A DNA stretch of 64,000 nucleotides from Scenedesmus sp. PABB004 (Eukaryota), in NCBI GenBank assembly GCA_014905635.1, contig CM026547.1:682001-746000 (forward strand). The letters are read 5' to 3'. Shown here piece after piece: positions 1 to 64,000 of this stretch. The notes under the pieces are model-generated. The model made no database searches. It was not told the DNA's origin and saw only the letters and a program-made list of their open reading frames with translations. How positions within the stretch are numbered: position 1 is the first letter of the stretch; each line of letters opens with the position of its first letter. The position numbers and the translations under genes were made by a program.

Positions 1-975
1 AACCACCAGAACCTGATGGTGCTCGTGCCGCAGCAGCAGGGCGTTCACCTCGTGTCGCCCGGGCCGCTCGCGTCGTCACCCGGGCAGCTGCTGCACCAGC
101 AGCAGCCCCTGATGCTGTCCCCCGGCGGCGGCGCCAACGACGGCGGCCTTGCCCTGATGCGCGCTGCGCTGCAACAGCAGCAGCAGCAGCAGCAGCAGGC
201 GCAGGCGCAGGCGCAGCAGCGCGCCGCGGCGGCGCATGCGCCTCGCATGCTCGTGCCCGTCAGCGGGCAGCAGATGCAGCAAATGCAGGTTGTGCAGCTC
301 CAGGGCGCCAACGGCCCTGTGCAGGTCATGGTGCCCGCGCAGGGCCCCGGCGTTTCCTTTGTGGCGGGCCAGCGCCTGCCCGGCGTGCAGATGGCCGGTC
401 CCGGCCAGTCGCCGCCGAGCGGCGGCAGGGTCGGCCCCACCGCCTCGCAGCAGCTGCTGGCGATGGCGCCGGCGGCGCGCCGCGGCGTGGCCCAGCCCGC
501 CGGCGCGGCCGCGGGCGGGTTTGACTGGTCGCAGCTGGCCAGCGAGCTGGCGGGCGGCCCTGTCGGGGGCGGCCGCGCGTCGCCGTACGGCGCGGCGCCT
601 GGCGGCGCCGGCGCCGGCCTGACGGTCGCGGTCCCCGAGCCCACCATGGGCGGCGTCAGCGGGCGCGTCAACAGCGAGAGCGCGCGCATGGCCGCCGAGC
701 TGGACGAGCTGCTGCACCAGGCCAGCCAGCAGCTCGGCTGGTCGGCCATCCCGCGCGCCTCTGACAGCGGCGACGGCCCCGTGCGCTCGCCGGGCGCGCC
801 GCTGGCGTCGCCGCCGGCGTCAGGCGGGCTGCCCGGCGCGCTGGCGTCGCCCGCGTGCGCGTCCAAGCTGAAGGCCACCGCCGCCGAGTACACGCCGGGC
901 AGGGGCGCCGCCAGCAGCCACCTGCGCGGTCTGGAGGAGCTGCAGCTGCCCGACGGCTTCAGTGCTGGCGACTGA
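1..975 (+). CDS. 3' part (last exon) of a Q/G/P-rich low-complexity protein with a C-terminal PAM2-like motif
   Basis: Frame is open from the window edge to TGA at 973-975, with GC3-rich codons and polyQ tracts. SKLKATAAEYTPG (~862-900) resembles the PAM2 consensus (SxLxxxAxEFxP). The 5' end probably lies outside the window. Confidence 0.65.
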   Translation, partial: NHQNLMVLVPQQQGVHLVSPGPLASSPGQLLHQQQPLMLSPGGGANDGGLALMRAALQQQQQQQQQAQAQAQQRAAAAHAPRMLVPVSGQQMQQMQVVQLQGANGPVQVMVPAQGPGVSFVAGQRLPGVQMAGPGQSPPSGGRVGPTASQQLLAMAPAARRGVAQPAGAAAGGFDWSQLASELAGGPVGGGRASPYGAAPGGAGAGLTVAVPEPTMGGVSGRVNSESARMAAELDELLHQASQQLGWSAIPRASDSGDGPVRSPGAPLASPPASGGLPGALASPACASKLKATAAEYTPGRGAASSHLRGLEELQLPDGFSAGD

Positions 976-2550
976 CGCGCGCCGCCACGCGCGGGCGCGG
1001 ACGCTGTGACCCTGGCCCTGCAGCCGCAGGACTGCCATCGTGTGGGTAGGCCTCGCGGCGTTGTTGCTGTCGCTGTCGCGAGCACCTGGAGCTGCGCTCT
1101 GGCGCTGCGAGCCTGGGGCCGCGCCCGGACGGCCTGTGGTGCGGTGCGCGCACGCCGGGCCCGCCGCGGCGTCGCCCCGGCCGAGCGGGTCAATTGCTCG
1201 GCTGCTGGGCCTCCCAGCGGCCGGGGCGGCGATGGCGCGGTCCCTCTGCGGTGTGCCTGCTTGGCTCAGTCAGGCGCGCCCCCCGGCGGCGCCGCGGGGC
1301 GTCTCGTCCCGTGGCCCCGGGCAGCGACGTCTCCGGCATCCGCCTGGCTGCCAGTTGACGCTTGCGCGCCATGGTTGGGGTCCCTTTGCCGGCAGCGACA
1401 GGCGTGGCATGCACCCTGCACGTGGAGACCGAGGTGGGCGCCGACGGGGCTTTGCAGTCGCCGGCTCGCGGGGGCGGCGGCGGCCAGGGAGGTGGTGGCC
1501 GGATCGACGCGGCTGCTGCGCGCGTCCCCATGGTTGCTGGCCACTTGTACCAACACCGCAGTTCCCAGAAGTTTTGTCTGCACAAAAGAACACGTACACG
1601 CTAGCAGAGGCCTCGCTAAACATACCGCACTGCTGCCTGGAGCTCGCTGCCGCCGCCGCCGCGGGCCCCCCGCGGCGGCGGCGCGCGCGCGCGCCGGCCC
1701 TGCTGTCGTCGCGCGCGGCGCGCGCAGCTGCGGTCGCACCGCACTGCCACTCCTGCCACCTGGCGGTGCAGCTGCCAGCGCTCGTGTGTGCGTGGGAAGA
1801 GTGCCGCCCCCTATCGTAGGCCCTCTCCGTCGCGCCCAGCAGAGAACCTATCATAGCGCAGGGCGCTCCGGCCCTGGTTGATTGATTGACCTTGACCTTT
1901 GAGCTCCCTGCAGTCAAACAAACAAATCCCCGAAAGCGCGCGGGGCGCGCGCGACCGAACCTGGGGTTTCACGGCGGCGGCGAGCGCAATGCGGGTCGTC
2001 CCCTTGCTTGGGTGTGTGTTTGCCGCATTGGCGGGCGCTGCTGCCGCTCGGCGCGCGCACGTGCGCGGCGGCGGCGGCGCTGCTCTCTCTGCAGCTGCTC
2101 TCTGCAGCCGGCCGGCCAGGCACGGCGGCGCCCTATCCACACTAGTGGAGGGCGCCGCCGGCTGCGCGGCAGCCCAGCGGTCAAGCACTTAAGCCGACGG
2201 TCTGACTGTGGTGACGAGACGCACCGAATTCGCCGCCGCGCCGCTCCTCGCCCCCGCGCGCCGCCTCCCAGCCCGCTCCTAGCCCCCTCCCGCCTCGCCC
2301 CGCCTGAGCCGCGCGCCCTCCCCGGCCGGCCGCCCCAGCTCCCCGCCAGCTCCACGCCGCCTCCCTGCCGCGCGCCGCCGCCGCTCGCCGGCTGGCCGCT
2401 GGCCGCCTCGAGCCACTCCCCACGCCTTCACTCTCGCGCACCAGGCGCTCCCAGACCCCCATGGCGCGGTGGGCGCGCCGCTACAGTGCAGCCGGTCGCG
2501 CGCGTGGCGGCGGCCGGCCGCCGCCCGCCTGCGCCCCGTGGCGCGTGAGA

Positions 2551-4427
2551 ATGCTCCCCACTCACCGACGCGACAGGCCGCTGCTCCCGCTCGCGCTCGC
2601 CGTGCTCGCGCTTGCGCCGCTCGCCCGCGCGGCGCTCGGCAACGGCGCGTACCTGGGCTGCTTCGCGCTCCGAGCGCTGGGCCTGCGCCCCGAGGACGCG
2701 GCCGGGGTGAGACTCAGGGCTGGCGGGGCTGCCGCGCGCGCGGGCGCGGGCACGCGGCGCCGCGGTCAACCAAACGCCCGCCCGCGCGGCGCAGGTCCGC
2801 CTGAACGCGAGCACCATCGCGTCCTGCGCGCCGCGCTGCGCGGGCCGCTTCTACTCCCTGGCCGTCCTCACCGCCGGCAACCTGGTCTGCCGCTGCGGGC
2901 TCGCCGCGCCCGACGGCGCCGCGCGGCTGCCGCCGGCGGCGTGCGAGCCCGGCGGCGGCGCCGGCGCCGCGGTGTTTTACATCCACGCCGCCGCCACCAG
3001 CACGGCGTGCCGCCTCGACGAGGTGCCCTTTGCGCCGGGCGCGGCGTGGCAGATCGCGTACGCGCCTGAGAACGTCGCCTTCGACGCGGCCGGCACTCGC
3101 CTCGGCACGCTGCGCGTGCGCATGCCCGCGTCGACCGGCTCGCGGCTGACCACGGTGCGGCGCGCGCGCCGCGCCGCCGGGCCGCTGCGCCGGCGCGCGC
3201 GGGCGGCCCCAGGGGCGTGCCAAGCCGGCGGCGCCGCCGCTGCGTGCAGGGCGGCGACCAGATGTACGGCCAGGTGCAGGTCCGCGCGCGCGTGCCGCCC
3301 GCGAGCGGCGTGGTGACCGCCTTTTACGTGAGCCGGGCGGGGCGGGGCGCGGGGCCGGGCAGGGCGGGGCGAGGCCGGGCGGGGCGGGGCAGCGCGCGCA
3401 GCGCAGCCGCGGCCGCCGGCCGCCGGCCGACGTCGGTCGTCGACGCCGTGCGCGCGCGTGGCGACCCGCGGCCGCAGCTCCGCTCCAGTGACATCTACCC
3501 CAACTCGCGTGCCGGCGCGTTCAGCGAGATCGACTGGGAGTGAGCGGCGCGCGCGTGCTGCCCCCCACGAGGCAGCGCGCTGCAGGGCGCGCGCGCGCGC
3601 GCCTGCCGCGCCGCAACGCCCACGGCGCCCGGCCGTCGCGCGCAGGTGGCTCAGCGGTGCGCCGGGCGTGCCTGCGGCGATGTGGATGAACTCATATGCC
3701 GAGTGAGTTCCAAGGAGGAGGGGCCAGCAGAGCATGGGCCGCGCCGCGCGCGGCCCCACCGCCCACCCGCAGCGCCCGCGCCCACCCGCCGCGCCCGCGC
3801 GCCCCCGCGCGGCGCGCGCGGCCGCAGGGGCAAGGGACAGAGCGAGCGCATGGTGGCGCCCGCCGAGTACCAGGCGACCCTGGGCTGGCCGGCCACCAAG
3901 AACACGACGTCCGCCTGGGCCACCTACTCTCTGACCTGGGAGCCGGGGCATGTCGTCTGGGCGGTCGACGGCAGGCGCGTGCGCACCAACCGCGCGGGCG
4001 AGCTCAAGACCTGGCGCGACATGGCGGGTGCGGCGGCGGCGCGGGCGGCGGCGCGGCGACCCGCGTCGGTCGCCGCGCGTCGGCCGCCGCGCGTCGGTCG
4101 CCGCGGCGCGCGCCGGCGGCGGCGCTGCAGACCCGCGCCGACGCCCCTCCTCCCCCCCCCCCCCACCCCTCCCACACAGGGCGGCTCTATGCCATCAACT
4201 ACACCGTGCCGAATCGGCCGATGCACCCCACCATCTCGCTCTGGGCCGACGACTATGGTGCTGACGGCTACTTTGGCGGCCCCCTGGACGCCAGCCGCGC
4301 GCCGCACGTGGCGGAGTTCAAGCAGCTGCGCCGCGTGCTCTGCGACGCCGCCCTGCCGCCGGCCGGCACGCCCGCGGGCGACGCCGCGCGCGGCCCCGCG
4401 TGGCTGCGCCGCCTGTCCAGCGCGTGA
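2551..4427 (+). CDS. Secreted glycoside hydrolase family 16 protein with N-terminal WSC-like domain (multi-exon)
   Basis: Signal peptide LLPLALAVLALAPLARA; YLGCF...C...C...CRCG WSC-like pattern. Spliced GH16 motifs YGQVQVRARVPPASGVVTAFY, catalytic EIDWE (~3526-3539), YSLTWEPGHVVWAVDG and PMHPTISLW. GT-AG introns join the frames; stop at 4425-4427. Confidence 0.8.
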
Positions 4428-4876
4428 CGCCCGCGTGGCTGCGCGCGCGTTAGACGCGCCAAGGGCGAGGTCGCGGGCGCGTGTGGCGCAGGCGACGGCG
4501 TGCGGCGCGCAGCGCGCGCCGGCACGGCGCGGTCCGCGTCGTCGAGCGCTGCCGCGGCGCCGCGGGCGGCCGCCCGCCCGGCGGCCCCTGGCGCGCCGCG
4601 GGGCGCAGCGTTGTGAATGTTTGGCTGCATTGAGAGCCACGCCAGCCGCGCGCGCGGTCTCTGGGCGGTCGTGGGGCACTCCAAGACCCGCTGCCGCCGA
4701 TGTTAACCTGCGCCCCGCTTGCGCGTGCCCCCATCGCACTCCCCGCGCGTTGCCACCATCGCACTCCCCCGCCACGCGCCCGCTCGCCCACTTCCGCGCG
4801 TCCGCTCGCCGTGCGCTCGGCCCGAACGCGGCCGCCAGCGCTGCCGAGCCGCGCGCCGCCGCCGCCGCCCAGCAGG

Positions 4877-6815
4877 ATGCGGGCGGGCCTCCTCGTGCTC
4901 GCCGTGCTCGCGGTCGCGCTCGCCGGCGCGGCGCCGGCGGCCGCCGCTGCCGGTGGCGCGGCGCGGCGGCTGCTGCAGCCCTTTGTGCTGGGCCTCCCGC
5001 TCGCCACGCGCTTCACCGGCCAGACCGGCCGCGCGCGCGAGCAGCGCATCAACGAGGTCGCCAACGCCGCGCTCTTCGCCGCCGTCGACAGTGCGTCGCG
5101 CGGCGCGGCGAAGGGGCGCGCGCTGCGCCCGCGCTGAGGCCCCGCCCGCGCGCTGAGCGCCCGCGCCTGCCCGCGCGCCCGCGCCCGCGCGCGGCAGCCA
5201 ACCCCAAGGTCTACAAGGCGATCGACGCCGCGGCCCGGAGCAGCGCGCGCGGGAGCAACCTGAACCTCGGTGGCGTCATCAAGGGCACGCACCAGGCCGT
5301 GTGCGCGCCCACCGCAGCGCCGCCGGCCGCCACGCGACCCGCCGCCCGCCGCTGCGCGCGCGCCCACGCGCCCGCCGCTGCGCCGTGCGCGCCGCTGCCC
5401 CCCCGCGCGCAGCGCGCAGACCGACCGCGACCACTCCGGCACCGACACCGCGGCCGACTCGCGCTCGATCGCGCTGCCGGGCTTTGGCATCACGCTGGTC
5501 AACGCCGCGAGCGGCAGCGCGTCGACGGCGCAGAAGCGGCTCACGCCCGCCGCGCCGGTGCCCGACACGACGCCGGCGGAGCGCGGCCGCTTCGTCGGCC
5601 CGACGCACGGCCGCCCGCTCGGCTCCTGGGGTGCGCGCCGCGCGCCCCGCCGCGCGCGCCCTGCCGCGCCGCGCCTGCGCGCTGCGCGCCACGCTCGCCG
5701 CCGCGCCGCCGGCGCCGCCCCGCTGCGTGGCGCAGAGGTTCTGCTCGGCGCGACGGCCGCGGAGGGCACGGCGGGCGACTACGACTACAGCCTGATCACG
5801 GCCATCTTTGAGGACGCGACCTTCACCGCAACGAGGGCGCGCGCGCTGCGCGCGCTGCGCGCGCTGCGCGCGCTGCTTGCGCCGCTTGCGCCACGCCGCC
5901 CGCGCGCCGCCCGGCCGGCGGCTGCCCACGCCGCGCCGCCGCGGCCGCCGCCGCCGCGCAGGGCACGTACGACGGCGACCAGCAGGACTACGGCCAGCTG
6001 CGCCCCATACCAGAGAGCGCGACCGCGACGACGCGCGCGCGCACCGAGCTCGACAACGCCGCCAACAGGCGCGGCGGACGCCCACTGGCAGCGCGCCGTG
6101 CCCGCGCGTCGTTGGGGTTCAGTCCCAGACCCTTTGACCTACACAAAGCCCTGACCCGCCGCCGCCGTGGCCGCAGGGCGTCGGCCTTCACGGCCGCCAC
6201 GACCGCCGCGACCGCGCCCAACGCGATCGCGCGGCAAGACATCCGCTCGGCGGGGCTCGCCGGCAGCACCGCGGCGCGCGCCAACGACGACATCTTTGGC
6301 ACGACGCCCACCTTCATCCCGCCGAGTGAGAGCCCGGGCCACGCGCGGCCACGCGCACGCCGACCTGAGCTGAGCTGAGCGGCTGTCCGGGCGGCGCCCC
6401 CGCGCGCGCCGGCCTCACCGCCCGCGCCCGCCCTGGCCCGCCGCCGCCGCCGCCGCCGGCCAGACCCCTTCCGCAACTCTGGGTCCTCCGCCGCGGGCGT
6501 GGGGCGCGCCACGCAGTACAGGGGCAGCCTGCGGCCGAGCATCGCGCTCAACGACGCGCGCGCGGGCACCACCACCACGCGCGGCGCACTCACGGGTGGG
6601 CGCGGCCTGCGGCAGCGCGCGGGCGCCGCGCCGGCCGGCCGCCGGGGGCTCGGCGCCAAGCGCCGGCCGCGCCGCGTGTCTCGCGCGCGCGCGCAGGCGG
6701 CGTGAACGACCAGCTGACCTACGCGGCCGGCACCAAGTCGACCATGGTGCGCAGCGAGAACGTGGCGCTGAGCGGCGCAGAGAACGTCGACATCGACGTC
6801 GCGGGCCGGCGCTGA
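4877..6815 (+). CDS. Secreted protein of unknown function (multi-exon)
   Basis: MRAGLLVLAVLAVALAG signal peptide followed by RRLLQ. About 7 exons join in phase through GT/GC-AG introns; the last exon (6697-6815) reads GGVNDQLTY...VDIDVAGRR*. Confidence 0.65.
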
Positions 6816-7173
6816 GCTGGAGCCGGCCGCGCGGCGCGGCGCGGCAGCGCCGAGGCGGCGCCCGCGGGGCGGCGCTGGCGCGTGGGGCCCATGGGCAGCC
6901 AGGCGTCGTGATCAGAGCTCGCAGGCGGCGGCGCCGGCAGCCGCGCGGCGGGCAAGGGAGGGAGGGGCGGGGGGCAGGGCCTGCAGCGTGCGGCACGCGC
7001 TGCGGCATTCCGGCGGTCGTGACCAGCGTCGTTTTGTGAGTTGCACCGCGCCGCAGTCAACTGCTGCGTGCAGCGCCACCGGCCGCGGAACCAACCGCGG
7101 CCGCCCCTCCAACGAGCGCTCCGCCGCTGCCAGAGCTCGCCCGCCGCTGGCCGCCGTCGTGTGCTCGCTCGGC

Positions 7174-10100
7174 ATGCGCCCTGCGCTGAGCCGAGCACAC
7201 GCCACGTGCGGCGTCGAGAAACACGGCAGCTCCTCGTTCCGGGTGCGCCTAGACGGCGGGCAGGCCGGGCACCTCACGATCTTCGGCGCGCTCGGCGACG
7301 CCACGGAGGCCGCACACGCCGCGGACTGCGCTCGCCTGTGGGCGCTGAGAGCTGGCTGGCAGAACAGGTGAGCGGCGCCATCCGCCGGGAGCGTGGCGGT
7401 GCGCGGCGGCGCGCTGCTGCTGCCGCGAACGCTGCCGCGCCGCCCGCCGCCAGCCTGCACGCGGACCTGAACATCCCGGAGTGGCCGCCGACCGAGGCGG
7501 AGTACGCAGACGTGGAGGCGCGCGTCAAGCGCGCGTATCCAGCCATCTACGCCACCATGATGGGTGCGCACGCCGCGCTGGGCGCTGGCTCAGTGGTTCC
7601 CCGTCACGGCCAGCCAACTCATGCGCCGCCGCCGCCGGTGCCGCTGTCGACGCCGTAGCGTCCTCCTCGCGCAACAGCAGCGGCGGCGGCGGGGGGACGG
7701 GCACACGCCACTCGGCGCTGCCGGTTGAGCAGCAGGCGCAGCAGGCGAGCCTCGTCAGCGAGGCGCTGCGCCGGCGCGAGGCGCAGCAGGCGAGCCTCGC
7801 CAGCGGTGCCAAGCCAGCGACGGCGCAGCCGGCGGAGGTGGGGACGCGACGCCAGCGCCTCGTCAGGACCGACGCGCTGGCGCCAGCCGGGCTGCAGGCC
7901 GGGGCAGCCGCTGCGGCGCGGCCGCCCACAACGGCGCCGGCCGGCCCCGCGCCCCGCCGCCGCCTCGTGATCGACCGCGACGACGACGACAGCGACGATT
8001 GCAGCGGCGGCGGCGGCGGCGGCGGCGGCAGCGGCGCGGCGGGGCGCGTGCTCGGGGGCCTGCGCGCGCGCGCGACCGACCTCATGGGGGCGTCTCCGCG
8101 CGACCTCAGCTCGTCCGCAGACGCGGGGCTGCGGGACTGCACCGACGCGCGCGACGAGCCCGACGACCTGGCGGCGGCGCTCAGCGAGGCGCGAGAGTGC
8201 TACCAGGCCGGCGTGCTGCCCCACCTGCGTGTGCTCACCATCCCTCTCAGCGGCCTCATCACCAAGGGTGCGTCGCGTGCCTGCCTGCCCACCCGCGCGC
8301 GCAGCACCCTCACCAAGGCACGGGCTCCGCCCACCGCCTGCCGCCCGCAGTCGTGCTGCTCAGCGCCGCCGAGAGCCCGCTGGTCGGCGTGGGCCTGCGC
8401 ATGCTGCAGGAGTCGCACCGCTCGGCGACCGATGCGGCGCCGGCGCTGCCCGTGGGTGCCCCGCCGCGGCGCCGCATCCTGGCAGCCGATGCGGAGACTT
8501 TCACGCAGTCGCGCGGCAGCAGCTTCTTCAACCCCATCCATGTGCTGGCCGACGTCGGCCTGGTGCAGGCGCCGATCGCCGGCGAGCCAGCCGCGGCGTC
8601 CGCGCTGCAGCGGTGTGCGCTGCTGGCGCCGTCGCGCGCCGGCGCGCCGGGCGGCGCGAGCCCTGCCGCCGCGGGCGCTGCTGGCTTTGCCGCGGAGCGC
8701 TTTGCGGTCGCCGACGCGCTGGCGCCGCTGGTCGACACGACGCTGCGCGCGGCCAAGCCCTCCGGCCGCGCAGCGGCCGAGCCCGCCGCCGGCGCGGCGG
8801 CGGAGCTCGCGGGCGCGGCGGTCGCGAGCGACGCCGCCGCCGCACGGGCGGCCATCATCAAGCGCTTTGCCGGGAACGCAACGCACGCAAGCATGAACAT
8901 CGGCAGCGTCGCGAAGCTCCGCTGCGCGCCGCTCGCGCCAGGCGAGCGCGTGCGCGTGGTCGGCACCGCGGCCGACGCGGTCAAGGCGCTCATGCAGGCG
9001 GCCCAGGGCAAGCTCGTCACCACGTTCAGCTCCTCGTACTGCGACGAGCGCTGGGTGATGGAGGTGCGGGGGTCGCTGGCCGCTGTCTGGGGGGGGGGGG
9101 GGTGCGCAGGCTGCCATCCACCCCCCACCCGCGCCGCGGCAGGTTGTGATGTACCTCATCGGCGACATCGCCGAGCTGCGCGCTTGGGCAACGGTGAACA
9201 CGCAGCCAGCCCTCAGGGCGATCATGGACGCGGTGAGCCTGCTGCTGGCGGCGCTGGTGGAGCGCGACGCGGAGGTTGAGGCCCTGCTGGCGGCCGCGGC
9301 TGCGGCGGCTGGCGTGCAGGCGGAGGAGGTCAACGCGGCGCTGGAGGGCCTGCGGCGCCCGGCGGCTGCCGCGGCCGGAGCTGGCCGGCGGCAGCAAGCG
9401 CTACAGGCGCATGCAGGCCTCGCTCGCGTCGTGCCACGCGCTCGCCACGCTCACCAAGGCCAAGCAGGTGTGCTGCACCCCAGGGGCGAGCGCTGCGCCA
9501 GGTGCCGCTGACCGTCAGCGGCTGACGCCAGCCTCACGGGCCCGCCGCCCGCCCGCCGCCCCTCCCAGGGGCACACGAGCACTGGCGACAGCGCGTGGCT
9601 CGTGGAGTCGATGATCGCCGCTGGCGGCCTGCTCGACGCCACGCTGCTCGACATGAGCCCCGCGCTCACGGCGGAGTTTTTTTTCAGCGCGGCCACCGTG
9701 GAGGCGGCGCGCGGCGCGGCCATGCTGGAGTCGGTGGCGGCCAACGGCGCCGTCGTCGGTGCGGTCATGATCGCCCGCGCTCGCGGGCTCTCACACATCG
9801 CGCAGCTCTGCCCTGGCGGCCTTGCGGCGGCGGCCATGCCTGGCGCGCTGGAGCAGCTGGGCGCGGCGGCGCAGATGCAGGCAGCCGCGGCCCGCCGCCT
9901 CGGCGCGGAGTGGGCCGCCGAGCGCGCGCGCGGCGAGCAGGCCGCGTGCGAGCGGGCGTTCGCGGCGCAGCGCGCGGCGCTGAGCGACCCGATGACGCTC
10001 CTGCAGCCTGGTCGCCGGCGGCAGGCCCGGCCGCGGGCCTCGCGCGTGCAGGCGCGCCCAGCGGCCGGCAGCGGTGAGCGACGCAGCCGCCAGGCGGGGG

Positions 10101-11011
10101 CTTCGCACGGCAGCCTGGAGGGAGAGCTGCGGGCGGCAGCAGGCCGCATCCGCCAGCTGGAGCAGCGCCTGGCCACCTCGGAGCGGGACTTCCCGCCAGA
10201 GCTCAGCGGCATGCAGGCGCTGCTCGAGGCGCTGGCGGCGACCGCGGGCAGGCAAACCATGGGCATCCACGCCGCGCTGAGCAGCCTGCAGGGCCTGCTG
10301 CCCGCGCCCGGCGTCGGCGGCGGCCTGGGCGGCCTGGGCGGCGACGCGCACCTGCAGGGCCTGCTGCCCGTGCCCGGCTTCGGCGGCGGCCAGGGCGGCC
10401 TGGGCGGCGACGCGCACCTGCAGGGTCCGGTGCCGGCGCCCGGCTTTGGCGGCGGCCAGGGCGGCCTGGGCGGCGACGCGCACCTGCAGGGCCCGGTGCC
10501 GGCGCCCGGCTTTGGCGGCGGCCAGGGCGGCCTGGGCGGCGACGCGCACCTGCAGGGCCCGGTGCCGGCGCCCGGCTTTGGCGGCGGCCAGGGCGGCCTG
10601 GGCGGCGACGCGCACCTGCAGGGCCCGGTGCCGGCGCCCGGCTTTGGCGGCGGCCAGGGCGGCCTGGGCGGCGACGCGCACCTGCAGGGCCCGGTGCCGG
10701 CGCCCGGCTTTGGCGGCGGCCAGGGCGGCCTGGGCGGCGACGCGCACCTGCAGGGCCCGGTGCCGGCGCCCGGCTTTGGCGGCGGCCAGGGCGGCCTGGG
10801 CGGCGACGCGCACCTGCAGGGCCCGGTGCCGGCGCCCGGCTTCGGCGGCGGCCTGGGCGGCCTCGGCGGCGACGCGCACCTGCAGGGCCCGGTGCCGGCG
10901 CCCGGCGTCGGCGGCGACTCTTGCGGCATGGAGCTCGAGCTGCCCGACCTCCACGAGCTCCTCAGTGACTTCGCTGAGGAGGAGCTGATGGGCGGGGCAG
11001 AGTTTGGTTGA
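7174..11011 (+). CDS. Divergent AP2/ERF-like DNA-binding protein with long unknown central region and C-terminal 22-aa repeats; one apparent frameshift near 9375
   Basis: Spliced N-terminus GVEKHGSSSFRVRL...FGALGDATEAAHAADCARL...LNIPE echoes the AP2 pattern (GV..., EAAxAYDxA, LNFP). GT-AG introns at ~7368-7453, 7564-7658, 8268-8350, 9064-9142 and 9468-9568. Acidic tail, stop at 11009-11011, TGTAA at 11033. Confidence 0.55.
10285..10918 (+). repeat. Coding minisatellite, 66-bp unit, ~9.5 copies (GGLGGDAHLQGPVPAPGFGGGQ)
   Basis: CACCTGCAGGG recurs every 66 nt (10349, 10415, 10481 ... 10877); the central copies are identical. Confidence 0.95.
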
Positions 11012-11032
11012 GCTGGATCGGCGGCGTTGCGG

Positions 11033-11037
11033 TGTAA
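11033..11037 (+). promoter_or_regulatory. Putative chlorophyte polyadenylation signal TGTAA
   Basis: TGTAA 22 nt after the stop at 11011; this is the known Chlamydomonas-type poly(A) signal. Confidence 0.45.
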
Positions 11038-11448
11038 CCTTTCGTTGCAAGCCCACACCCCGCGCAGCCAACACTAGCCCACTCCGCCGCGACGCTCCGC
11101 GCGCTCAAACAGGTCAGACGAGCCTGCCAGCCGTTTGCCGCCAGAATTGCGCGGAGTGCTCGGCGGCGACACGCGGCCGCGACGCCGGGCGGCGGAGGTC
11201 CCCGCGCGCGCGTGGAGGCCGCTGCTGCTCCTTGCCGCAACAGACCAGCCAGCAGCAGTTTTCCAGCGTGCAGCCGGCGTAGATGCAGCCACAGGTCGCG
11301 AGAGCAAGTGCTGAGCTGGATTGGGGTTTTACAGGGTTTAGGGGGCAGGGTTAGGCATTGTGTCATCGAGGCCGATCGAGCCCGGCGTCGTGGATGGCGC
11401 GGCGGCCCGAGGGGCCCCTCGGGCAGCTATCTTTGTCACGGCGGCCCG

Positions 11449-11453
11449 TTACA
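11449..11453 (-). promoter_or_regulatory. Putative poly(A) signal TGTAA for RPB1
   Basis: TTACA on + (TGTAA on -) ~175 nt downstream of the RPB1 stop; a second copy lies at ~11329-11333. Confidence 0.45.
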
Positions 11454-11625
11454 GACGGCACACGCGCCACCACGGCCACTCTCTCATTGACACCAGCTGC
11501 CCGCACGCTCAATTGTGCCGGCCAGCGCGTGGTGCACGAAGCCGGCGCCGCCGCGCCGCGCCACGCAGCGTGCCGCTGCTGCTGCAGCAAGCCACCGCTG
11601 CCGCCGCCGCCGCCGCCCGCGCCCG

Positions 11626-14373
11626 TCACTGCGGCTCCGCGGCGTCGGTTGGGCTGTACTTGGGGCTGGTTGGGCTGTACTTGGGGCTGGTTGGGCTGTA
11701 CGTAGGGCTCGTCGGCGAGTAGTTGGGGCTCGTCGGCGAGTAGGTTGGGCTGGTCGGGCTGTAATTGGGGCTCGTGGGCGAGTACGTAGGGCTGGTTGGG
11801 CTGTAGGTAGGGCTCGTCGGCGAGTAGTTGGGGCTCGTCGGCGAGTAGGTCGGGCTCGTGGGCGAATAGGTCGGGCTGGTTGGGCTGTAGTTGGGGCTCG
11901 TGGGCGAGTAGGTCGGGCTGGTGGGACTGTATGTAGGGCTGGTCGGGCTGTAGCTCGGGCTCGTCGGCGAGTAGGTCGGGCTGGTCGGGCTGTAGCTCGG
12001 GCTGGTCGGGCTGTAGCCGGGCGAGGTTGGGCTGTAGCCGGGCGACGTCGGGCTGTAGCCAGGCGAGGTCGGGCTGTAGCCGGGCGACGTCGGGCTGTAG
12101 CCAGGCGAGGTCGGGCTGTAGCCAGGCGAGGTCGGGCTGTAGCCAGGCGACGTCGGGCTGTAGCCAGGCGAGGTCGGGCTGTAGCCAGGCGACGTCGGGC
12201 TGTAGCCAGGCGAGGTCGGACTGTAGCTCGGGCTGGTGGGGCTGTAGCCGCCGCCGGGCGACGTCGCGGGCGAGAGCGTCGGCGCGCGGCTGGGGCTGAA
12301 CATGACGTCCCGCATCGGCGAGTACGACACGCCTTCGATCGCCTGGTCACTGCGCGGATCACGGGGCAGACACACACAGAAACACGCGCACAGGCGGGCG
12401 GGCGGCGGTGAGCGGAGGCAGCGCGCGGGCGGGGGCGGTTAGGGGGTTTAGGGTTAGGGGGTTAAACCCTAAAACCGTAAACCCTAAACCCCCCGCGGGC
12501 ACACGCACGGGTCTGGGTTGTGGAACGGCGTGCGCCCGGGCGTCATGTGCCCCGGCGTGCGCCCGGGCGTGAGGCCGACGTCCCAGTCGTGCGCGTCGTC
12601 GCCGTCCTCGAGCGCGAGGAGGTCTGTCGCGTGCGCGAGCTCGTCCTCGTTGAGCAGCAGGTCAAACGCGCCCGTGCCGAGCGGGCAGAGCTGGCCGAGC
12701 ATGATGTTCTCGCTCACGCCCTGTGTGTGTGTGTGGTGGTGGGGGGGGGGGGCAGAGAGGGGGAGGGGGGGAGAGGCGTGGGTGTGGGTGGGGTGGGGGG
12801 GGGGGGGGGGGGCGTCGCGCGCTGCGGCCAGAGCCCCCTGCCGCCCCGCCCCGGTCCCGGCGCCCCGCCGCCCTCGCCCCGCCGCCCCGCCCCGCCCCGC
12901 CGCTGTGACCCCGCGCCGCCCCCCGCACCGTCATGCGGTCCTTCTCCGCGTACACCGCCGCGCGCAGCAGGATGTCCACCGTCTCCTCAAAGCTGCACTG
13001 CGCGAGCGGCGAGGCCTCGGTGCGGTTGATGCCGTGCCGCGTGATCGCCATGAGGTGCCCGCGGCAGGTCATGACGTCGCACAGGATCGCGAGGTGCCTG
13101 CCGGGTTGACGCGATTCGCGCAGCGGCGGCGGCGGCGGCGGGGTGGGCCCCCGCGTGCCGGCAGGCCCACACGCGCGCGCGCGCGCTGCTGCCACACGCC
13201 CCCTGCCCGCCCCTGCTGCCGCTGCGCGCCCCTGCCGGCCCCCGCCGCCGCGCGTTGCCGCGCGCCTGTAGTTGACGTAGGAGCCGTCAAACTCGATGAC
13301 GTTGCGCAGCTCGCGCAGCAGCGCGGCGCGGCAGGCCTCGACGCCCAGGTCCTGGATGATCTCGATGAGGTCGTTGCTCATCGTGCGGCTCGCGTCCACG
13401 CCCGGCACCGGCAGCACCTGCGGCGCGGCACGGCGCGGCGACGGCCCGGCCGCGTGTCAGCGCGGGCCCCCGCCGCCCCTAGCGCTCTGCGCCCAACCCG
13501 CTCGACCTCTCCCCCTCCGCAGCCGCGCCGCCCCGGCCCGCCGCGCTGCGCCACGCCCCGGCCCTAAACCCTGCGCCGCCGCCACGCCCCGGCCCTAAAC
13601 CCTGCGCCGCCCCGCGCCGCGCCGCCGCGCGCCGCGCCGCCGCGCACCCCCATGAGGTTGACGCCCTCGGTGTCGAGCACCCACTCGTCCTCTTGGCGGT
13701 ACCCGTTGCTGCTGGCCACGTCGGGGAAGAGCGACTTTTGCTGGCGCAGGAAGACCTTGTTGATGCGCTCCACGCCCTTGGGGGAGGGGGACAGAGTGAG
13801 CGGGGGCAGAGCGAGCGGGGGCAGGGCAGAGGGCAGGGCGGAGCGGGGGAGAGCGTGAGCGCGCGGCCGCAGGGCGGGGGGACGGCTGGGCGACGCATCG
13901 GCGTGTGCGCGTGCACGCGCGCGTAGGGTTTAGGCGCGGCGGCCGCCGCGCCGTCTTCGCACCTGGAGCTTCATGTCTCGCAGGTACATCGCGTCCAGGC
14001 GCTTCAGCGTCTCGTCCGTCACCTCCTGCGCGCGGCGCGGCGCGGCGCGGCGTGCGCGGCACGGGGGTCAGCGCGCTCGCCGCATGCGCGCGCGCCAGCG
14101 CGCAGCAGCTCGCGGCGCGCGGCTCGCGCACACACACACGCGCACGTGCACCCAGCGCCGCACCGAGCCCCCTCCCCCTCCCACACACCTCTGCGTCGCC
14201 GCCGGCGCCCATGGGCTTAATCGCGCCCATCTCGTCGCCCTCCTCGCCGCCGCCGCCGCCGCCGAGGCCGCCGCCGCCGGCCTGGCCGCTCTCGTCGAGG
14301 ATGCGCAGCCGCACGACCTTGATCGCCGCGTTGTCGTCGCTCACGATCACGTCCAGCAGGTTCTGTGGGTGTC

Positions 14374-14440
<67 letters not shown>

Positions 14441-14487
14441 TGGGTGTGGGTGGGTGTGTGTGTGGGTGTGTGTGTGTGTGTGGGTGT

Positions 14488-14536
<49 letters not shown>

Positions 14537-17500
14537 GGGGGGGGGGGGGGGGGTGATCAGTGGATCAGTGCGCGGCGCGAGGCAGCAGCAGAGAGACGCG
14601 GCGGGTGCGGCCGCGGCCCGCGGGCGCGGTGCGCTCCGGCCGCAGACGCGGCGCGGCGCGGGCGCGGTGCGCTCCGTCGCAGACGCGGCGCGGGCGCGGT
14701 GCGCTCCGGCCGCAGACGCGGCGCGTGCCGCGCCCCCGCCGCACCTCGTACTCCTCTCCGATGCGGGCCTGGATGCGGTCCATTGTGATGTGCTTGTCCA
14801 CGGTCAGGCGGTCGTCGAGCACGAGGCGCAGCAGCCAGGGCGTGAGCCGCTCCGGCGTGTACGCCTCGACCGTGTACCAGTCCTCCAGCAGGCTCGCGTC
14901 CTCGCCCACATACGTCGCCTCGGGCGCGTCAAACTGGGGCGGGTCGTACCTGCGCCGCGCCACGCGCGGCGGTGCGGCCGCGGTGCGAGCGGTGCGAGCA
15001 GGCGGTCGGGCGGGTGGGCAGCCGGCGGGGGAGTGCGCGCGAGAAGGGCGCGGCGGCGCGCGGCACGCGGCGCGCGGCACGCGGCGCGCTGCGGAGGCCC
15101 ACGGTCGGCGGTGGGCGCACCAGATCTCGCTGCGCGCGATGATGCTGCGCATCGTGGTGTACTCGAGCAGGCACTGCATGTCCTTGGCCGCGTCGCGGTC
15201 GCGGCTCGCCTGGCCCAGCAGGCACACCTGCGCGGCCGCGCAGGCGCGGCAACGCCGCCGCCGCGCGCGCGGCGTCGTGGCCCGCCGTGCATACTCCAAC
15301 CGCCGCGCGGCCGCCGCCCTGAGCCCGAGGCGGCGCGGCGCGCGCGGCGCGCGTGCTGCCGCGCCGCGCCGCACCGTGAGCGAGGGCGTCTTGATGTTCT
15401 TGGCGAGGTTGATGATCTCGGTCAGGCGCGGCACGCCGAGCGTGACGTTCTTGGCCGACACGCCCGCAAAGTGGAACGTGTTGAGCGTCATCTGCGCGGG
15501 GCGGGTGCGTGTGTGAGGGTGAGGGGGGAGGGGATTGAGTGAGAGGGGTGACAGGAGATGCGGAGCGAGGGAGGAGTGAGCGAGGGAGGGAGTAAGCGAG
15601 GGAGGGGCGAGGGCGCGCGCGCGGCGCGGGGGCCGCAGAGCAGGGCTGCCGCGCCGCGCGTCCGCGCCTGCGTCGTGGGCTCGCCGATGCTCTGCGCCGC
15701 GACGGTGCCGATCGCCTCGCCCGGGTTGGCGATGGCGGCGTTGAAGCGCTCCTCGATCTCGCCCACAAGCCAGTCAAACGCCTGCCGCGACAGCCTGCGA
15801 GCGCGCGCGGGCCCGGGCGGGCGGGCGCGAGTCAGGCGCGCGCAAATTCTCGGGCGCGCGCTCCCGGCGCGCCGCCGCGCCTGCCGCGCGCGCGGCCGCG
15901 GCGCGCGCCCTCCCTCGCCCTGCTCAGCAGTGCTGGACCCGCCCTCGCGCGCCGCGCTCCCAGCTCTGGCTCCCGGCGTGCCCGCCCCCGGCCCACCTGT
16001 ACTCGCCCAGCACGCGCTTGCTCGCGAGCGTCGCGCGCAGGTGGGTCATGAAGGTCGTCGTCGCGTTGCGCTGCGCCTCGCGGCTCAGCTCGTCGTCGCC
16101 CTTCACCACGATTAGCTTCTCAGACAGCTCCTGCGGCGGCGGCGGCGGCGGCCGGCGCGGGCGCGCGCTCTGCCGCCGCCCGCGGCAGCACCCGCCGCCG
16201 GCGCGGCGCAGGAGCGCCCGCCGCCGGCGCGGCGCAGGAGCGCCCGCCGCCGGCGCGGCAGCGTCCGCCAGCCCCAGCGCCGCGCGCCTGCACGCGCTTG
16301 ACCACGTCGACCGCCGCGAGGTCGCCCGGCAGCGGCGGCTTGTCGGGGCCGCACGCGTAGGTGTTTTGCGCGTCCCAGATGAGGCGGCGCAGGTTGACGG
16401 GGATGTTGACGCCGCCGTTGCCGTGCGTGAGCACCTCGCCACGCATGACCGCCAGGTCGTCCAGCAGCGTGCGGAACTCGCCGCTCAGCACCTCCCTGCA
16501 GAGCGAGGCCGCGCGCGTGCGCGGGTGTTACGTGTTACGTGTTACGTGTTAAGAGGCGCCGAGCGAGCGAGCGAGCGAGCGCCGGCCGCGCCGCGAGCGG
16601 CGGCGGCGTGCGTGTGCAGGCCCCGGCGCAGGCGGCGGCGCGGGCGGGGCCCCCGCGGCGGCGGCGTGGCGCGACTCACCGCAGCTCGACGCGCGACCGC
16701 ACCTCCTCCAGCTGCTGCTGGCCGAGCCAGTCGGCGGCGCGGCCGTCGAGGGTGTCAAAGCTGAACACCTGCGACACCTTGCTCGCGTCCCAGCGCAGGT
16801 GCTCGATCGACTGCGGGTGCCGCGCGCGCCGCGGCGGGCGCGCGTCAAGACGCGGGCCCTTGCCGGCGCGCGCGCGCGCGGCGCAGCCCCGCTGCGGGCG
16901 CCGCGTCGTCCGCCGCCGCGTCCGCCGCCGCCGCGCCTGGCTCTCGATGCGGACGCCGTCCATGCCGTCCTCGCCGTAGAGGAACTGCACCACGTCGCCC
17001 GCGCTGTTGCGCACCGTGCCGTCGTACCTGCAGGGTTGCGGGCGCGCGGCGCGGCGCGGCGCGGCGGTCAGCCACACACCTGTCAGCCCCGCGCCCATCG
17101 GCCCCGCGCCCCCTCCCTGCGCGCCCCCGCCGCGCGCAGCACGAGCGGCCGCCCCGCAAAAGCAAAAGGCTCGCTGCCCCCCCCCCCCCGCCCCTCGGCC
17201 TCGCTCACTTGATGATGAGGTCCTCCATCGCCTTGACGAGGCGGCGCTGGATGTAGCCCGTGCTGCTCGTCTTGACCGCGGTGTCGATCAGGCCCTCGCG
17301 CCCGCCCATGGCGTGGAAGTAAAACTCCTGCGGTGGTGAGTGAGCAGGGCGGGGCGGCGGCGGTGCGCGGGGAGGTGGGGGCGACGGGTGGTGAGCCGGG
17401 GCGGCAGAGGCGCGGCGAGCGCGGGGCGAGGGGCGGGGCGCGGCGGCGGCGGCGCGGGCCGCCGGCGACGGCCCCCGGCGGCGCCGCGCGCCTGCGGGGA

Positions 17501-20500
17501 GAGGCCCTGCAGGTAGCTGTTCTCCACGAAGCCGCGCGACTCGGGGCCGTAGTCGTCCTTTGCAAAGTGGGGCAGCGTGCGGCCGACAAAGCCAAAGGGG
17601 ATGCGCTTGCCCTCCACGTTTTGCTGGCCCACGCAGGCCATCATCTGGGAGATGTTGATGAAGGAGCCCTTGGAGCCGCTGGTGACCATCTTGATGATGT
17701 TGTTGCTCCAGTCGAGGCTGTTCTGCGCCGTCTTGCCTGCGCGCGCGCGGGGGGGTGTGGGTGTGGGCGCGGGTGGTGTGTGTGTGAGTTGTGTGCGGGG
17801 GCGCGAGGTGCGCGCGGCATGGGGAGTGCGCGGGGCGCGGCGACGGGGGAAGCGCGCGCGCGCGCGCGGCGGGTCGTGCGTGCTGCTGGCGCGCAGCGCA
17901 GTGCAGCACGCGCGGCGCGGCGGCGCGCACCCGCGTCGTCGCGGGCCTTGTTGAGCACGCCGTTGACCTTCTGCTCGAACGCCTCCATCAGCGTGCGCCC
18001 GGGCATGCCCTCCAGCTTGCCCGTCTGCGCGGCGGCGGCGATGTGTGTGTGTGTGGGGAGGGGGGGGGGCAGGAGGTCGTCAGCCTCGGGAGCAGCGCGG
18101 CGGGTGCGCCGCAAACAGCTGGCACAGCAAAGCGTTCAGCAACACAGACCAATACGCAAAACTCATCAACCGCCGCGCCTGGTAGGCCTCGATGATGCGC
18201 TTCACGTCCTCCTTGGCGGTGTCGATGATGCTGCCGATCTTGGCCCCCGTCGCCGCGTCGGCCACGGTGTCGCCGATGCCGATCGACATGCCGTGCTGCG
18301 GTGCGCGGCGTGTGTGTGTGTGGGGGGGGGGGGGTGAGCGCGCGGGCGGGCGCGGCGTTGGGCAAGACGCATGGGTGAGCGTGCGTGTGCCAAGGTGGGT
18401 GGGAGGCGGCCGAGGGGCCCAAAAGGCCCCCAGGCGGCGGCGGCGCCAGCGCGGCGCTGCGGCGGGGGCACCTGCAGGAGCCAGTGGTTGACGGTGAACT
18501 GGGTGTTGTTGATCGTGTAGCGCGTCGCGTCGGGGCCGAGCTCGTTCATGACCGTGTGCACCAGACCGCCGCCGCCCGTGCCGAGCGTCTTCTTGCACAG
18601 GCAGCCTGCGGGCGGGCGGGCGGGCGGGCGGGCGGGCGTGGAGGGGTCAGCGTGGGTGGGTGGGTTGACGTGCGTGTGTGCGCGTGGGTGCGTGCGCATG
18701 TGCCAGCGTGCGTGCGTGCGCGCGGGTGCGTGCGCGGCACTTGCGCTCCACCCACGCGCAGAGATGTGGACACAGCGACAGTGCTGCGCACGCACCCACG
18801 CACACGCACGCACGTGCGCCACCACGTGGCGCCCGCGCCGCCGCCGCCGCCGCCGCGTGCCGCGTGCAGCGCTGCGCCGCCGCGCGCAACGCCGCCGCGC
18901 GCCGCGCGCCGCCGCGCCGCACCGTGGATGAGCACGCCGCGCTTGATGAGGATGGCACTGTCGTCGTAGCTGAACGCCCGCTCGTCGCCATCCTTGGCCC
19001 AGCTGCTCGTGCGCTCGAGGCTGATCGGTGGCAGGAAGCAGCTGAACACCTGCGGGCGCGCGCGGCGCGGCGCGGCGCGGCGCGGCGGCGGGGCGGGGCT
19101 CAGAGGCCGGCCCCTGGCTGCCTCTCGCCATCCCTGAGGAAGCGGCCCTCCGGCCCGACCGGCCGCGGGCCGCCGCCGACGCGGTCGCGCCCTGCGCGCG
19201 CGGTCCGAGCCCCACGCGCCTGCTTGCCCGTCCAGAGCGGCTGCGGCTTGAGGATGGTCGGCATCGGCACCGTGCCGTCCCACTCCTGCGCGGCCGTCGC
19301 GCGGCGCGGGCGCGGGCGCGGGCGCGGCGGCACGGCGGCGGCGACGCGGTGAGGGCGCGCGCGCGCTGGCGCGGCAGCGGCGGCGGCGGCGCTGAGCGGC
19401 CCCGCGGCGGCGTTGGGCGGCCCCGCGGCGGGCGCGGCGGGCGCGGCGGGCGCGGAGGGTGCTGCGTGGGCTCGCCTGGATGTTCATGAGGATGTTCATG
19501 ACGAGCTCCTTGGGGATGAAGGTGTCGCGCGCGCTCATGAGCTTGCAGCCCAGCAGCGTGTCCTGCGGGAAGCGCACAGGGCGCGGGTGCGCGTGTGGGC
19601 GTGCGCGCGTGCGGGCGTGCGGGCGCCGGCCGCGCGCACACACCACCACCACCGCCACCCTCAGGCTGACCCGAGCCCACGCCTGCCCCCTCAAGCCTGG
19701 CGTTGACGCAGCTGTCTTGATGGCGATGTGAGTGTCACCCAGATCGACATCAAGACAGCTGCGTCAACGCCAGCCTTGAGGGGCCAGGCGCGACCGCGGG
19801 CCAGCCCCGGGTGCCGCCAGCAGGGCCGGCGGCCTCTCCCACCCCCCCCCCTCCACACGCACACGCACACGGCGCCCCGCACGCACGCAGCGCCCCGCAC
19901 ACAGAGCCGCGCACAGGCACGCAGCACCCCGCGCCGCCGCGGCCGCGCCTGCACGATGCCGATGACGGGCTTGTTGGCCTGCGGGCTCACGATGTTGCGG
20001 GGGACCATCATGATGTTGGCCATCTCCGCACGCGTCTCATGGCTCTGCGGCGCGGCAGGCACGCACGCGCACGCAGTGGGGCCGCGGCGGGCGGGCGGGT
20101 CGGGCGGGCGCGGCGCGAGCGTGCTGGCGCGCGCCGGCGCGCGCAGCACAGCACGGCGGCCCTCGAGAGGGGCGGGCGTGCGTGCGTGCGTGCGCGGCGG
20201 CACCTGCGCGACGTGCATGTTCATCTCGTCGCCGTCAAAGTCGGCGTTGTAGGGCGTCGTCACGCTCAGGTTGAGCCTGCGCGCACACGCGGGCGCGGCG
20301 CACGCAGGGGGCGGCGGCGGGCGGTGCGGGGCCGCGCGTTTGGCGGCGCGCGGCCAGGCAGAACGCAGCGCGCGCCGGCGAGGGGGGGAGGCTCGTGCTT
20401 GCGTCGCGCGGCGCCGCGTCGCGCGGCGCGCACCTGAAGGTTGAGTAGGGCAGGATGCGCACGCGGTGGCCCATCATGCTCATCTTGTGCAGGCTGGGCT

Positions 20501-21965
20501 GGCGGTTGAACAGCACGAGGTCGCCGTTCTGCAGCTGCCGCTCGACCTTGTCCCCGATCTGGGGCGGGCGGGCGGGTGGGCGTGGGTGGGCGGGTGGGTG
20601 TGTGTGGGCGTGTGGGTGTGGGTGTGGGTGTGGGTGTGTGTGGGGGGGGGGGGGGGGGGGGACTGCCTGAGCGCCTCGCGCCCTCTCCACGCCGCACCCA
20701 ACACCCGCCCCGCCGCGCCGCCCAGCACGCCGCCGCCACGCGCGCGCGCGCGCGCGCCGTCTCCCGCCGCGCGCGCCTGCCGCCGCCATGCGCGCGCGCG
20801 CGCGCGCGCGCCCGTGCGCCGCCGCCGCCGCACCTCGAGCGCGCGCGACGCGCCGTCGCGGAGGTATGCGAGGTTGATGCGGCGGCCGTCCTTGCGAATG
20901 ATGAACTTGGCGCCCGTCTCGCCCGCGGGCGCGTGCGGGCCGAGCTCGACCAGGTGCTGCAGCCTGGGCGGCGGGGAGGGAGTGCGTGTGTGTGTGTGGG
21001 GGGGGGGGTGAGGGCGGGAGGTGAGGACGGTGAGGACGGCGGGGCGAGGGGGCAGGCGGGGCGGAGGGGAGGGAGTGCGGGCGGGCGGAGCGCGGCGGAG
21101 CGCGGCGGAGCGCGGCGGAGCGCGGCGGAGCGCGGCGGAGCGCGGCGGAGCGCGGCGCTGCGCTGCGGCCGGCGCGCGCACTTGGCGCGGTTGAGCGGCG
21201 TGACCGTCTCTGGGAAGGTGAGGTTCTGCGCGATGGACCAGGGCACGCCGAGCTCGTCGATGCCGATGTTGGGGTCGCCTGGCGGCAGGGTTAAGGGCGG
21301 GCGGCGACGGGGTTTAGGAGGGGTTTTACGAGGTTCAGGAGGGTTCAGGACGCGGAGGGGAATGGGGCGCGGAGCAGCGCCGGCCGGCGCGGGACGGCGG
21401 GGCGCCGCCGGCGGGGCGCGCGGAGCAGCGCGCCCACCCGTGATGACGGTGCGCGCGCTGAAGTCGACGCGCTTGCCCATGAGGTTGCCGCGGATGCGCC
21501 CGCTCTTGCCCTTGAGCCGCTGTGCGGGCACGCAGACGCACGCAGCGCGCGCGGACGCACGCAGCGCGCGCGGCGCGGAGGCGGCGCTCAGCACGCGTCG
21601 GGCTGCAGCCCCGCGCCGGCGCCACAGCCCCGCCGCCGCGCGGCCTGCAGCCCGCTGCCTCCGCCGCCGCCGCCGCGCCGCGCACGGGCAGCCCCCCGCG
21701 CGCGCCTGGCTGATCGACTTGATCGGCCGCCCGCTGCGCTGCGTCGCTGGGTTCATGCCGGGCAGGGTGTTGTCCATGTAGGTGGTCACGTGGAACTGCA
21801 GCAGCGCGACGTACTCGGTGATGATGTGCTGCGGCGAGCCGTTGGCGACCATGCGCTTGAGCGTGTTGTTCGCGCGCACGATCTCAACCAGCTTGTGCGT
21901 GAGGTCGTCCTCGCACCTGGGCGGGTGTGTGTGGGTGTGGGTGTGGGTGGATGGTGTGTGTGGGT

Positions 21966-22033
<68 letters not shown>

Positions 22034-23872
22034 CGGGCGGGCGAGAGCGAGCGGGCGCGCACGTGCGCGGGACTACGCCCGCCAGCCGCCGCGCACCCTC
22101 CCACCCACCCACACGCCCACAGGCCCACACGTGCCCCCACCCAGCCACGCACCGCGCGCTGGAGTCCATCATCACGCTCGGCCGCACCGGCGGCGGCGGG
22201 ACGGGCAGCGCGCTGATGAGCATCCACGCGGGCCGGCTGAACGCGGGGTTGAACCCCAGGGCCTTGCAATCCTCGTCGCTGATGCCAGACAGGATGCGGT
22301 AGCACTCCGCGGCGCTCAGCTCCTGCGCGCGCGCGCGTCGCGCTCAGCCCGGGGTCGGGGCCCCTGGCACGGCCCGTCACCGGCCAGCCCCCCCCCCTCC
22401 CCGCGGCGACCCGCAGATCCGCCGCAGCGCCGCCGCCGCCGCGCTGTGCGCGCAGCCTGCCCGTCCCCTCCCCCCTCTGCCCCCTCCGCCCCTCTCCTCT
22501 CGCCCTCCGCCCCTCTCTTGTCGCCCTCCGCCCCTCTCCTCTCGCCCTCCCACCTGCTTGCGGTCGACCTCGGCCATCGCGCTCGCCGCCTCCTCGTCCT
22601 TGGGCTTGGGGAACTCCATGAGGATCTTCACGCCCTCAAGCTTGTACGCCGGCTGCGGGTTGCCTGCGCGCACACGCCCGCGCCGGCCGCGCCGGCCGCG
22701 CGGGGCGGCGGCGGGGGCACCGCGTCGGCACGAGCCGCGCGCCGCTCCCGCGACCCGGCCGCGGGGCGCCGCGCTGCGCTGTGCTGCGCATCGCCGCGCA
22801 TCGCCGCGCCGCGCACCGCCGGCGTCGTCGTAGCGCTTGGACGCGCACGCGCCGACAAAGTGGCGCAGCCGCGCCTGCGGCTTGCGCAGCAGCAGCCCCG
22901 CGCGGTACTTGGGGTCCGCCTGCGGTGGTGGTGGGGTGATCGGCGGCAGCGGGCGGCGGCGGGGGCGAGAGGTGAGCGGCCGCCGCCGCTGCCGCCGCCG
23001 CTGCCGCCGCCGCTGCTGCCGCCGCTGCCGATGCTGCCGCCGCCGCTACCAGGCAGCCGCTGCCGGCCCGTCTCGCGCTGCCGCTGCCGGCCTGTCGCGC
23101 GCCGCGCGCCGCTGCTGCCCGCCCTCCGCCGCGCCTTGTCGAGCAGCAGCTTGGAGTTGTAGTGCCCCACGCAGCGCAGCACGCGGATGATGGTCTTGAT
23201 GAACCCGCCTGCGCGGCGCGCCGGCGCGTGCGGCGGCTCGCACGCACGCCGGGGGGCTCGCACGCCGCGCCCGCGCTGCTGCCGCTGCGCCGCTGCCGCT
23301 GCTGCCGCCGCCGCCGCGCGCTGCCTGCCTCCCTCCCTCCCTCCTCCCCCTGCATGCCCGCGGCGCCGCCACGCACAGTGGTACACCGGCTGCGCGAGCT
23401 CAATGTGCCCAAAGTAGCCGGGGCAGTCGTGCATGTTTGCGCCGTCGGTCGTGCACATGCCGCCAAACTTGTCCATCGTGCCCATGCGCGGGTCGCTCAG
23501 CCCGCCCGCCTTGGCCTTGCCCTTCTCGTACAGCTCGCCCGCCTCGACCTGGCACACGCTGTACAGCCTCTGCACGCGGCGCGCGCGGCGCGGGCGCGGT
23601 GGTTGGCCGCAGCAGCGGCGGCCGCGGCTGCGGCGCGGCGCGTGCCCCGGCGGCCGCGCCGGCTGCGCAGGCGCGCCCGGTGTTGCCGCGGGGCGCGGCG
23701 GCCGCGGCGGCGGGGCGCGGGAGCGGGGGCGGCAGCGGCAGCAGCGGCAGCAGCAGCGGCGGCGGCGCCCGCGGGCGCTCACGATCTCGTCCGGGTTCCA
23801 GACGCCCAGCTGGATGGCCTTCACCCGCTTCACGGGCGCCCGGGAGGGCGTGAAGCGGTCCATGGTCGTCAT
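11626..23872 (-). CDS. RPB1: DNA-directed RNA polymerase II largest subunit, 36 exons
   Basis: Motifs [29 protein letters not shown], catalytic NADFDGD (~20228-20248), [51 protein letters not shown] and YSPTSPx CTD. Exons by hand: 23872-23783, 23569-23377, 23208-23135, 22919-22817, 22663-22554, 22322-22153, 21916-21706, 21519-21438, 21278-21182, 20963-20834, 20558-20434, 20276-20204, 20044-19949, 19562-19476, 19285-19220, 19049-18923, 18605-18472, 18295-18179, 18024-17931, 17736-17492, 17327-17209, 17027-16937, 16810-16680, 16495-16288, 16130-15997, 15794-15668, 15491-15375, 15227-15121, 14949-14745, 14362-14189, 14025-13963, 13776-13648, 13417-13266, 13097-12929, 12720-12509, 12349-11626. 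The start could alternatively be the ATG at 23863. Confidence 0.98.
11629..12246 (-). repeat. RPB1 CTD heptad array: 28 full YSPTSPx repeats plus a terminal [10 protein letters not shown]
   Basis: 21-bp periodicity; direct translation. Confidence 0.97.
12437..12494. repeat. Inverted (head-to-head) degenerate telomere-like tract in the last RPB1 intron
   Basis: GGTTAGGGGGTTTAGGGTTAGGGGGTT followed directly by AAACCCTAAAACCGTAAACCCTAAACCCCCC. Confidence 0.8.
14376..14534. repeat. (GT)n microsatellite in RPB1 intron, reading (CA)n in the pre-mRNA just upstream of the acceptor
   Basis: Long TG run with occasional GG interruptions, followed by poly-G. Confidence 0.95.
19681..19789 (-). ncRNA. 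Long intronic inverted repeat, candidate pre-miRNA/hairpin RNA in RPB1 intron 13
   Basis: Arms 19681-19734 and 19736-19789 are reverse complements with 5 mismatches in 54 nt and a perfect 26-bp core. The inverted repeat itself is certain; the RNA-gene call is inference. Confidence 0.5.
21086..21156. repeat. 10-bp tandem repeat (GCGGAGCGCG) x ~7 in RPB1 intron
   Basis: Directly visible periodicity. Confidence 0.9.
21925..22030. repeat. (GT)n microsatellite in RPB1 intron 6
   Basis: TG run adjacent to the acceptor at 21917-21919. Confidence 0.95.
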
Positions 23873-24302
23873 GGCCGGGCCCTCGCTCAGCCACGCCGCC
23901 CGCGCCTGCCCGCGCCCCGGGCGCGCTCGCGGCGCGCCCTGGGGGGAGCCTCACCCCCGGCCCTCGCCCTCAGGAGGCGGGCGGGGCCGGCGCGGCCGGG
24001 GCGGCCCGCTGGGGGAGCCCACGCTCTGATGCGCGCCCGTCGCGGCGTCCTGGGCTGCCCTGCGGCCCGGCGTGGGCTTGGGTCGAGGGAGGGTGTGGTG
24101 AGCGAGCGAGGCCGGGCACGTGGTGGGCAGGCAGCCCCGGAGGGAGGCGAACAGGCCGCTAAAGCTCGTTCGCTGCTGCCCGGTGCTGCTGCCGCCGTCC
24201 GCCGACCCTGCTCGCGCCGGAGTCGTCACCCCGGGCGCGCACGTCGAGCAATCAGCATGCCTATGGCGCCCACGGGGCACGCATGATCGGCGCAGCAGCA
24301 GG

Positions 24303-27633
<3,331 letters not shown>

Positions 27634-27730
27634 GGCGGCCGCCTGGGCCCAGTCTGGCGGGGATTGATTGCAACGGCCGAGCAACCCGCACCCTGCTGCG
27701 TGCGACAGCCGCCGCGCCCGAGCAGCGAGC

Positions 27731-28834
27731 TCACTGCCACTGCTGCTGCTGGCCGCCGAAACCCATGCCGCCCATGCCGCCCTGCTGCGGCATGGCCTGC
27801 TGCCCGCCGAAGCCGCGGCCGCCGCCGCCGCCGCGCCGCGTCCCGCGGGGCCGCGGCCCGGCGCGCCGCCACGCATGCCGCCGCCGCCCTGCGCGCCGGC
27901 CATCATGCCGCCGCCGCCGGCGCCGGCGCCGCCACCGCTGTAGCCCTGCTGCAGGCCGCCCTGCTGCTGCCACTGCTGCTGCGGGAACTGGCCGCCGCCG
28001 GCCATGCCCATGCCGCCGGCGCCCATGCCGCCGTCGTAGCCGCCCGCGCCGCCGGCGAAGCCGCCGCCGAACTCGCCGCCGCCGGGCTGCATCATCATCA
28101 TGCCGCCGCCCGGGCCGCCAAAGCCGCCAGCGGGCGCCGCCACGCCGCCGGCAGCCATCATCATGCCGCCGGCGCCATCAAAGCCTCCGCCCATCGCCTG
28201 CTGGGCGTTGAAGCCGCCACCCTGGCCCATAAAGCCCATCTGCCCGCCGCCGCCACCGCCGGCCGGCTGGCCGCGCCCGCCCGCAGTGCGGCGCTCCTGC
28301 GGGGCCTGCTGCCCCTGCTGCGTCCATGCGCCGCCGCTGCCCTGCTGCAGTCCGCCAAAGCCCTGCTGCTGCGGGCCGCCAAAGCCCTGCTGCTGCGGGC
28401 CGCCAAAGCCCTGCTGCTGGGGGCCGCCAAAGCCCTGCTGCTGCCGGCCGCCAAAGCCCTGCTGCTGCGGGCCGCCAAAGCCCTGCTGCTGCGGGCCACC
28501 AAAGCCCTGCTGCTGCGGACTGCCAAAGCCCTGCTGCGGGCCGCCATAGTTGGCGGCCTGCACCGCGTGCTGCAGCGCCTGCCGGCCTGCACTGCCGCGG
28601 CCGCCGCCGGCGCTGGCGTTGACCTGGCCGGGCGCGGCGGCAAAGCCGCCGCCGCCGGTCATGGCAGCGTCAAAGTCGTCCTCATCATCCCACGCACCGG
28701 CTGCCGAGCCACCGCCCACGCCGCCGTATGCCTGCTGCGCCTGGCCGCGCTGCGGCGGGCCCCCGCCGCTGCCAAAGGCGGCGCCGCGGCCCGCTGCGCC
28801 GCCGCCCATCTGCTGCTGCCGCGGCGGCGGCTGG

Positions 28835-28882
<48 letters not shown>

Positions 28883-29084
28883 GGCGGCGGCGGCGCTGGC
28901 TGCTGGAAGCCGCCGGCGACCGGGCCGGTGAAGGCCGCCTCAAAGACGTCGTCGCCGTCGTCCGCCCAGCCGCCGCCGTTGAGGCCCGCGCCGGCGCCGG
29001 CGCCGTCCCAGCCCGCGTCGCCGTGCTGCTGCTGCCAGCCCTGCTGCTGGCCGGCGGGCTGCTGGCCCCAGTGCTGCTGCTGGG

Positions 29085-29116
<32 letters not shown>

Positions 29117-30558
29117 CCCTGCCCCTGTCCGCCCTGCTGCTGCGGCCACTGCTGCGGCATGCCGCCGCCGCTGCGCGGCCCCGGCCGCTGCTGCGGGCCA
29201 CCAGCTGGCGGCCTGGGCGCCGGCGCCGGCGGCTGCCGCTGCGGCGCCGGCCCGTTCATGCCGCCCCCCAGGCCACCTCCCATGCCGCCCCCAAAGCCGC
29301 CCTGCGCCCCAGGCGGCGCGCCGCCACGCGGCGGCGGCCCCGGCGGCGGCGCGCCGGCGCGGCCCTGGCGCGCGCCACCCATGGCGTCCAGCTGCTGCTG
29401 CTGCCCCGGCGCGCCGCCGCCGGGCTGGGCATGCATTTGCTGCGCAATCAGCGCCATCTGCTGCGCGACCATCATCTGCTGCGCCGCCGCGAGCTGCTGC
29501 TGCTGCGCCTGCACCTGCCTCCCGCCGCCCAGCGCCGCGCCCGGGCCCGCCGCGGCGCCGCCGCCAAAGCCGCGGCCCGCCGCGCTCATGCCCGTGCCGG
29601 GGCCTTGCCCTGGCCGCGTGGCGCCGCCGGGCCGCGCAGGCATGCCGCCGCCGCCGGCCATGCCGCCGCCGCCGGCCATGCCGCCGCCGCCGGCCATGCC
29701 GCCGCCGCCGGCCATGCCGCCGCCGCCAGCCATGCCGCCGCCGCCACTGCGGGGCGCCGCGCCGCCGCCAAAGCCAGCGGCCGTCATGACGCGCCCAGGC
29801 CCCTGCTGCGGCGGCGGCGGCCCGCCCGGCGGAGCCGCGCCGGACACGCGCAGCGGCGCGAGCCCGCGCGGGGGCGGGAGCACGCCGCCCGCGGGCGCGC
29901 CGGGCGGCGGCGCCGCGCCGGGCGCCGCGGGCGGGCGCGCCGGCCCGCGGCGCTCCAGGTCGCGCGCCGGGTTGACCAGGACGACGCCCAGGCCGGGCAC
30001 GCACAGCGGGTTGGCCGCGCCGCCGCCAGGCCGCTCGTACGCCTCGCCCGCGTCCACCACAGTCACAAACACCGAGCCGCCGGCCGCCTGCAGCCGCAGC
30101 GCGTGGCCCGGAGCCGGCGCCGGCGCCGCGCCGGCGCCCGCGCCCGGCGGCGCCTTTGGCAGCGTGAGGCCCAGCAGGGCCCGGTATGCCGCGTCGGCGC
30201 TCGTGGAGTTGGTGAAGTCCACCGCCGCCTCGTGCGCTGAGCGGCTGTTGCGGCTGGGCTGCGCCATCTGCGGCGGCGGCGTGCGCGCGGCGCGCGCGCG
30301 GCGGTCAGCGGGCCGCGCGGGCGCGCGCAGCGGCGTGGGGCCTGGGGGCACGGGCCGGGCGGCGGGCGCCCCGGCGCGCACCTGGGCGCAGGTGATGGAG
30401 CCGAAGCGCCCCAGCGCGTTGCGCAGCGCGGGCTCGTTCTTGGCCGCCGCGGGCAGGCCGACGAGCTGCAGCGACACCGTGAACAGGTCCTGCAGGCAGC
30501 GGGGAAAGCTGAAGTACGCGCGCCAGTCCTTGGCCTGCGGGGCCGGCAGGGAAGGCAG

Positions 30559-30600
<42 letters not shown>

Positions 30601-32588
30601 GGGGCGGGGCGCGTCAAGAGGCGCACACGCGCGAGCGGCGGCGCCTCCTGCTCGCGGAGCGAGCGAGCGGGAGGCTGGGAGGGGGAGGGACGCCGGCCGT
30701 GGGGAGCCACCCACCGCGACCGCCTCGGCCGCCGCCGCCAGCCGCGCGTCCACGCCCGCGCCGGCCTCCGACTTGGGCTCCGACTCGGCCCCGACAGCGC
30801 CACCACCCGCGGCGGCGGCCTCGCCGTCCTGCAGGCCCTGCAGGCCGACCTCGTCGTCATCGCCGCTGCCGCCGCCGGCGGACCTCCCGCCGTCGGCCTG
30901 CTTGGCGCGCTTCGCCGCAGGCGCGCCGCCGTCGCCCTTGGACGCCAGCGAGGCGGCGCTCGCTTGCCTGCGCAGCGCGAACGGCGGCAACGCTCGTTGT
31001 GAGCTGGCCGGCGTCGTGCGCGCCCGCGCTGCTCGCCCGCGCGCTGGGTGCAGCCTCGCGCGGCAGCAGCCGCGCACCGCTTGAGCCCGGCGGCGCCGAC
31101 CGCCAGGCCGCGCTTGTTGATCGCCCGCAGCGCGGTGTGCGCCTGCTCCTGCAGCGCAAACTCGGCAAACGCATAGTGCTTGCTCTGCCCCTGCGCGCGC
31201 GCACGCGGGCCGGCGGCAGCGGCGGCGAGCGCGTTGGCCGCGCGGCGGGCGCAGCGGCAGCGGCCAGCAGTCCCGAGGGCTGGACTGCGGGGCGCGCGGA
31301 GGGCCGCTGCCGCCTCTGGCTGGGGCCCCGCGCCGCGCGCGCCGGGCGCGCCGGGCCGCGCCTGTGGGTTTGTGACGACGAAGCAGCGAATGAGCTCGCC
31401 AAACGGCGCCAGCAGCCGCACCAGCTCCTCCTCGGCGCCGCGCGGCGGGCCCAGCACGCCGCTGATGAAGAGCACAGTCTGCCGGGTGCCGGCGGCGGCG
31501 GGCGAGTCAGGTCGCGGCGGTGAGCGCGCGGGGCCGGGAGCCCCCGGCGGTAGCACCGGAGCTAGGAGAACCCAAGAGTGCCAGCCAGCTCGGTGCGCAA
31601 GCGGCGGGCGAGCAGGCCGCGAGCTCGCGCGCCTCTCTCCCTCCCTGCTCCGCACCTGCTCTGCGGGGGCCTCAAAGCTCAGCGGCTGGCCGCCGAGGTG
31701 CAGGCGCTTGGACATGAGGTCTGCCGCCGCGGCGCGCGCCGCCAGCCAGCTGTCGCGCGCGGAGCCGCCCGCCGCGGGCACGAGCGCGAGCGACGAGCCC
31801 CGCCCGCGCCGGCCGCTGCGCCGGCGCCGCAGGCCAGCCTGCGCCGCGCCGGGCAGCCCGGGCACGGCAGCGATGGCAGGGATCGCCGACGCTCCGCCGG
31901 CGCGCGGCTGCTGCTGCTGCTGCGCGTGCGCCTCCTGCTGCGGCTGCTCCTGCGGCGTCTGCGCGCCGTCCGTCTCGCTGCCGGCGCCGGCCGCGTCGGA
32001 CGCGTCGCCGGGCACCGGGCTCGCCTCGGCGCCGCCGCCGCGCGCGGCGCCCGCCGGCGCACGCCAGGGCGTCGGCGGCGGCGGCAGTCGCACAAACGCG
32101 ACCTGCAGCGCCGGCGCGTCCGGCGCGGGCGCGTTGCTGTTGTTGGGCCGGTGGGGCGCCAGGTGCAGCCGCTCCACGACGAGCCGCCCCGGGCCGGTCA
32201 GCAGGCCACGCACGTCCTCAGCCGTGGCGCCGGCGGGGATGTTTGACACCTGGGCGGCCGCGGCGGCGGACGGGTCACACGCGGCGCGAGCGGGGCTGGC
32301 GCGGGCGCGGCGGCGCGGCGGCGCGGCGTGCACGCGCGGCCGCGCGCACCCGCACGATGGGCTGGGGCAGCCAGCGGCGGGGATGTCCATCAGCTCCCAC
32401 TCGTGCTTGGGCGGCGCGGGCGGCGGCGCCGCGGCGCGCTGCGCGGCCGGCTGGCGGCCCGGCGGCGCTGCGCGGCCCTGCGCCGACTGCTGCCGCTTCG
32501 CCGGCCGCGGCGGCGCGTCGTCGTCCTCCTCCTCCGCCGCCTCCAGCAGCCGGCCGAGCTCCTGCTCCGCCTCGTCCTCCGACCCGCC

Positions 32589-32630
<42 letters not shown>

Positions 32631-33259
32631 CCCGCCCCCGCGCCCGCCGCGCGCGTCCTCGCCGCCGCCGTCATCGAACGACGACGGCTCGCCGCCGCTG
32701 CCGTCGTCGCCGCCGTAGGCGCCGCCGTCGTACGCGCCGCCCGCCGCCTCGCCGGCGGCCTCGTCGCTCACGCGGTAGCCCAGCAGCGCGCCGTCGTCGC
32801 CCGAGCCGAGGCCGTCGTCGCCCTCGCCAAAGTCCAGGAACTCCCCCTCCGCGCCGTCGTCGTCGGTCGCGGGGCCGTCGCCGCCGGGCGGCGTGGCGGG
32901 CGCGGCGCCGTCGCCGTCGCCATCGTCCTCGCCGCCGCCGCCGGCGGCGCTGCCGCCGAGCAGCAGGTCGTCGTAGAGCCCGCCGTCAGACTCGTCCGCC
33001 GGCGCGCCGCCGTCGCTGCTGCGCCGCGGCTCGGCATCCGCCTCGCGCAGGCGCGCCAGCAGGTCGGACTTGAAGCCCTGGCGCGGCGCCGCCCCCGGCT
33101 GGTGAGGGCGCCGCGCGGCGAGGCGAAACGAGCGGCGCCGCTTTGCCCGCGCTGCGCGGCTGCGGCAGCGCCGCCGCCGCCCACCTCGTCGTCCAGGCCC
33201 CGTGCCGCGAGCTCATCCTTGAGCTCCTCGACCGTCCACTCCTCATACGGCTTGGCCAT
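27731..33259 (-). CDS. SAP-domain plus multiple-RRM RNA-binding protein with long G/Q/M-rich low-complexity tail; apparent frameshift at ~27833
   Basis: MAKPYEEWTVEELKDELAARGLDDE|GFKSDLLARL matches the SAP pattern across intron 1, followed by an acidic linker. RRM-like segments: VSNIPAGATAEDVRGLL...VAFVRL; LFISGV...FGELIRCFVVTNPQ|GQSKHYAFAEF; LQLVGLP...FGSI...AAVDF. Tail contains GGPQQQGF and GGGMAG repeats. Confidence 0.75.
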
Positions 33260-33861
33260 CCCGCGCGGTCCGGCGCCGCCGCCGCTGCGTCCGCGGCGGC
33301 CGCGCCGCGTTCCCACCCGCTGCGTCCGCGTCCGCCTAGCCCTCCTATCGGGGACTGCGGATCGGGCGGCAGGGCGGCGGCCGCGGCCTGAGCGGGCGGC
33401 GGCGGGCGGCGGCGGGCGCCAGCAGCGGCGCCGCGCGCGCCGGCTGCCGCACGCGCCTGCTCGCGCGGCGGCGCATGCAGGGGGCTGCTGCGGGTCGTGG
33501 AGGTTCCGTGCAGCCGGACAGGCGACGCTGCCGCAGCCCCGCTCGCGCGCGGGGCGTGCTGGCGCGCGGGGCCGCTCGTGGGCGCCGCGGCGTTGGCTCG
33601 TGGCTCGCGTTCGTCGCTGCTGCGGTGGGCGCTGGTCACGCTGCGAGCGGCGATCGCCACCGCGCGCGAGGGAGAGCTGGGGCCCAGGTCCCAGGCTTCT
33701 GCTGCGAGCGGCTTCTGCCGCCCTCCCGCGGTGTCTGCCACCGCCGCGCTCCACGCCACACTCCCTCCCGGCCGCCCGGCCGTCGTCCCGTCACGTCTCT
33801 CGCGCACCTGCCTGCTTGCACTCGTCGCCCGGCGCGCGATCGCCGCCCCCGCACCGCCGGC

Positions 33862-35592
33862 ATGGCGGGCACGGGGGGCTTCCGGGGCGTCTCGGCCGCG
33901 CAGGATGCGCGGTTCAGCAAGTGCGTGCGGTACAGCAAGCCGCGGGGGCTGCCGGGCTCGCGCGGCGCGGCGCACGCCCGGGCGCCCGCCGCCGCCGCTG
34001 CTCACGCGCCGCGCCGCCCGCCCGCGCGCAGCAAGAGCAAGGCGGCGCTCAAGAAGATGAAGTTCCCGCCGGAGCTGGACCTGCCGGTCGACCACGACAA
34101 GGTGCGCGGCGGCGCGCGCGGCGCGGCGGCGGCCGGCGGCGGCGGCGAGCAGCGGCGAGCAGCGGCGCCGCGCCCGCGCGTGCTGCTGCGCCGCAGGTCA
34201 ACTGGACGGTGATGAAGGAGTGGGTGGCCAAGCGCGTCACGGAGCTGCTGGGCATCGAGGAGGAGGTGCTCATCTCGATGATCCACAACCACCTCACCGA
34301 CCAGCGCACGCCGGCCAAGGAGATGCACGTGGAGCTGCTGCCCTTCCTCGAAAAGAACACCACGCTCTTCATGAAGGAGCTCTGGAGCATGCTGCACAGC
34401 GCGAGCAGCAACGAGAGCGGCGTGCCGCAGCAGCTGCTCGACGCGAAGCAGAAGGAGCTGCAGGAGCGGCGCGAGCGCGAGGCGGCCATTCAGGTGCGCG
34501 CCGCGCAGGCGCGCCGCGGCAGGCGCCCCCCGCACGGCAGCCGCCCCCGCGCGCCGGCCCACGCGCCGCGGCCGCCGCCGCCGCCGCCGCGGGCCGCGCA
34601 GGAGGAGATCGCGCGCAAGCGCGCCGAGGCGGAGCGCGAGCGCGCGGCGTTGGAGGCGCGCCTCGCGGCCGCGGCCGTGGCGGGCCGGCCCAGCCGCTTC
34701 GACCAGCCGGGCGGCGCGCTGCCGCCGGGCACGGTGCTGCCGCCGCCGCCGCCGGGCGCCGCGCCGGCCGGCGGCGGCCTGCGGCGCGGGCGGTGGGACC
34801 GGGACAAGGAGCCGCCGGCCGCGCCGCCGGCCGCGCCAGGTGACAAGGCCCGGCGCAGCCGCAGCCGGAGCCGCGAGCGCGCCCGCGGCGGCCGGCGCAG
34901 CCGCAGCCGGAGCCGCGAGCGCGCCGGCGCCCGGCGCGACCGCCGCAGCAGCCGCAGCCGCAGCCGCAGCAGGAGCCGCGACCGGTACCGGCGGCGCGAG
35001 CCCGCCAGGTGCGCGCGCGGGCGGGGCGCGCCGCGGCTGCGTTTGAGGCCGCCCGGCGCCCCGCCGACGCTCGCTGCCGCGCGCCGCCGCTCGCAGGTAC
35101 GACCGCGACCGCCGTGACATCTGGAGCGACCGCGACGGCGAGCTGCGGCGCGAGCGCGAGCGCGGCGTGCGGGAGCGGAGCCGGAGCGGGGAGCGGCGGC
35201 GCATGCGCTCGCGCAGCCCGCGCCGCGCCGACCGCAGGCCCGCGGGCGGCGAGACCCAGGCCGGCGACGCGGGCGAGCGGCGCGACGCGCCGGCGGCGGC
35301 GGAGCGCGGGGCCTCGCCCGGCCAGGGCGGCAGCGAGGGCGAGGGCCGCGCCAAGCGCGCCAAGAAGGAGCGCAAGCACAAGAGTGGCAAGGAGAAGAAG
35401 CACAAGCGCAGCAAGCACCGCAGCGACAGCGAGGACGACCCCGACGCGGCGCCGGGCGGCGGCGCGGAGGGCGGCGGCGCGGGCGCGGGCGCGGGCGGCG
35501 AGGCGGCGGCTGGAGACGGCGACGCAAGCGCGGGCGCGGGCGGCGAGGCGGCGGCTGGGGATGGCGCAGCGCCCGCGCCGGAGAGCCAGTGA
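33862..35592 (+). CDS. SRRM1: PWI-domain serine/arginine repetitive matrix protein (SRm160/SRRM1-like splicing coactivator)
   Basis: MAGTGGFRGVSAAQDARFSK..LKKMKFPPELD..VD..KVNWTVMKEWVAKRVTELLGIEEEVL...LLPFLEKNTTLFMKELW..GVPQQLLDAK (PWI domain), then RS dipeptide tracts and a K-rich tail; GT-AG introns. Confidence 0.9.
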
Positions 35593-36157
35593 GGCGGCAC
35601 GGCCTGTCGGCGCGGCGCGGTGGGTAACGATCGGCGCCGCTGTCCGTGTTACCGGCGCGGCTCGGCGTGCGTTGTCAGTCCGGTCCTGCAAGTGCTGTGG
35701 CAGCCCCGTCAGCCTTGGGTTCGAGCAGCAGGTCTCAACTGATTGATTGATTGGTCCAGCCGGTCACCAGTGATGGCCTGAGAGTGCAGAAGGGAGGCGC
35801 GCGCGACGGCCGCCGCGGCGCGAGCACGGGCGACACCGGGCTGCGCGCGGGGCTGGTGAGGGGGGCGGGGCGGCCTTGATGCAACACAAGCGCCAATGAT
35901 CCGAGACAAAAGCGCCTCACCCTGTGGAACAGACATCCATGCGCTGGTCAGCTAGGTGGAGTTGTCGTGCCGCCCACGGTGCGCACGTGCTGTGCGCACG
36001 GCTCAGAGAATCCAGGGACACAACAGGTGGCAAGCAAGCAAAGTCTGCGCAGCAGTCAGCTGTACCGCATCCGGCGCGCGCCCCTGTGCGCACGCACAGC
36101 ACGCACAGCAGCACGCGCGCAGCCACAGCAGCTGCCGGGCGCTCACGGCGCGCCGCG

Positions 36158-39100
36158 TCACGCCAGGCGGGGCGCCTTGCGCGGCGAGCCGCCGCCCGCG
36201 GGCGAGGGCGACACCGGCAGCGCCGCCGGCGCGAGCAGGACCTGCGCCACGGGCGTGGGGTCGGCGGCCGGCGGCTCGTCCGCCGCGAGCGCAAAGCGCG
36301 CGCCCTTGCCGCCCTCGGCCGCGCCAAAGATGCCAGACGGCGCCGGGGGCTCCGCCGCCGGCGGCGCGATCGCCGCGGCGTCGTCAAAGCTCGCGCGCGC
36401 CGCGCCGCGCGCCGCGCGGCGCCGCAGCAGCACGACCGCGAGCGCGCCGAGCGCGATCACCGCGACGCCCGCCGCGGCGACGCCGCCGGCGAGCGCGCCG
36501 GTCGACACGCTCACGAGCCGGCCGACGCGGTCAGTGAGCTCCGCGAGCGGGTCGCGCGGCGGCGGCGGCGCCCACACCGCCGCGGTGATGCCGCCGGCCG
36601 CGCCCGCAAAGTACGCCGCGCGCACGGCCGCGAGCGGGGGCGCGGGGTCGGCCACAAACGCCTCGACCAGGGCGGTCAGGGCGGCGAGCTGGCCGGCGCC
36701 GAGGCTGGGCTGCACGCGGACCTCGACGTCCGCGATGACCGACCCTGCGCGCAGCGCCGTGACGTGGACCACGCCCGGCCCCACGCCCAGCGCGGCCGCG
36801 ACCGCCGACGCGACGTCGGCCTCGAACGCCGCGCGCCGCGCGCCGTCCGCGACCAGGGCGGCGTGGTCCATCGGGAACGTGATGTTGATGCCCAGCACGG
36901 CGGCGGGGGTCGCGTCGCCGACGCCCTGGGCCGGCGGCGCCGGTGCGGGGCTGCTCGGCGCCGGCGGCGGCGGGGCGGGGCTCGGGCTCGCGCCCGCGCC
37001 CGCCGGGGGCGGCGCCGGGCTCGGGCTCGCGCCCCCGGCGGGCGCGGGGCTCGGGCTGGGCAGGGTGCAGTTGCTCGCGCCCGTCCCGTTGACCGGCGGC
37101 TCCGCCGTGCGGCTGATGAGGCCGACGACAAACGTGCCGGAGCGGCGCAGGAAGAGCGTTGCCACCGCGGCGGTGCCGTTGGCGGGCGACGTGACGTTGA
37201 GCAGCTCCGCGTCCGGGTCGGTGAGGCTCGGCGCCAGCGGCGCGCCGGTCGCGTCCTCGACGCGCAGCCCGACCAGGGCCGCGCCCGCGCCGTCGCCCGG
37301 CGGCGCGCGCGTGAGCGGGAGTTGCAGCACCGCGCCGCAGCCGGACGACGCGTTGGCGCACGGGAAGGCGCCGCCCTCGGTCGGCGCGCCGGCCACGGAC
37401 ACGACCACCGCGCTCGACGCGAGCTCGAGGTCGGGCAGCGGCACAGTGCCGCCGGCGTCGGTGCCGTTGCCGGCGCCGGCGGTGCGGCTCGGCATGGCCA
37501 GCGGCGTGCCGCGCTCGGTGGTGGTGTTGCTGGCGCTCGTGTTGGCGGCGGGCGCGGGCGCCGCGAGCGCGGGATCGACCAGCAGGGCCGGGTCGGCGTA
37601 GAACTGCGGCGCAGAGCGGCGCGGCGGTGAGCTGGGGGGGTCGAGCCGGGCAGAGCGCGGCGTGCGCAGGCACAGGCCCGCCCGCACACCTTCAGGACGA
37701 GGGAGACGGTGCCATCGGCGCAGCCAGCGGCGGCGCCGCCGCCGCCGCCCTCCTCGTCCGACACCTCGCACCCCCCGGCGAGCGGCTGGGCCATCGTCAG
37801 CACAGCGTTGCCGGCAGCGGCCGCGTCGGCGCCGCCGCCCGCGCCCGCGACCGGCCCTGCCGCCAGCGGCTGCTGCGCAAAGGAAGCGCCGAGCAGGTTG
37901 GCCACCGACAGGTGCAGCCCGCTCGCGCCCGTGGACAGGGCGCCGGTGGCAGGCGTGGCCGAGGCGGAGAGGAGCTCCGCAAGCGCGTCCATGGTGCTGC
38001 GCACCGCGCGCGCAGCCTCGCCGCCCGCGCCGTCGGCAGGCGTGCCCGCCTCCGCGAGCCGCCGGCGCGCAGCAAAGGGCGCGCCGAGCGCCGCGCGCAC
38101 GCTCCCCAGCCAGCCGGCGGGCGGGCGCCGCACGGCGGGCGGCCCCGCGTCGGCCAGCAGCAGGCGCTTGGCGCCGCCGCCGCCGCTGACACCACCGCCA
38201 TCGCCGGACGCCTTGGCCACCCCCGCGGCAACGGCAATGATCTGTGCGGCCTGGTCGGCGGACAGGAGCTTGCTGGAGACGCGCGCGCTGGCCACGCCCG
38301 CCTGGGCGATCGCCGCCAGGTTGGTCGCCGTGTCGGCGCTCACCGCGCCGCTCGCCGCGCTCAGCGCGGCGGCGGCGCCGACGACCTGCGCGCGCGGCGG
38401 CAGAGCGGGCGCGCGTCAGAGGGCCCGCTCCGCGGGGACGCCGCCGGGCGCTGCGGGAGGGCGGCGGCCGCGCCCGGTGCGGGCGCCCGCGCCGCGCCTG
38501 CTGCATGCTCTGGGGGTCGTCGACCAGCGCGTCGGCGCTGCCGGCGAGGGTGTTGATCAGCGCCCCGGCCTTGGCCTCGATCGCCACGACCAGCCTGGCC
38601 TGCGCCTCGGGCTCCGCCGCGGCGTCGCCGCTGCCGTTGGCCCCGCCGGCGCCGGCGGTCACGTACGCGCTGCGCCGCGGCGGCGGCGGCGGCGAGTTTT
38701 AGTACGCCAGCCGCGCCGGCGCGCGGCGGCCAGCGCGCGCGCGGCGCGCACGTGAGGCTCTGCAGCGCCGCCGCGCCGGCGGCGAGCACGCTGACGTCGT
38801 TCGTGCTGGCCATGCGCGCCACGTCAAGCTGCGTCAGCGCGTCCGACGGCGCAAAGTCGGCCGCCGGCGGCAGCACGTCCACGTCCGCGGTCTCGCAGGC
38901 CGCCGCGCCGTCGCTGTCGCTCGCGCAGACGTAGAGGGTGCTGCGGCCCTGCGGCAGGCCCGCAAAGACGTAGCTGCTCGAGCTCCCGGCAAAGAGGCTC
39001 TTCTTGCGCAAGCTCCCGGGCTCCACCAGGCCAAAGTCAAAGCTGCGCGGGGGAGGGGGGAGGGGAGAGAGCCGCAGGAGTGGGCGGGCGCTCGGGCGCG

Positions 39101-42100
39101 GCGAGCGGCGGGGCGGGGCGGCGGCACGGGCCGGCCCCGGCGGCGCGGGGCGCCAGGGAGAAGCACGCCCGCGCGGCGCGCTGCCAGCGCACCTGAGGGG
39201 CCCCTCGTCCTGGAAGGCCCCCGCCGAGGCGGTGAACGTGGCGGAGCCAAAGGTGCCGTTCGTCGCGCTCAGCTCGAGGCAGCGCGGCGGGGGCGCCGGC
39301 CCGCCGCCGCCCGGGGGCGCGGGCGCGGCCTTGCCGCACGCGGGCGGCTGGTTGAGGGGCACCGTGATGGAGGTGGACCCGGCCATGCCGTTGAGGGAGA
39401 GCGCGGCCACGATGGTGACAGACCCGGCGGCGGGGAGGTCGCCCGGCGCGAGCGTGAGCTGGGCGCCGCCGGCGGCGCCGCCCGCGAGCGCAGCGACCTG
39501 CTCCGAGTGCCACGTGACGGCGGCGGCCTCGAAGCCGGGGTCGGCCCGCAGCAGCAGGCTCAGCGGCGCGTCGGCGCCGTGCCTGGCCGCGCAGCCGCCG
39601 GCCGCCGCGCCGCCCGCGCCCGCGGCGCGGCCGCCGCACAGGCGCGACACGCGGCCGGTGGGGATGGGGAGCGCCGCGGGCCGGGGCGTGATCGTGAGCT
39701 CGGCGCTGCTCGACCGCGCGTCGCCCGGCGCGGCCTTGGTGACCGTCACGCTGAACGTGTGGCGCCGGTCGGGCTCGAGCAGCGCCGCCGGCAGCTGCCA
39801 GCGCGCGCCGCCGGCGCTGACGTCGCCGTGCGAGGCGTTGGCGAAGCAGGGCGCGGGCCAGTCGTCGCGCGTGCAGGTCCACGCAAACTGCAGCGGCGCG
39901 TTGCCGGCGGGGTCGTCCGGGTCTGCGCTGCCCGAGGCGTCCAGCGTGATGGCGCGGTCGCCCTTGACGTCGCCGGCGGGGCCCCGCAGGCGCGCGGCCA
40001 GCGGCGAGCCCACCGCGCGCAGCTCGACCTCGGCGCTCGACGACGCCTCCGCGCCCTGGAAGCGCGCGGTCAGGCGGACACGGTAGCTCCTGCCCGGCGC
40101 GGCCGGCACCGGCGGCGGCAGCACCAGGTCCTTCAGCGCCGCGGCCTTGGCGGGGATCTGGAGCGCCGGCACGCCGTCGGCGGCCACCGCCTCCCACGCG
40201 TACTCGACCTGGTGCGCGGCGGCGGGTGCGGGTGTGGCAGCGGCAGCGGCCCGACGAGGCGTCGTGCGGCGGCACGGGGGGGGGGGGGGGGGTGGTGCCT
40301 TCCAAGGCGCGCGTGTGCGAGCGCGCGCCCCGGCCGCCCGCGCGCGCACGCCACGGCCGCACCTGCTGGCCCGCGCACACCGACTTGGCCAGCAGCGCGG
40401 ACGACACGCGCAGGCCGTCAGCGATTCGGAAGTCCTGGGCCTGGCCGCCGAGGATGGACACGGCCGGCGCCTCGCCCGCGCCGCGCTTGGTCCACGCGAG
40501 CGTGGTCGTGGCGGTGCGCCCCAGGAAGCTGGTGGCCGTCAGCGAAAGCGCGTACTCGCCGTTGGGCAGCTCCAGCACCGTCCCGGGCGGGATCGCGAGC
40601 CGCGCCGCGCCGGCGGCGTTGGCCGCGTCCACGAGGCTGCCGAGCGCGGGGCTGAGCGCGCCGCCCGCCTGGGCCCACGCGAGCGACGCGAGGGGGCGGC
40701 CGGAGGGGTCGCGGGAGTAGGTGGCGTCAAAGGTGATGTCTGCCGCGCTCGCGACGTCGCACGGCTCCGACACGACCTGCGACGCGCGGCGGCGGCGGCG
40801 GCGGCAGCGGGGCGCGGGCGTGGGTGGACGGGGCGCGGCGCGGCGCGGCGCGCGAGGCCGCGCGCGGCGGCGGCGGCGCGGCGCGCGCGCCTTGGGCCCG
40901 GCGACGGTCGCGAGCGGCGGCAGGCAGGCGCGGCAGGGCGCGACGGTGGCGTTGCCCGTGAAGAAGGCGCCATCGAGCAGCTTGTCGGACAGCAGCCGCT
41001 GCGAGGTCTTGAGGCTGAGCGTGTTGCCCGGCAACAGGCTCGCGCCGGGGCCAAGCCGGACCGTCAGCACGGCGTCGGACACCTCGCACCACGCGCCGCC
41101 GCCGAGCGGGCCGGCCGCGTCAAACGCGCTCGCGCAGGGGAAGCGCGCCGCGCGCGCGGGCGCGTTGAGGTCGACCAGCACCGCGTCGCTGGCGTCGGAG
41201 AAGCGCGCGCCCGCGAGCAGGCGCACCGCCGGCAGGCACAGCCCGCTGCAGCGCGCCGTCGTGACGCCCACGCCCGGCACGCACTGCGGGCGGCGCGGGC
41301 GGGTGGGCGCGACGGCATGGGCGGGCGGGCGGCACGCAGCGCACTGCAGCCGCGGCGCGCTGCGTGCTGCACGAGCGGCTCAAGCGACGCTGCGCGGCCG
41401 CGGGCGGCGGCGCACCGTGAGGGTGAGGCACTGCGCCGAGCTCTGGCACACGAGGCCGCCAGCGCAGGTGTTGGGCAGGAACGGGTCGCAGCTCAGGACC
41501 TGGCGGGCCGCCGCTTCGAGCTGCTCCGCGGCCGCCGGCGTGGAGCAGATGTCGACGCAGCGCCCGAGCTGCTGGCACTGGTCCGTGCCGTCGGCGGCGG
41601 CGCAGGCGCAGCTCTGGACGGGCGTCGCTGTGCTGCACACCTCGGCGCGGCCCGTGCAGTCCGCGTCGCGGCGGCACAGGCCAGTGAGGTCTGCGCGCGG
41701 CGGCGCGCGCGCCGCGGGCGAGCGCGCGGGGTGAGCGCGCGGCTGCGTCTGCGGTGCGGCCGCGGCGCGGCGCGGCGGGCCTGGCGCTCCCGCAGCAGGG
41801 CGCGCGCCACTCACTCGCAGCGGCCGAGGTGCCCGGCACGGCGGCGCCGCCTGCCCAGCCCTCGACGGTGCAGAGGCTCAGGCTGCTGTTGGCGGACGCG
41901 CTGAGCTGGCACGTGGCCGGCAGGCTCGCGGGGCACCGGCCCAGGCGCGAGCAGATCAGGCCGGCGCGCTTCGCGGCGTTGCCGTTGAAGCTGCGAGAGA
42001 TGGCGCGCCGCAGCTCCGCGCAGCCCACCACGTCCTTGGCCGTCAAGTTGGCCAGGCAGGCCACCTCCATTGAGGCGGCGAGCGCGTTGGCGCTGTCGTT

Positions 42101-45100
42101 GCCGGCCGCCGCGGCGGCCGCGAGCGGCGCGACGAGGCCCACGCAGCGCTTGCACTGCTCGCACGGCGTGAGCGGCGGCGCCATGACGGGCGGCGCCGGC
42201 AGGTCGCGGCAGGTGCCCGCCATGTCGCAGACGTCGGTGCCGTCCAGGCAGCGGCAGACCTTGACCTGGGCGGCCATGCTGCAGCGCTGCCCGCCGGTGC
42301 AGTCGCCGTCCGCGGCGCACGCGCCGACCGGCAGCGCTGCGGTGCGGCGGCGGGCGCGGTTGGTGAGCGAGCGAGCCCCTGGCGCAGCGCGCAGCACCGG
42401 GCGCCGCGGCGGCGAGCGCGGCGGGCGGCCGCACACACCTGCGCCGCTGAAGGTGCCGGGCACGCTCGTGCCGTTGCCCCGCGTGCCGCTCGTGCTGCAG
42501 ACGTCCACGGAGAAGCCGCAGCCGGGCAGCGCGGGCGCACACTCCTTCAGGCGCGCGCACAGCGCGCCCGGGCGGCGACCGAGGCTGCCCGCGTACGAAG
42601 CCGCGACCGCAGCCTGCAGCTCGCGGCACGCCGTGAGGCTGTAGGTGGCGCTGCACCAGCCGTAGACGGCCTGCCCGACCTCCTTGCCAGTGGCGTTGCC
42701 AGCGAGCGCCGCGACGGCGGGCCGCGCGCCCGCCATGCAGCCGCCGCAGCGCTCACAGGGCGTGCGCTCCGGCGGCGGCGGCGGCGGCAGCGCCCGGCAC
42801 GAGCCAACGGCCTGGCAGGCGTCGACGCCGCGGCTGCAGCGGCACAGCTGCGTGGTCGTCGACATGTCGCACTCGGCCGTGGCGTTGCAGTGCTCGCGGC
42901 TCGTGCACCTTCCGGCCGGCATGCCTGCGCGGTGCGCGGCGCGCGGGCGGGCGGGTGGCGGGCCGCGTCGGCGGCGTGCGTGGCAGAAGCGCGCTGGCGC
43001 TGCCTGCGCCGAGCCTTAGGCCCAGCTGCGCCCCAGGGCGCACCCGCGGCAGTGGCGATGTCCAGCAGCTGCGCGCCGCCGGCCACGCCCTCCGCGGTGC
43101 ACTGGTCCAGCGCGCCCGAGGCGAGCCCGGGGAGTGAGAGCGTGCAGTTGGCGAGCAGCGCGGGCCGGCAGTGGCCGAGCACGCTGCACATGGTGCCCGC
43201 GCGCCGGCCAGGATAGCCGCGATAGCTGCCGCTGACGAAGCTGGCCAGCTTGGCGCAGCCCTCGCCCGTCGCGAGGCTCGCGGCGGCGCAGGCGGCCGCC
43301 GCGCGCGCCGCCACATCGGCGGGCGCCGCGGTCGCGGCTGGCAGCTCCGCCGCGACACCGCCCACGTGCGTCTGCAGCGCTGCGAGGCAGGCCTGGCACG
43401 CCGCGCAGGGCGTCGGCACGCAGGCGCCGTAGCTGACGCACGTGTCGACGCCGCCCGCGCAGGTGCAGACCTCGGTCGGCGCCGCCATGCTGCACTGCTC
43501 GTCGGCGCTCCCGCAGGCGAGCAGGCCCGGCCGGCACGCGCCGAGCGGCGGCGGCGCGCCGTCAGGCCCAATGCCGGGCAGGCGCGCGCCGCCGCTCACG
43601 CCGCTGCGGGTGCAGCCGTCCACGCCGCCGACCTCGGTGGTGTTGCTGATGCTGGAGGGCACCTCGACCCTGCGCGCGGCGCGGCGCGGTGCAGGTGTGC
43701 ACGCGCGGGCCGGCATAGGGGGTTAATGGCAACAGCCCTAAACCCTACAACATGAACCCCTGAGCCCCTGAACCCTAAACCCCCGCCCTTGGCCGCCGGC
43801 GCCGCACCTGCAGCTGAACCCGAGCGCCGCGACGTCGCAGTCCTGCAGGGCGGTGCAGATGCCCGCCGCGCGCCGCCCGAGGTTGCCGCGCGCGCTGGCG
43901 GCGACCGCGACCTGCGCGGCGTAGCACACTCGCGCCGGCCGGCGCGCGATCTGGGTGCAGTAGGAGTACAGCTTGGCCCCGAGCGCGCCCGGGTCGGGCT
44001 CCTGCGCGTCGGCGCTCGCCACAAAGCCCTGGAAGGCGGCGAGGCACCGGCCGCAGCCAAAGCAGGCCGTCTCGCGGCAGCCGCCGATGCTGCGGCAGAC
44101 GTCGGCGCCGCCGACGCAGCTGCAGAGCGGCCGCTCGGAGCGCCGGTCGCACTCGTTGCCCGGCGCGGGGCAGTCGGCGTTGGAGTCGCACGTGCTGGCG
44201 GGCAGCGCGCTCGACGGCGCCGCGACGCCCGGCAGCACCGTGCCCTGCTCCAGGCCCTCCGCGCTGCAGAGGTCGAGCGACGAGCCCGTCAGCTCCCGCG
44301 CCGGCTCGGCCAGCTTGGGCGCTGCGAGGCTGCACGGCGCGGCGGCGCCGCCGCCCACCGCCGCCGCGTCGCAGAGACCCAGGCCCTGGCACAGCTTGCC
44401 CGCGCGCTTGCCGGTGTTGCCGCTGGCCGCGATGCTGCTGGCCACCGCGTCGCAGCTGGCGTTGGCGGCCAGGCCCGCAGCGCGGCAGTACGCGCCAAAG
44501 CTGGCGGCCACCTTGACAGCATCGGTCTCAAACAGCGACCGCGAGATGAAGGGCCGCACGCCGTCCAGGCAGTCCTGGCAGACCTGAGCATCGCGTGCAC
44601 GAGGGGAGCAGGAGAGAGCGCTCAGCGGCGGTGGCAGCGGCGCGGGCAGGGCATCGGCGCAGCGCGCGCAGCGGCGTGGCGCGGCGGGCGGGCGCGCTGC
44701 GGCCCCGCGGCGCGCGGGCGCACCTTGCACGGCGTGCGCACGCAGCTGCCCCAGGCGGAGCACTCGTCCAGGCCGGTGAACGGCGAGCAGGTGCAAAGCT
44801 GGCGTGGGCCCGCCGCGACGCTGCACATCAGGTGTGTGGCGTTGCAGTCCGCACTGACCTGGCAGCCGCCGGCCGCGAGCAGCCGCGCGCGGCCGTCGCT
44901 GCCGGCCACGCCCGGCAGCGCCGCGCCGGCAGCGATGCCCTCCTGCGAGCACAGGCTGACGGCGCCCGTGGCGGTGGCGTTGGTGGCGATCAGGCGCGTG
45001 CTGATGCTGCAGTTGGCCATATCCGAGACGCAGTCTGGCAGAGAGAAAGGAGCGGGCGGGCCGGCAGGCAGGGGGCGGCGTCAGGCGGCGGCACGGCGGC

Positions 45101-48100
45101 GCCACGCAGCGCTGCACCCGTTGCGCGCGGCCCCACCTCCCAGGGCGGAGCACAGCGCGCCAGCGCGTCTCCCAAGATTGCCGCCATAGCTGGCGACGAC
45201 GGCGGCGGCGGTCTCCGCGCAGCGCGAGGCGTTGCGGCGCAGCACGTTGGTGCAGAAGGCCCAGGCCCGCCACGCGTCGCCGACGGCTGACGGCGTCGCT
45301 GCCGCACCCTGCGCAGCGACGAACGGCCCCACCGCCGCGACGCAGCTCGCGCACGTGCCGCAGGCGGTCGGGGCGCACTTGCCGTGCTCGAAGCACGTGT
45401 CGACGCCGTCGGCGCACGTGCACAGCGGCGCGGGCGACGCCATGCTGCAGCGGAACTCCCCGGCGCAGTCTGCGCTCGTCCTGCAGCGCCCTGCCGGCAG
45501 CTCCGCGCTGGCGCTCACGCCGGGCACGAGGCCCCCGGGCGCGCCCGAGGGGCTGCACAGGCTGAGCTGCGCCAGCGGCGTGGTCGCGCCGCCAAGGTCA
45601 ATCGTGCAGCTGTCGTTCGCGCCGCCGCCGGCGCCGCACTCCCCTAGCTGCCGGCACAGGGCGGCGGGGCGCTTCGCGGCGTTGCCCGCGCGGCTGGCCC
45701 TCACGGCCGTCGCGACCTGGGCGCACAGCGCCGCGGCGCGGATGCCACCAGCGGCGCACGCTCGCTCGAAGGCCTCGGCGGCAAGGCTGCTGTTGGACAC
45801 GTTGGCCTGCTGCGCGGCAAAGCCCGCCATGCTGGACATGCACCTGCGGCACAGGGGCGGCGCGGCGGGTTGGCGGCGCGCAGAGAGCGCCGGCGCAGGG
45901 GCGGTCTGCGCGCGAGCCACCCGACCCCTGTCGCAGATTGCGCGACGCGCCTGTTGCAGACGGCGCAGGGGGTGGGCGCGCACTCGCCCAGGCGCGTGCA
46001 GGCCTCGGAGCCGTCGGTGGGGTCGCAGATGCACCGCACGCGCGCCGCGCCGGCCATGCTGCACGTGAGGTCTGTGCTGTTGCAGTCCGCGGTTGAGGCA
46101 CAAAGCATGGTCGCCGCCGGCGCCGGCGGCAGGATGGCGGGCAGCGGGCTGCCGCCGGTCGTGCCGTCGGCCGTGCAGAGCGACAGCTCGCCGGCTGGCA
46201 CGAGCGCCGAAGCATTGTCGGCGCCCGCGGACGCGAGGCTGCAGCCGACAGGCAGGCCGGCGAGTGGGCACTCGCCCAGCGTGGAGCAGAGCAGGCCGGC
46301 GCGGAGCGCCACGGTCGACCTGTTGGCGACGCGCGCCTGCACCTCCTTGCACAGCGCGCTGCTGCGGCCGCTCGCGAGGCACTTGCTGCCAAAGACCAGG
46401 GCGACGGTGTCGGCGCCGGCGGTGGCGCCGGCGCCGCGCTGCGCCGCCATGGCCGCCGTCCACTCTGCTAGGCAGCTGCGACAGACCTGCGCGCGCGCCA
46501 GGCAGTGTGAGAGAGAAAAGAGTGATGTGAGAGGGAGAGAGGCAGCACTCAGCGGCACGGGTCGAGCGGCGGCGCCGGGGCCGTGCGCGGCAGCCCCCTG
46601 CACTGGTGCCCAGCACCTGCGGCACGCGCTGGCGCACCTTGCAGGGCGTGGGCTTGCAATCGTACGCGGGCGTGCAGGAGTCTGCGCCCGCCTCGCACGT
46701 GCACACGCTCTGCACGGCGGCCTGGCCCGTCGCGCACAGCAGGTCGTCAGAGCCGCAGTCGCTGGAGTTGAAGCAAAGCCCACGAGATGGTGCTGCGGGC
46801 GGGGCGCGCGTGCGTGAGCGCGCTGGCGCGCGGCGCCGCCGGGCGGGACGCAGCTGCGCGCAAGCTCGCGCGCCGCCGGCTCTCACCGCGGGTGGCACTG
46901 AAGCCCGGCAGCAGGTCGCCTCCGACCACGCCCTGGACGGAGCACAGGTCCACCGCGCCGGCGATGGCCGTGCCAGCGAGGCTGACGCCGCGCGCCGCCG
47001 GCGCAGCGCAGCTGCCGGCCCGCGAGGCGTTTGCGCCGCCAAGCGCGCATTCGCCCAGCGCGGCGCACACGCGGCCGGCGCGCAGGCCGAGCCAGCCAGA
47101 GCGCGACGCCGCCGCCGCGCCGCGCAGCGCGGCGCAGGCGGCGGGGCTGCGCCCCGAGTCGGCGCACGCGGCGCCGAGCGCGGCCCCCACGTCGGCGGCG
47201 GCGCCCGCGAGCGCGAGGCTGCGCTTGCAGGTCTCGCCAAACTCTGACACGCACGCCGCGCACGTGTCGCACGAGTACGTCAGTGCCACGCCGGCGTCGC
47301 GCGCGACCAGCACGCCGCGCTCGGCGCTCGCGACCAGGGTGTGGACCTTGGTGGAAGCCCCGCCCGCCGTGGCCAGGTCGGCGTGGGTGACACGATATGA
47401 GGCGCGGCACACGGCGCGCGCGCCGGGGGCGAGCGAGAAGGGTGGCACGAGCGCGCCGCACTGCACCGCGGCCAGGCCGGTCGGGCTCGCGACCGCCACG
47501 CCGCGCAGCGCGACGTTGCCGGCGTTCTGCAGTTGCAACTCGTAGTCCACCACGGTGCCTGCGCGTGTGGGTGTGTGGCGGCAGCGGCCGGTCAGCGAGC
47601 CGGCGGTGGTCGGCGGTCGCGGCCGCCGGGCGTGCCGCTTCCGGGTGCAGCCCCGCCTGGGCGACGCCAGCCTGCGCGCTCGCACACCACCACTCACCGG
47701 CGGCGCTGACCTCACTCGGGCTCATCGTGGCGTTTGAAGCTGCCAGCACGCGCGTGAGCACGCCCGCCAGCGACAGCTGGGCAGACGCGCTCGCGGCAGG
47801 CGCGGCAGCGCTCGCGCTCAGCGCGCCGCGCGGCGCCATGCTGACCGACGCCAGCACCTCCACGCCGCTGCTGCTGTTTGCGTCTGCAGCGTCGAATGCA
47901 GCCTGGGGCACCACCTGCTCCAGCATGCACACCGCGCGGTCGCCGGGCGCCAGCGTGGCGGCCAGCGCCGCGCACCCAGGCGCCGCCAGGATGGCGCCGC
48001 TCGCGCTCGCCAGGACCGCCCGGTCAAGGCGCACAGACCCCGTGTTGACCACCACCACGGGGCAGGTCAGCTTGCCGCCGCCGGCCGCCGGCAGGGAGCA

Positions 48101-51100
48101 GTTGGCCTCAGCCACCGACAGCGACACGCTCGCCACCAGCTGCGCGTCCACCACGACCAGCTGAGACGCGTCGCTCGCGCTGAGGTTGCCCGCCGTCCCC
48201 GAGCCGGACACAGACAGCGACGCGCGGCCGGCCTCAAACGCGGCCTGGTCAGCAAAGCCCACTGCGGCGGTGCAGGTCACGGACGCGTCGACGCCCAGCG
48301 CGCCGATGCTCACGCCGCCGTCGGCCACCACCACGCCAGCAGCAGTGCCGTTGGCGGGGCCGCTGCAGGCGAGGCCGGTGAGGGTGGCATTGCCGGAGAC
48401 GATCAGGCTGACGTTGCGCAGCGTCACGGAGCCCGTGTTGACGGCGGTGAAGGTGGCGGCGACCGTGCTGGCCGCGGACGGCGCGTAGCTCTCGCTCACG
48501 CCTGCCGACAGGTCCAGGGCCGCGCTCTGGTTCAGCTGCACCACGGCCCAGTCGGGCGACACCGGCGGCAGGTCGCGCACGGGGCCGCGCGGCGAGGCGC
48601 TGCCGGCCGTGGCGTTGAGCAGCACCGCGCCCAGGTCAAAGTCGGCCTGTGACAGCTGCAGCACGACAGAGCACAGCGCGGAGCCGCGCGGCTCCAGGAC
48701 CGCAACGGTGCAGTCGTTGGTGGCGCCGCCAGCGGTCGTGAGGGTCACGTTGTTGAGCCCAACGTTGCCGGGGTTGGTCAGCAGCACGGGGCAGGTCACG
48801 GCACCAGCTGCGCGAGCGGACGGGGCAGAGGGCGTGCGGCAGCAGCGCGCGGGGGCCAGGTGAGTGCTGCAGGCCGAGCTGGCTGGATGGGGCCAGCGCT
48901 CGCTGGCCGGCGCCGCTGCGGCGCGGCTGCCGCCCCTCTGCTGACCGCCCGTGCCGCGTGCCGGCGCGTCACTCACGCATGCGCGCCGGGCGGGTGCAGC
49001 TCGGGCCGTCCACGTCCACAGCCAGGTGCGGCGAGGCCGACACGGCGACCCGCACGCTGGCGGGTGCTTCGACCAGCGCCGCGGAGCCGTCGCTGCCCAG
49101 GTTGGCCGCGCTGGCGCCGGCAGCAAAGGTGCGGTCGCCCGCCTCCAGCAGCGCCTGGGTGAAGGTGAAGCTGCCCTCGCACGCCAGCTCGCTGCCCACG
49201 GGCAGCACGCCCAACGGCAGCGCCACGCTGGCGGCGGCACCCTTGAGGGTGCAGGCGCCGTCCCGGCCAGACAGCCCAGGGACCGCAACGCTGACGTTGC
49301 GCAGCTCGATGTTGCCAGCGTTGATGGCCGTCACACGCAGCCGCACCACGGCGCCGGCCTCGGACACGGCACCCGCCGTGGCGTTGGCGTCGCTCGCAGC
49401 CACGCGCACGAGCCCCACGGACAGGGCGCGCACGGCGGTCAGCGGCACCACCGCGCTGGCGGAGCCAGACACGGAGGCGAAGGGGGTCATGCGCGCAGGC
49501 GTGGCCGTGACGTTGACTGCGAGCGTGATGTTGCCGGCCTCGATGGCAGCAGGGCCAGCCACCACGCTCACGCTGCAGCTGTCGATCCCAGATGACTGGC
49601 CGGGCGCCAGCTCCAGGTCGGACAGGCCGCTGCAGTTGGCGGCGGCCCCGCTCACGGCCAGGGCGACCAGCCCCACGTTGCCCGCGTTGCGCACCACTAC
49701 CAGGCAGCTGACCAGCATGCCTGCGGCAGCAGCGGTCAGCGGTCAGCGAGGGCGGCAGCGCCCGAGCGCGCGTGCCGCCCGGGCGCCGCGCAAGACGAGT
49801 GCTGCCTGCGCGCACTGCGCACCCCCACCTGCCGCTGTGAAAGTGGATGACGTGCCGCAGCCGCCCAGCTCCACCGCCAAGCTTGGCGCCAAGCTCGGGG
49901 GGTCGACATACAGGCTCGGCGGCGCCACCTGCGTGCTGAGCTGGCACACAAACGAGGGCAGCACCGAGGTGCACATGGCATTGTCCCACGCGGCGGCGCC
50001 ACTGGACGTGCTTTCGGCTGCCACGAAGCCACAGCGCGCCTCCGACGCATTGGCGGGGCGGCCGGGCAGCCAGGCGGTGAAGTCGAGCGCGCTGCCGTTG
50101 GTCCAGGCAAACGTGCCCGCCGCGCCCGCGGCAAGGCCGATCCAGCACCTTGCGCCCGCGCCGCCGCGGGCGCACAGCTCCAGCAGCAGCTCGCCCTCCA
50201 GCGCGCTGCGCGCCGACGCGAGCTGCCCGCCCATGGCGCCGCACTGCGCGCGCGCCTCGTCAAACGCGGCGGCGCCGACGAACAGGAGGAACGCCTGGTC
50301 GTTCAGCAGCACCGCCGAGGCGGCGCTGTGGGCCGAGGCGTTCCACTGCACAGTGCCCGCGCCGAGCGCGTCCTGCTTGCAGAGCACCGGCAGCCGCACG
50401 GCGCCGCAGTCGGCGCCGATCCACGCCGCGGCCGCGGTGCCGTCGCGGCTGACCGCGGCGCAGTCGCCGTCCGGCGGCGGCGCGCCCGTCGCCCACGCGA
50501 TAAAGTCTGCGTCGCTGCCGTCCGCCCACGCCATGCTGCCGTTGATCCCCGGCACCGCGCGGTCAATCCAGCAGCCGGCCGGGCCGCCGCTTGCCAGCGC
50601 GCAGAGCTGCACGAGCAGCTGGCTCTCCGCCGCGCTGTGCACCGAGGGCAGGGCCGCGCCGAGCGCGGCGCAGAGCTGCACAGCCTGGCTGTGGCTCGCT
50701 GCGACATCGTAGAGCAGGTATGAGTGGTTGTTGAGCTGCTGGCTGGCCACAGCGCTCGGAGGCAGCACGATCCCTGCGGGGCACTCGCGCGCGGCGGCAA
50801 AAGGGCATGGTCAGGGCGGACGATGCAGCGCAGCACCGTGCAGGCGGCGACCCGACAGGTCGCACGCGCAGCGCAGCGCTCACCGCCGCCCATGGTGGCG
50901 TTGAAGCCGTCGTAAGCAGGGCCTGGGCTCGGGCTTGACGTGGCGGCAGGCGACGTGCCTGAGGCGGGAGACGGGCTCGCGTCCGCCGCCGCCGCGATGG
51001 GCTTAGGCGACGGGCTCGCGTCTGCTGCCACGGTTGGCTCGGGCGACGGGCTCGCCTCCGCAGCTGCGGCAGGCTGAGGCGACGGGCTCGCCTCCGCAGC

Positions 51101-54100
51101 TGCGGCAGGCTGAGGCAACGGGCTCGCCTCTGCCGCCGCGGTTGGCTCGGGCGACGGGCTCGCCTCCGCAGCCGCGGCAGGCTGAGGCGACGGGCTCGCC
51201 TCTGCCGCCACGGTGGGCTCGGGCGACGGGCTCGCCTCCGCAGCCGCGGCAGGCTGAGGCGACGGGCTCGCCTCCGCAGCCACAGCAGGCTGAGGCGACG
51301 GGCTCGCCTCCGCAGCTGCGGCAGGCTGAGGCGACGGGCTCGCCTCTGCCGCCACGGTGGGCTCGGGCGACGGGCTCGCCTCTGCCGCCGCGGTGGGCTT
51401 GGGCGATGGGCTCGCCTCTGCCGCGGCGTCGGGCTCAGGCGAGGGGCTGTCTGGCGCCGCCGCCGCGTCGGGCGCAGGCGACGGGCTGTCTGCCGCCGCT
51501 GCCGCGTCGGGCGCAGGCGAGGGGCTGTCTTGTGCCGCCGCCGCATCGGGCTCAGGCGACGGGCTATCTGGCGCCGTCGCTGCGTCGGGCGCAGGCGAGG
51601 GGCTGTCTGCCGCCGCTGCCGCGTCGGGCGCAGGCGAGGGGCTGTCTGCCGCCGCTGCCGCATCGGGCGCAGGCGAGGGGCTGTCTGGCGCCGCTGCCGC
51701 GTCGGGCGCAGGCGAGGGGCTGTCTTGTGCCGCCGCCGCATCGGGCTCAGGCGACGGGCTATCTGGCGCCGTCGCCGCGTCGGGCGCAGGCGAGGGGCTG
51801 TCTGGCGCCGCCGCCGCGTCGGGCGCAGGCGAGGGGCTGTCTGCCGCCGCTGCGACGTCGGGCGCAGGCGAGGGGCTGTCTGGCGCCGCTGCGACGTCGG
51901 GCGCAGGCGAGGGGCTATCTGGCGCCGTCGCCGCGTCGGGCGCAGGCGAGGGGCTGTCTGCCGCCGCTGCCGCATCGGGCGCAGGCGAGGGGCTGTCTGG
52001 CGCCGCTGCCGCGTCGGGCGCAGGCGACGGGCTGTCTTGTGCCGCCGCCGCATCGGGCTCAGGCGACGGGCTATCTGGCGCCGTCGCCGCGTCGGGCGCA
52101 GGCGACGGGCTGTCTGGCGCCGTCGCCGCGTCGAGCTCAGGCGAGGAGCTGTCTGGCGCCGAGGCCGCGTCGGGCGCAGGCGAGGTGCTGTCTGGCGCCG
52201 TCGCCGCGTCGGGCGCAGGCGAGGGGCTGTCTGCCGCCGCTGCCGCATCGGGCGCAGGCGAGGGGCTGTCTGGCGCCGCTGCCGCGTCGGGCGCAGGCGA
52301 GGGGCTGTCTTGTGCCGCCGCCGCATCGGGCTCAGGCGACGGGCTATCTGGCGCCGTCGCCGCGTCGGGCGCAGGCGAGGGGCTGTCTGCCGCCGCCGCC
52401 GCGTCGGGCTCAGGCGAGGTGCTGTCTGGCGCCGCCGCCGCGTCGGGCGCAGGCGAGGGGCTGTCTGGCGCCGCCGCCGCGTCGGGCGCAGGCGAGGGGC
52501 TGTCTGCCGCCGCTGCGACGTCGGGCGCAGGCGAGGGGCTATCTGGCGCCGTCGCCGCGTCGGGCGCAGGCGAGGGGCTGTCTGCCGCCGCTGCCGCATC
52601 GGGCGCAGGCGAGGGGCTGTCTGGCGCCGCTGCCGCGTCGGGCGCAGGCGACGGGCTGTCTTGTGCCGCCGCCGCATCGGGCTCAGGCGACGGGCTATCT
52701 GGCGCCGTCGCCGCGTCGGGCGCAGGCGAGGGGCTGTCTGGCGCCGTCGCCGCGTCGAGCTCAGGCGAGGAGCTGTCTGGCGCCGCCGCCGCGTCGGGCG
52801 CAGGCGAGGTGCTGTCTGGCGCCGCCGCCGCGTCGGGCGCAGGCGAGGGGCTGTCTGCCGCCGCTGCGACGTCGGGCGCAGGCGAGGGGCTGTCTGCCGC
52901 CGCTGCGACGTCGGGCGCAGGCGAGGGGCTGTCTTGTGCCGCCGCCGCATCGGGCTCAGGCGACGGGCTATCTGGCGCCGTCGCCGCGTCGGGCGCAGGC
53001 GAGGGGCTGTCTGGCGCCGCCGCCGCGTCGGGCGCAGGCGAGGGGCTGTCTGCCGCCGCTGCGACGTCGGGCGCAGGCGAGGGGCTGTCTGGCGCCGCTG
53101 CGACGTCGGGCGCAGGCGAGGGGCTATCTGGCGCCGTCGCCGCGTCGGGCGCAGGCGAGGGGCTGTCTGCCGCCGCTGCCGCATCGGGCGCAGGCGAGGG
53201 GCTGTCTGGCGCCGCTGCCGCGTCGGGCGCAGGCGACGGGCTGTCTTGTGCCGCCGCCGCATCGGGCTCAGGCGACGGGCTATCTGGCGCCGTCGCCGCG
53301 TCGGGCGCAGGCGAGGGGCTGTCTGCCGCCGCCGCCGCGTCGGGCTCAGGCGAGGTGCTGTCTGGCGCCGCCGCCGCGTCGGGCGCAGGCGAGGGGCTGT
53401 CTGGCGCCGCCGCCGCGTCGGGCGCAGGCGAGGGGCTGTCTGCCGCCGCTGCGACGTCGGGCGCAGGCGAGGGGCTATCTGGCGCCGTCGCCGCGTCGGG
53501 CGCAGGCGAGGGGCTGTCTGCCGCCGCTGCCGCATCGGGCGCAGGCGAGGGGCTGTCTGGCGCCGCTGCCGCGTCGGGCGCAGGCGACGGGCTGTCTTGT
53601 GCCGCCGCCGCATCGGGCTCAGGCGACGGGCTATCTGGCGCCGTCGCCGCGTCGGGCGCAGGCGACGGGCTGTCTGGCGCCGTCGCCGCGTCGAGCTCAG
53701 GCGAGGAGCTGTCTGGCGCCGCCGCCGCGTCGGGCGCAGGCGAGGTGCTGTCTGGCGCCGCCGCCGCGTCGGGCGCAGGCGAGGGGCTGTCTGCCGCCGC
53801 TGCGACGTCGGGCGCAGGCGAGGGGCTGTCTGCCGCCGCTGCGACGTCGGGCGCAGGCGAGGGGCTGTCTTGTGCCGCCGCCGCATCGGGCTCAGGCGAC
53901 GGGCTATCTGGCGCCGTCGCCGCGTCGGGCGCAGGCGAGGGGCTGTCTGGCGCCGCCGCCGCGTCGGGCGCAGGCGAGGGGCTGTCTGCCGCCGCTGCGA
54001 CGTCGGGCGCAGGCGAGGGGCTGTCTGGCGCCGCTGCGACGTCGGGCGCAGGCGAGGGGCTATCTGGCGCCGTCGCCGCGTCGGGCGCAGGCGAGGGGCT

Positions 54101-55266
54101 GTCTGCCGCCGCTGCCGCATCGGGCGCAGGCGAGGGGCTGTCTGGCGCCGCTGCCGCGTCGGGCGCAGGCGACGGGCTGTCTGGTGCCGCCGCCGCATCG
54201 GGCGCAGGCGACGGGCTATCTGGCGCCGTCGCCGCGTCGGGCGCAGGCGACGGGCTGTCTGGCGCCGTCGCCGCGTCGAGCTCAGGCGAGGAGCTGTCTG
54301 GCGCCGCCGCCGCGTCGGGCGCAGGCGAGGTGCTGTCTGGCGCCGTCGCCGCGTCGGGCGCAGGCGAGGGGCTGTCTGCCGCCGCTGCCGCATCGGGCGC
54401 AGGCGAGGGGCTGTCTGGCGCCGCTGCCGCGTCGGGCGCAGGCGAGGGGCTGTCTTGTGCCGCCGCCGCATCGGGCTCAGGCGACGGGCTATCTGGCGCC
54501 GTCGCCGCGTCGGGCGCAGGCGAGGGGCTGTCTGCCGCCGCCGCCGCGTCGGGCTCAGGCGAGGTGCTGTCTGGCGCCGCCGCCGCGTCGGGCGCAGGCG
54601 AGGGGCTGTCTGCCGCCGCTGCCGCATCGGGCGCAGGCGAGGGGCTGTCTGGCGCCGCTGCCGCGTCGGGCGCAGGCGAGGGGCTGTCTTGTGCCGCCGC
54701 CGCATCGGGCTCAGGCGACGGGCTATCTGGCGCCGTCGCCGCGTCGGGCGCAGGCGAGGGGCTGTCTGCCGCCGCCGCCGCGTCGGGCTCAGGCGAGGTG
54801 CTGTCTGGCGCCGCCGCCGCGTCGGGCGCAGGCGAGGGGCTGTCTGCCGCCGCTGCCGCGTCGGGCGCAGGCGTGGGGCTGTCTGGCGCTGCCACCGCTG
54901 TGGGATCAGGAGAGGGTCTGGCGTCCGCCGCCGCATCGGGAGCAGGCGACGGGCTCTCCTGTGCCGCGACCCGCTGGCAGCCTGCGCGGGGAGCGGTGGC
55001 GCAGCGGCGGCGGGCGGACCGGCCCCGTCAGCGAGGCACGCACCGCGCAGGGCCGCGTGCAGGTGCGGTGAGGCGTGACTGGATGATCGCCGGCGGGCGG
55101 GCCACCGCCAGCGCCCGTGCAGGGCGTGCCGGGCGATGGCGGCAAATCGCGCTGCTCGCCGCCTTCCCGCCTGCTGGGACCACGCCGGCGCACCTGCGGT
55201 GGCCAGGAGCAGCGCCACAACGCAGAGGGACCACTGCGATGACATTACGGACTTTCGTCTCGCCAT
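36158..55266 (-). CDS. Giant single-pass cell-surface protein: signal peptide, Ser/Pro mucin-like array, 2 C-type lectin domains, Ig-like (DUF11-type) repeats, ~9 saposin-like Cys-rich modules, PKD/REJ-like region, SEA-like domain, TM, short tail
   Basis: Exon 1 (55266-55194) splices to 54981 giving WSLCVVALLLATAGCQRVAA-QESPSPAP. C-type lectin motifs A...C...GGQLAS...CWIGL...WTNGS..DFTAW.PG.P...C...WDNAMC...FVC at ~50770-49930. NxGNVxL repeats at ~49720-47290. CxxC..C..C..LCxxLGxC modules at ~47280-41815. FDATYSRDPSG and LDASGSADPD...FAWTC at ~40750-39860. LRAGSVIADV at ~36740; TM GVAAAGVAVIALGALAVVLL-RRR at ~36500-36420. Not every intron junction was checked, so one continuous gene is partly inferred. 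Confidence 0.75.
43716..43785. repeat. Degenerate telomere-like tract inside an intron of the giant gene
   Basis: TAGGGGGTTAA...CCCTAAACCCTA...AACCCCTGA..CCCCTGAACCCTAAACCCCC. Confidence 0.7.
50965..51426 (-). repeat. Coding 36-bp tandem repeat (EASPSPQPAAAA-type), ~12 copies
   Basis: GGCGACGGGCTCGCCTC recurs every 36 nt. Confidence 0.9.
51427..54895 (-). repeat. Coding 39-bp tandem repeat (DSPSPAPDAAAAP), ~89 copies with higher-order structure
   Basis: 39-nt periodicity over ~3.47 kb; open frame throughout. Confidence 0.97.
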
Positions 55267-55420
55267 CAGGCCGCGCCGCGCATGGGTCGAGCTCGGGATG
55301 CCAGCGCGCTCGTGCGCAGCGCTCGCGCGTCAGGCCGACCTCGCGGCCCTCCTGTAACTGACGGACACGTTCTAGAGCGCGTGTATCGCGCCGGAGTGCT
55401 GCGCCGAGCTCTGTGTTAAA

Positions 55421-55711
55421 TCGCAGCCCAGGACCTGGCGGGCCGCCGCTGCCAGCTGCTCCGCCGCCGGCGTGGAGCAGATGTCGACGCAGCGCACGAG
55501 CTGCTGGCACTGGTCCGTGCCGTCGGCGGCGGCGCAGGCGCAGCTCTGGACGGGCGTCGCTGTGCTGCACCTCGGCGCGACCCGTGCAGTCCGCGTCGCG
55601 GCGGCAGAGGCCGGTGAGGTCTGCGCGAGGCGGCGCGCGCGCCGCGGGCGAGCGCGCGGGGTGAGCGCGCGGCTGCGTCTGCGGTGCGGCCGCGGCGCGG
55701 CGCGGCCTGGC
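55421..55711 (-). pseudogene. Degenerate duplicate of an internal exon+intron fragment (~41486-41785) of the giant gene
   Basis: Near-identical sequence including intronic bases, with a 2-bp deletion (TGCACACCTC to TGCACCTC), a 3-bp deletion and substitutions. Confidence 0.85.
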
Positions 55712-56022
55712 AGCACTCGCGGCGCGCGCCGTGCGACGTGCGGTCGCGGCGGGTGTAGCGAGGCCGCTGCCGTTGCCGTCGTGGGCCGCGCGCACCCGGC
55801 AAGGCTCCCGGCTCGTCGCAGCGTGTGGCCGCCACTCCAGCGCGACGCCCCTGACGGCGGCACCGCGCCGTCGCGAGCGCTGCCGCGCTCTGGCTCGCCC
55901 ATCCGCATCGCCCTCCCGCCCAGTTGCCCAGCTCCACGCGCTCGGGGAGACGCGAGCGGCGCGCCGCAGCGCCGCCGCTTCGGCCGCTCGGCGCTGCTGC
56001 TGCCGCTGCTGCCGCCCGCGCG

Positions 56023-57035
56023 ATGCAGCCGCTGCTGCGCGCGCGCTGCGGCTCGGTGTTCGAGCTGGTTCAGGGCTGGGATGAAGTCCAATCTGGGGCG
56101 CTGCGCCGCATTTTCGGGGCCTCAGCGCGCCCTGCCGCGGCGGCGGGCGTGGGCCCGGCGCTGGCGGCCAAGTACGGCCTTCCGTCCTCGAGTGAGCAGC
56201 TGGTGGCGAGCGTGACCAACCGGTTCAGCCTGGAGCAGACCTGGTTCAACCGCGCGCGAACGCGCAAGCCGCAGACGTTTCCGAGCGGCGCGGAGCAGCT
56301 GGACCCGACGGGCGGCGGCGGGGCGCGCTGCGACTTCTGCTCCCCGAGCACGCTGACCGCGACGGACGAGTTTGGGCGCATCGAACTGGAGCACGCCGTG
56401 ACCGGCAGGTGCGCGCCGCGGCCGCCGCGGCCGGGCAGGCGGCGGCGCCTCCTCGCCGCGCGCCGCGCCCGAGCGCCGCCGCCCTCCTGCGCGCAGCAAC
56501 TTGTTCAAGTACGCCGAGCCCTGCCACGGCATCGTTCTGCTGCGCCGGCACGACCCCCTCGCCTTCTCGCAGGCCGAGCTGAGCGACGTGCTCGACGCGA
56601 GCTGGCTGGTGCGCGGCTGCCGCGGCGCGCCCGCTCCCCGCCCGCGCGCCGCCGCCTCGCCCGCCGGCGGCGGCGGAGCGCGGCGGCGGCGGAGCGCGGC
56701 GCCTCTCGCGCGCCCCTCGCTGGGCTGAGCGCGGGCGCCCCCCCCCCCCCCCCCCCGCCACTGCCCGCCGCAGTGGTTCCAGGCGAGCCACGCGCTGCAC
56801 CCGGCGGCGGGCGAGCCATTCCTGCTCTGGAACTGCCTGCCCCGCGCGGGGGCGTCCCAATATCACGGCCACGCGCAGACGCTGCTGACCGAGGTGCCGC
56901 TGCCGGCCGCGAGCCGCCTGCGCGGCGCGGCGGCCGCGTACGCGGCGCGGCACCCGGGCTGCCCCGACTACTACACCGAACTGCTCTCCGCGCACGCGGC
57001 GGTGGGACTCGCGCGGCGGCTCGCGCTGCCCCTTG

Positions 57036-57096
<61 letters not shown>

Positions 57097-57684
57097 GCGT
57101 CTGTCGCGGGCGCGGGCGCGGGCGCAGCCGACACGGCCACGGCTGTGCAGGAGCACGTGGCGTGGGCGTTTGCGTCGCTCACGCCGATCAAGGACCAGGA
57201 GGTGGTCGTGCTCGGCGCGCACCTCTGCTGCCCGGCGTTCCAGCGCATGCTGCACGCCGCGCTGCGCGCGCTCATCGACGGCCTCGGCAGCAGCGCGTTC
57301 AACGCGGGCGTGCTCAACCTGGACCTCTCCGCGCCGCCGCCGGCGGGCGTCGGCGCCGAGCGGCGCCACTGGCGCAGCGGTGGCGGCGCCGGCGCTGGCG
57401 GCGGGGCGAGCAGCAGCAGCAGCAGCAGCGCCAGCGTGGCGAGCATGGCCAGCACGGCCAGCACGGCCGGCGACGGTGGCGACGGCGCCCCCGGTCTGCC
57501 GCCGCCGCCCGGCTGGCCGGCAGCGCCGGTCATGGCGCGCGTGGTGAGCCGCGGCAGGGCCACGAGCGCGGCGAGCGACTTTGGCGGACTTGAAGTGATT
57601 GGCGGGGCATCCATCGGGCACACAGACCCGTATGACGTTGTCGCAGCTCTGGATGAGCAGCTCGGTCTCGCCCCGGGGCCGTGA
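56023..57684 (+). CDS. HIT-superfamily, GalT-like nucleotidyltransferase/hydrolase domain protein
   Basis: EQTWFNRARTRKP, CDFC, SNLFKY and WNCLPRAGASQYHGHAQ (GalT-branch GASxxHxHxQ motif, ~56828-56878); GT-AG introns at ~56409 and ~56609; stop at 57682-57684. Confidence 0.75.
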
Positions 57685-57949
57685 GGCGCACGGGCGGCTC
57701 AGCGCGCCGCCGCGACACGACATCGCGCGGCGGCTCTGCGGTTACCTGGGCCCTGCGCGCTGTGACGCCCCGCCCGCCGCCGCCCGCACCACCGCCCGCG
57801 CGTTGCTGCCAGTGCCCACACTTTCTCGCCCACTCCCGCGCACCGGACGCCTGAACGCCGCACGCCGCCCATCTCGCGCCGCCGCGCCGACCACACACCA
57901 GCGGCCGCGCCGCACGCAGCTCCTGCGCCCACCCTCCGTAGCCTCCAGC

Positions 57950-60900
57950 ATGCGCCTGTGCTCGGCGCCCCGCTGCCCGGCGCCGCGGGGCGCGGCGCGG
58001 CGCGTGGCGCGCGGCGCGCCGGGGAGCAGCAGCAGCGCCCCGCGCGCCAGGCTGAGCAGCCTGGCGCGCGCGTCAACCCTGCCCAGCGTGCCGTCGTTCA
58101 ACAGCCTGGGGGACCTCAAAATCATTGCCGACGTGAACGCAGAGTCCGCGGCCAGCGTCGAGTCCCTGGAGCTGCGCGACGCGCGCGTGAGCGTCAAGCG
58201 CGGGGCCGCGCCCGGGCGGCGGGGGAGCCCAGCTCCCTGTGACTTGCCGGGCGCGGCGCGCGGCGCGCCGCCGCGGGGCGCTGCTGCGCGCGCCGCGCCG
58301 CCGCGGGCGCTGCTGCGCGCGCCGCGTCGCTGGCGGGCGCCCCCGGCCGCGCCGACGCCCGCCCGCACGGCGGCCCCCGCCCTGCTGCGCACAGGCCGTG
58401 TCCTACGTGAGCCGGCGGCGCCTGGACGCGGCCGACTTTGACGCGGACGCCGTGGACGACGAGGGCCTGCCGCTCGTGTACAACGAGGCGCGCATCGCAG
58501 CGTTCTGGTCCCAGCGCCCCGGCGAGCTCGCGAGCCGCTGGACGCGCTTCGCCGCCATCTCCGGTGCGCGCGCGGCGCGGCGCCGCAGCGCCTGGCAGGC
58601 CGCCCCGACGCGTCGCGCGCCGCGCCGGTGCCCCAGACCCCGCCACGCGCGCCCGACCCCGCCGCGCCGCCGCCCCTCGTGCCGCCCCTTGCGCAGCGCC
58701 GTGGCTCACCAAGGTCGCCAACGCGGTGCTGACGGGCAAGCTGGAGGCGCGGCAGGTCGAGCTCGCGCGCGACGCGGTCGACAACCTGGAGCGCCTCGGC
58801 CCCACCTTCATCAAGCTCGGCCAGATCGCCTCAATCAGGTGCGCCCACCGCGGCCCGCGCCGCCCGCGCGGCCCACACCAGCGCCGCCGCGGGCTGCCGG
58901 CAGCCGTGGCGGCGGCAGCTGCTCCGGCGGCGCCGTGGCGCCGGCTGCGCAGCCGCGCGCGCCCCGCACGACCGCTCGCTGTGCTGTGCGCGCAGGCCCG
59001 ACGTGCTGCCGCCGCCGGTGCTGGCGGAGCTGGCCAAGCTGCAGGACCGCATCCCGCCGTTCAGCACGCGCGAGGCGCGCGCGATGGTGGAGCGGGAGCT
59101 CGGCGCGCCGATCGACGCGCTGTTCAGCGAGTTCAGCGACCGCCCCATCGCCGCGGCGTCGCTCGCGCAGGCGCGCGCGGCGCGCCCGCCGCCGCGGCGC
59201 ATCCGCCGCCGCGCCCCGCGCGCCGGGGAGCTCGGCCGCCGACGCTCATCCTCTCTCTCTCTCTCTCTCGCGCGCGCTCGCCGCGGCCCGCAGGTCTACC
59301 GCGCGCGGCTGCGCGGCAGCGGGCAGGAGGTGGCGGTCAAGGTGCAGCGCCCCGGCGCGCTGTCCACGATCAGCAAGGACCTCTACGTGCTGCGCCGCGG
59401 CGTGGGGCTGTACGAGGCGCTCGTGCGGCGCTTCACCGCGCAGACGACCGACTACCAGCAGCTCGTCAGCACCTTTGCCGAGGTGCGGCGGCCGGCCAGC
59501 ACCTGCACCGCGCGGGGGCGCCGGCGCGGAGCGCGGCGGCGCGCGGCGCACACGCGCGTGCCGGCCGGGGGCTGCAGACGGACCCCGCCGCCGCCGGTGT
59601 CGCCGCCAGGGTCTGTACACGGAGATGGACTTTCGCAACGAGGCCCTCAACGCGGTGCGCATGAAGGAGGTGCTCGCCGAGGCGGAGGGCCTGCGCGGCG
59701 ACCGGCTGGTCATCCCGCAGCCTGTCATGGAACTCACGACGCGGTGCGGCGCGGCCCCGCGCGGCGCGGGCGCGGCGCGGGCGCCGCCTGGCCTGCGGCG
59801 GGGCGTGCTGCCCGTGCGGCGGGGGCGAACGCCGCTCAGCCTCGTGTTGAGTGCCGCTCACCGCCGCCGCCGCGCCGCGCCCGCCGCGTCGTCCCGGCGC
59901 GAGCGCAGGCGCGTGATGACGATGGAGTGGGTGACGGGCGTCAAGCTGACCACGCTCCCCGCGGAGGAGGTGCGCGAGCTCGTGGGCGTCGGGCAGGAGG
60001 CCTTCCTGGTGCAGCTGCTCGAGGTGAGGCGGGGCAGTGACGCAGGGAGTGTGGCGGCAACTTGAGGCGGCGGCACCGCAGCGGCAGCGGCGGCGAGCGC
60101 GCGGCAGCGGCGCGCACCGTGCTGCGCGCCGCGCGCGCTGCCGGCCGGCCGGCCCACGCGCACCTGCGCCGCCCGCGCCTGTGTGCCCGCGCCGCCCAGG
60201 TCGGGTTCTTCCATGGCGACCCCCACCCCGGCAACCTGCTCAAGGTGCGCGTTGCGCTGCGCGCTGCGCCGCCGCGTCGCCGGCCCTCGCCGCCGCCGTC
60301 GCCGCGCCGCTGCGCTGCCGCGTCGCCGGCCCTCGCCGCCGCCGCCGCCGCGCCGGCGCCGCGCCCACGCCGCGCCCGCGCGCGCGGCCCCGCAGGTGAC
60401 GGAGGGCCCGGACGCGGGGAAGCTCGCGCTGCTCGACTTTGGGCTGGTCGCGGAGATTCCCGCGCAGGACCGCGCCGCAATGGTCTCGGCGACGATCCAC
60501 CTCGCCAACCGCAACTGGGCGGCGCTGATCGACGACTTCATCGCCCTCGAGTTCCTGCCAGACGACGCAAACAGGCGCGCGCTCTGCGCGCCGCGCCGCG
60601 CCGCACCCCGCGCCGCGCCGCGCCGCGCCGCGCCGCGCCGCCGCCCCGAGCGCGGGGGGCTCCGTGCCGCATGCCCCGTCCCACGCGCCGCCGCTCGCCG
60701 CCGCTCGTGCGCCGTGCGCCGCTGGTGCGCGTCAGGGCTGTGATCATCCCGGTCATGGAGCGCGTGCTGGGGCCCTACCTGCGCGGCGGGGGCGCCAAGG
60801 CGTTCAACTTCCAGGCGCGGCGCCGCGCGCTCCCGCACGCAGCGCAGCGCGCACGGCACGCACACAACGCTCACAGCATGCACAGCACATGCAGCGCGCG

Positions 60901-62788
60901 CTCTCCCCCGCCGCGCCGCGCTCTCTCTCACCCGCCGCGCCGCACGCCACTCGCCGGCCCCCTCGCGCCGTGCTGCAGGCGCTGAGCCAGGACCTGCTGA
61001 CGACGACGATGGAGATCCCTTTCTCTGTCCCGCCCTACATGAGCCTTCTCGCGCGCAGCGTCGCGACGCTGGAGGGCATCGCGCTCACCGCCGACCCGCA
61101 GTACCAGATGGTCGCGCAGGTGTGCGGGGCGGCGGCGGTGGCCGCGCCCCCGCGGCGGCGGCGGCGGCCGCGCCCCCGCGGCGGCGGCGGCGGGGCGCAG
61201 CGCAGCGCGCGGCGAGCCGCGCGGTCAGTCCGCAGCGAAGCACCCGCCTCGCTGCGGACTGCCGACCGTCCCGCCCTGCCCCCGCCCCGGCCCCCGCCCC
61301 CCGTTGCCGCCTGCCGCCCCCAGGCCTACCCCTTTGTCGCGCGCAAGGTGCTTCGCGACGACGGCAGCGGCACCGCCGCGCTGCTGCGGGACCTGGTCTA
61401 CGACGAGCGCGGCAACATGCGCCCGGGGCGCCTCTCCGCGCTGCTGCAGGCGCGGCGCGCGCGCGCGCAGCGCGCGGCGCACGCGCCGCGCCCCCAGCGC
61501 GCTCCCGGCCGCGCCCGCTCGCCGCCGCGCGCGTGCGGCGGCTCCCGGCCGCCGCGCCCCCCTCCCTGAGCGCCGCGCCCGCCCGCCCGCCGCCCGCCCG
61601 CCCGCCCGCCGCCGCCGCGCTCTCTGCCCGGCCCCGTCCCCCTCTGCCGCGACTGCACAGGCGGCGCTGGGGTATGTGAGCGAGCAGAGCGAGGGCTTTG
61701 TCGACTTTGACGCGGTGCCCGCGGAGGGCGCGAGCGCGGGCGAGCTGATGGGCTTCGTCCTCTCACCCGAGGCGCGCGAGCTGCGGCCGCTGCTCACCGG
61801 CTGGCTCGCGGGCGGCGCGGACCTCGTGTTGCGCGACCGGTGCGAGCCGGCAGCCGCGCGGCGCGGCCCGGGGCCGGCAGCGGCCGCCGCGTCGGCCGCA
61901 CGCGCGCGCCCCCGCCTGACGCCGCCGCCGCGGCCGCCCGGCCGCGCGCAGGGCGCGCAAGGCCGCCGCAGCGCTGCCGGGCCTGCTCACGCCGCGGCTG
62001 CCGTTTGCGGGGCTGCTCGGCCTGCCGTCGCTGCCGAGCCCGCCGCCGCCGCCCGTGTTCCTGCCCGGCGTCGGCCTGCTGAGCCTGACTGACGCGGTGG
62101 AGCGGCTCGCGCCGCCGCTGAGCGACCAAGAGGTGGTCTACCTGCAGAGCCTGCAGGAGCTTGTCGCGAGTGCGTGGGGGGCGCCGCCGCCGCCCAGCGC
62201 GGCAGCGGAGCGGCGCGGCCGCCGGCGCGGGGGGCCCCGTGCCGCGCCGAGCGGCAGCCCACCCGCCGCACCCGCGCCGCGCCTGCAGGCGTGCTGGGCG
62301 TGCCGCCGGCGCAGCTGGAGAGCCCGGGGCTGGACACGCTGCTGTCGCTCGTCACAAACCCCGGCGAGCAGGCGCGCGAGCTGCAGGCCGCGCTGACGTC
62401 GCTCGCGCGCGGCGACGCCGGCCAGGCGGCCGCCGCGGGCGACGTCGCGGTGGGCGTGGTCGAGCAGGTCGCGGCGACGCTGGCCGAGCGCGCGGGCGTG
62501 CCGGTGGACGTGATGTTCCCGATGCGCAGGGCGATGCTGGCGGGGCTGGGCCGCAGCGGCGGCCCCGCGCCGGCGAGCGCCGCGCCCGCCCTGCCGGTGG
62601 GCGCCGGCGCCAGCAGCGGCAGCGGCGGCAGCAGCCACGCCCTCGGCGCGGGCGGCCACAGCGGCGCCGGCGGGCACAGCGGCCACAGCGGCGCCGGCCT
62701 GGGCGTGCTGGAGGGCGCCGTGGCGGTGGCGGCAGCGGCGAGCACCACCACGAGCAGCGGCAAGCAGCTGGTCATGAGGCAGCTGTGA
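57950..62788 (+). CDS. ABC1/UbiB atypical kinase (ABC1K), probably plastid-targeted, 15 exons
   Basis: LGPTFIKLGQ, RPD..LAKLQDRIPPF, PIAAASLAQVYRA, VAVKVQRP, EMDF.NEA.N, MEWVTG, FFHGDPHPGN, LLDFGL, FSVPPYMSLLARS..TLEG and AYPFVARK; R/S/A-rich transit-peptide-like N-terminus; TGTAA at 63059. Confidence 0.93.
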
Positions 62789-63070
62789 GCAGTGGCACAC
62801 GCGGCGGGCGGCCGGCGTCACTGAATAAGCTTGCTGTGTGAGCTCGAGCAGACCGCGTTTGCGGCCGGCCGCGCCCGACACCATTCGTCGTGCCCGCCGG
62901 GTGTTGCGGGGCCCAATACGAACAGCTGCGGCCCTGGGACCGGGCGGCGCCTGTTTGATCGCGTTTGCGAGTATGCCCGCGCCGGGTGGGCGTGCGGCGT
63001 GTGCGCCGACTTGACGGCGGCGAGCAGAGAGAGAGAGAGAGACAGAGCGGTCACCGATTGTAACCGGTGG

Positions 63071-64000
63071 TCACCGCCACGGCCGCGTCGGTACCGACCG
63101 CGGCACGCCTCGCGCCACCAGCGGCGGAGGCGGCGGGGGCGGCGGCGGCGGAGGCGGCGGCGACGGCGGCGGCGGGGGCAGCGGCGGCGGAGCCGGCGCT
63201 GGCGCGGGATGCAGCACCTTCGGCGGGGCGGTGGGGGTGCGGCGCGGTGCGGTGGGGCGCCCACGCGCGCGCTCGCAGCGACGCGCACCGCAGCCGCCCT
63301 CATCAGCCCCGCGCCCCTCCGCCAGCGCCGCGCACCTGCATCAGCGCAGCGAGCTCCGCCTGCCGCCGCGCCTCCTCGGCCGCCGCCGCGGCCTGCGCGG
63401 CCTCCCACTCGCTGCCCGCAGTCGTCAGCACCGACTCGAAGGCCCAGCCAAAGATCTGGCCGGGCGCGATGCCAGCCATGTCGACCGGCCAGGCGGGGGG
63501 CGCTGCCGGAGCAGCCGCCGGCGGCGCTGGCTGCTGCTGCTGCTCCGCCGCCTCGCTCACCGCCGGCCCCGCCGGTGGGAGCGGCGCTGCAGCTGCGGCG
63601 GCGGTGCCGCCGAGCAGCTCCGCATCGCTGCCGGCGGCGTCCGGCGCCTGGTCGGCCGCCGCCGCCGCGCCCGGCAGCGGCGCCATCGCCGCCATCGTCG
63701 CCAGCGGCGCGATGTCGAGCTGCGTCGGCGGCGGCAGCGCCGCCTGCTGCTGCCCCGCCTCGTCCAGCTGCTGCCCCGGCTCCGGCGGCCCCTCCAGCAG
63801 CTGCTGCGGCGCTTCAGGCGCCGCAAATGGTGGCGCTGCAGCGCCGCTGCCCGCCGCCGCCGCCGCCTCGGCCTCGGCGGTGGCGTTGCGCACCGTGAAG
63901 GCCTGCACGACGTCGCTGCCGCTCGAGAGCACGCCGTCGCCGTGCTGCGCCGCCGCCACGGTCAGCGTGGCAGCGTAGCGCCCCGCCGGCAGCACCACGC
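63071..64000 (-). CDS. 3' part of an A/P-rich protein of unknown function (partial)
   Basis: Open frame from the window edge with GC3-rich codons (GRYAATLTVAA..., PGQIFGWAFESV), GT donor near 63336 and a probable Pro-rich last exon ending near 63071. The end is uncertain. Confidence 0.5.

Follow-up and report, generated by a model that had tools for sequence, protein, structure and literature searches.

How does a gene remain spliceable when C takes the place of T at the second nucleotide of about every third of its introns? The RPB1 gene raises this question in a 64-kb stretch of the genome of Scenedesmus sp. PABB004 (referred to as the window). The window is very rich in G+C, its 2-kb bins spanning 74 to 81.5% GC, and the whole assembly, for which 7,092 genes are given (PMC12571836), is listed with 78.5% GC (PMC12571836 Table 1), the highest value among the algal genomes compared. 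GC3 was 96.8%, and the interiors of the introns contained 45% C (0.449) and 8% T (0.082). An Rfam scan returned no family match anywhere in the 64-kb window, and ARAGORN found no tRNA in it.

GC-AG introns in RPB1 and ABC1K

Using the 81-aa exon at 17492-17734 (minus strand) as a query, we obtained the deposited protein P0002, "NRPB1 [Scenedesmus sp. PABB004]" (1761 aa), with 100% identity. Exact-match chaining revealed 36 minus-strand exons, from 23872 to 11629, whose translation reproduces P0002 letter for letter. The RPB1 (NRPB1) coding region (11626..23872, minus strand) contains 36 exons and 35 introns and yields a spliced CDS of 5286 nt with the stop at its end; the CTD heptad repeats sit in the last exon, followed by the stop codon at 11628-11626. 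We enumerated all the boundary shifts that reproduce P0002 exactly and found that every one of the 35 introns allowed only one G[T/C]...AG solution, which gave 24 GT-AG and 11 GC-AG introns. The first-pass annotation had placed GC donors at 11 of the 35 introns, and the exact encoding of P0002 returned the same 11 coordinates.

The 11 GC-AG introns, all on the minus strand with the donor G at the higher coordinate, are intron 3 (22920..23134, with the exon/intron border GACAAG/GCGCGG), intron 7 (21520..21705, AGCCAG/GCGCGC), intron 13 (19563..19948, GTGCAG/GCGCGG), intron 14 (19286..19475, ATCCAG/GCGAGC), intron 15 (19050..19219, AAGCAG/GCGCGT), intron 18 (18025..18178, TACCAG/GCGCGG), intron 20 (17328..17491, CCGCAG/GCGCGC), intron 22 (16811..16936, AGCCAG/GCGCGG), intron 24 (16131..16287, GTGCAG/GCGCGC), and intron 26 (15492..15667, ACGCAG/GCGCGG), all in phase 0, and intron 33 (13098..13265, CTACAG/GCGCGC) in phase 2. 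Intron 13 is also the longest intron of the gene (386 nt), and a 143-nt palindrome lies inside it.

In an alignment of 21 RPB1 orthologs, of which 1 or 2 were unaligned at three of the GC junctions, all 11 junctions fell in gap-free columns in every ortholog aligned there. The junction of intron 7 (SISQ/RLKGK) was gap-free in all 20 of the 21 orthologs aligned at the site, and that of intron 3 was collinear with the orthologs in a less conserved region. Two of the orthologs, P0012 and P0040, are transcript derived, P0012 being unaligned at the junction with its donor at 13265. The first-pass annotation had proposed a comparison of orthologous introns as a means to tell GT-to-GC switches from intron gains, and intron 20 provided one: proteins from read-through ORFs of relatives go on with Val (GTN) in seven cases and with Ala (GCN) in two, a pattern consistent with a GT-to-GC switch in a preexisting intron and not with the gain of an intron. 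We also gathered 80 metagenome loci for this comparison and dropped them, as they mostly held RPB1 in 1 to 4 tblastn pieces with at most 70% identity; these loci are thus largely intron-poor genes of distant organisms.

The window also contains a gene for an ABC1 atypical kinase (ABC1K), with a conserved core at 58076..62563 (plus strand) and Pfam ABC1 matches on its exons. Spliced alignment of 12 orthologs supported 14 introns in this gene, 10 GT-AG and 4 GC-AG, with 8 to 12 of the 12 orthologs behind each intron. All four GC-AG introns follow an exonic CAG and are located at 59171..59293 (GCGCAG/GCGCGC, supported by 12/12 orthologs), 60575..60735 (AAACAG/GCGCGC, 10/12), 60815..60978 (TTCCAG/GCGCGG, 12/12), and 61450..61660 (CTGCAG/GCGCGG, 9/12), all on the plus strand. 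No deposited protein 100% identical to ABC1K was present among the 120 matches listed, for which under-annotation may be a reason, and the read-through ORFs at an ABC1K exon had mixed tails.

Pooling of RPB1 and ABC1K gave 15 GC-AG introns out of 49 (31%; CI, 18 to 45%), a fraction that describes two conserved genes in one 64-kb window and is not a genome-wide rate. The earlier claim that about 30% of the introns use GC donors is therefore borne out for these two genes and does not stand as a genome-wide figure. Compared with the rate of ∼1.2% given for plants in PMC6310983, 15/49 corresponds to a binomial p of ∼2e-17. Judged from the encoded proteins, the GC donors are real requirements of the gene models in RPB1 and ABC1K, and the collinearity of these proteins with their orthologs leads us to infer that the donors are used in vivo. 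In practical terms, gene finders that do not admit GC donors will fail at about one intron in three in PABB004 and similar genomes.

Exon ends and the donor consensus

We analyzed the exon ends that precede the donors. In RPB1, exons ending in CAG were followed by GC in 10 cases and by GT in 6, the one ending in AAG by GC, and the three ending in GAG by GT, while the 15 exons not ending in AG were all followed by GT (Fisher exact p=5.5e-4 for AG versus non-AG). This recount was identical to the first-pass annotation, which had all 11 GC donors after an exonic AG (10 CAG and 1 AAG), GC donors after 10 of 16 CAG exons, and only GT donors after the 15 non-AG exons. When the two genes were pooled, the AG context comprised 15 GC and 14 GT donors and the non-AG context 0 GC and 20 GT donors (Fisher p=7e-5). 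GC donors followed 14 of the 22 CAG exons (64%) and none of the 5 GAG exons (p=0.016), and CAG occupied exonic positions -3 to -1 at 14/15 GC donors versus 8/34 GT donors. With GC3 so extreme, no phase 1 exon can end in AG, and the effect of context is therefore partly confounded with that of phase; a test limited to phase 0 gave only p=0.048 for the dependence on AG.

The intronic side of the donors was analyzed as well. The RPB1 donors had G at +3 in 35/35 introns, C at +4 in 27/35, and G at +5 in 33/35, in agreement with the G(T/C)GCG consensus noted previously, and the pooled donors had G at +3 in 49/49 and C at +4 in 38/49 (78%). At +1 to +5, the sequence was GCG(C/A)G in each of the 15 GC donors. 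Out of nine positions, the mean match to the canonical 5' splice site consensus was 5.57 for GC donors versus 5.56 for GT donors, an equality which is as compensation predicts.

We consider it likely that these are ordinary U2-type GC-AG introns, which have grown very frequent under GC bias and are tolerated after compensating exon ends. The strongly GC-biased composition would cause the replacement of T by C at +2 of the 5' splice site, and this C would be tolerated only where a CAG exon end pairs fully with U1 and offsets the lost pair at +2. Elsewhere, GT would be kept by selection, and the acceptors would remain AG. A mutational cause (GC pressure) combined with compensation through U1 pairing, which the first-pass annotation had suggested in similar terms, fits the 4 GC donors among the 14 ABC1K introns, their absence after the 20 non-AG exon ends, and the equal consensus match. 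Based on the T and C contents of the introns, neutral drift at +2 would be expected to give ∼85% C; the 64% seen in the CAG context suggests that selection for T at +2 has nearly gone there. PABB004 would represent an extreme case of base-composition pressure eroding the most conserved nucleotide of the intron, and of the compensations that permit it.

Competing readings of the GC donors

A different reading, which the first-pass annotation had raised as a possibility, is that the machinery for 5' splice sites has been altered, by a U1 5' end fitted to G(U/C)GCG or by changes in U1-C, U1-70K, U5, or U6, and that +2 is no longer read as in other eukaryotes. The donor consensus is indeed odd beyond +2, with its invariant G at +3 and its prevalent C at +4, and a C at +4 mismatches the U1 5' end in canonical pairing. 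However, the confinement of the GC donors to CAG or AAG exon ends, which holds for 15/15 donors in the two genes, is as would be expected if canonical pairing with U1 still mattered. In addition, Aureococcus and Micromonas pusilla have comparable GC-AG fractions and a putative U1 5' end which, according to PMC3033335, is the consensus AUACUUACCUG; by analogy, this precedent argues that a change in the snRNA would not be needed in PABB004. We regard altered machinery as distinctly unlikely, and we also find it unlikely, if slightly less so, that PABB004 has gone past passive tolerance, with a U1 5' end, U6 ACAGA box, or U1-C that co-evolved to read a G(U/C)GCG code.

If such a co-evolved reader existed, some GC donors would work without an exonic AG; possible examples are a candidate donor at 57023 and two from the de novo predictions described below, at 5837 and 49057. 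The donor at 57023 belongs to a third gene, which has two GT introns and one ambiguous GC intron (57023..57150, plus strand; CGGCTC/GCGCTG) that follows an exonic CTC and crosses a (GGC)n tract. This donor, for which U1 pairing alone would hardly account, was chosen by 11/16 homolog alignments. Using the in-frame GT donor at 57002 instead would eliminate VGLARRL, whose AH..GL core is common to 12/12 aligned homologs; there is no acceptable GT alternative. The gating of GC donors by AG may be leaky, given this candidate; alternatively, the assembly may carry an indel within the (GGC)n tract. A Pfam search with the homologs of the third gene found no family, and a search with the candidate exon at 8854-9066, in the 1- to 11-kb region, found no homologs.

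The other candidates come from a de novo intron finder trained on RPB1 alone, which recovered 13 of the 14 ABC1K introns; in this calibration, false GC calls not after AG amounted to 1 of 14. The finder made 122 calls in the rest of the window, 34 of which were artefacts within a 39-nt tandem array. The other 88 predicted introns, 45 with GC donors (33 of these not after AG), were not reliable enough to be counted, given that false calls favor GC donors without a preceding AG. Well-supported flanks were present for 15 of the GC predictions not after AG; 6 of these reached the no-close-GT threshold of true introns, and 4 of the 6 could be read equally well as in-frame coding sequence.

It is very improbable that the GC donors are an artefact, be it of T-to-C errors in the assembly consensus at +2 or of the fitting of gene models in GC-rich sequence. 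The dinucleotide GC is 5.5 times commoner than GT in the RPB1 region (2354 versus 428), the aligner and the gene finder place false introns preferentially at GC, and decoy dinucleotides are used when offered; the decoy donor control was unclean, in that decoys adjoining the true site were used at a cost of about one residue each. Yet gap-free alignment with orthologs, and not a predictor, fixes the 15 sites at single-nucleotide precision, errors would not pick CAG exons and leave all 20 non-AG exons unaffected, and the two relatives with Ala at the start of RPB1 intron 20 have it independently. For RPB1, the ortholog spliced-alignment scores of 7670 and 6331 fell to 6944 and 5625, respectively, once GC donors were disallowed, and for ABC1K the score of 2877 fell to 2468; the combination of GT and GC scored highest among all the donor sets tried. 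Compared with all in-frame G[T/C]-AG pairs up to 75 nt away on either side, the 15 known GC introns each ranked first, with the best GT alternative being 9.6 to 34.8 nats worse, although this ranking is partly circular because the scoring model was trained on the same introns.

Lastly, we rejected as extremely improbable that the introns are not GC-AG, having shifted noncanonical borders or being U12-type: each junction does allow other pairs that give the same mRNA (e.g., GG..CA, AG..GC, or CG..GG), but 35/35 RPB1 introns have only one solution with an AG acceptor and G at +1, the U12-type donor motif (G/A)(T/C)ATCC described in PMC1557818, which would read GCATCC, is absent at 15/15 GC donors, and the acceptors are AG in 49/49 introns (48 CAG and 1 AAG).

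Comparison with known systems

Abundant GC-AG introns and their likely cause are already published for other GC-rich algae (2011 to 2014). The first-pass annotation had considered the pattern to be highly unusual, which does not hold given that the same phenomenon was published for such algae in 2011 and 2014, and PABB004 opens no new question in this respect. According to PMC3033335, GC-AG introns make up 39.6% of the introns in Aureococcus anophagefferens, 22.2% in Micromonas pusilla, and 7.7% in Chlorella sp., a pattern that its authors ascribe to genomic G+C content, and 14 to 17% are reported for pelagophytes (bioRxiv 10.1101/2024.10.30.620910). Like these algae, PABB004 has a very GC-rich nuclear genome and has kept AG acceptors, and in RPB1 and ABC1K its GC-AG fraction exceeds the norm of ∼1% tens of times over. 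Unlike them, it is a chlorophycean with a higher GC content (78.5%), and only 49 introns underlie its fraction. A strict CAG context is seen in PABB004; no statement on such a context was found for Aureococcus, Micromonas, Chlorella, or the pelagophytes in the available text of those reports.

In Emiliania huxleyi, GC-AG accounts for 56% of 241 curated junctions, nine GC junctions were verified by RT-PCR, and this majority is explained by high GC content (PMC4028052). As in PABB004, a large fraction of the introns begin with GC instead of GT, the acceptor is canonical, and high GC is invoked; E. huxleyi differs by a higher fraction at a lower GC content (65%) and by proof at the RNA level, whereas the PABB004 introns are deduced from sequence.

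In animals and plants, U2-type GC-AG introns represent ∼0.4 to 1.3% of introns, and switching between the GT and GC subtypes is common between species (PMC1557818; PMC6310983). The mismatch at +2 to U1 is offset in these introns by a better match at other positions of the 5' splice site, which is textbook knowledge (PMC1557818). PABB004 would resemble them in compensating the +2 mismatch at other positions, at a frequency ∼25-fold higher in the two genes, and it differs in that the compensation is found at exonic positions only, because +3 to +6 follow their own GYGCG pattern in both the GC and the GT classes.

GC-AG introns in the RPB1 gene

The region for which the first-pass annotation had proposed GC donors lies within the minus-strand RPB1 gene. 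GC content across the window is 74 to 81.5% (2-kb bins), and the Scenedesmus sp. PABB004 assembly is listed with 39.8 Mb, 78.5% GC, and 7,092 genes (PMC12571836, Table 1); for comparison, the relatives Tetradesmus obliquus and Scenedesmus sp. NREL 46B-D3 stand at about 57% GC. Using the translation of one conserved exon (17492-17734, minus strand) as a search query, we retrieved, at 100% identity, the deposited protein P0002, "NRPB1 [Scenedesmus sp. PABB004]" (1761 aa), as well as orthologs from Tetradesmus, other Scenedesmus, Chromochloris, land plants, and transcriptomes. Exact-match chaining revealed that 36 exons, from 23872 to 11629 on the minus strand, spell P0002 exactly. We listed all boundary shifts between neighboring exons that give P0002 unchanged and found one single G[T/C]...AG solution for each of the 35 introns, 24 being GT-AG and 11 GC-AG; the remaining permitted shifts correspond to noncanonical pairs (e.g., GG..CA) and encode the same mRNA. 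The donor G positions of the GC class (23134, 21705, 19948, 19475, 19219, 18178, 17491, 16936, 16287, 15667, and 13265) are exactly those of the first-pass annotation, whose count of 11 GC donors in 35 introns was correct to the base. These 11 predicted GC-AG introns are required by P0002 and are therefore already part of the deposited annotation.

Since P0002 is itself a prediction, we aligned it with 21 orthologs. Columns were gap free at 11/11 GC junctions in each ortholog aligned at the site (2 orthologs were unaligned at 23134, 1 at 21705, and 1 at 13265), and most of these junctions sit in strongly conserved motifs (e.g., SISQ|RLKGK, GIVQ|DTLLG, EPTTQ|MTLNTF, and VNY|RHLAIL). Two orthologs, P0012 and P0040, are transcript derived, the former being unaligned at 13265. 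A purpose-built protein-to-genome spliced aligner, in which GT and GC donors were weighted equally, recovered 34, 34, and 32 of the 35 introns with non-self orthologs. It erred where conservation is poor, with GC used in 9 of its 12 wrong calls, as expected from the 5.5-fold excess of GC over GT in the RPB1 region (2354 versus 428 occurrences). When GC donors were disallowed, the ortholog alignment scores fell markedly (7670 to 6944; 6331 to 5625). Among six donor sets, GT+GC scored best; the decoy sets came near, as the penalty for a decoy adjoining the true site is no more than about one residue.

The exon ends agree with the proposal that GC donors follow an exonic AG. CAG precedes 10 GC and 6 GT donors, AAG precedes 1 GC donor, and GAG precedes 3 GT donors, versus 0 GC and 15 GT donors after exons not ending in AG (Fisher exact test, AG versus non-AG, P = 5.5e-4). 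The proposed donor consensus, G(T/C)GCG(C/G/T), was likewise recovered, with G at +3 in 35/35 introns, C at +4 in 27/35, and G at +5 in 33/35.

Intron 13, the longest of the RPB1 gene and below average in GC (76% versus a mean of 82%), holds a 143-nt near-palindrome at 19664-19806, which looks like a hairpin-type insertion; its two 71-nt arms show 86% complementarity and are separated by 1 nt. Short telomere-type runs (TTTAGGG/CCCTAAA-like) occur in introns 35 (~12440-12500) and 32 (~13560-13625), and similar motifs recur at about 11330-11360, downstream of the gene. Several acceptors have long (CA)n or C-rich tracts immediately upstream (14370-14545, 21930-22045, and 20600-20660, minus strand), where they stand in for the polypyrimidine tract. 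In the upstream gene, the last exon (10300-10990, plus strand) codes for a 21-residue Gly-rich repeat (GGDAHLQGPVPAPGFGGGQGGL) present in about 9 tandem copies.

The ABC1-kinase gene and pooled donor statistics

The second gene, found through a coding-potential scan and Pfam, encodes an ABC1 atypical kinase (ABC1K; 58076-62563, plus strand). No 100%-identical deposited ABC1K protein was present among the matches listed (at least 120), and 12 orthologs were therefore used; unlike RPB1, this gene may be missing from the public annotation or modelled differently there. Its 14 introns, each backed by 8 to 12 of the 12 orthologs, comprise 10 GT-AG and 4 GC-AG introns, the latter starting at 59171, 60575, 60815, and 61450 (plus strand), with CAG before 4/4 and donors reading GCGCG(C/G). 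Trained on RPB1 only, a de novo exon-chain finder recovered 13 of the 14 introns; in its single error, the true GT was missed in favor of a false GC donor, without a preceding AG, that lies 6 nt upstream.

Pooling both genes, GC-AG introns account for 15/49 (31%; exact 95% confidence interval, 18 to 45%), versus a baseline of 1.2% (binomial P of about 2e-17). AG-ending exons are followed by 15 GC and 14 GT donors, and other exons by 0 GC and 20 GT (P = 7e-5). Position -3 also has an effect, with GC donors after CAG in 14/22 cases and after GAG in 0/5 (P = 0.016). Codon position 3 of RPB1 is 96.8% GC, which makes an exonic AG impossible at phase-1 introns; the AG context is found at 0/7 phase-1 introns, GT is used at 7/7, and the AG dependence restricted to phase 0 has a P value of 0.048, so that intron phase and exon context overlap in part. 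Scored against the canonical 5' splice-site consensus, with G at +3 counted as half a match, GC and GT donors have mean matches of 5.57 and 5.56 of 9, respectively, and none of the GC donors scores under 4.5. All 49 acceptors are AG (48 CAG and 1 AAG). Intron interiors contain 44.9% C and 8.2% T, so that a neutral +2 position would be C in about 85% of cases; the 64% observed in the CAG context suggests that T is now only weakly selected there.

Possible GC donors without exonic AG

We aligned 16 homologs, obtained by a homolog search, to a third gene (about 56029-57670, plus strand). The alignments outlined a GT intron after CAG at 56409-56496 (16/16 homologs), a GT intron after CTG at 56609-56773 (9/16), and a candidate GC-AG intron after CTC (CGGCTC|GCGCTG) at 57023-57150 (11/16). 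Use of an in-frame GT alternative at 57002 would remove the stretch VGLARRL, and 12/12 aligned homologs have its AH..GL core in common. The intron contains a long (GGC)n tract and its read-through is off frame by 2 nt, hence an assembly indel is an alternative explanation, and the GC donor after CTC is ambiguous between that and a true exception.

De novo calls on all other genes, after 34 artefactual tandem-array calls had been dropped, gave 88 introns, 45 of them GC, with 33 of these lacking a preceding AG. Among the 23 GC calls with well-supported flanks, 8 were in AG context and 15 were not; 5/8 and 6/15, respectively, had no GT alternative within 9.6 nats, a threshold set by true GC introns, and 4 of the latter 6 may be no more than coding sequence that stays in frame. 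Because the finder has a known bias, its calls neither confirm nor refute strict AG gating.

A large minisatellite at 51420-54955 (39-nt unit, 90.7 copies, 88% matches), preceded by a 36/108-nt array (50970-51526), is without coding potential and gave the finder 34 "introns" with zero-length exons. The neighboring genes include a very large one with long exons (36233-50914, minus strand), which has REJ, DUF7507, and C-type lectin domain matches, and one with a strong PWI domain (34030-35502, plus strand; E = 1.9e-23), a domain family of SRm160-type splicing factors. The two well-defined introns called de novo in the PWI gene are GT, after AAG and after CAG.

Relatives and published GC-AG introns

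A metagenome scan yielded 80 loci, at most 70% identical, but in most of them tblastn covers RPB1 in only 1 to 4 pieces; they are largely intron-poor genes from distant organisms and were left out of the comparison. Short ORF-type proteins among the matches to exon 17492-17734 read through the exon-intron border, where, the intron being in phase 0, a GT donor gives Val and a GC donor gives Ala. Past the exon, 27 short proteins (≤420 aa) continue with the next exon (EFFFH...) in 16 cases, G in 2, Val in 7, and Ala in 2. Judging by these residues, the orthologous intron 20, which is GC in PABB004, is GT in 7 relatives and GC in 2, a mix that, at this one intron, is consistent with a change of subtype in an intron already present; switching between GT and GC is reported to be common, with the U1 mismatch at +2 offset by a better match elsewhere in the 5' splice site (PMC1557818). 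In two close relatives (P0004 and P0008), the ORF is continuous from the preceding exon (…NKARDDAG) into the exon corresponding to 17492-17734, and therefore either intron 19 is absent or the contigs are partly spliced transcripts.

Searches of the literature naming PABB004, judged by title and abstract start, and of that on GC-AG with green alga, Chlamydomonas, or haptophyte, both with thin coverage of subscription journals, returned no description of GC-AG splicing in this organism; the words "splice" and "intron" are absent from PMC12571836, which covers PABB004. GC-AG introns reportedly average about 1.2 to 1.3% of introns (PMC6310983; PMC3033335) and represent 0.37 to 0.87% in five model species (PMC1557818). 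Higher shares are given for Aureococcus (39.6%), Micromonas pusilla (22.2%), and Chlorella sp. (7.7%) in PMC3033335, a study that ascribes the pattern to genomic G+C content and in which the putative U1 5' end is reported as identical to the consensus. Pelagophytes have recently been placed at 14 to 17% (bioRxiv 10.1101/2024.10.30.620910), and in E. huxleyi GC donors are reported for 56% of 241 curated junctions, 9 of the GC class having been verified by RT-PCR (PMC4028052). Such precedents suggest that altered snRNAs, which the first-pass annotation had considered, would be unnecessary, and the proposed cause with the best support is GC pressure compensated by the exonic bases. Though apparently undescribed for PABB004 itself, the introns of these two genes are an extreme further case of the abundant GC-AG introns already known.

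Follow-up and report, generated by a model that had tools for sequence, protein, structure and literature searches.

Introduction

In the green alga Chlamydomonas reinhardtii, nine high-confidence microRNAs (miRNAs) are intronic, and 61.1% stem from introns or UTRs, according to the accessible text of Valli et al (2016; PMC4817775). The same text describes intronic stem-loops that are cut by DCL3 independently of splicing. An earlier note on the DNA analysed here had offered as background that many Chlamydomonas miRNAs derive from intronic hairpins, and its statement agrees with the accessible part of this report. Algal miRNAs are described as young and not conserved in the portion of a second report available to us (PMC5511227). 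Our literature search for small RNAs or for Dicer and Argonaute in Scenedesmus and the Sphaeropleales, supplements aside, found nothing relevant; one published DCL phylogeny is without Sphaeropleales, and in the one paper that mentions Tetradesmus, the mention concerns intron length only.

Here, we examine a long, near-perfect hairpin in intron 13 of RPB1 in Scenedesmus sp. PABB004, a chlorophycean alga of the order Sphaeropleales. Its reduced genome comprises 39.8 Mb and 7,092 genes, with 78.5% GC and 1.31% repeats, as given in the accessible text of a comparative study (PMC12571836). We find that the hairpin is real and far beyond chance, and we lean towards reading it as a discrete palindrome of ~150-160 bp that arose at the DNA level and is carried passively in the intron.

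Results

RPB1 and its introns

The window is the whole 64-kb stretch of DNA that was analysed; its GC content is 78.0%. A 70-residue exon query from the window matched the 1761-residue protein NRPB1 of Scenedesmus sp. PABB004 with 100% identity, and the next matches to the same exon came from Tetradesmus obliquus (97%) and Scenedesmus sp. NREL 46B-D3 (96%). All 1761 residues of NRPB1 (P0004) map exactly onto 36 exons on the minus strand, running from 23872 to 11629. These matches place the window in this alga or one nearly identical to it, within the Sphaeropleales rather than in Chlamydomonas. RPB1, which encodes the largest subunit of RNA polymerase II, is thus divided by 35 introns.

The hairpin lies in intron 13 (19563-19948, minus strand), a 386-nt intron with GC..AG ends (GCGCGG...CCGCAG) whose splice sites were resolved against the protein. 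The flanking exons are each placed by an open frame and a protein match: upstream, residues 487-518, ending in NKPVIGIVQ (19949-20044, minus strand), and downstream, residues 519-547, beginning [13 protein letters not shown]... (19476-19562, minus strand). Because the exon junction, Q518|D519, falls within a gapless conserved block in all eight aligned green-algal RPB1 proteins, the sequence between them is a non-coding intron.

The RPB1 introns range from 126 to 386 nt, with a median of 181 nt, and 33 of the 35 lie within 126-317 nt. The earlier note had placed the host intron among the longest in the gene; it is in fact the longest, followed by introns of 382 and 317 nt. When the ~156 nt of the hairpin module are subtracted, ~230 nt remain, within the ordinary 126-317 nt range.

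That note had also singled out the intron as GC-AG. The ends are as described, but they do not distinguish this intron from its neighbors: by the deposited protein model, on which this count rests rather than on RNA reads, 24 RPB1 introns are GT-AG and 11 are GC-AG. The GC donors are of the GCGCGG/GCGCGC type, and at none of these 11 of 35 introns (31%) does an alternative GT within 5 nt keep the protein. GC-AG introns average 1.2% over 121 plant species, according to the accessible text of a survey (PMC6310983). If a share of 31% GC donors holds genome-wide, this alga, with its 78%-GC genome, would have an unusually relaxed +2 donor position.

Several other features of the gene and its surroundings were recorded. 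Exons are 67.4% GC and introns 81.9% (19 of the 35 RPB1 introns entered that count), and exon third positions are 93% GC. On the sense strand, the introns are polar, with 5' halves enriched in G and T and 3' halves enriched in C and A; the GC skew is +0.07 in the former and -0.28 in the latter. Just upstream of RPB1, an open frame on the plus strand (24805-27633) contains a marginal match to FAST kinase-like subdomain 1 (27.8 bits, with the cut-off at 27.4). It was the only match when five large open frames from other parts of the window were scanned against Pfam. Farther away, ~5 kb at 50300-55360 are open in five of the six frames and show a repeat period of approximately 270-350 nt; the region matches the C-terminal repeat region of RPB1 at 26-29% identity (tblastn) and no Pfam family in the three frames tested. 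It is probably a gene for a proline/serine-rich repetitive protein.

Geometry and fold of the hairpin

A repeat search identified a gapless inverted repeat with two 71-nt arms, 19664-19734 and 19736-19806, that are 86% complementary and separated by a 1-nt spacer. We mapped the arms position by position around the center of the palindrome, T19735, counting k outward. The 71-nt arms have 10 non-Watson-Crick positions and no indels, and the gapless alignment extends over 71-76 positions. Five of the 10 fall in the inner 54 positions (19681-19734), at k=4, 7, 12, 39, and 49, leaving a perfect 26-bp core at k=13-38 in which 19697-19722 pairs with 19748-19773. This map reproduces the five mismatches in 54 nt and the 26-bp core reported earlier, as well as the looser pairing out to ~19664/19806; weaker pairing continues even beyond those limits and fades at ~19656/19815.

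Folding the RNA of the minus (sense) strand yields a single hairpin module of ~160 nt (19656-19815) with a triloop at its tip. Its energy is -142.1 kcal/mol, compared to -72.7 +/- 4.5 for dinucleotide shuffles (z -15.5), and none of 200 shuffles equals it. The corresponding value for the plus strand is -120.0 kcal/mol (z -14.2; again 0 of 200 shuffles equal), so that the sense strand is favored by 22 kcal/mol. These results bear out the earlier view that the pairing is more than chance GC palindromy. The sense-strand stem is ~70 bp long and free of bulges, and any 21-nt duplex within it has few mismatches. Like precursors of the plant and Chlamydomonas type, it forms a single hairpin with few mismatches and no large bulges. 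Like MITE or foldback elements, the module is small and bounded by terminal inverted repeats (~156 bp, nearly all of it inverted repeat), a likeness that is trivially true for palindromes.

The hairpin stands out from its surroundings. Of the 38 inverted repeats in the 64-kb window, we compared the 25 longest: this one alone is of high complexity, as judged by eye, and the remaining 24 are GC-rich, of low complexity, and contain spacers. No tandem repeats were found inside 19656-19815, whereas the surrounding introns are full of short ones. The stem had also been described as much less GC-rich than the intron around it. This contrast is real, with 67.1% GC in 19664-19806 compared to 81.5% in the remaining host intron, but it is not extreme: 8.9% of 359 windows of 143 nt each, drawn from the other 34 RPB1 introns, are equally GC-poor.

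We asked whether hairpins are a general feature of RPB1 introns and rejected this idea; 26 of the 35 introns have z > -2 against mononucleotide shuffles. For the other structured or long introns, 6 and 29, the explanation lies in short tandem repeats and in (CA)n/(GT)n microsatellites. On the plus strand, the microsatellites appear as (TG)n/(GT)n at 14364-14534 and 21925-22031, with 85 and 54.5 copies, respectively; they are (CA)n in the sense RNA, and introns 29 and 6 owe a large part of their length to them. The third-longest intron, intron 16, contains a low-complexity inverted repeat (18668-18815) that opposes GTGCG-type to CGCAC-type sequence, with arms of 31-41 nt that are 88-94% complementary; its fold surpasses that of dinucleotide shuffles by a modest margin only (z -3.1).

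Structure of the intron outside the module

The whole host intron folds at -298.5 kcal/mol (z -10.4) into a single extended stem that ends in the hairpin. After deletion of 19656-19815 in silico, the remaining 226 nt have a z of -0.03, with 44 of 100 shuffles folding as well. The duplex between the 5' and 3' flanks is likewise ordinary, matched by 67 of 200 shuffles. Because the flanks do no better than shuffles, only the ~160-nt module is special in this intron, and we rejected the idea that the intron as a whole is a selected stem bridging its splice sites.

The stem might nevertheless aid splicing. By looping out ~150 nt, it would allow the 386-nt intron to act like one of ~230 nt, holding the splice and branch sites at their usual distance. 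The tight length distribution of RPB1 introns is consistent with this proposal, given that the hairpin corresponds to the excess of the longest one, as is the position of the hairpin at the tip of a long stem that unites the intron ends. The outer stem, however, is no better than its composition predicts. The 382-nt intron has no comparable spanning structure: (CA)n microsatellite makes up half of it, and no pairs form in its 3' half when it is folded. As a splicing aid, the hairpin would also do no more than cancel the length that it adds, a situation more in keeping with a tolerated insertion than with a function. We therefore consider a role in splicing distinctly unlikely.

Evidence for a proposed origin at the DNA level

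The center of the palindrome is informative about how it arose. Positions k=1-3 on either side of T19735 are complementary, so that the symmetry passes straight through the would-be loop; by hand arithmetic, the chance of three out of three complementary positions is ~0.02 for the local composition. In the RNA fold, a 3-nt loop remains at the tip and these three pairs are unusable. That they are complementary even though RNA cannot pair them argues for an inverted duplication or foldback of DNA, of which they are the automatic product, rather than for selection on RNA. Together with the gapless arms, the distinct composition of the module, and the fact that it accounts for the excess length of the intron, this symmetry leads us to favor an origin at the DNA level.

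Some types of library are known to generate spacer-free palindromes as artefacts, and a chimeric or fold-back read could have been built into the contig. We find this scarcely credible here. Artefactual fold-backs would not show arms that diverge at 10 of 71 positions without indels, and the module is cleanly contained within one intron of an otherwise intact gene, all 36 exons of which match the deposited protein.

If the palindrome was inserted, it may have left a mark at its edges. A direct-repeat scan found the 6-bp sequence CCGCCA at 19652-19657 and again at 19814-19819, adjoining the points where arm pairing ends; the two copies could represent a target-site duplication. Flanking repeats of at least 6 bp occur at 12.5% of 3000 random centers in the gene, however, and the CCGCCA pair is therefore not significant.

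We also looked for relatives of the module. Even when up to three mismatches are allowed, a 24-nt stretch of the core occurs nowhere in the 64-kb window except in the two arms (0 expected); the module is thus present in one copy within the window. An exact 20-mer of the core is found at six loci in metagenome contigs, with one match each, none extending past the 20-mer, and with a GC content of 0.58-0.62; three of the six reach the blastn reporting threshold, matching the bare 20 bases only. An 18-mer of the core has nine single matches in prokaryote genomes, in unrelated bacteria, and no matches in viral contigs. The metagenome and prokaryote matches to these exact words are chance. Searching prokaryote genome contigs with the RPB1 protein, we obtained loci at 38-44% identity among the best 80, nearly all archaeal with a few bacterial MAG labels; these best 80 contain the archaeal-type RNA polymerase subunit only and no usable algal contamination.

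Other sources for the arms received no support. The arms lack the codon periodicity expected of a coding origin, with a phase GC contrast of 0.20-0.24, compared to 0.55 for exons and 0.12 for introns. ARAGORN found no genes in 19300-20200 that would point to a tRNA or SINE, and none of the Rfam matches is to a snoRNA model.

Several observations count against the DNA-level reading or parts of it. An insertion would sit more comfortably with more copies than the one in the 64-kb window, with a significant flanking repeat, and with a more extreme GC content. The 1.31% repeats reported for the genome of this strain in the available text (PMC12571836) speak against a mobile element. Lastly, the divergence of the arms at 10 of 71 positions means that the palindrome is not very recent and yet has been kept.

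Signs of selection on the RNA and the possibility of small RNAs

Four of the 10 mismatches in the arms are of the transition type. On the sense strand all four form G:U pairs, on the antisense strand none does, and it is because of these four that the sense strand has its 22 kcal/mol advantage. This 4:0 excess and the greater stability of the sense strand form the pattern expected from selection on an RNA stem, but the numbers are too small to decide (p = 0.125 for the G:U excess). The base skews of the introns leave undecided whether a transcription-linked mutation bias explains the excess. Given 10 mismatches in 71 positions, a perfect run of 26 bp has p = 0.076, and the contrast between inner and outer mismatches in the arms has p = 0.17. 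All signs of selection on the hairpin RNA are weak.

The earlier note had proposed a miRNA or hp-siRNA that is co-transcribed with the catalytic subunit of Pol II. On this view, the stem would be a small-RNA gene whose RNA a Dicer-like enzyme processes to a miRNA or to hairpin siRNAs co-expressed with RPB1. By analogy with Chlamydomonas, this could be so: a bulge-free sense stem of this length with a perfect 26-bp core suits dicing, the fold of the sense strand has the greater stability, each of the four transition-type mismatches forms G:U there, and the nine intronic Chlamydomonas miRNAs processed independently of splicing set a precedent in the accessible text (PMC4817775). If algal miRNAs are young and lineage-specific, as the available part of PMC5511227 has it, missing conservation would not weigh against a miRNA here.

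The loop-free palindromic center, in contrast, is unlike the product of selection at the RNA level. Six Rfam miRNA models match the hairpin on both strands, all far below their gathering scores (the best, MIR1437, reaches 63.2 bits against 168); such sub-threshold matches on both strands are the behavior of any long hairpin. Neither a source nor a complementary target site for the core was found in the 64-kb window, a limited search space that makes this a weak test; the only matches there are to GC-rich 21-mers of the outer arms, with 3-4 mismatches. Taken together, we regard a processed small-RNA precursor as a real but unlikely possibility.

A more elaborate proposal is that the stem would serve as a Dicer substrate within the pre-mRNA of the catalytic subunit of Pol II, with dicing competing against splicing so as to tie RPB1 output to RNAi, and would give rise to a lineage-specific miRNA that acts in trans. 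Such competition would resemble the direct cleavage of hairpin-bearing mRNAs by DCL3 in Chlamydomonas. We hold the combined proposal to be very unlikely, and a functional trans-acting miRNA to be much less likely than a processed small-RNA precursor.

Discussion

The analysis establishes the structure of the hairpin, where it lies, that it is discrete, and that its intron is overlong; how it originated, that it is a passenger, and what becomes of its RNA are matters of interpretation. In our preferred reading, the hairpin began as a palindrome in DNA. It may have arrived as a small foldback (MITE-like) element inserted at 19658-19813, perhaps duplicating CCGCCA. Alternatively, a snap-back (template-switch) event could have produced an inverted duplication of ~75 nt of the intron. 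We have a slight preference for the foldback insertion, with the snap-back duplication nearly as likely. In either case, the palindrome would be transcribed with RPB1, form ~70 bp of dsRNA stem within the pre-mRNA, and then be removed with the spliced intron as a passenger. A DNA-level foldback, which was the earlier note's own alternative, is compatible with dicing: if this alga has Dicer, the stem would serve as an incidental and evolutionarily young substrate.

What the locus means depends on which of these outcomes applies. If the stem is diced, intron-hosted hairpin small RNAs would extend beyond Chlamydomonas and Volvox to the Sphaeropleales, and an essential housekeeping gene would host a small-RNA hairpin; as a Dicer substrate, it would give the Sphaeropleales their first described small-RNA locus. 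If it is a foldback insertion, the event is an ordinary one. Its use would then lie mainly in marking a mobile or palindromic element, a rarity in a genome reported at 78.5% GC and 1.3% repeats, and in illustrating how outliers in intron length come about. As it stands, the present evidence supports only this ordinary reading, that of a foldback or palindrome.

The hairpin is a fresh instance of an already known type of feature, and it can be compared with three such types. The first is the set of intronic precursors of C. reinhardtii, also chlorophycean, such as cre-miR1157 in intron 22 of Cre12.g537671, as presented in the accessible text of Valli et al (2016; PMC4817775). With these precursors, the RPB1 hairpin shares a long, near-perfect stem-loop on the sense strand within a spliceosomal intron of a protein-coding gene. 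It differs from them in belonging to the Sphaeropleales, in having a stem that is a loop-free palindrome, and in being known from DNA and a predicted fold alone.

The second comparison is with young plant miRNA loci that arise by inverted duplication, as described in the available portion of PMC5511227. The gapless arms, their moderate divergence, and their location in a Pol II transcript are alike. Unlike those loci, however, the hairpin has no source or target gene in the 64-kb window, and its arms do not show the codon periodicity seen in exons of this genome. The third comparison is with foldback and MITE elements, which the module resembles in its size of ~156 bp, in consisting almost wholly of two inverted arms, in its intronic position and distinct composition, and in its possible short flanking repeat. 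It departs from a typical element of this kind in being present once in 64 kb, in having a flanking repeat that is not significant, and in residing in a genome reported to be repeat-poor.
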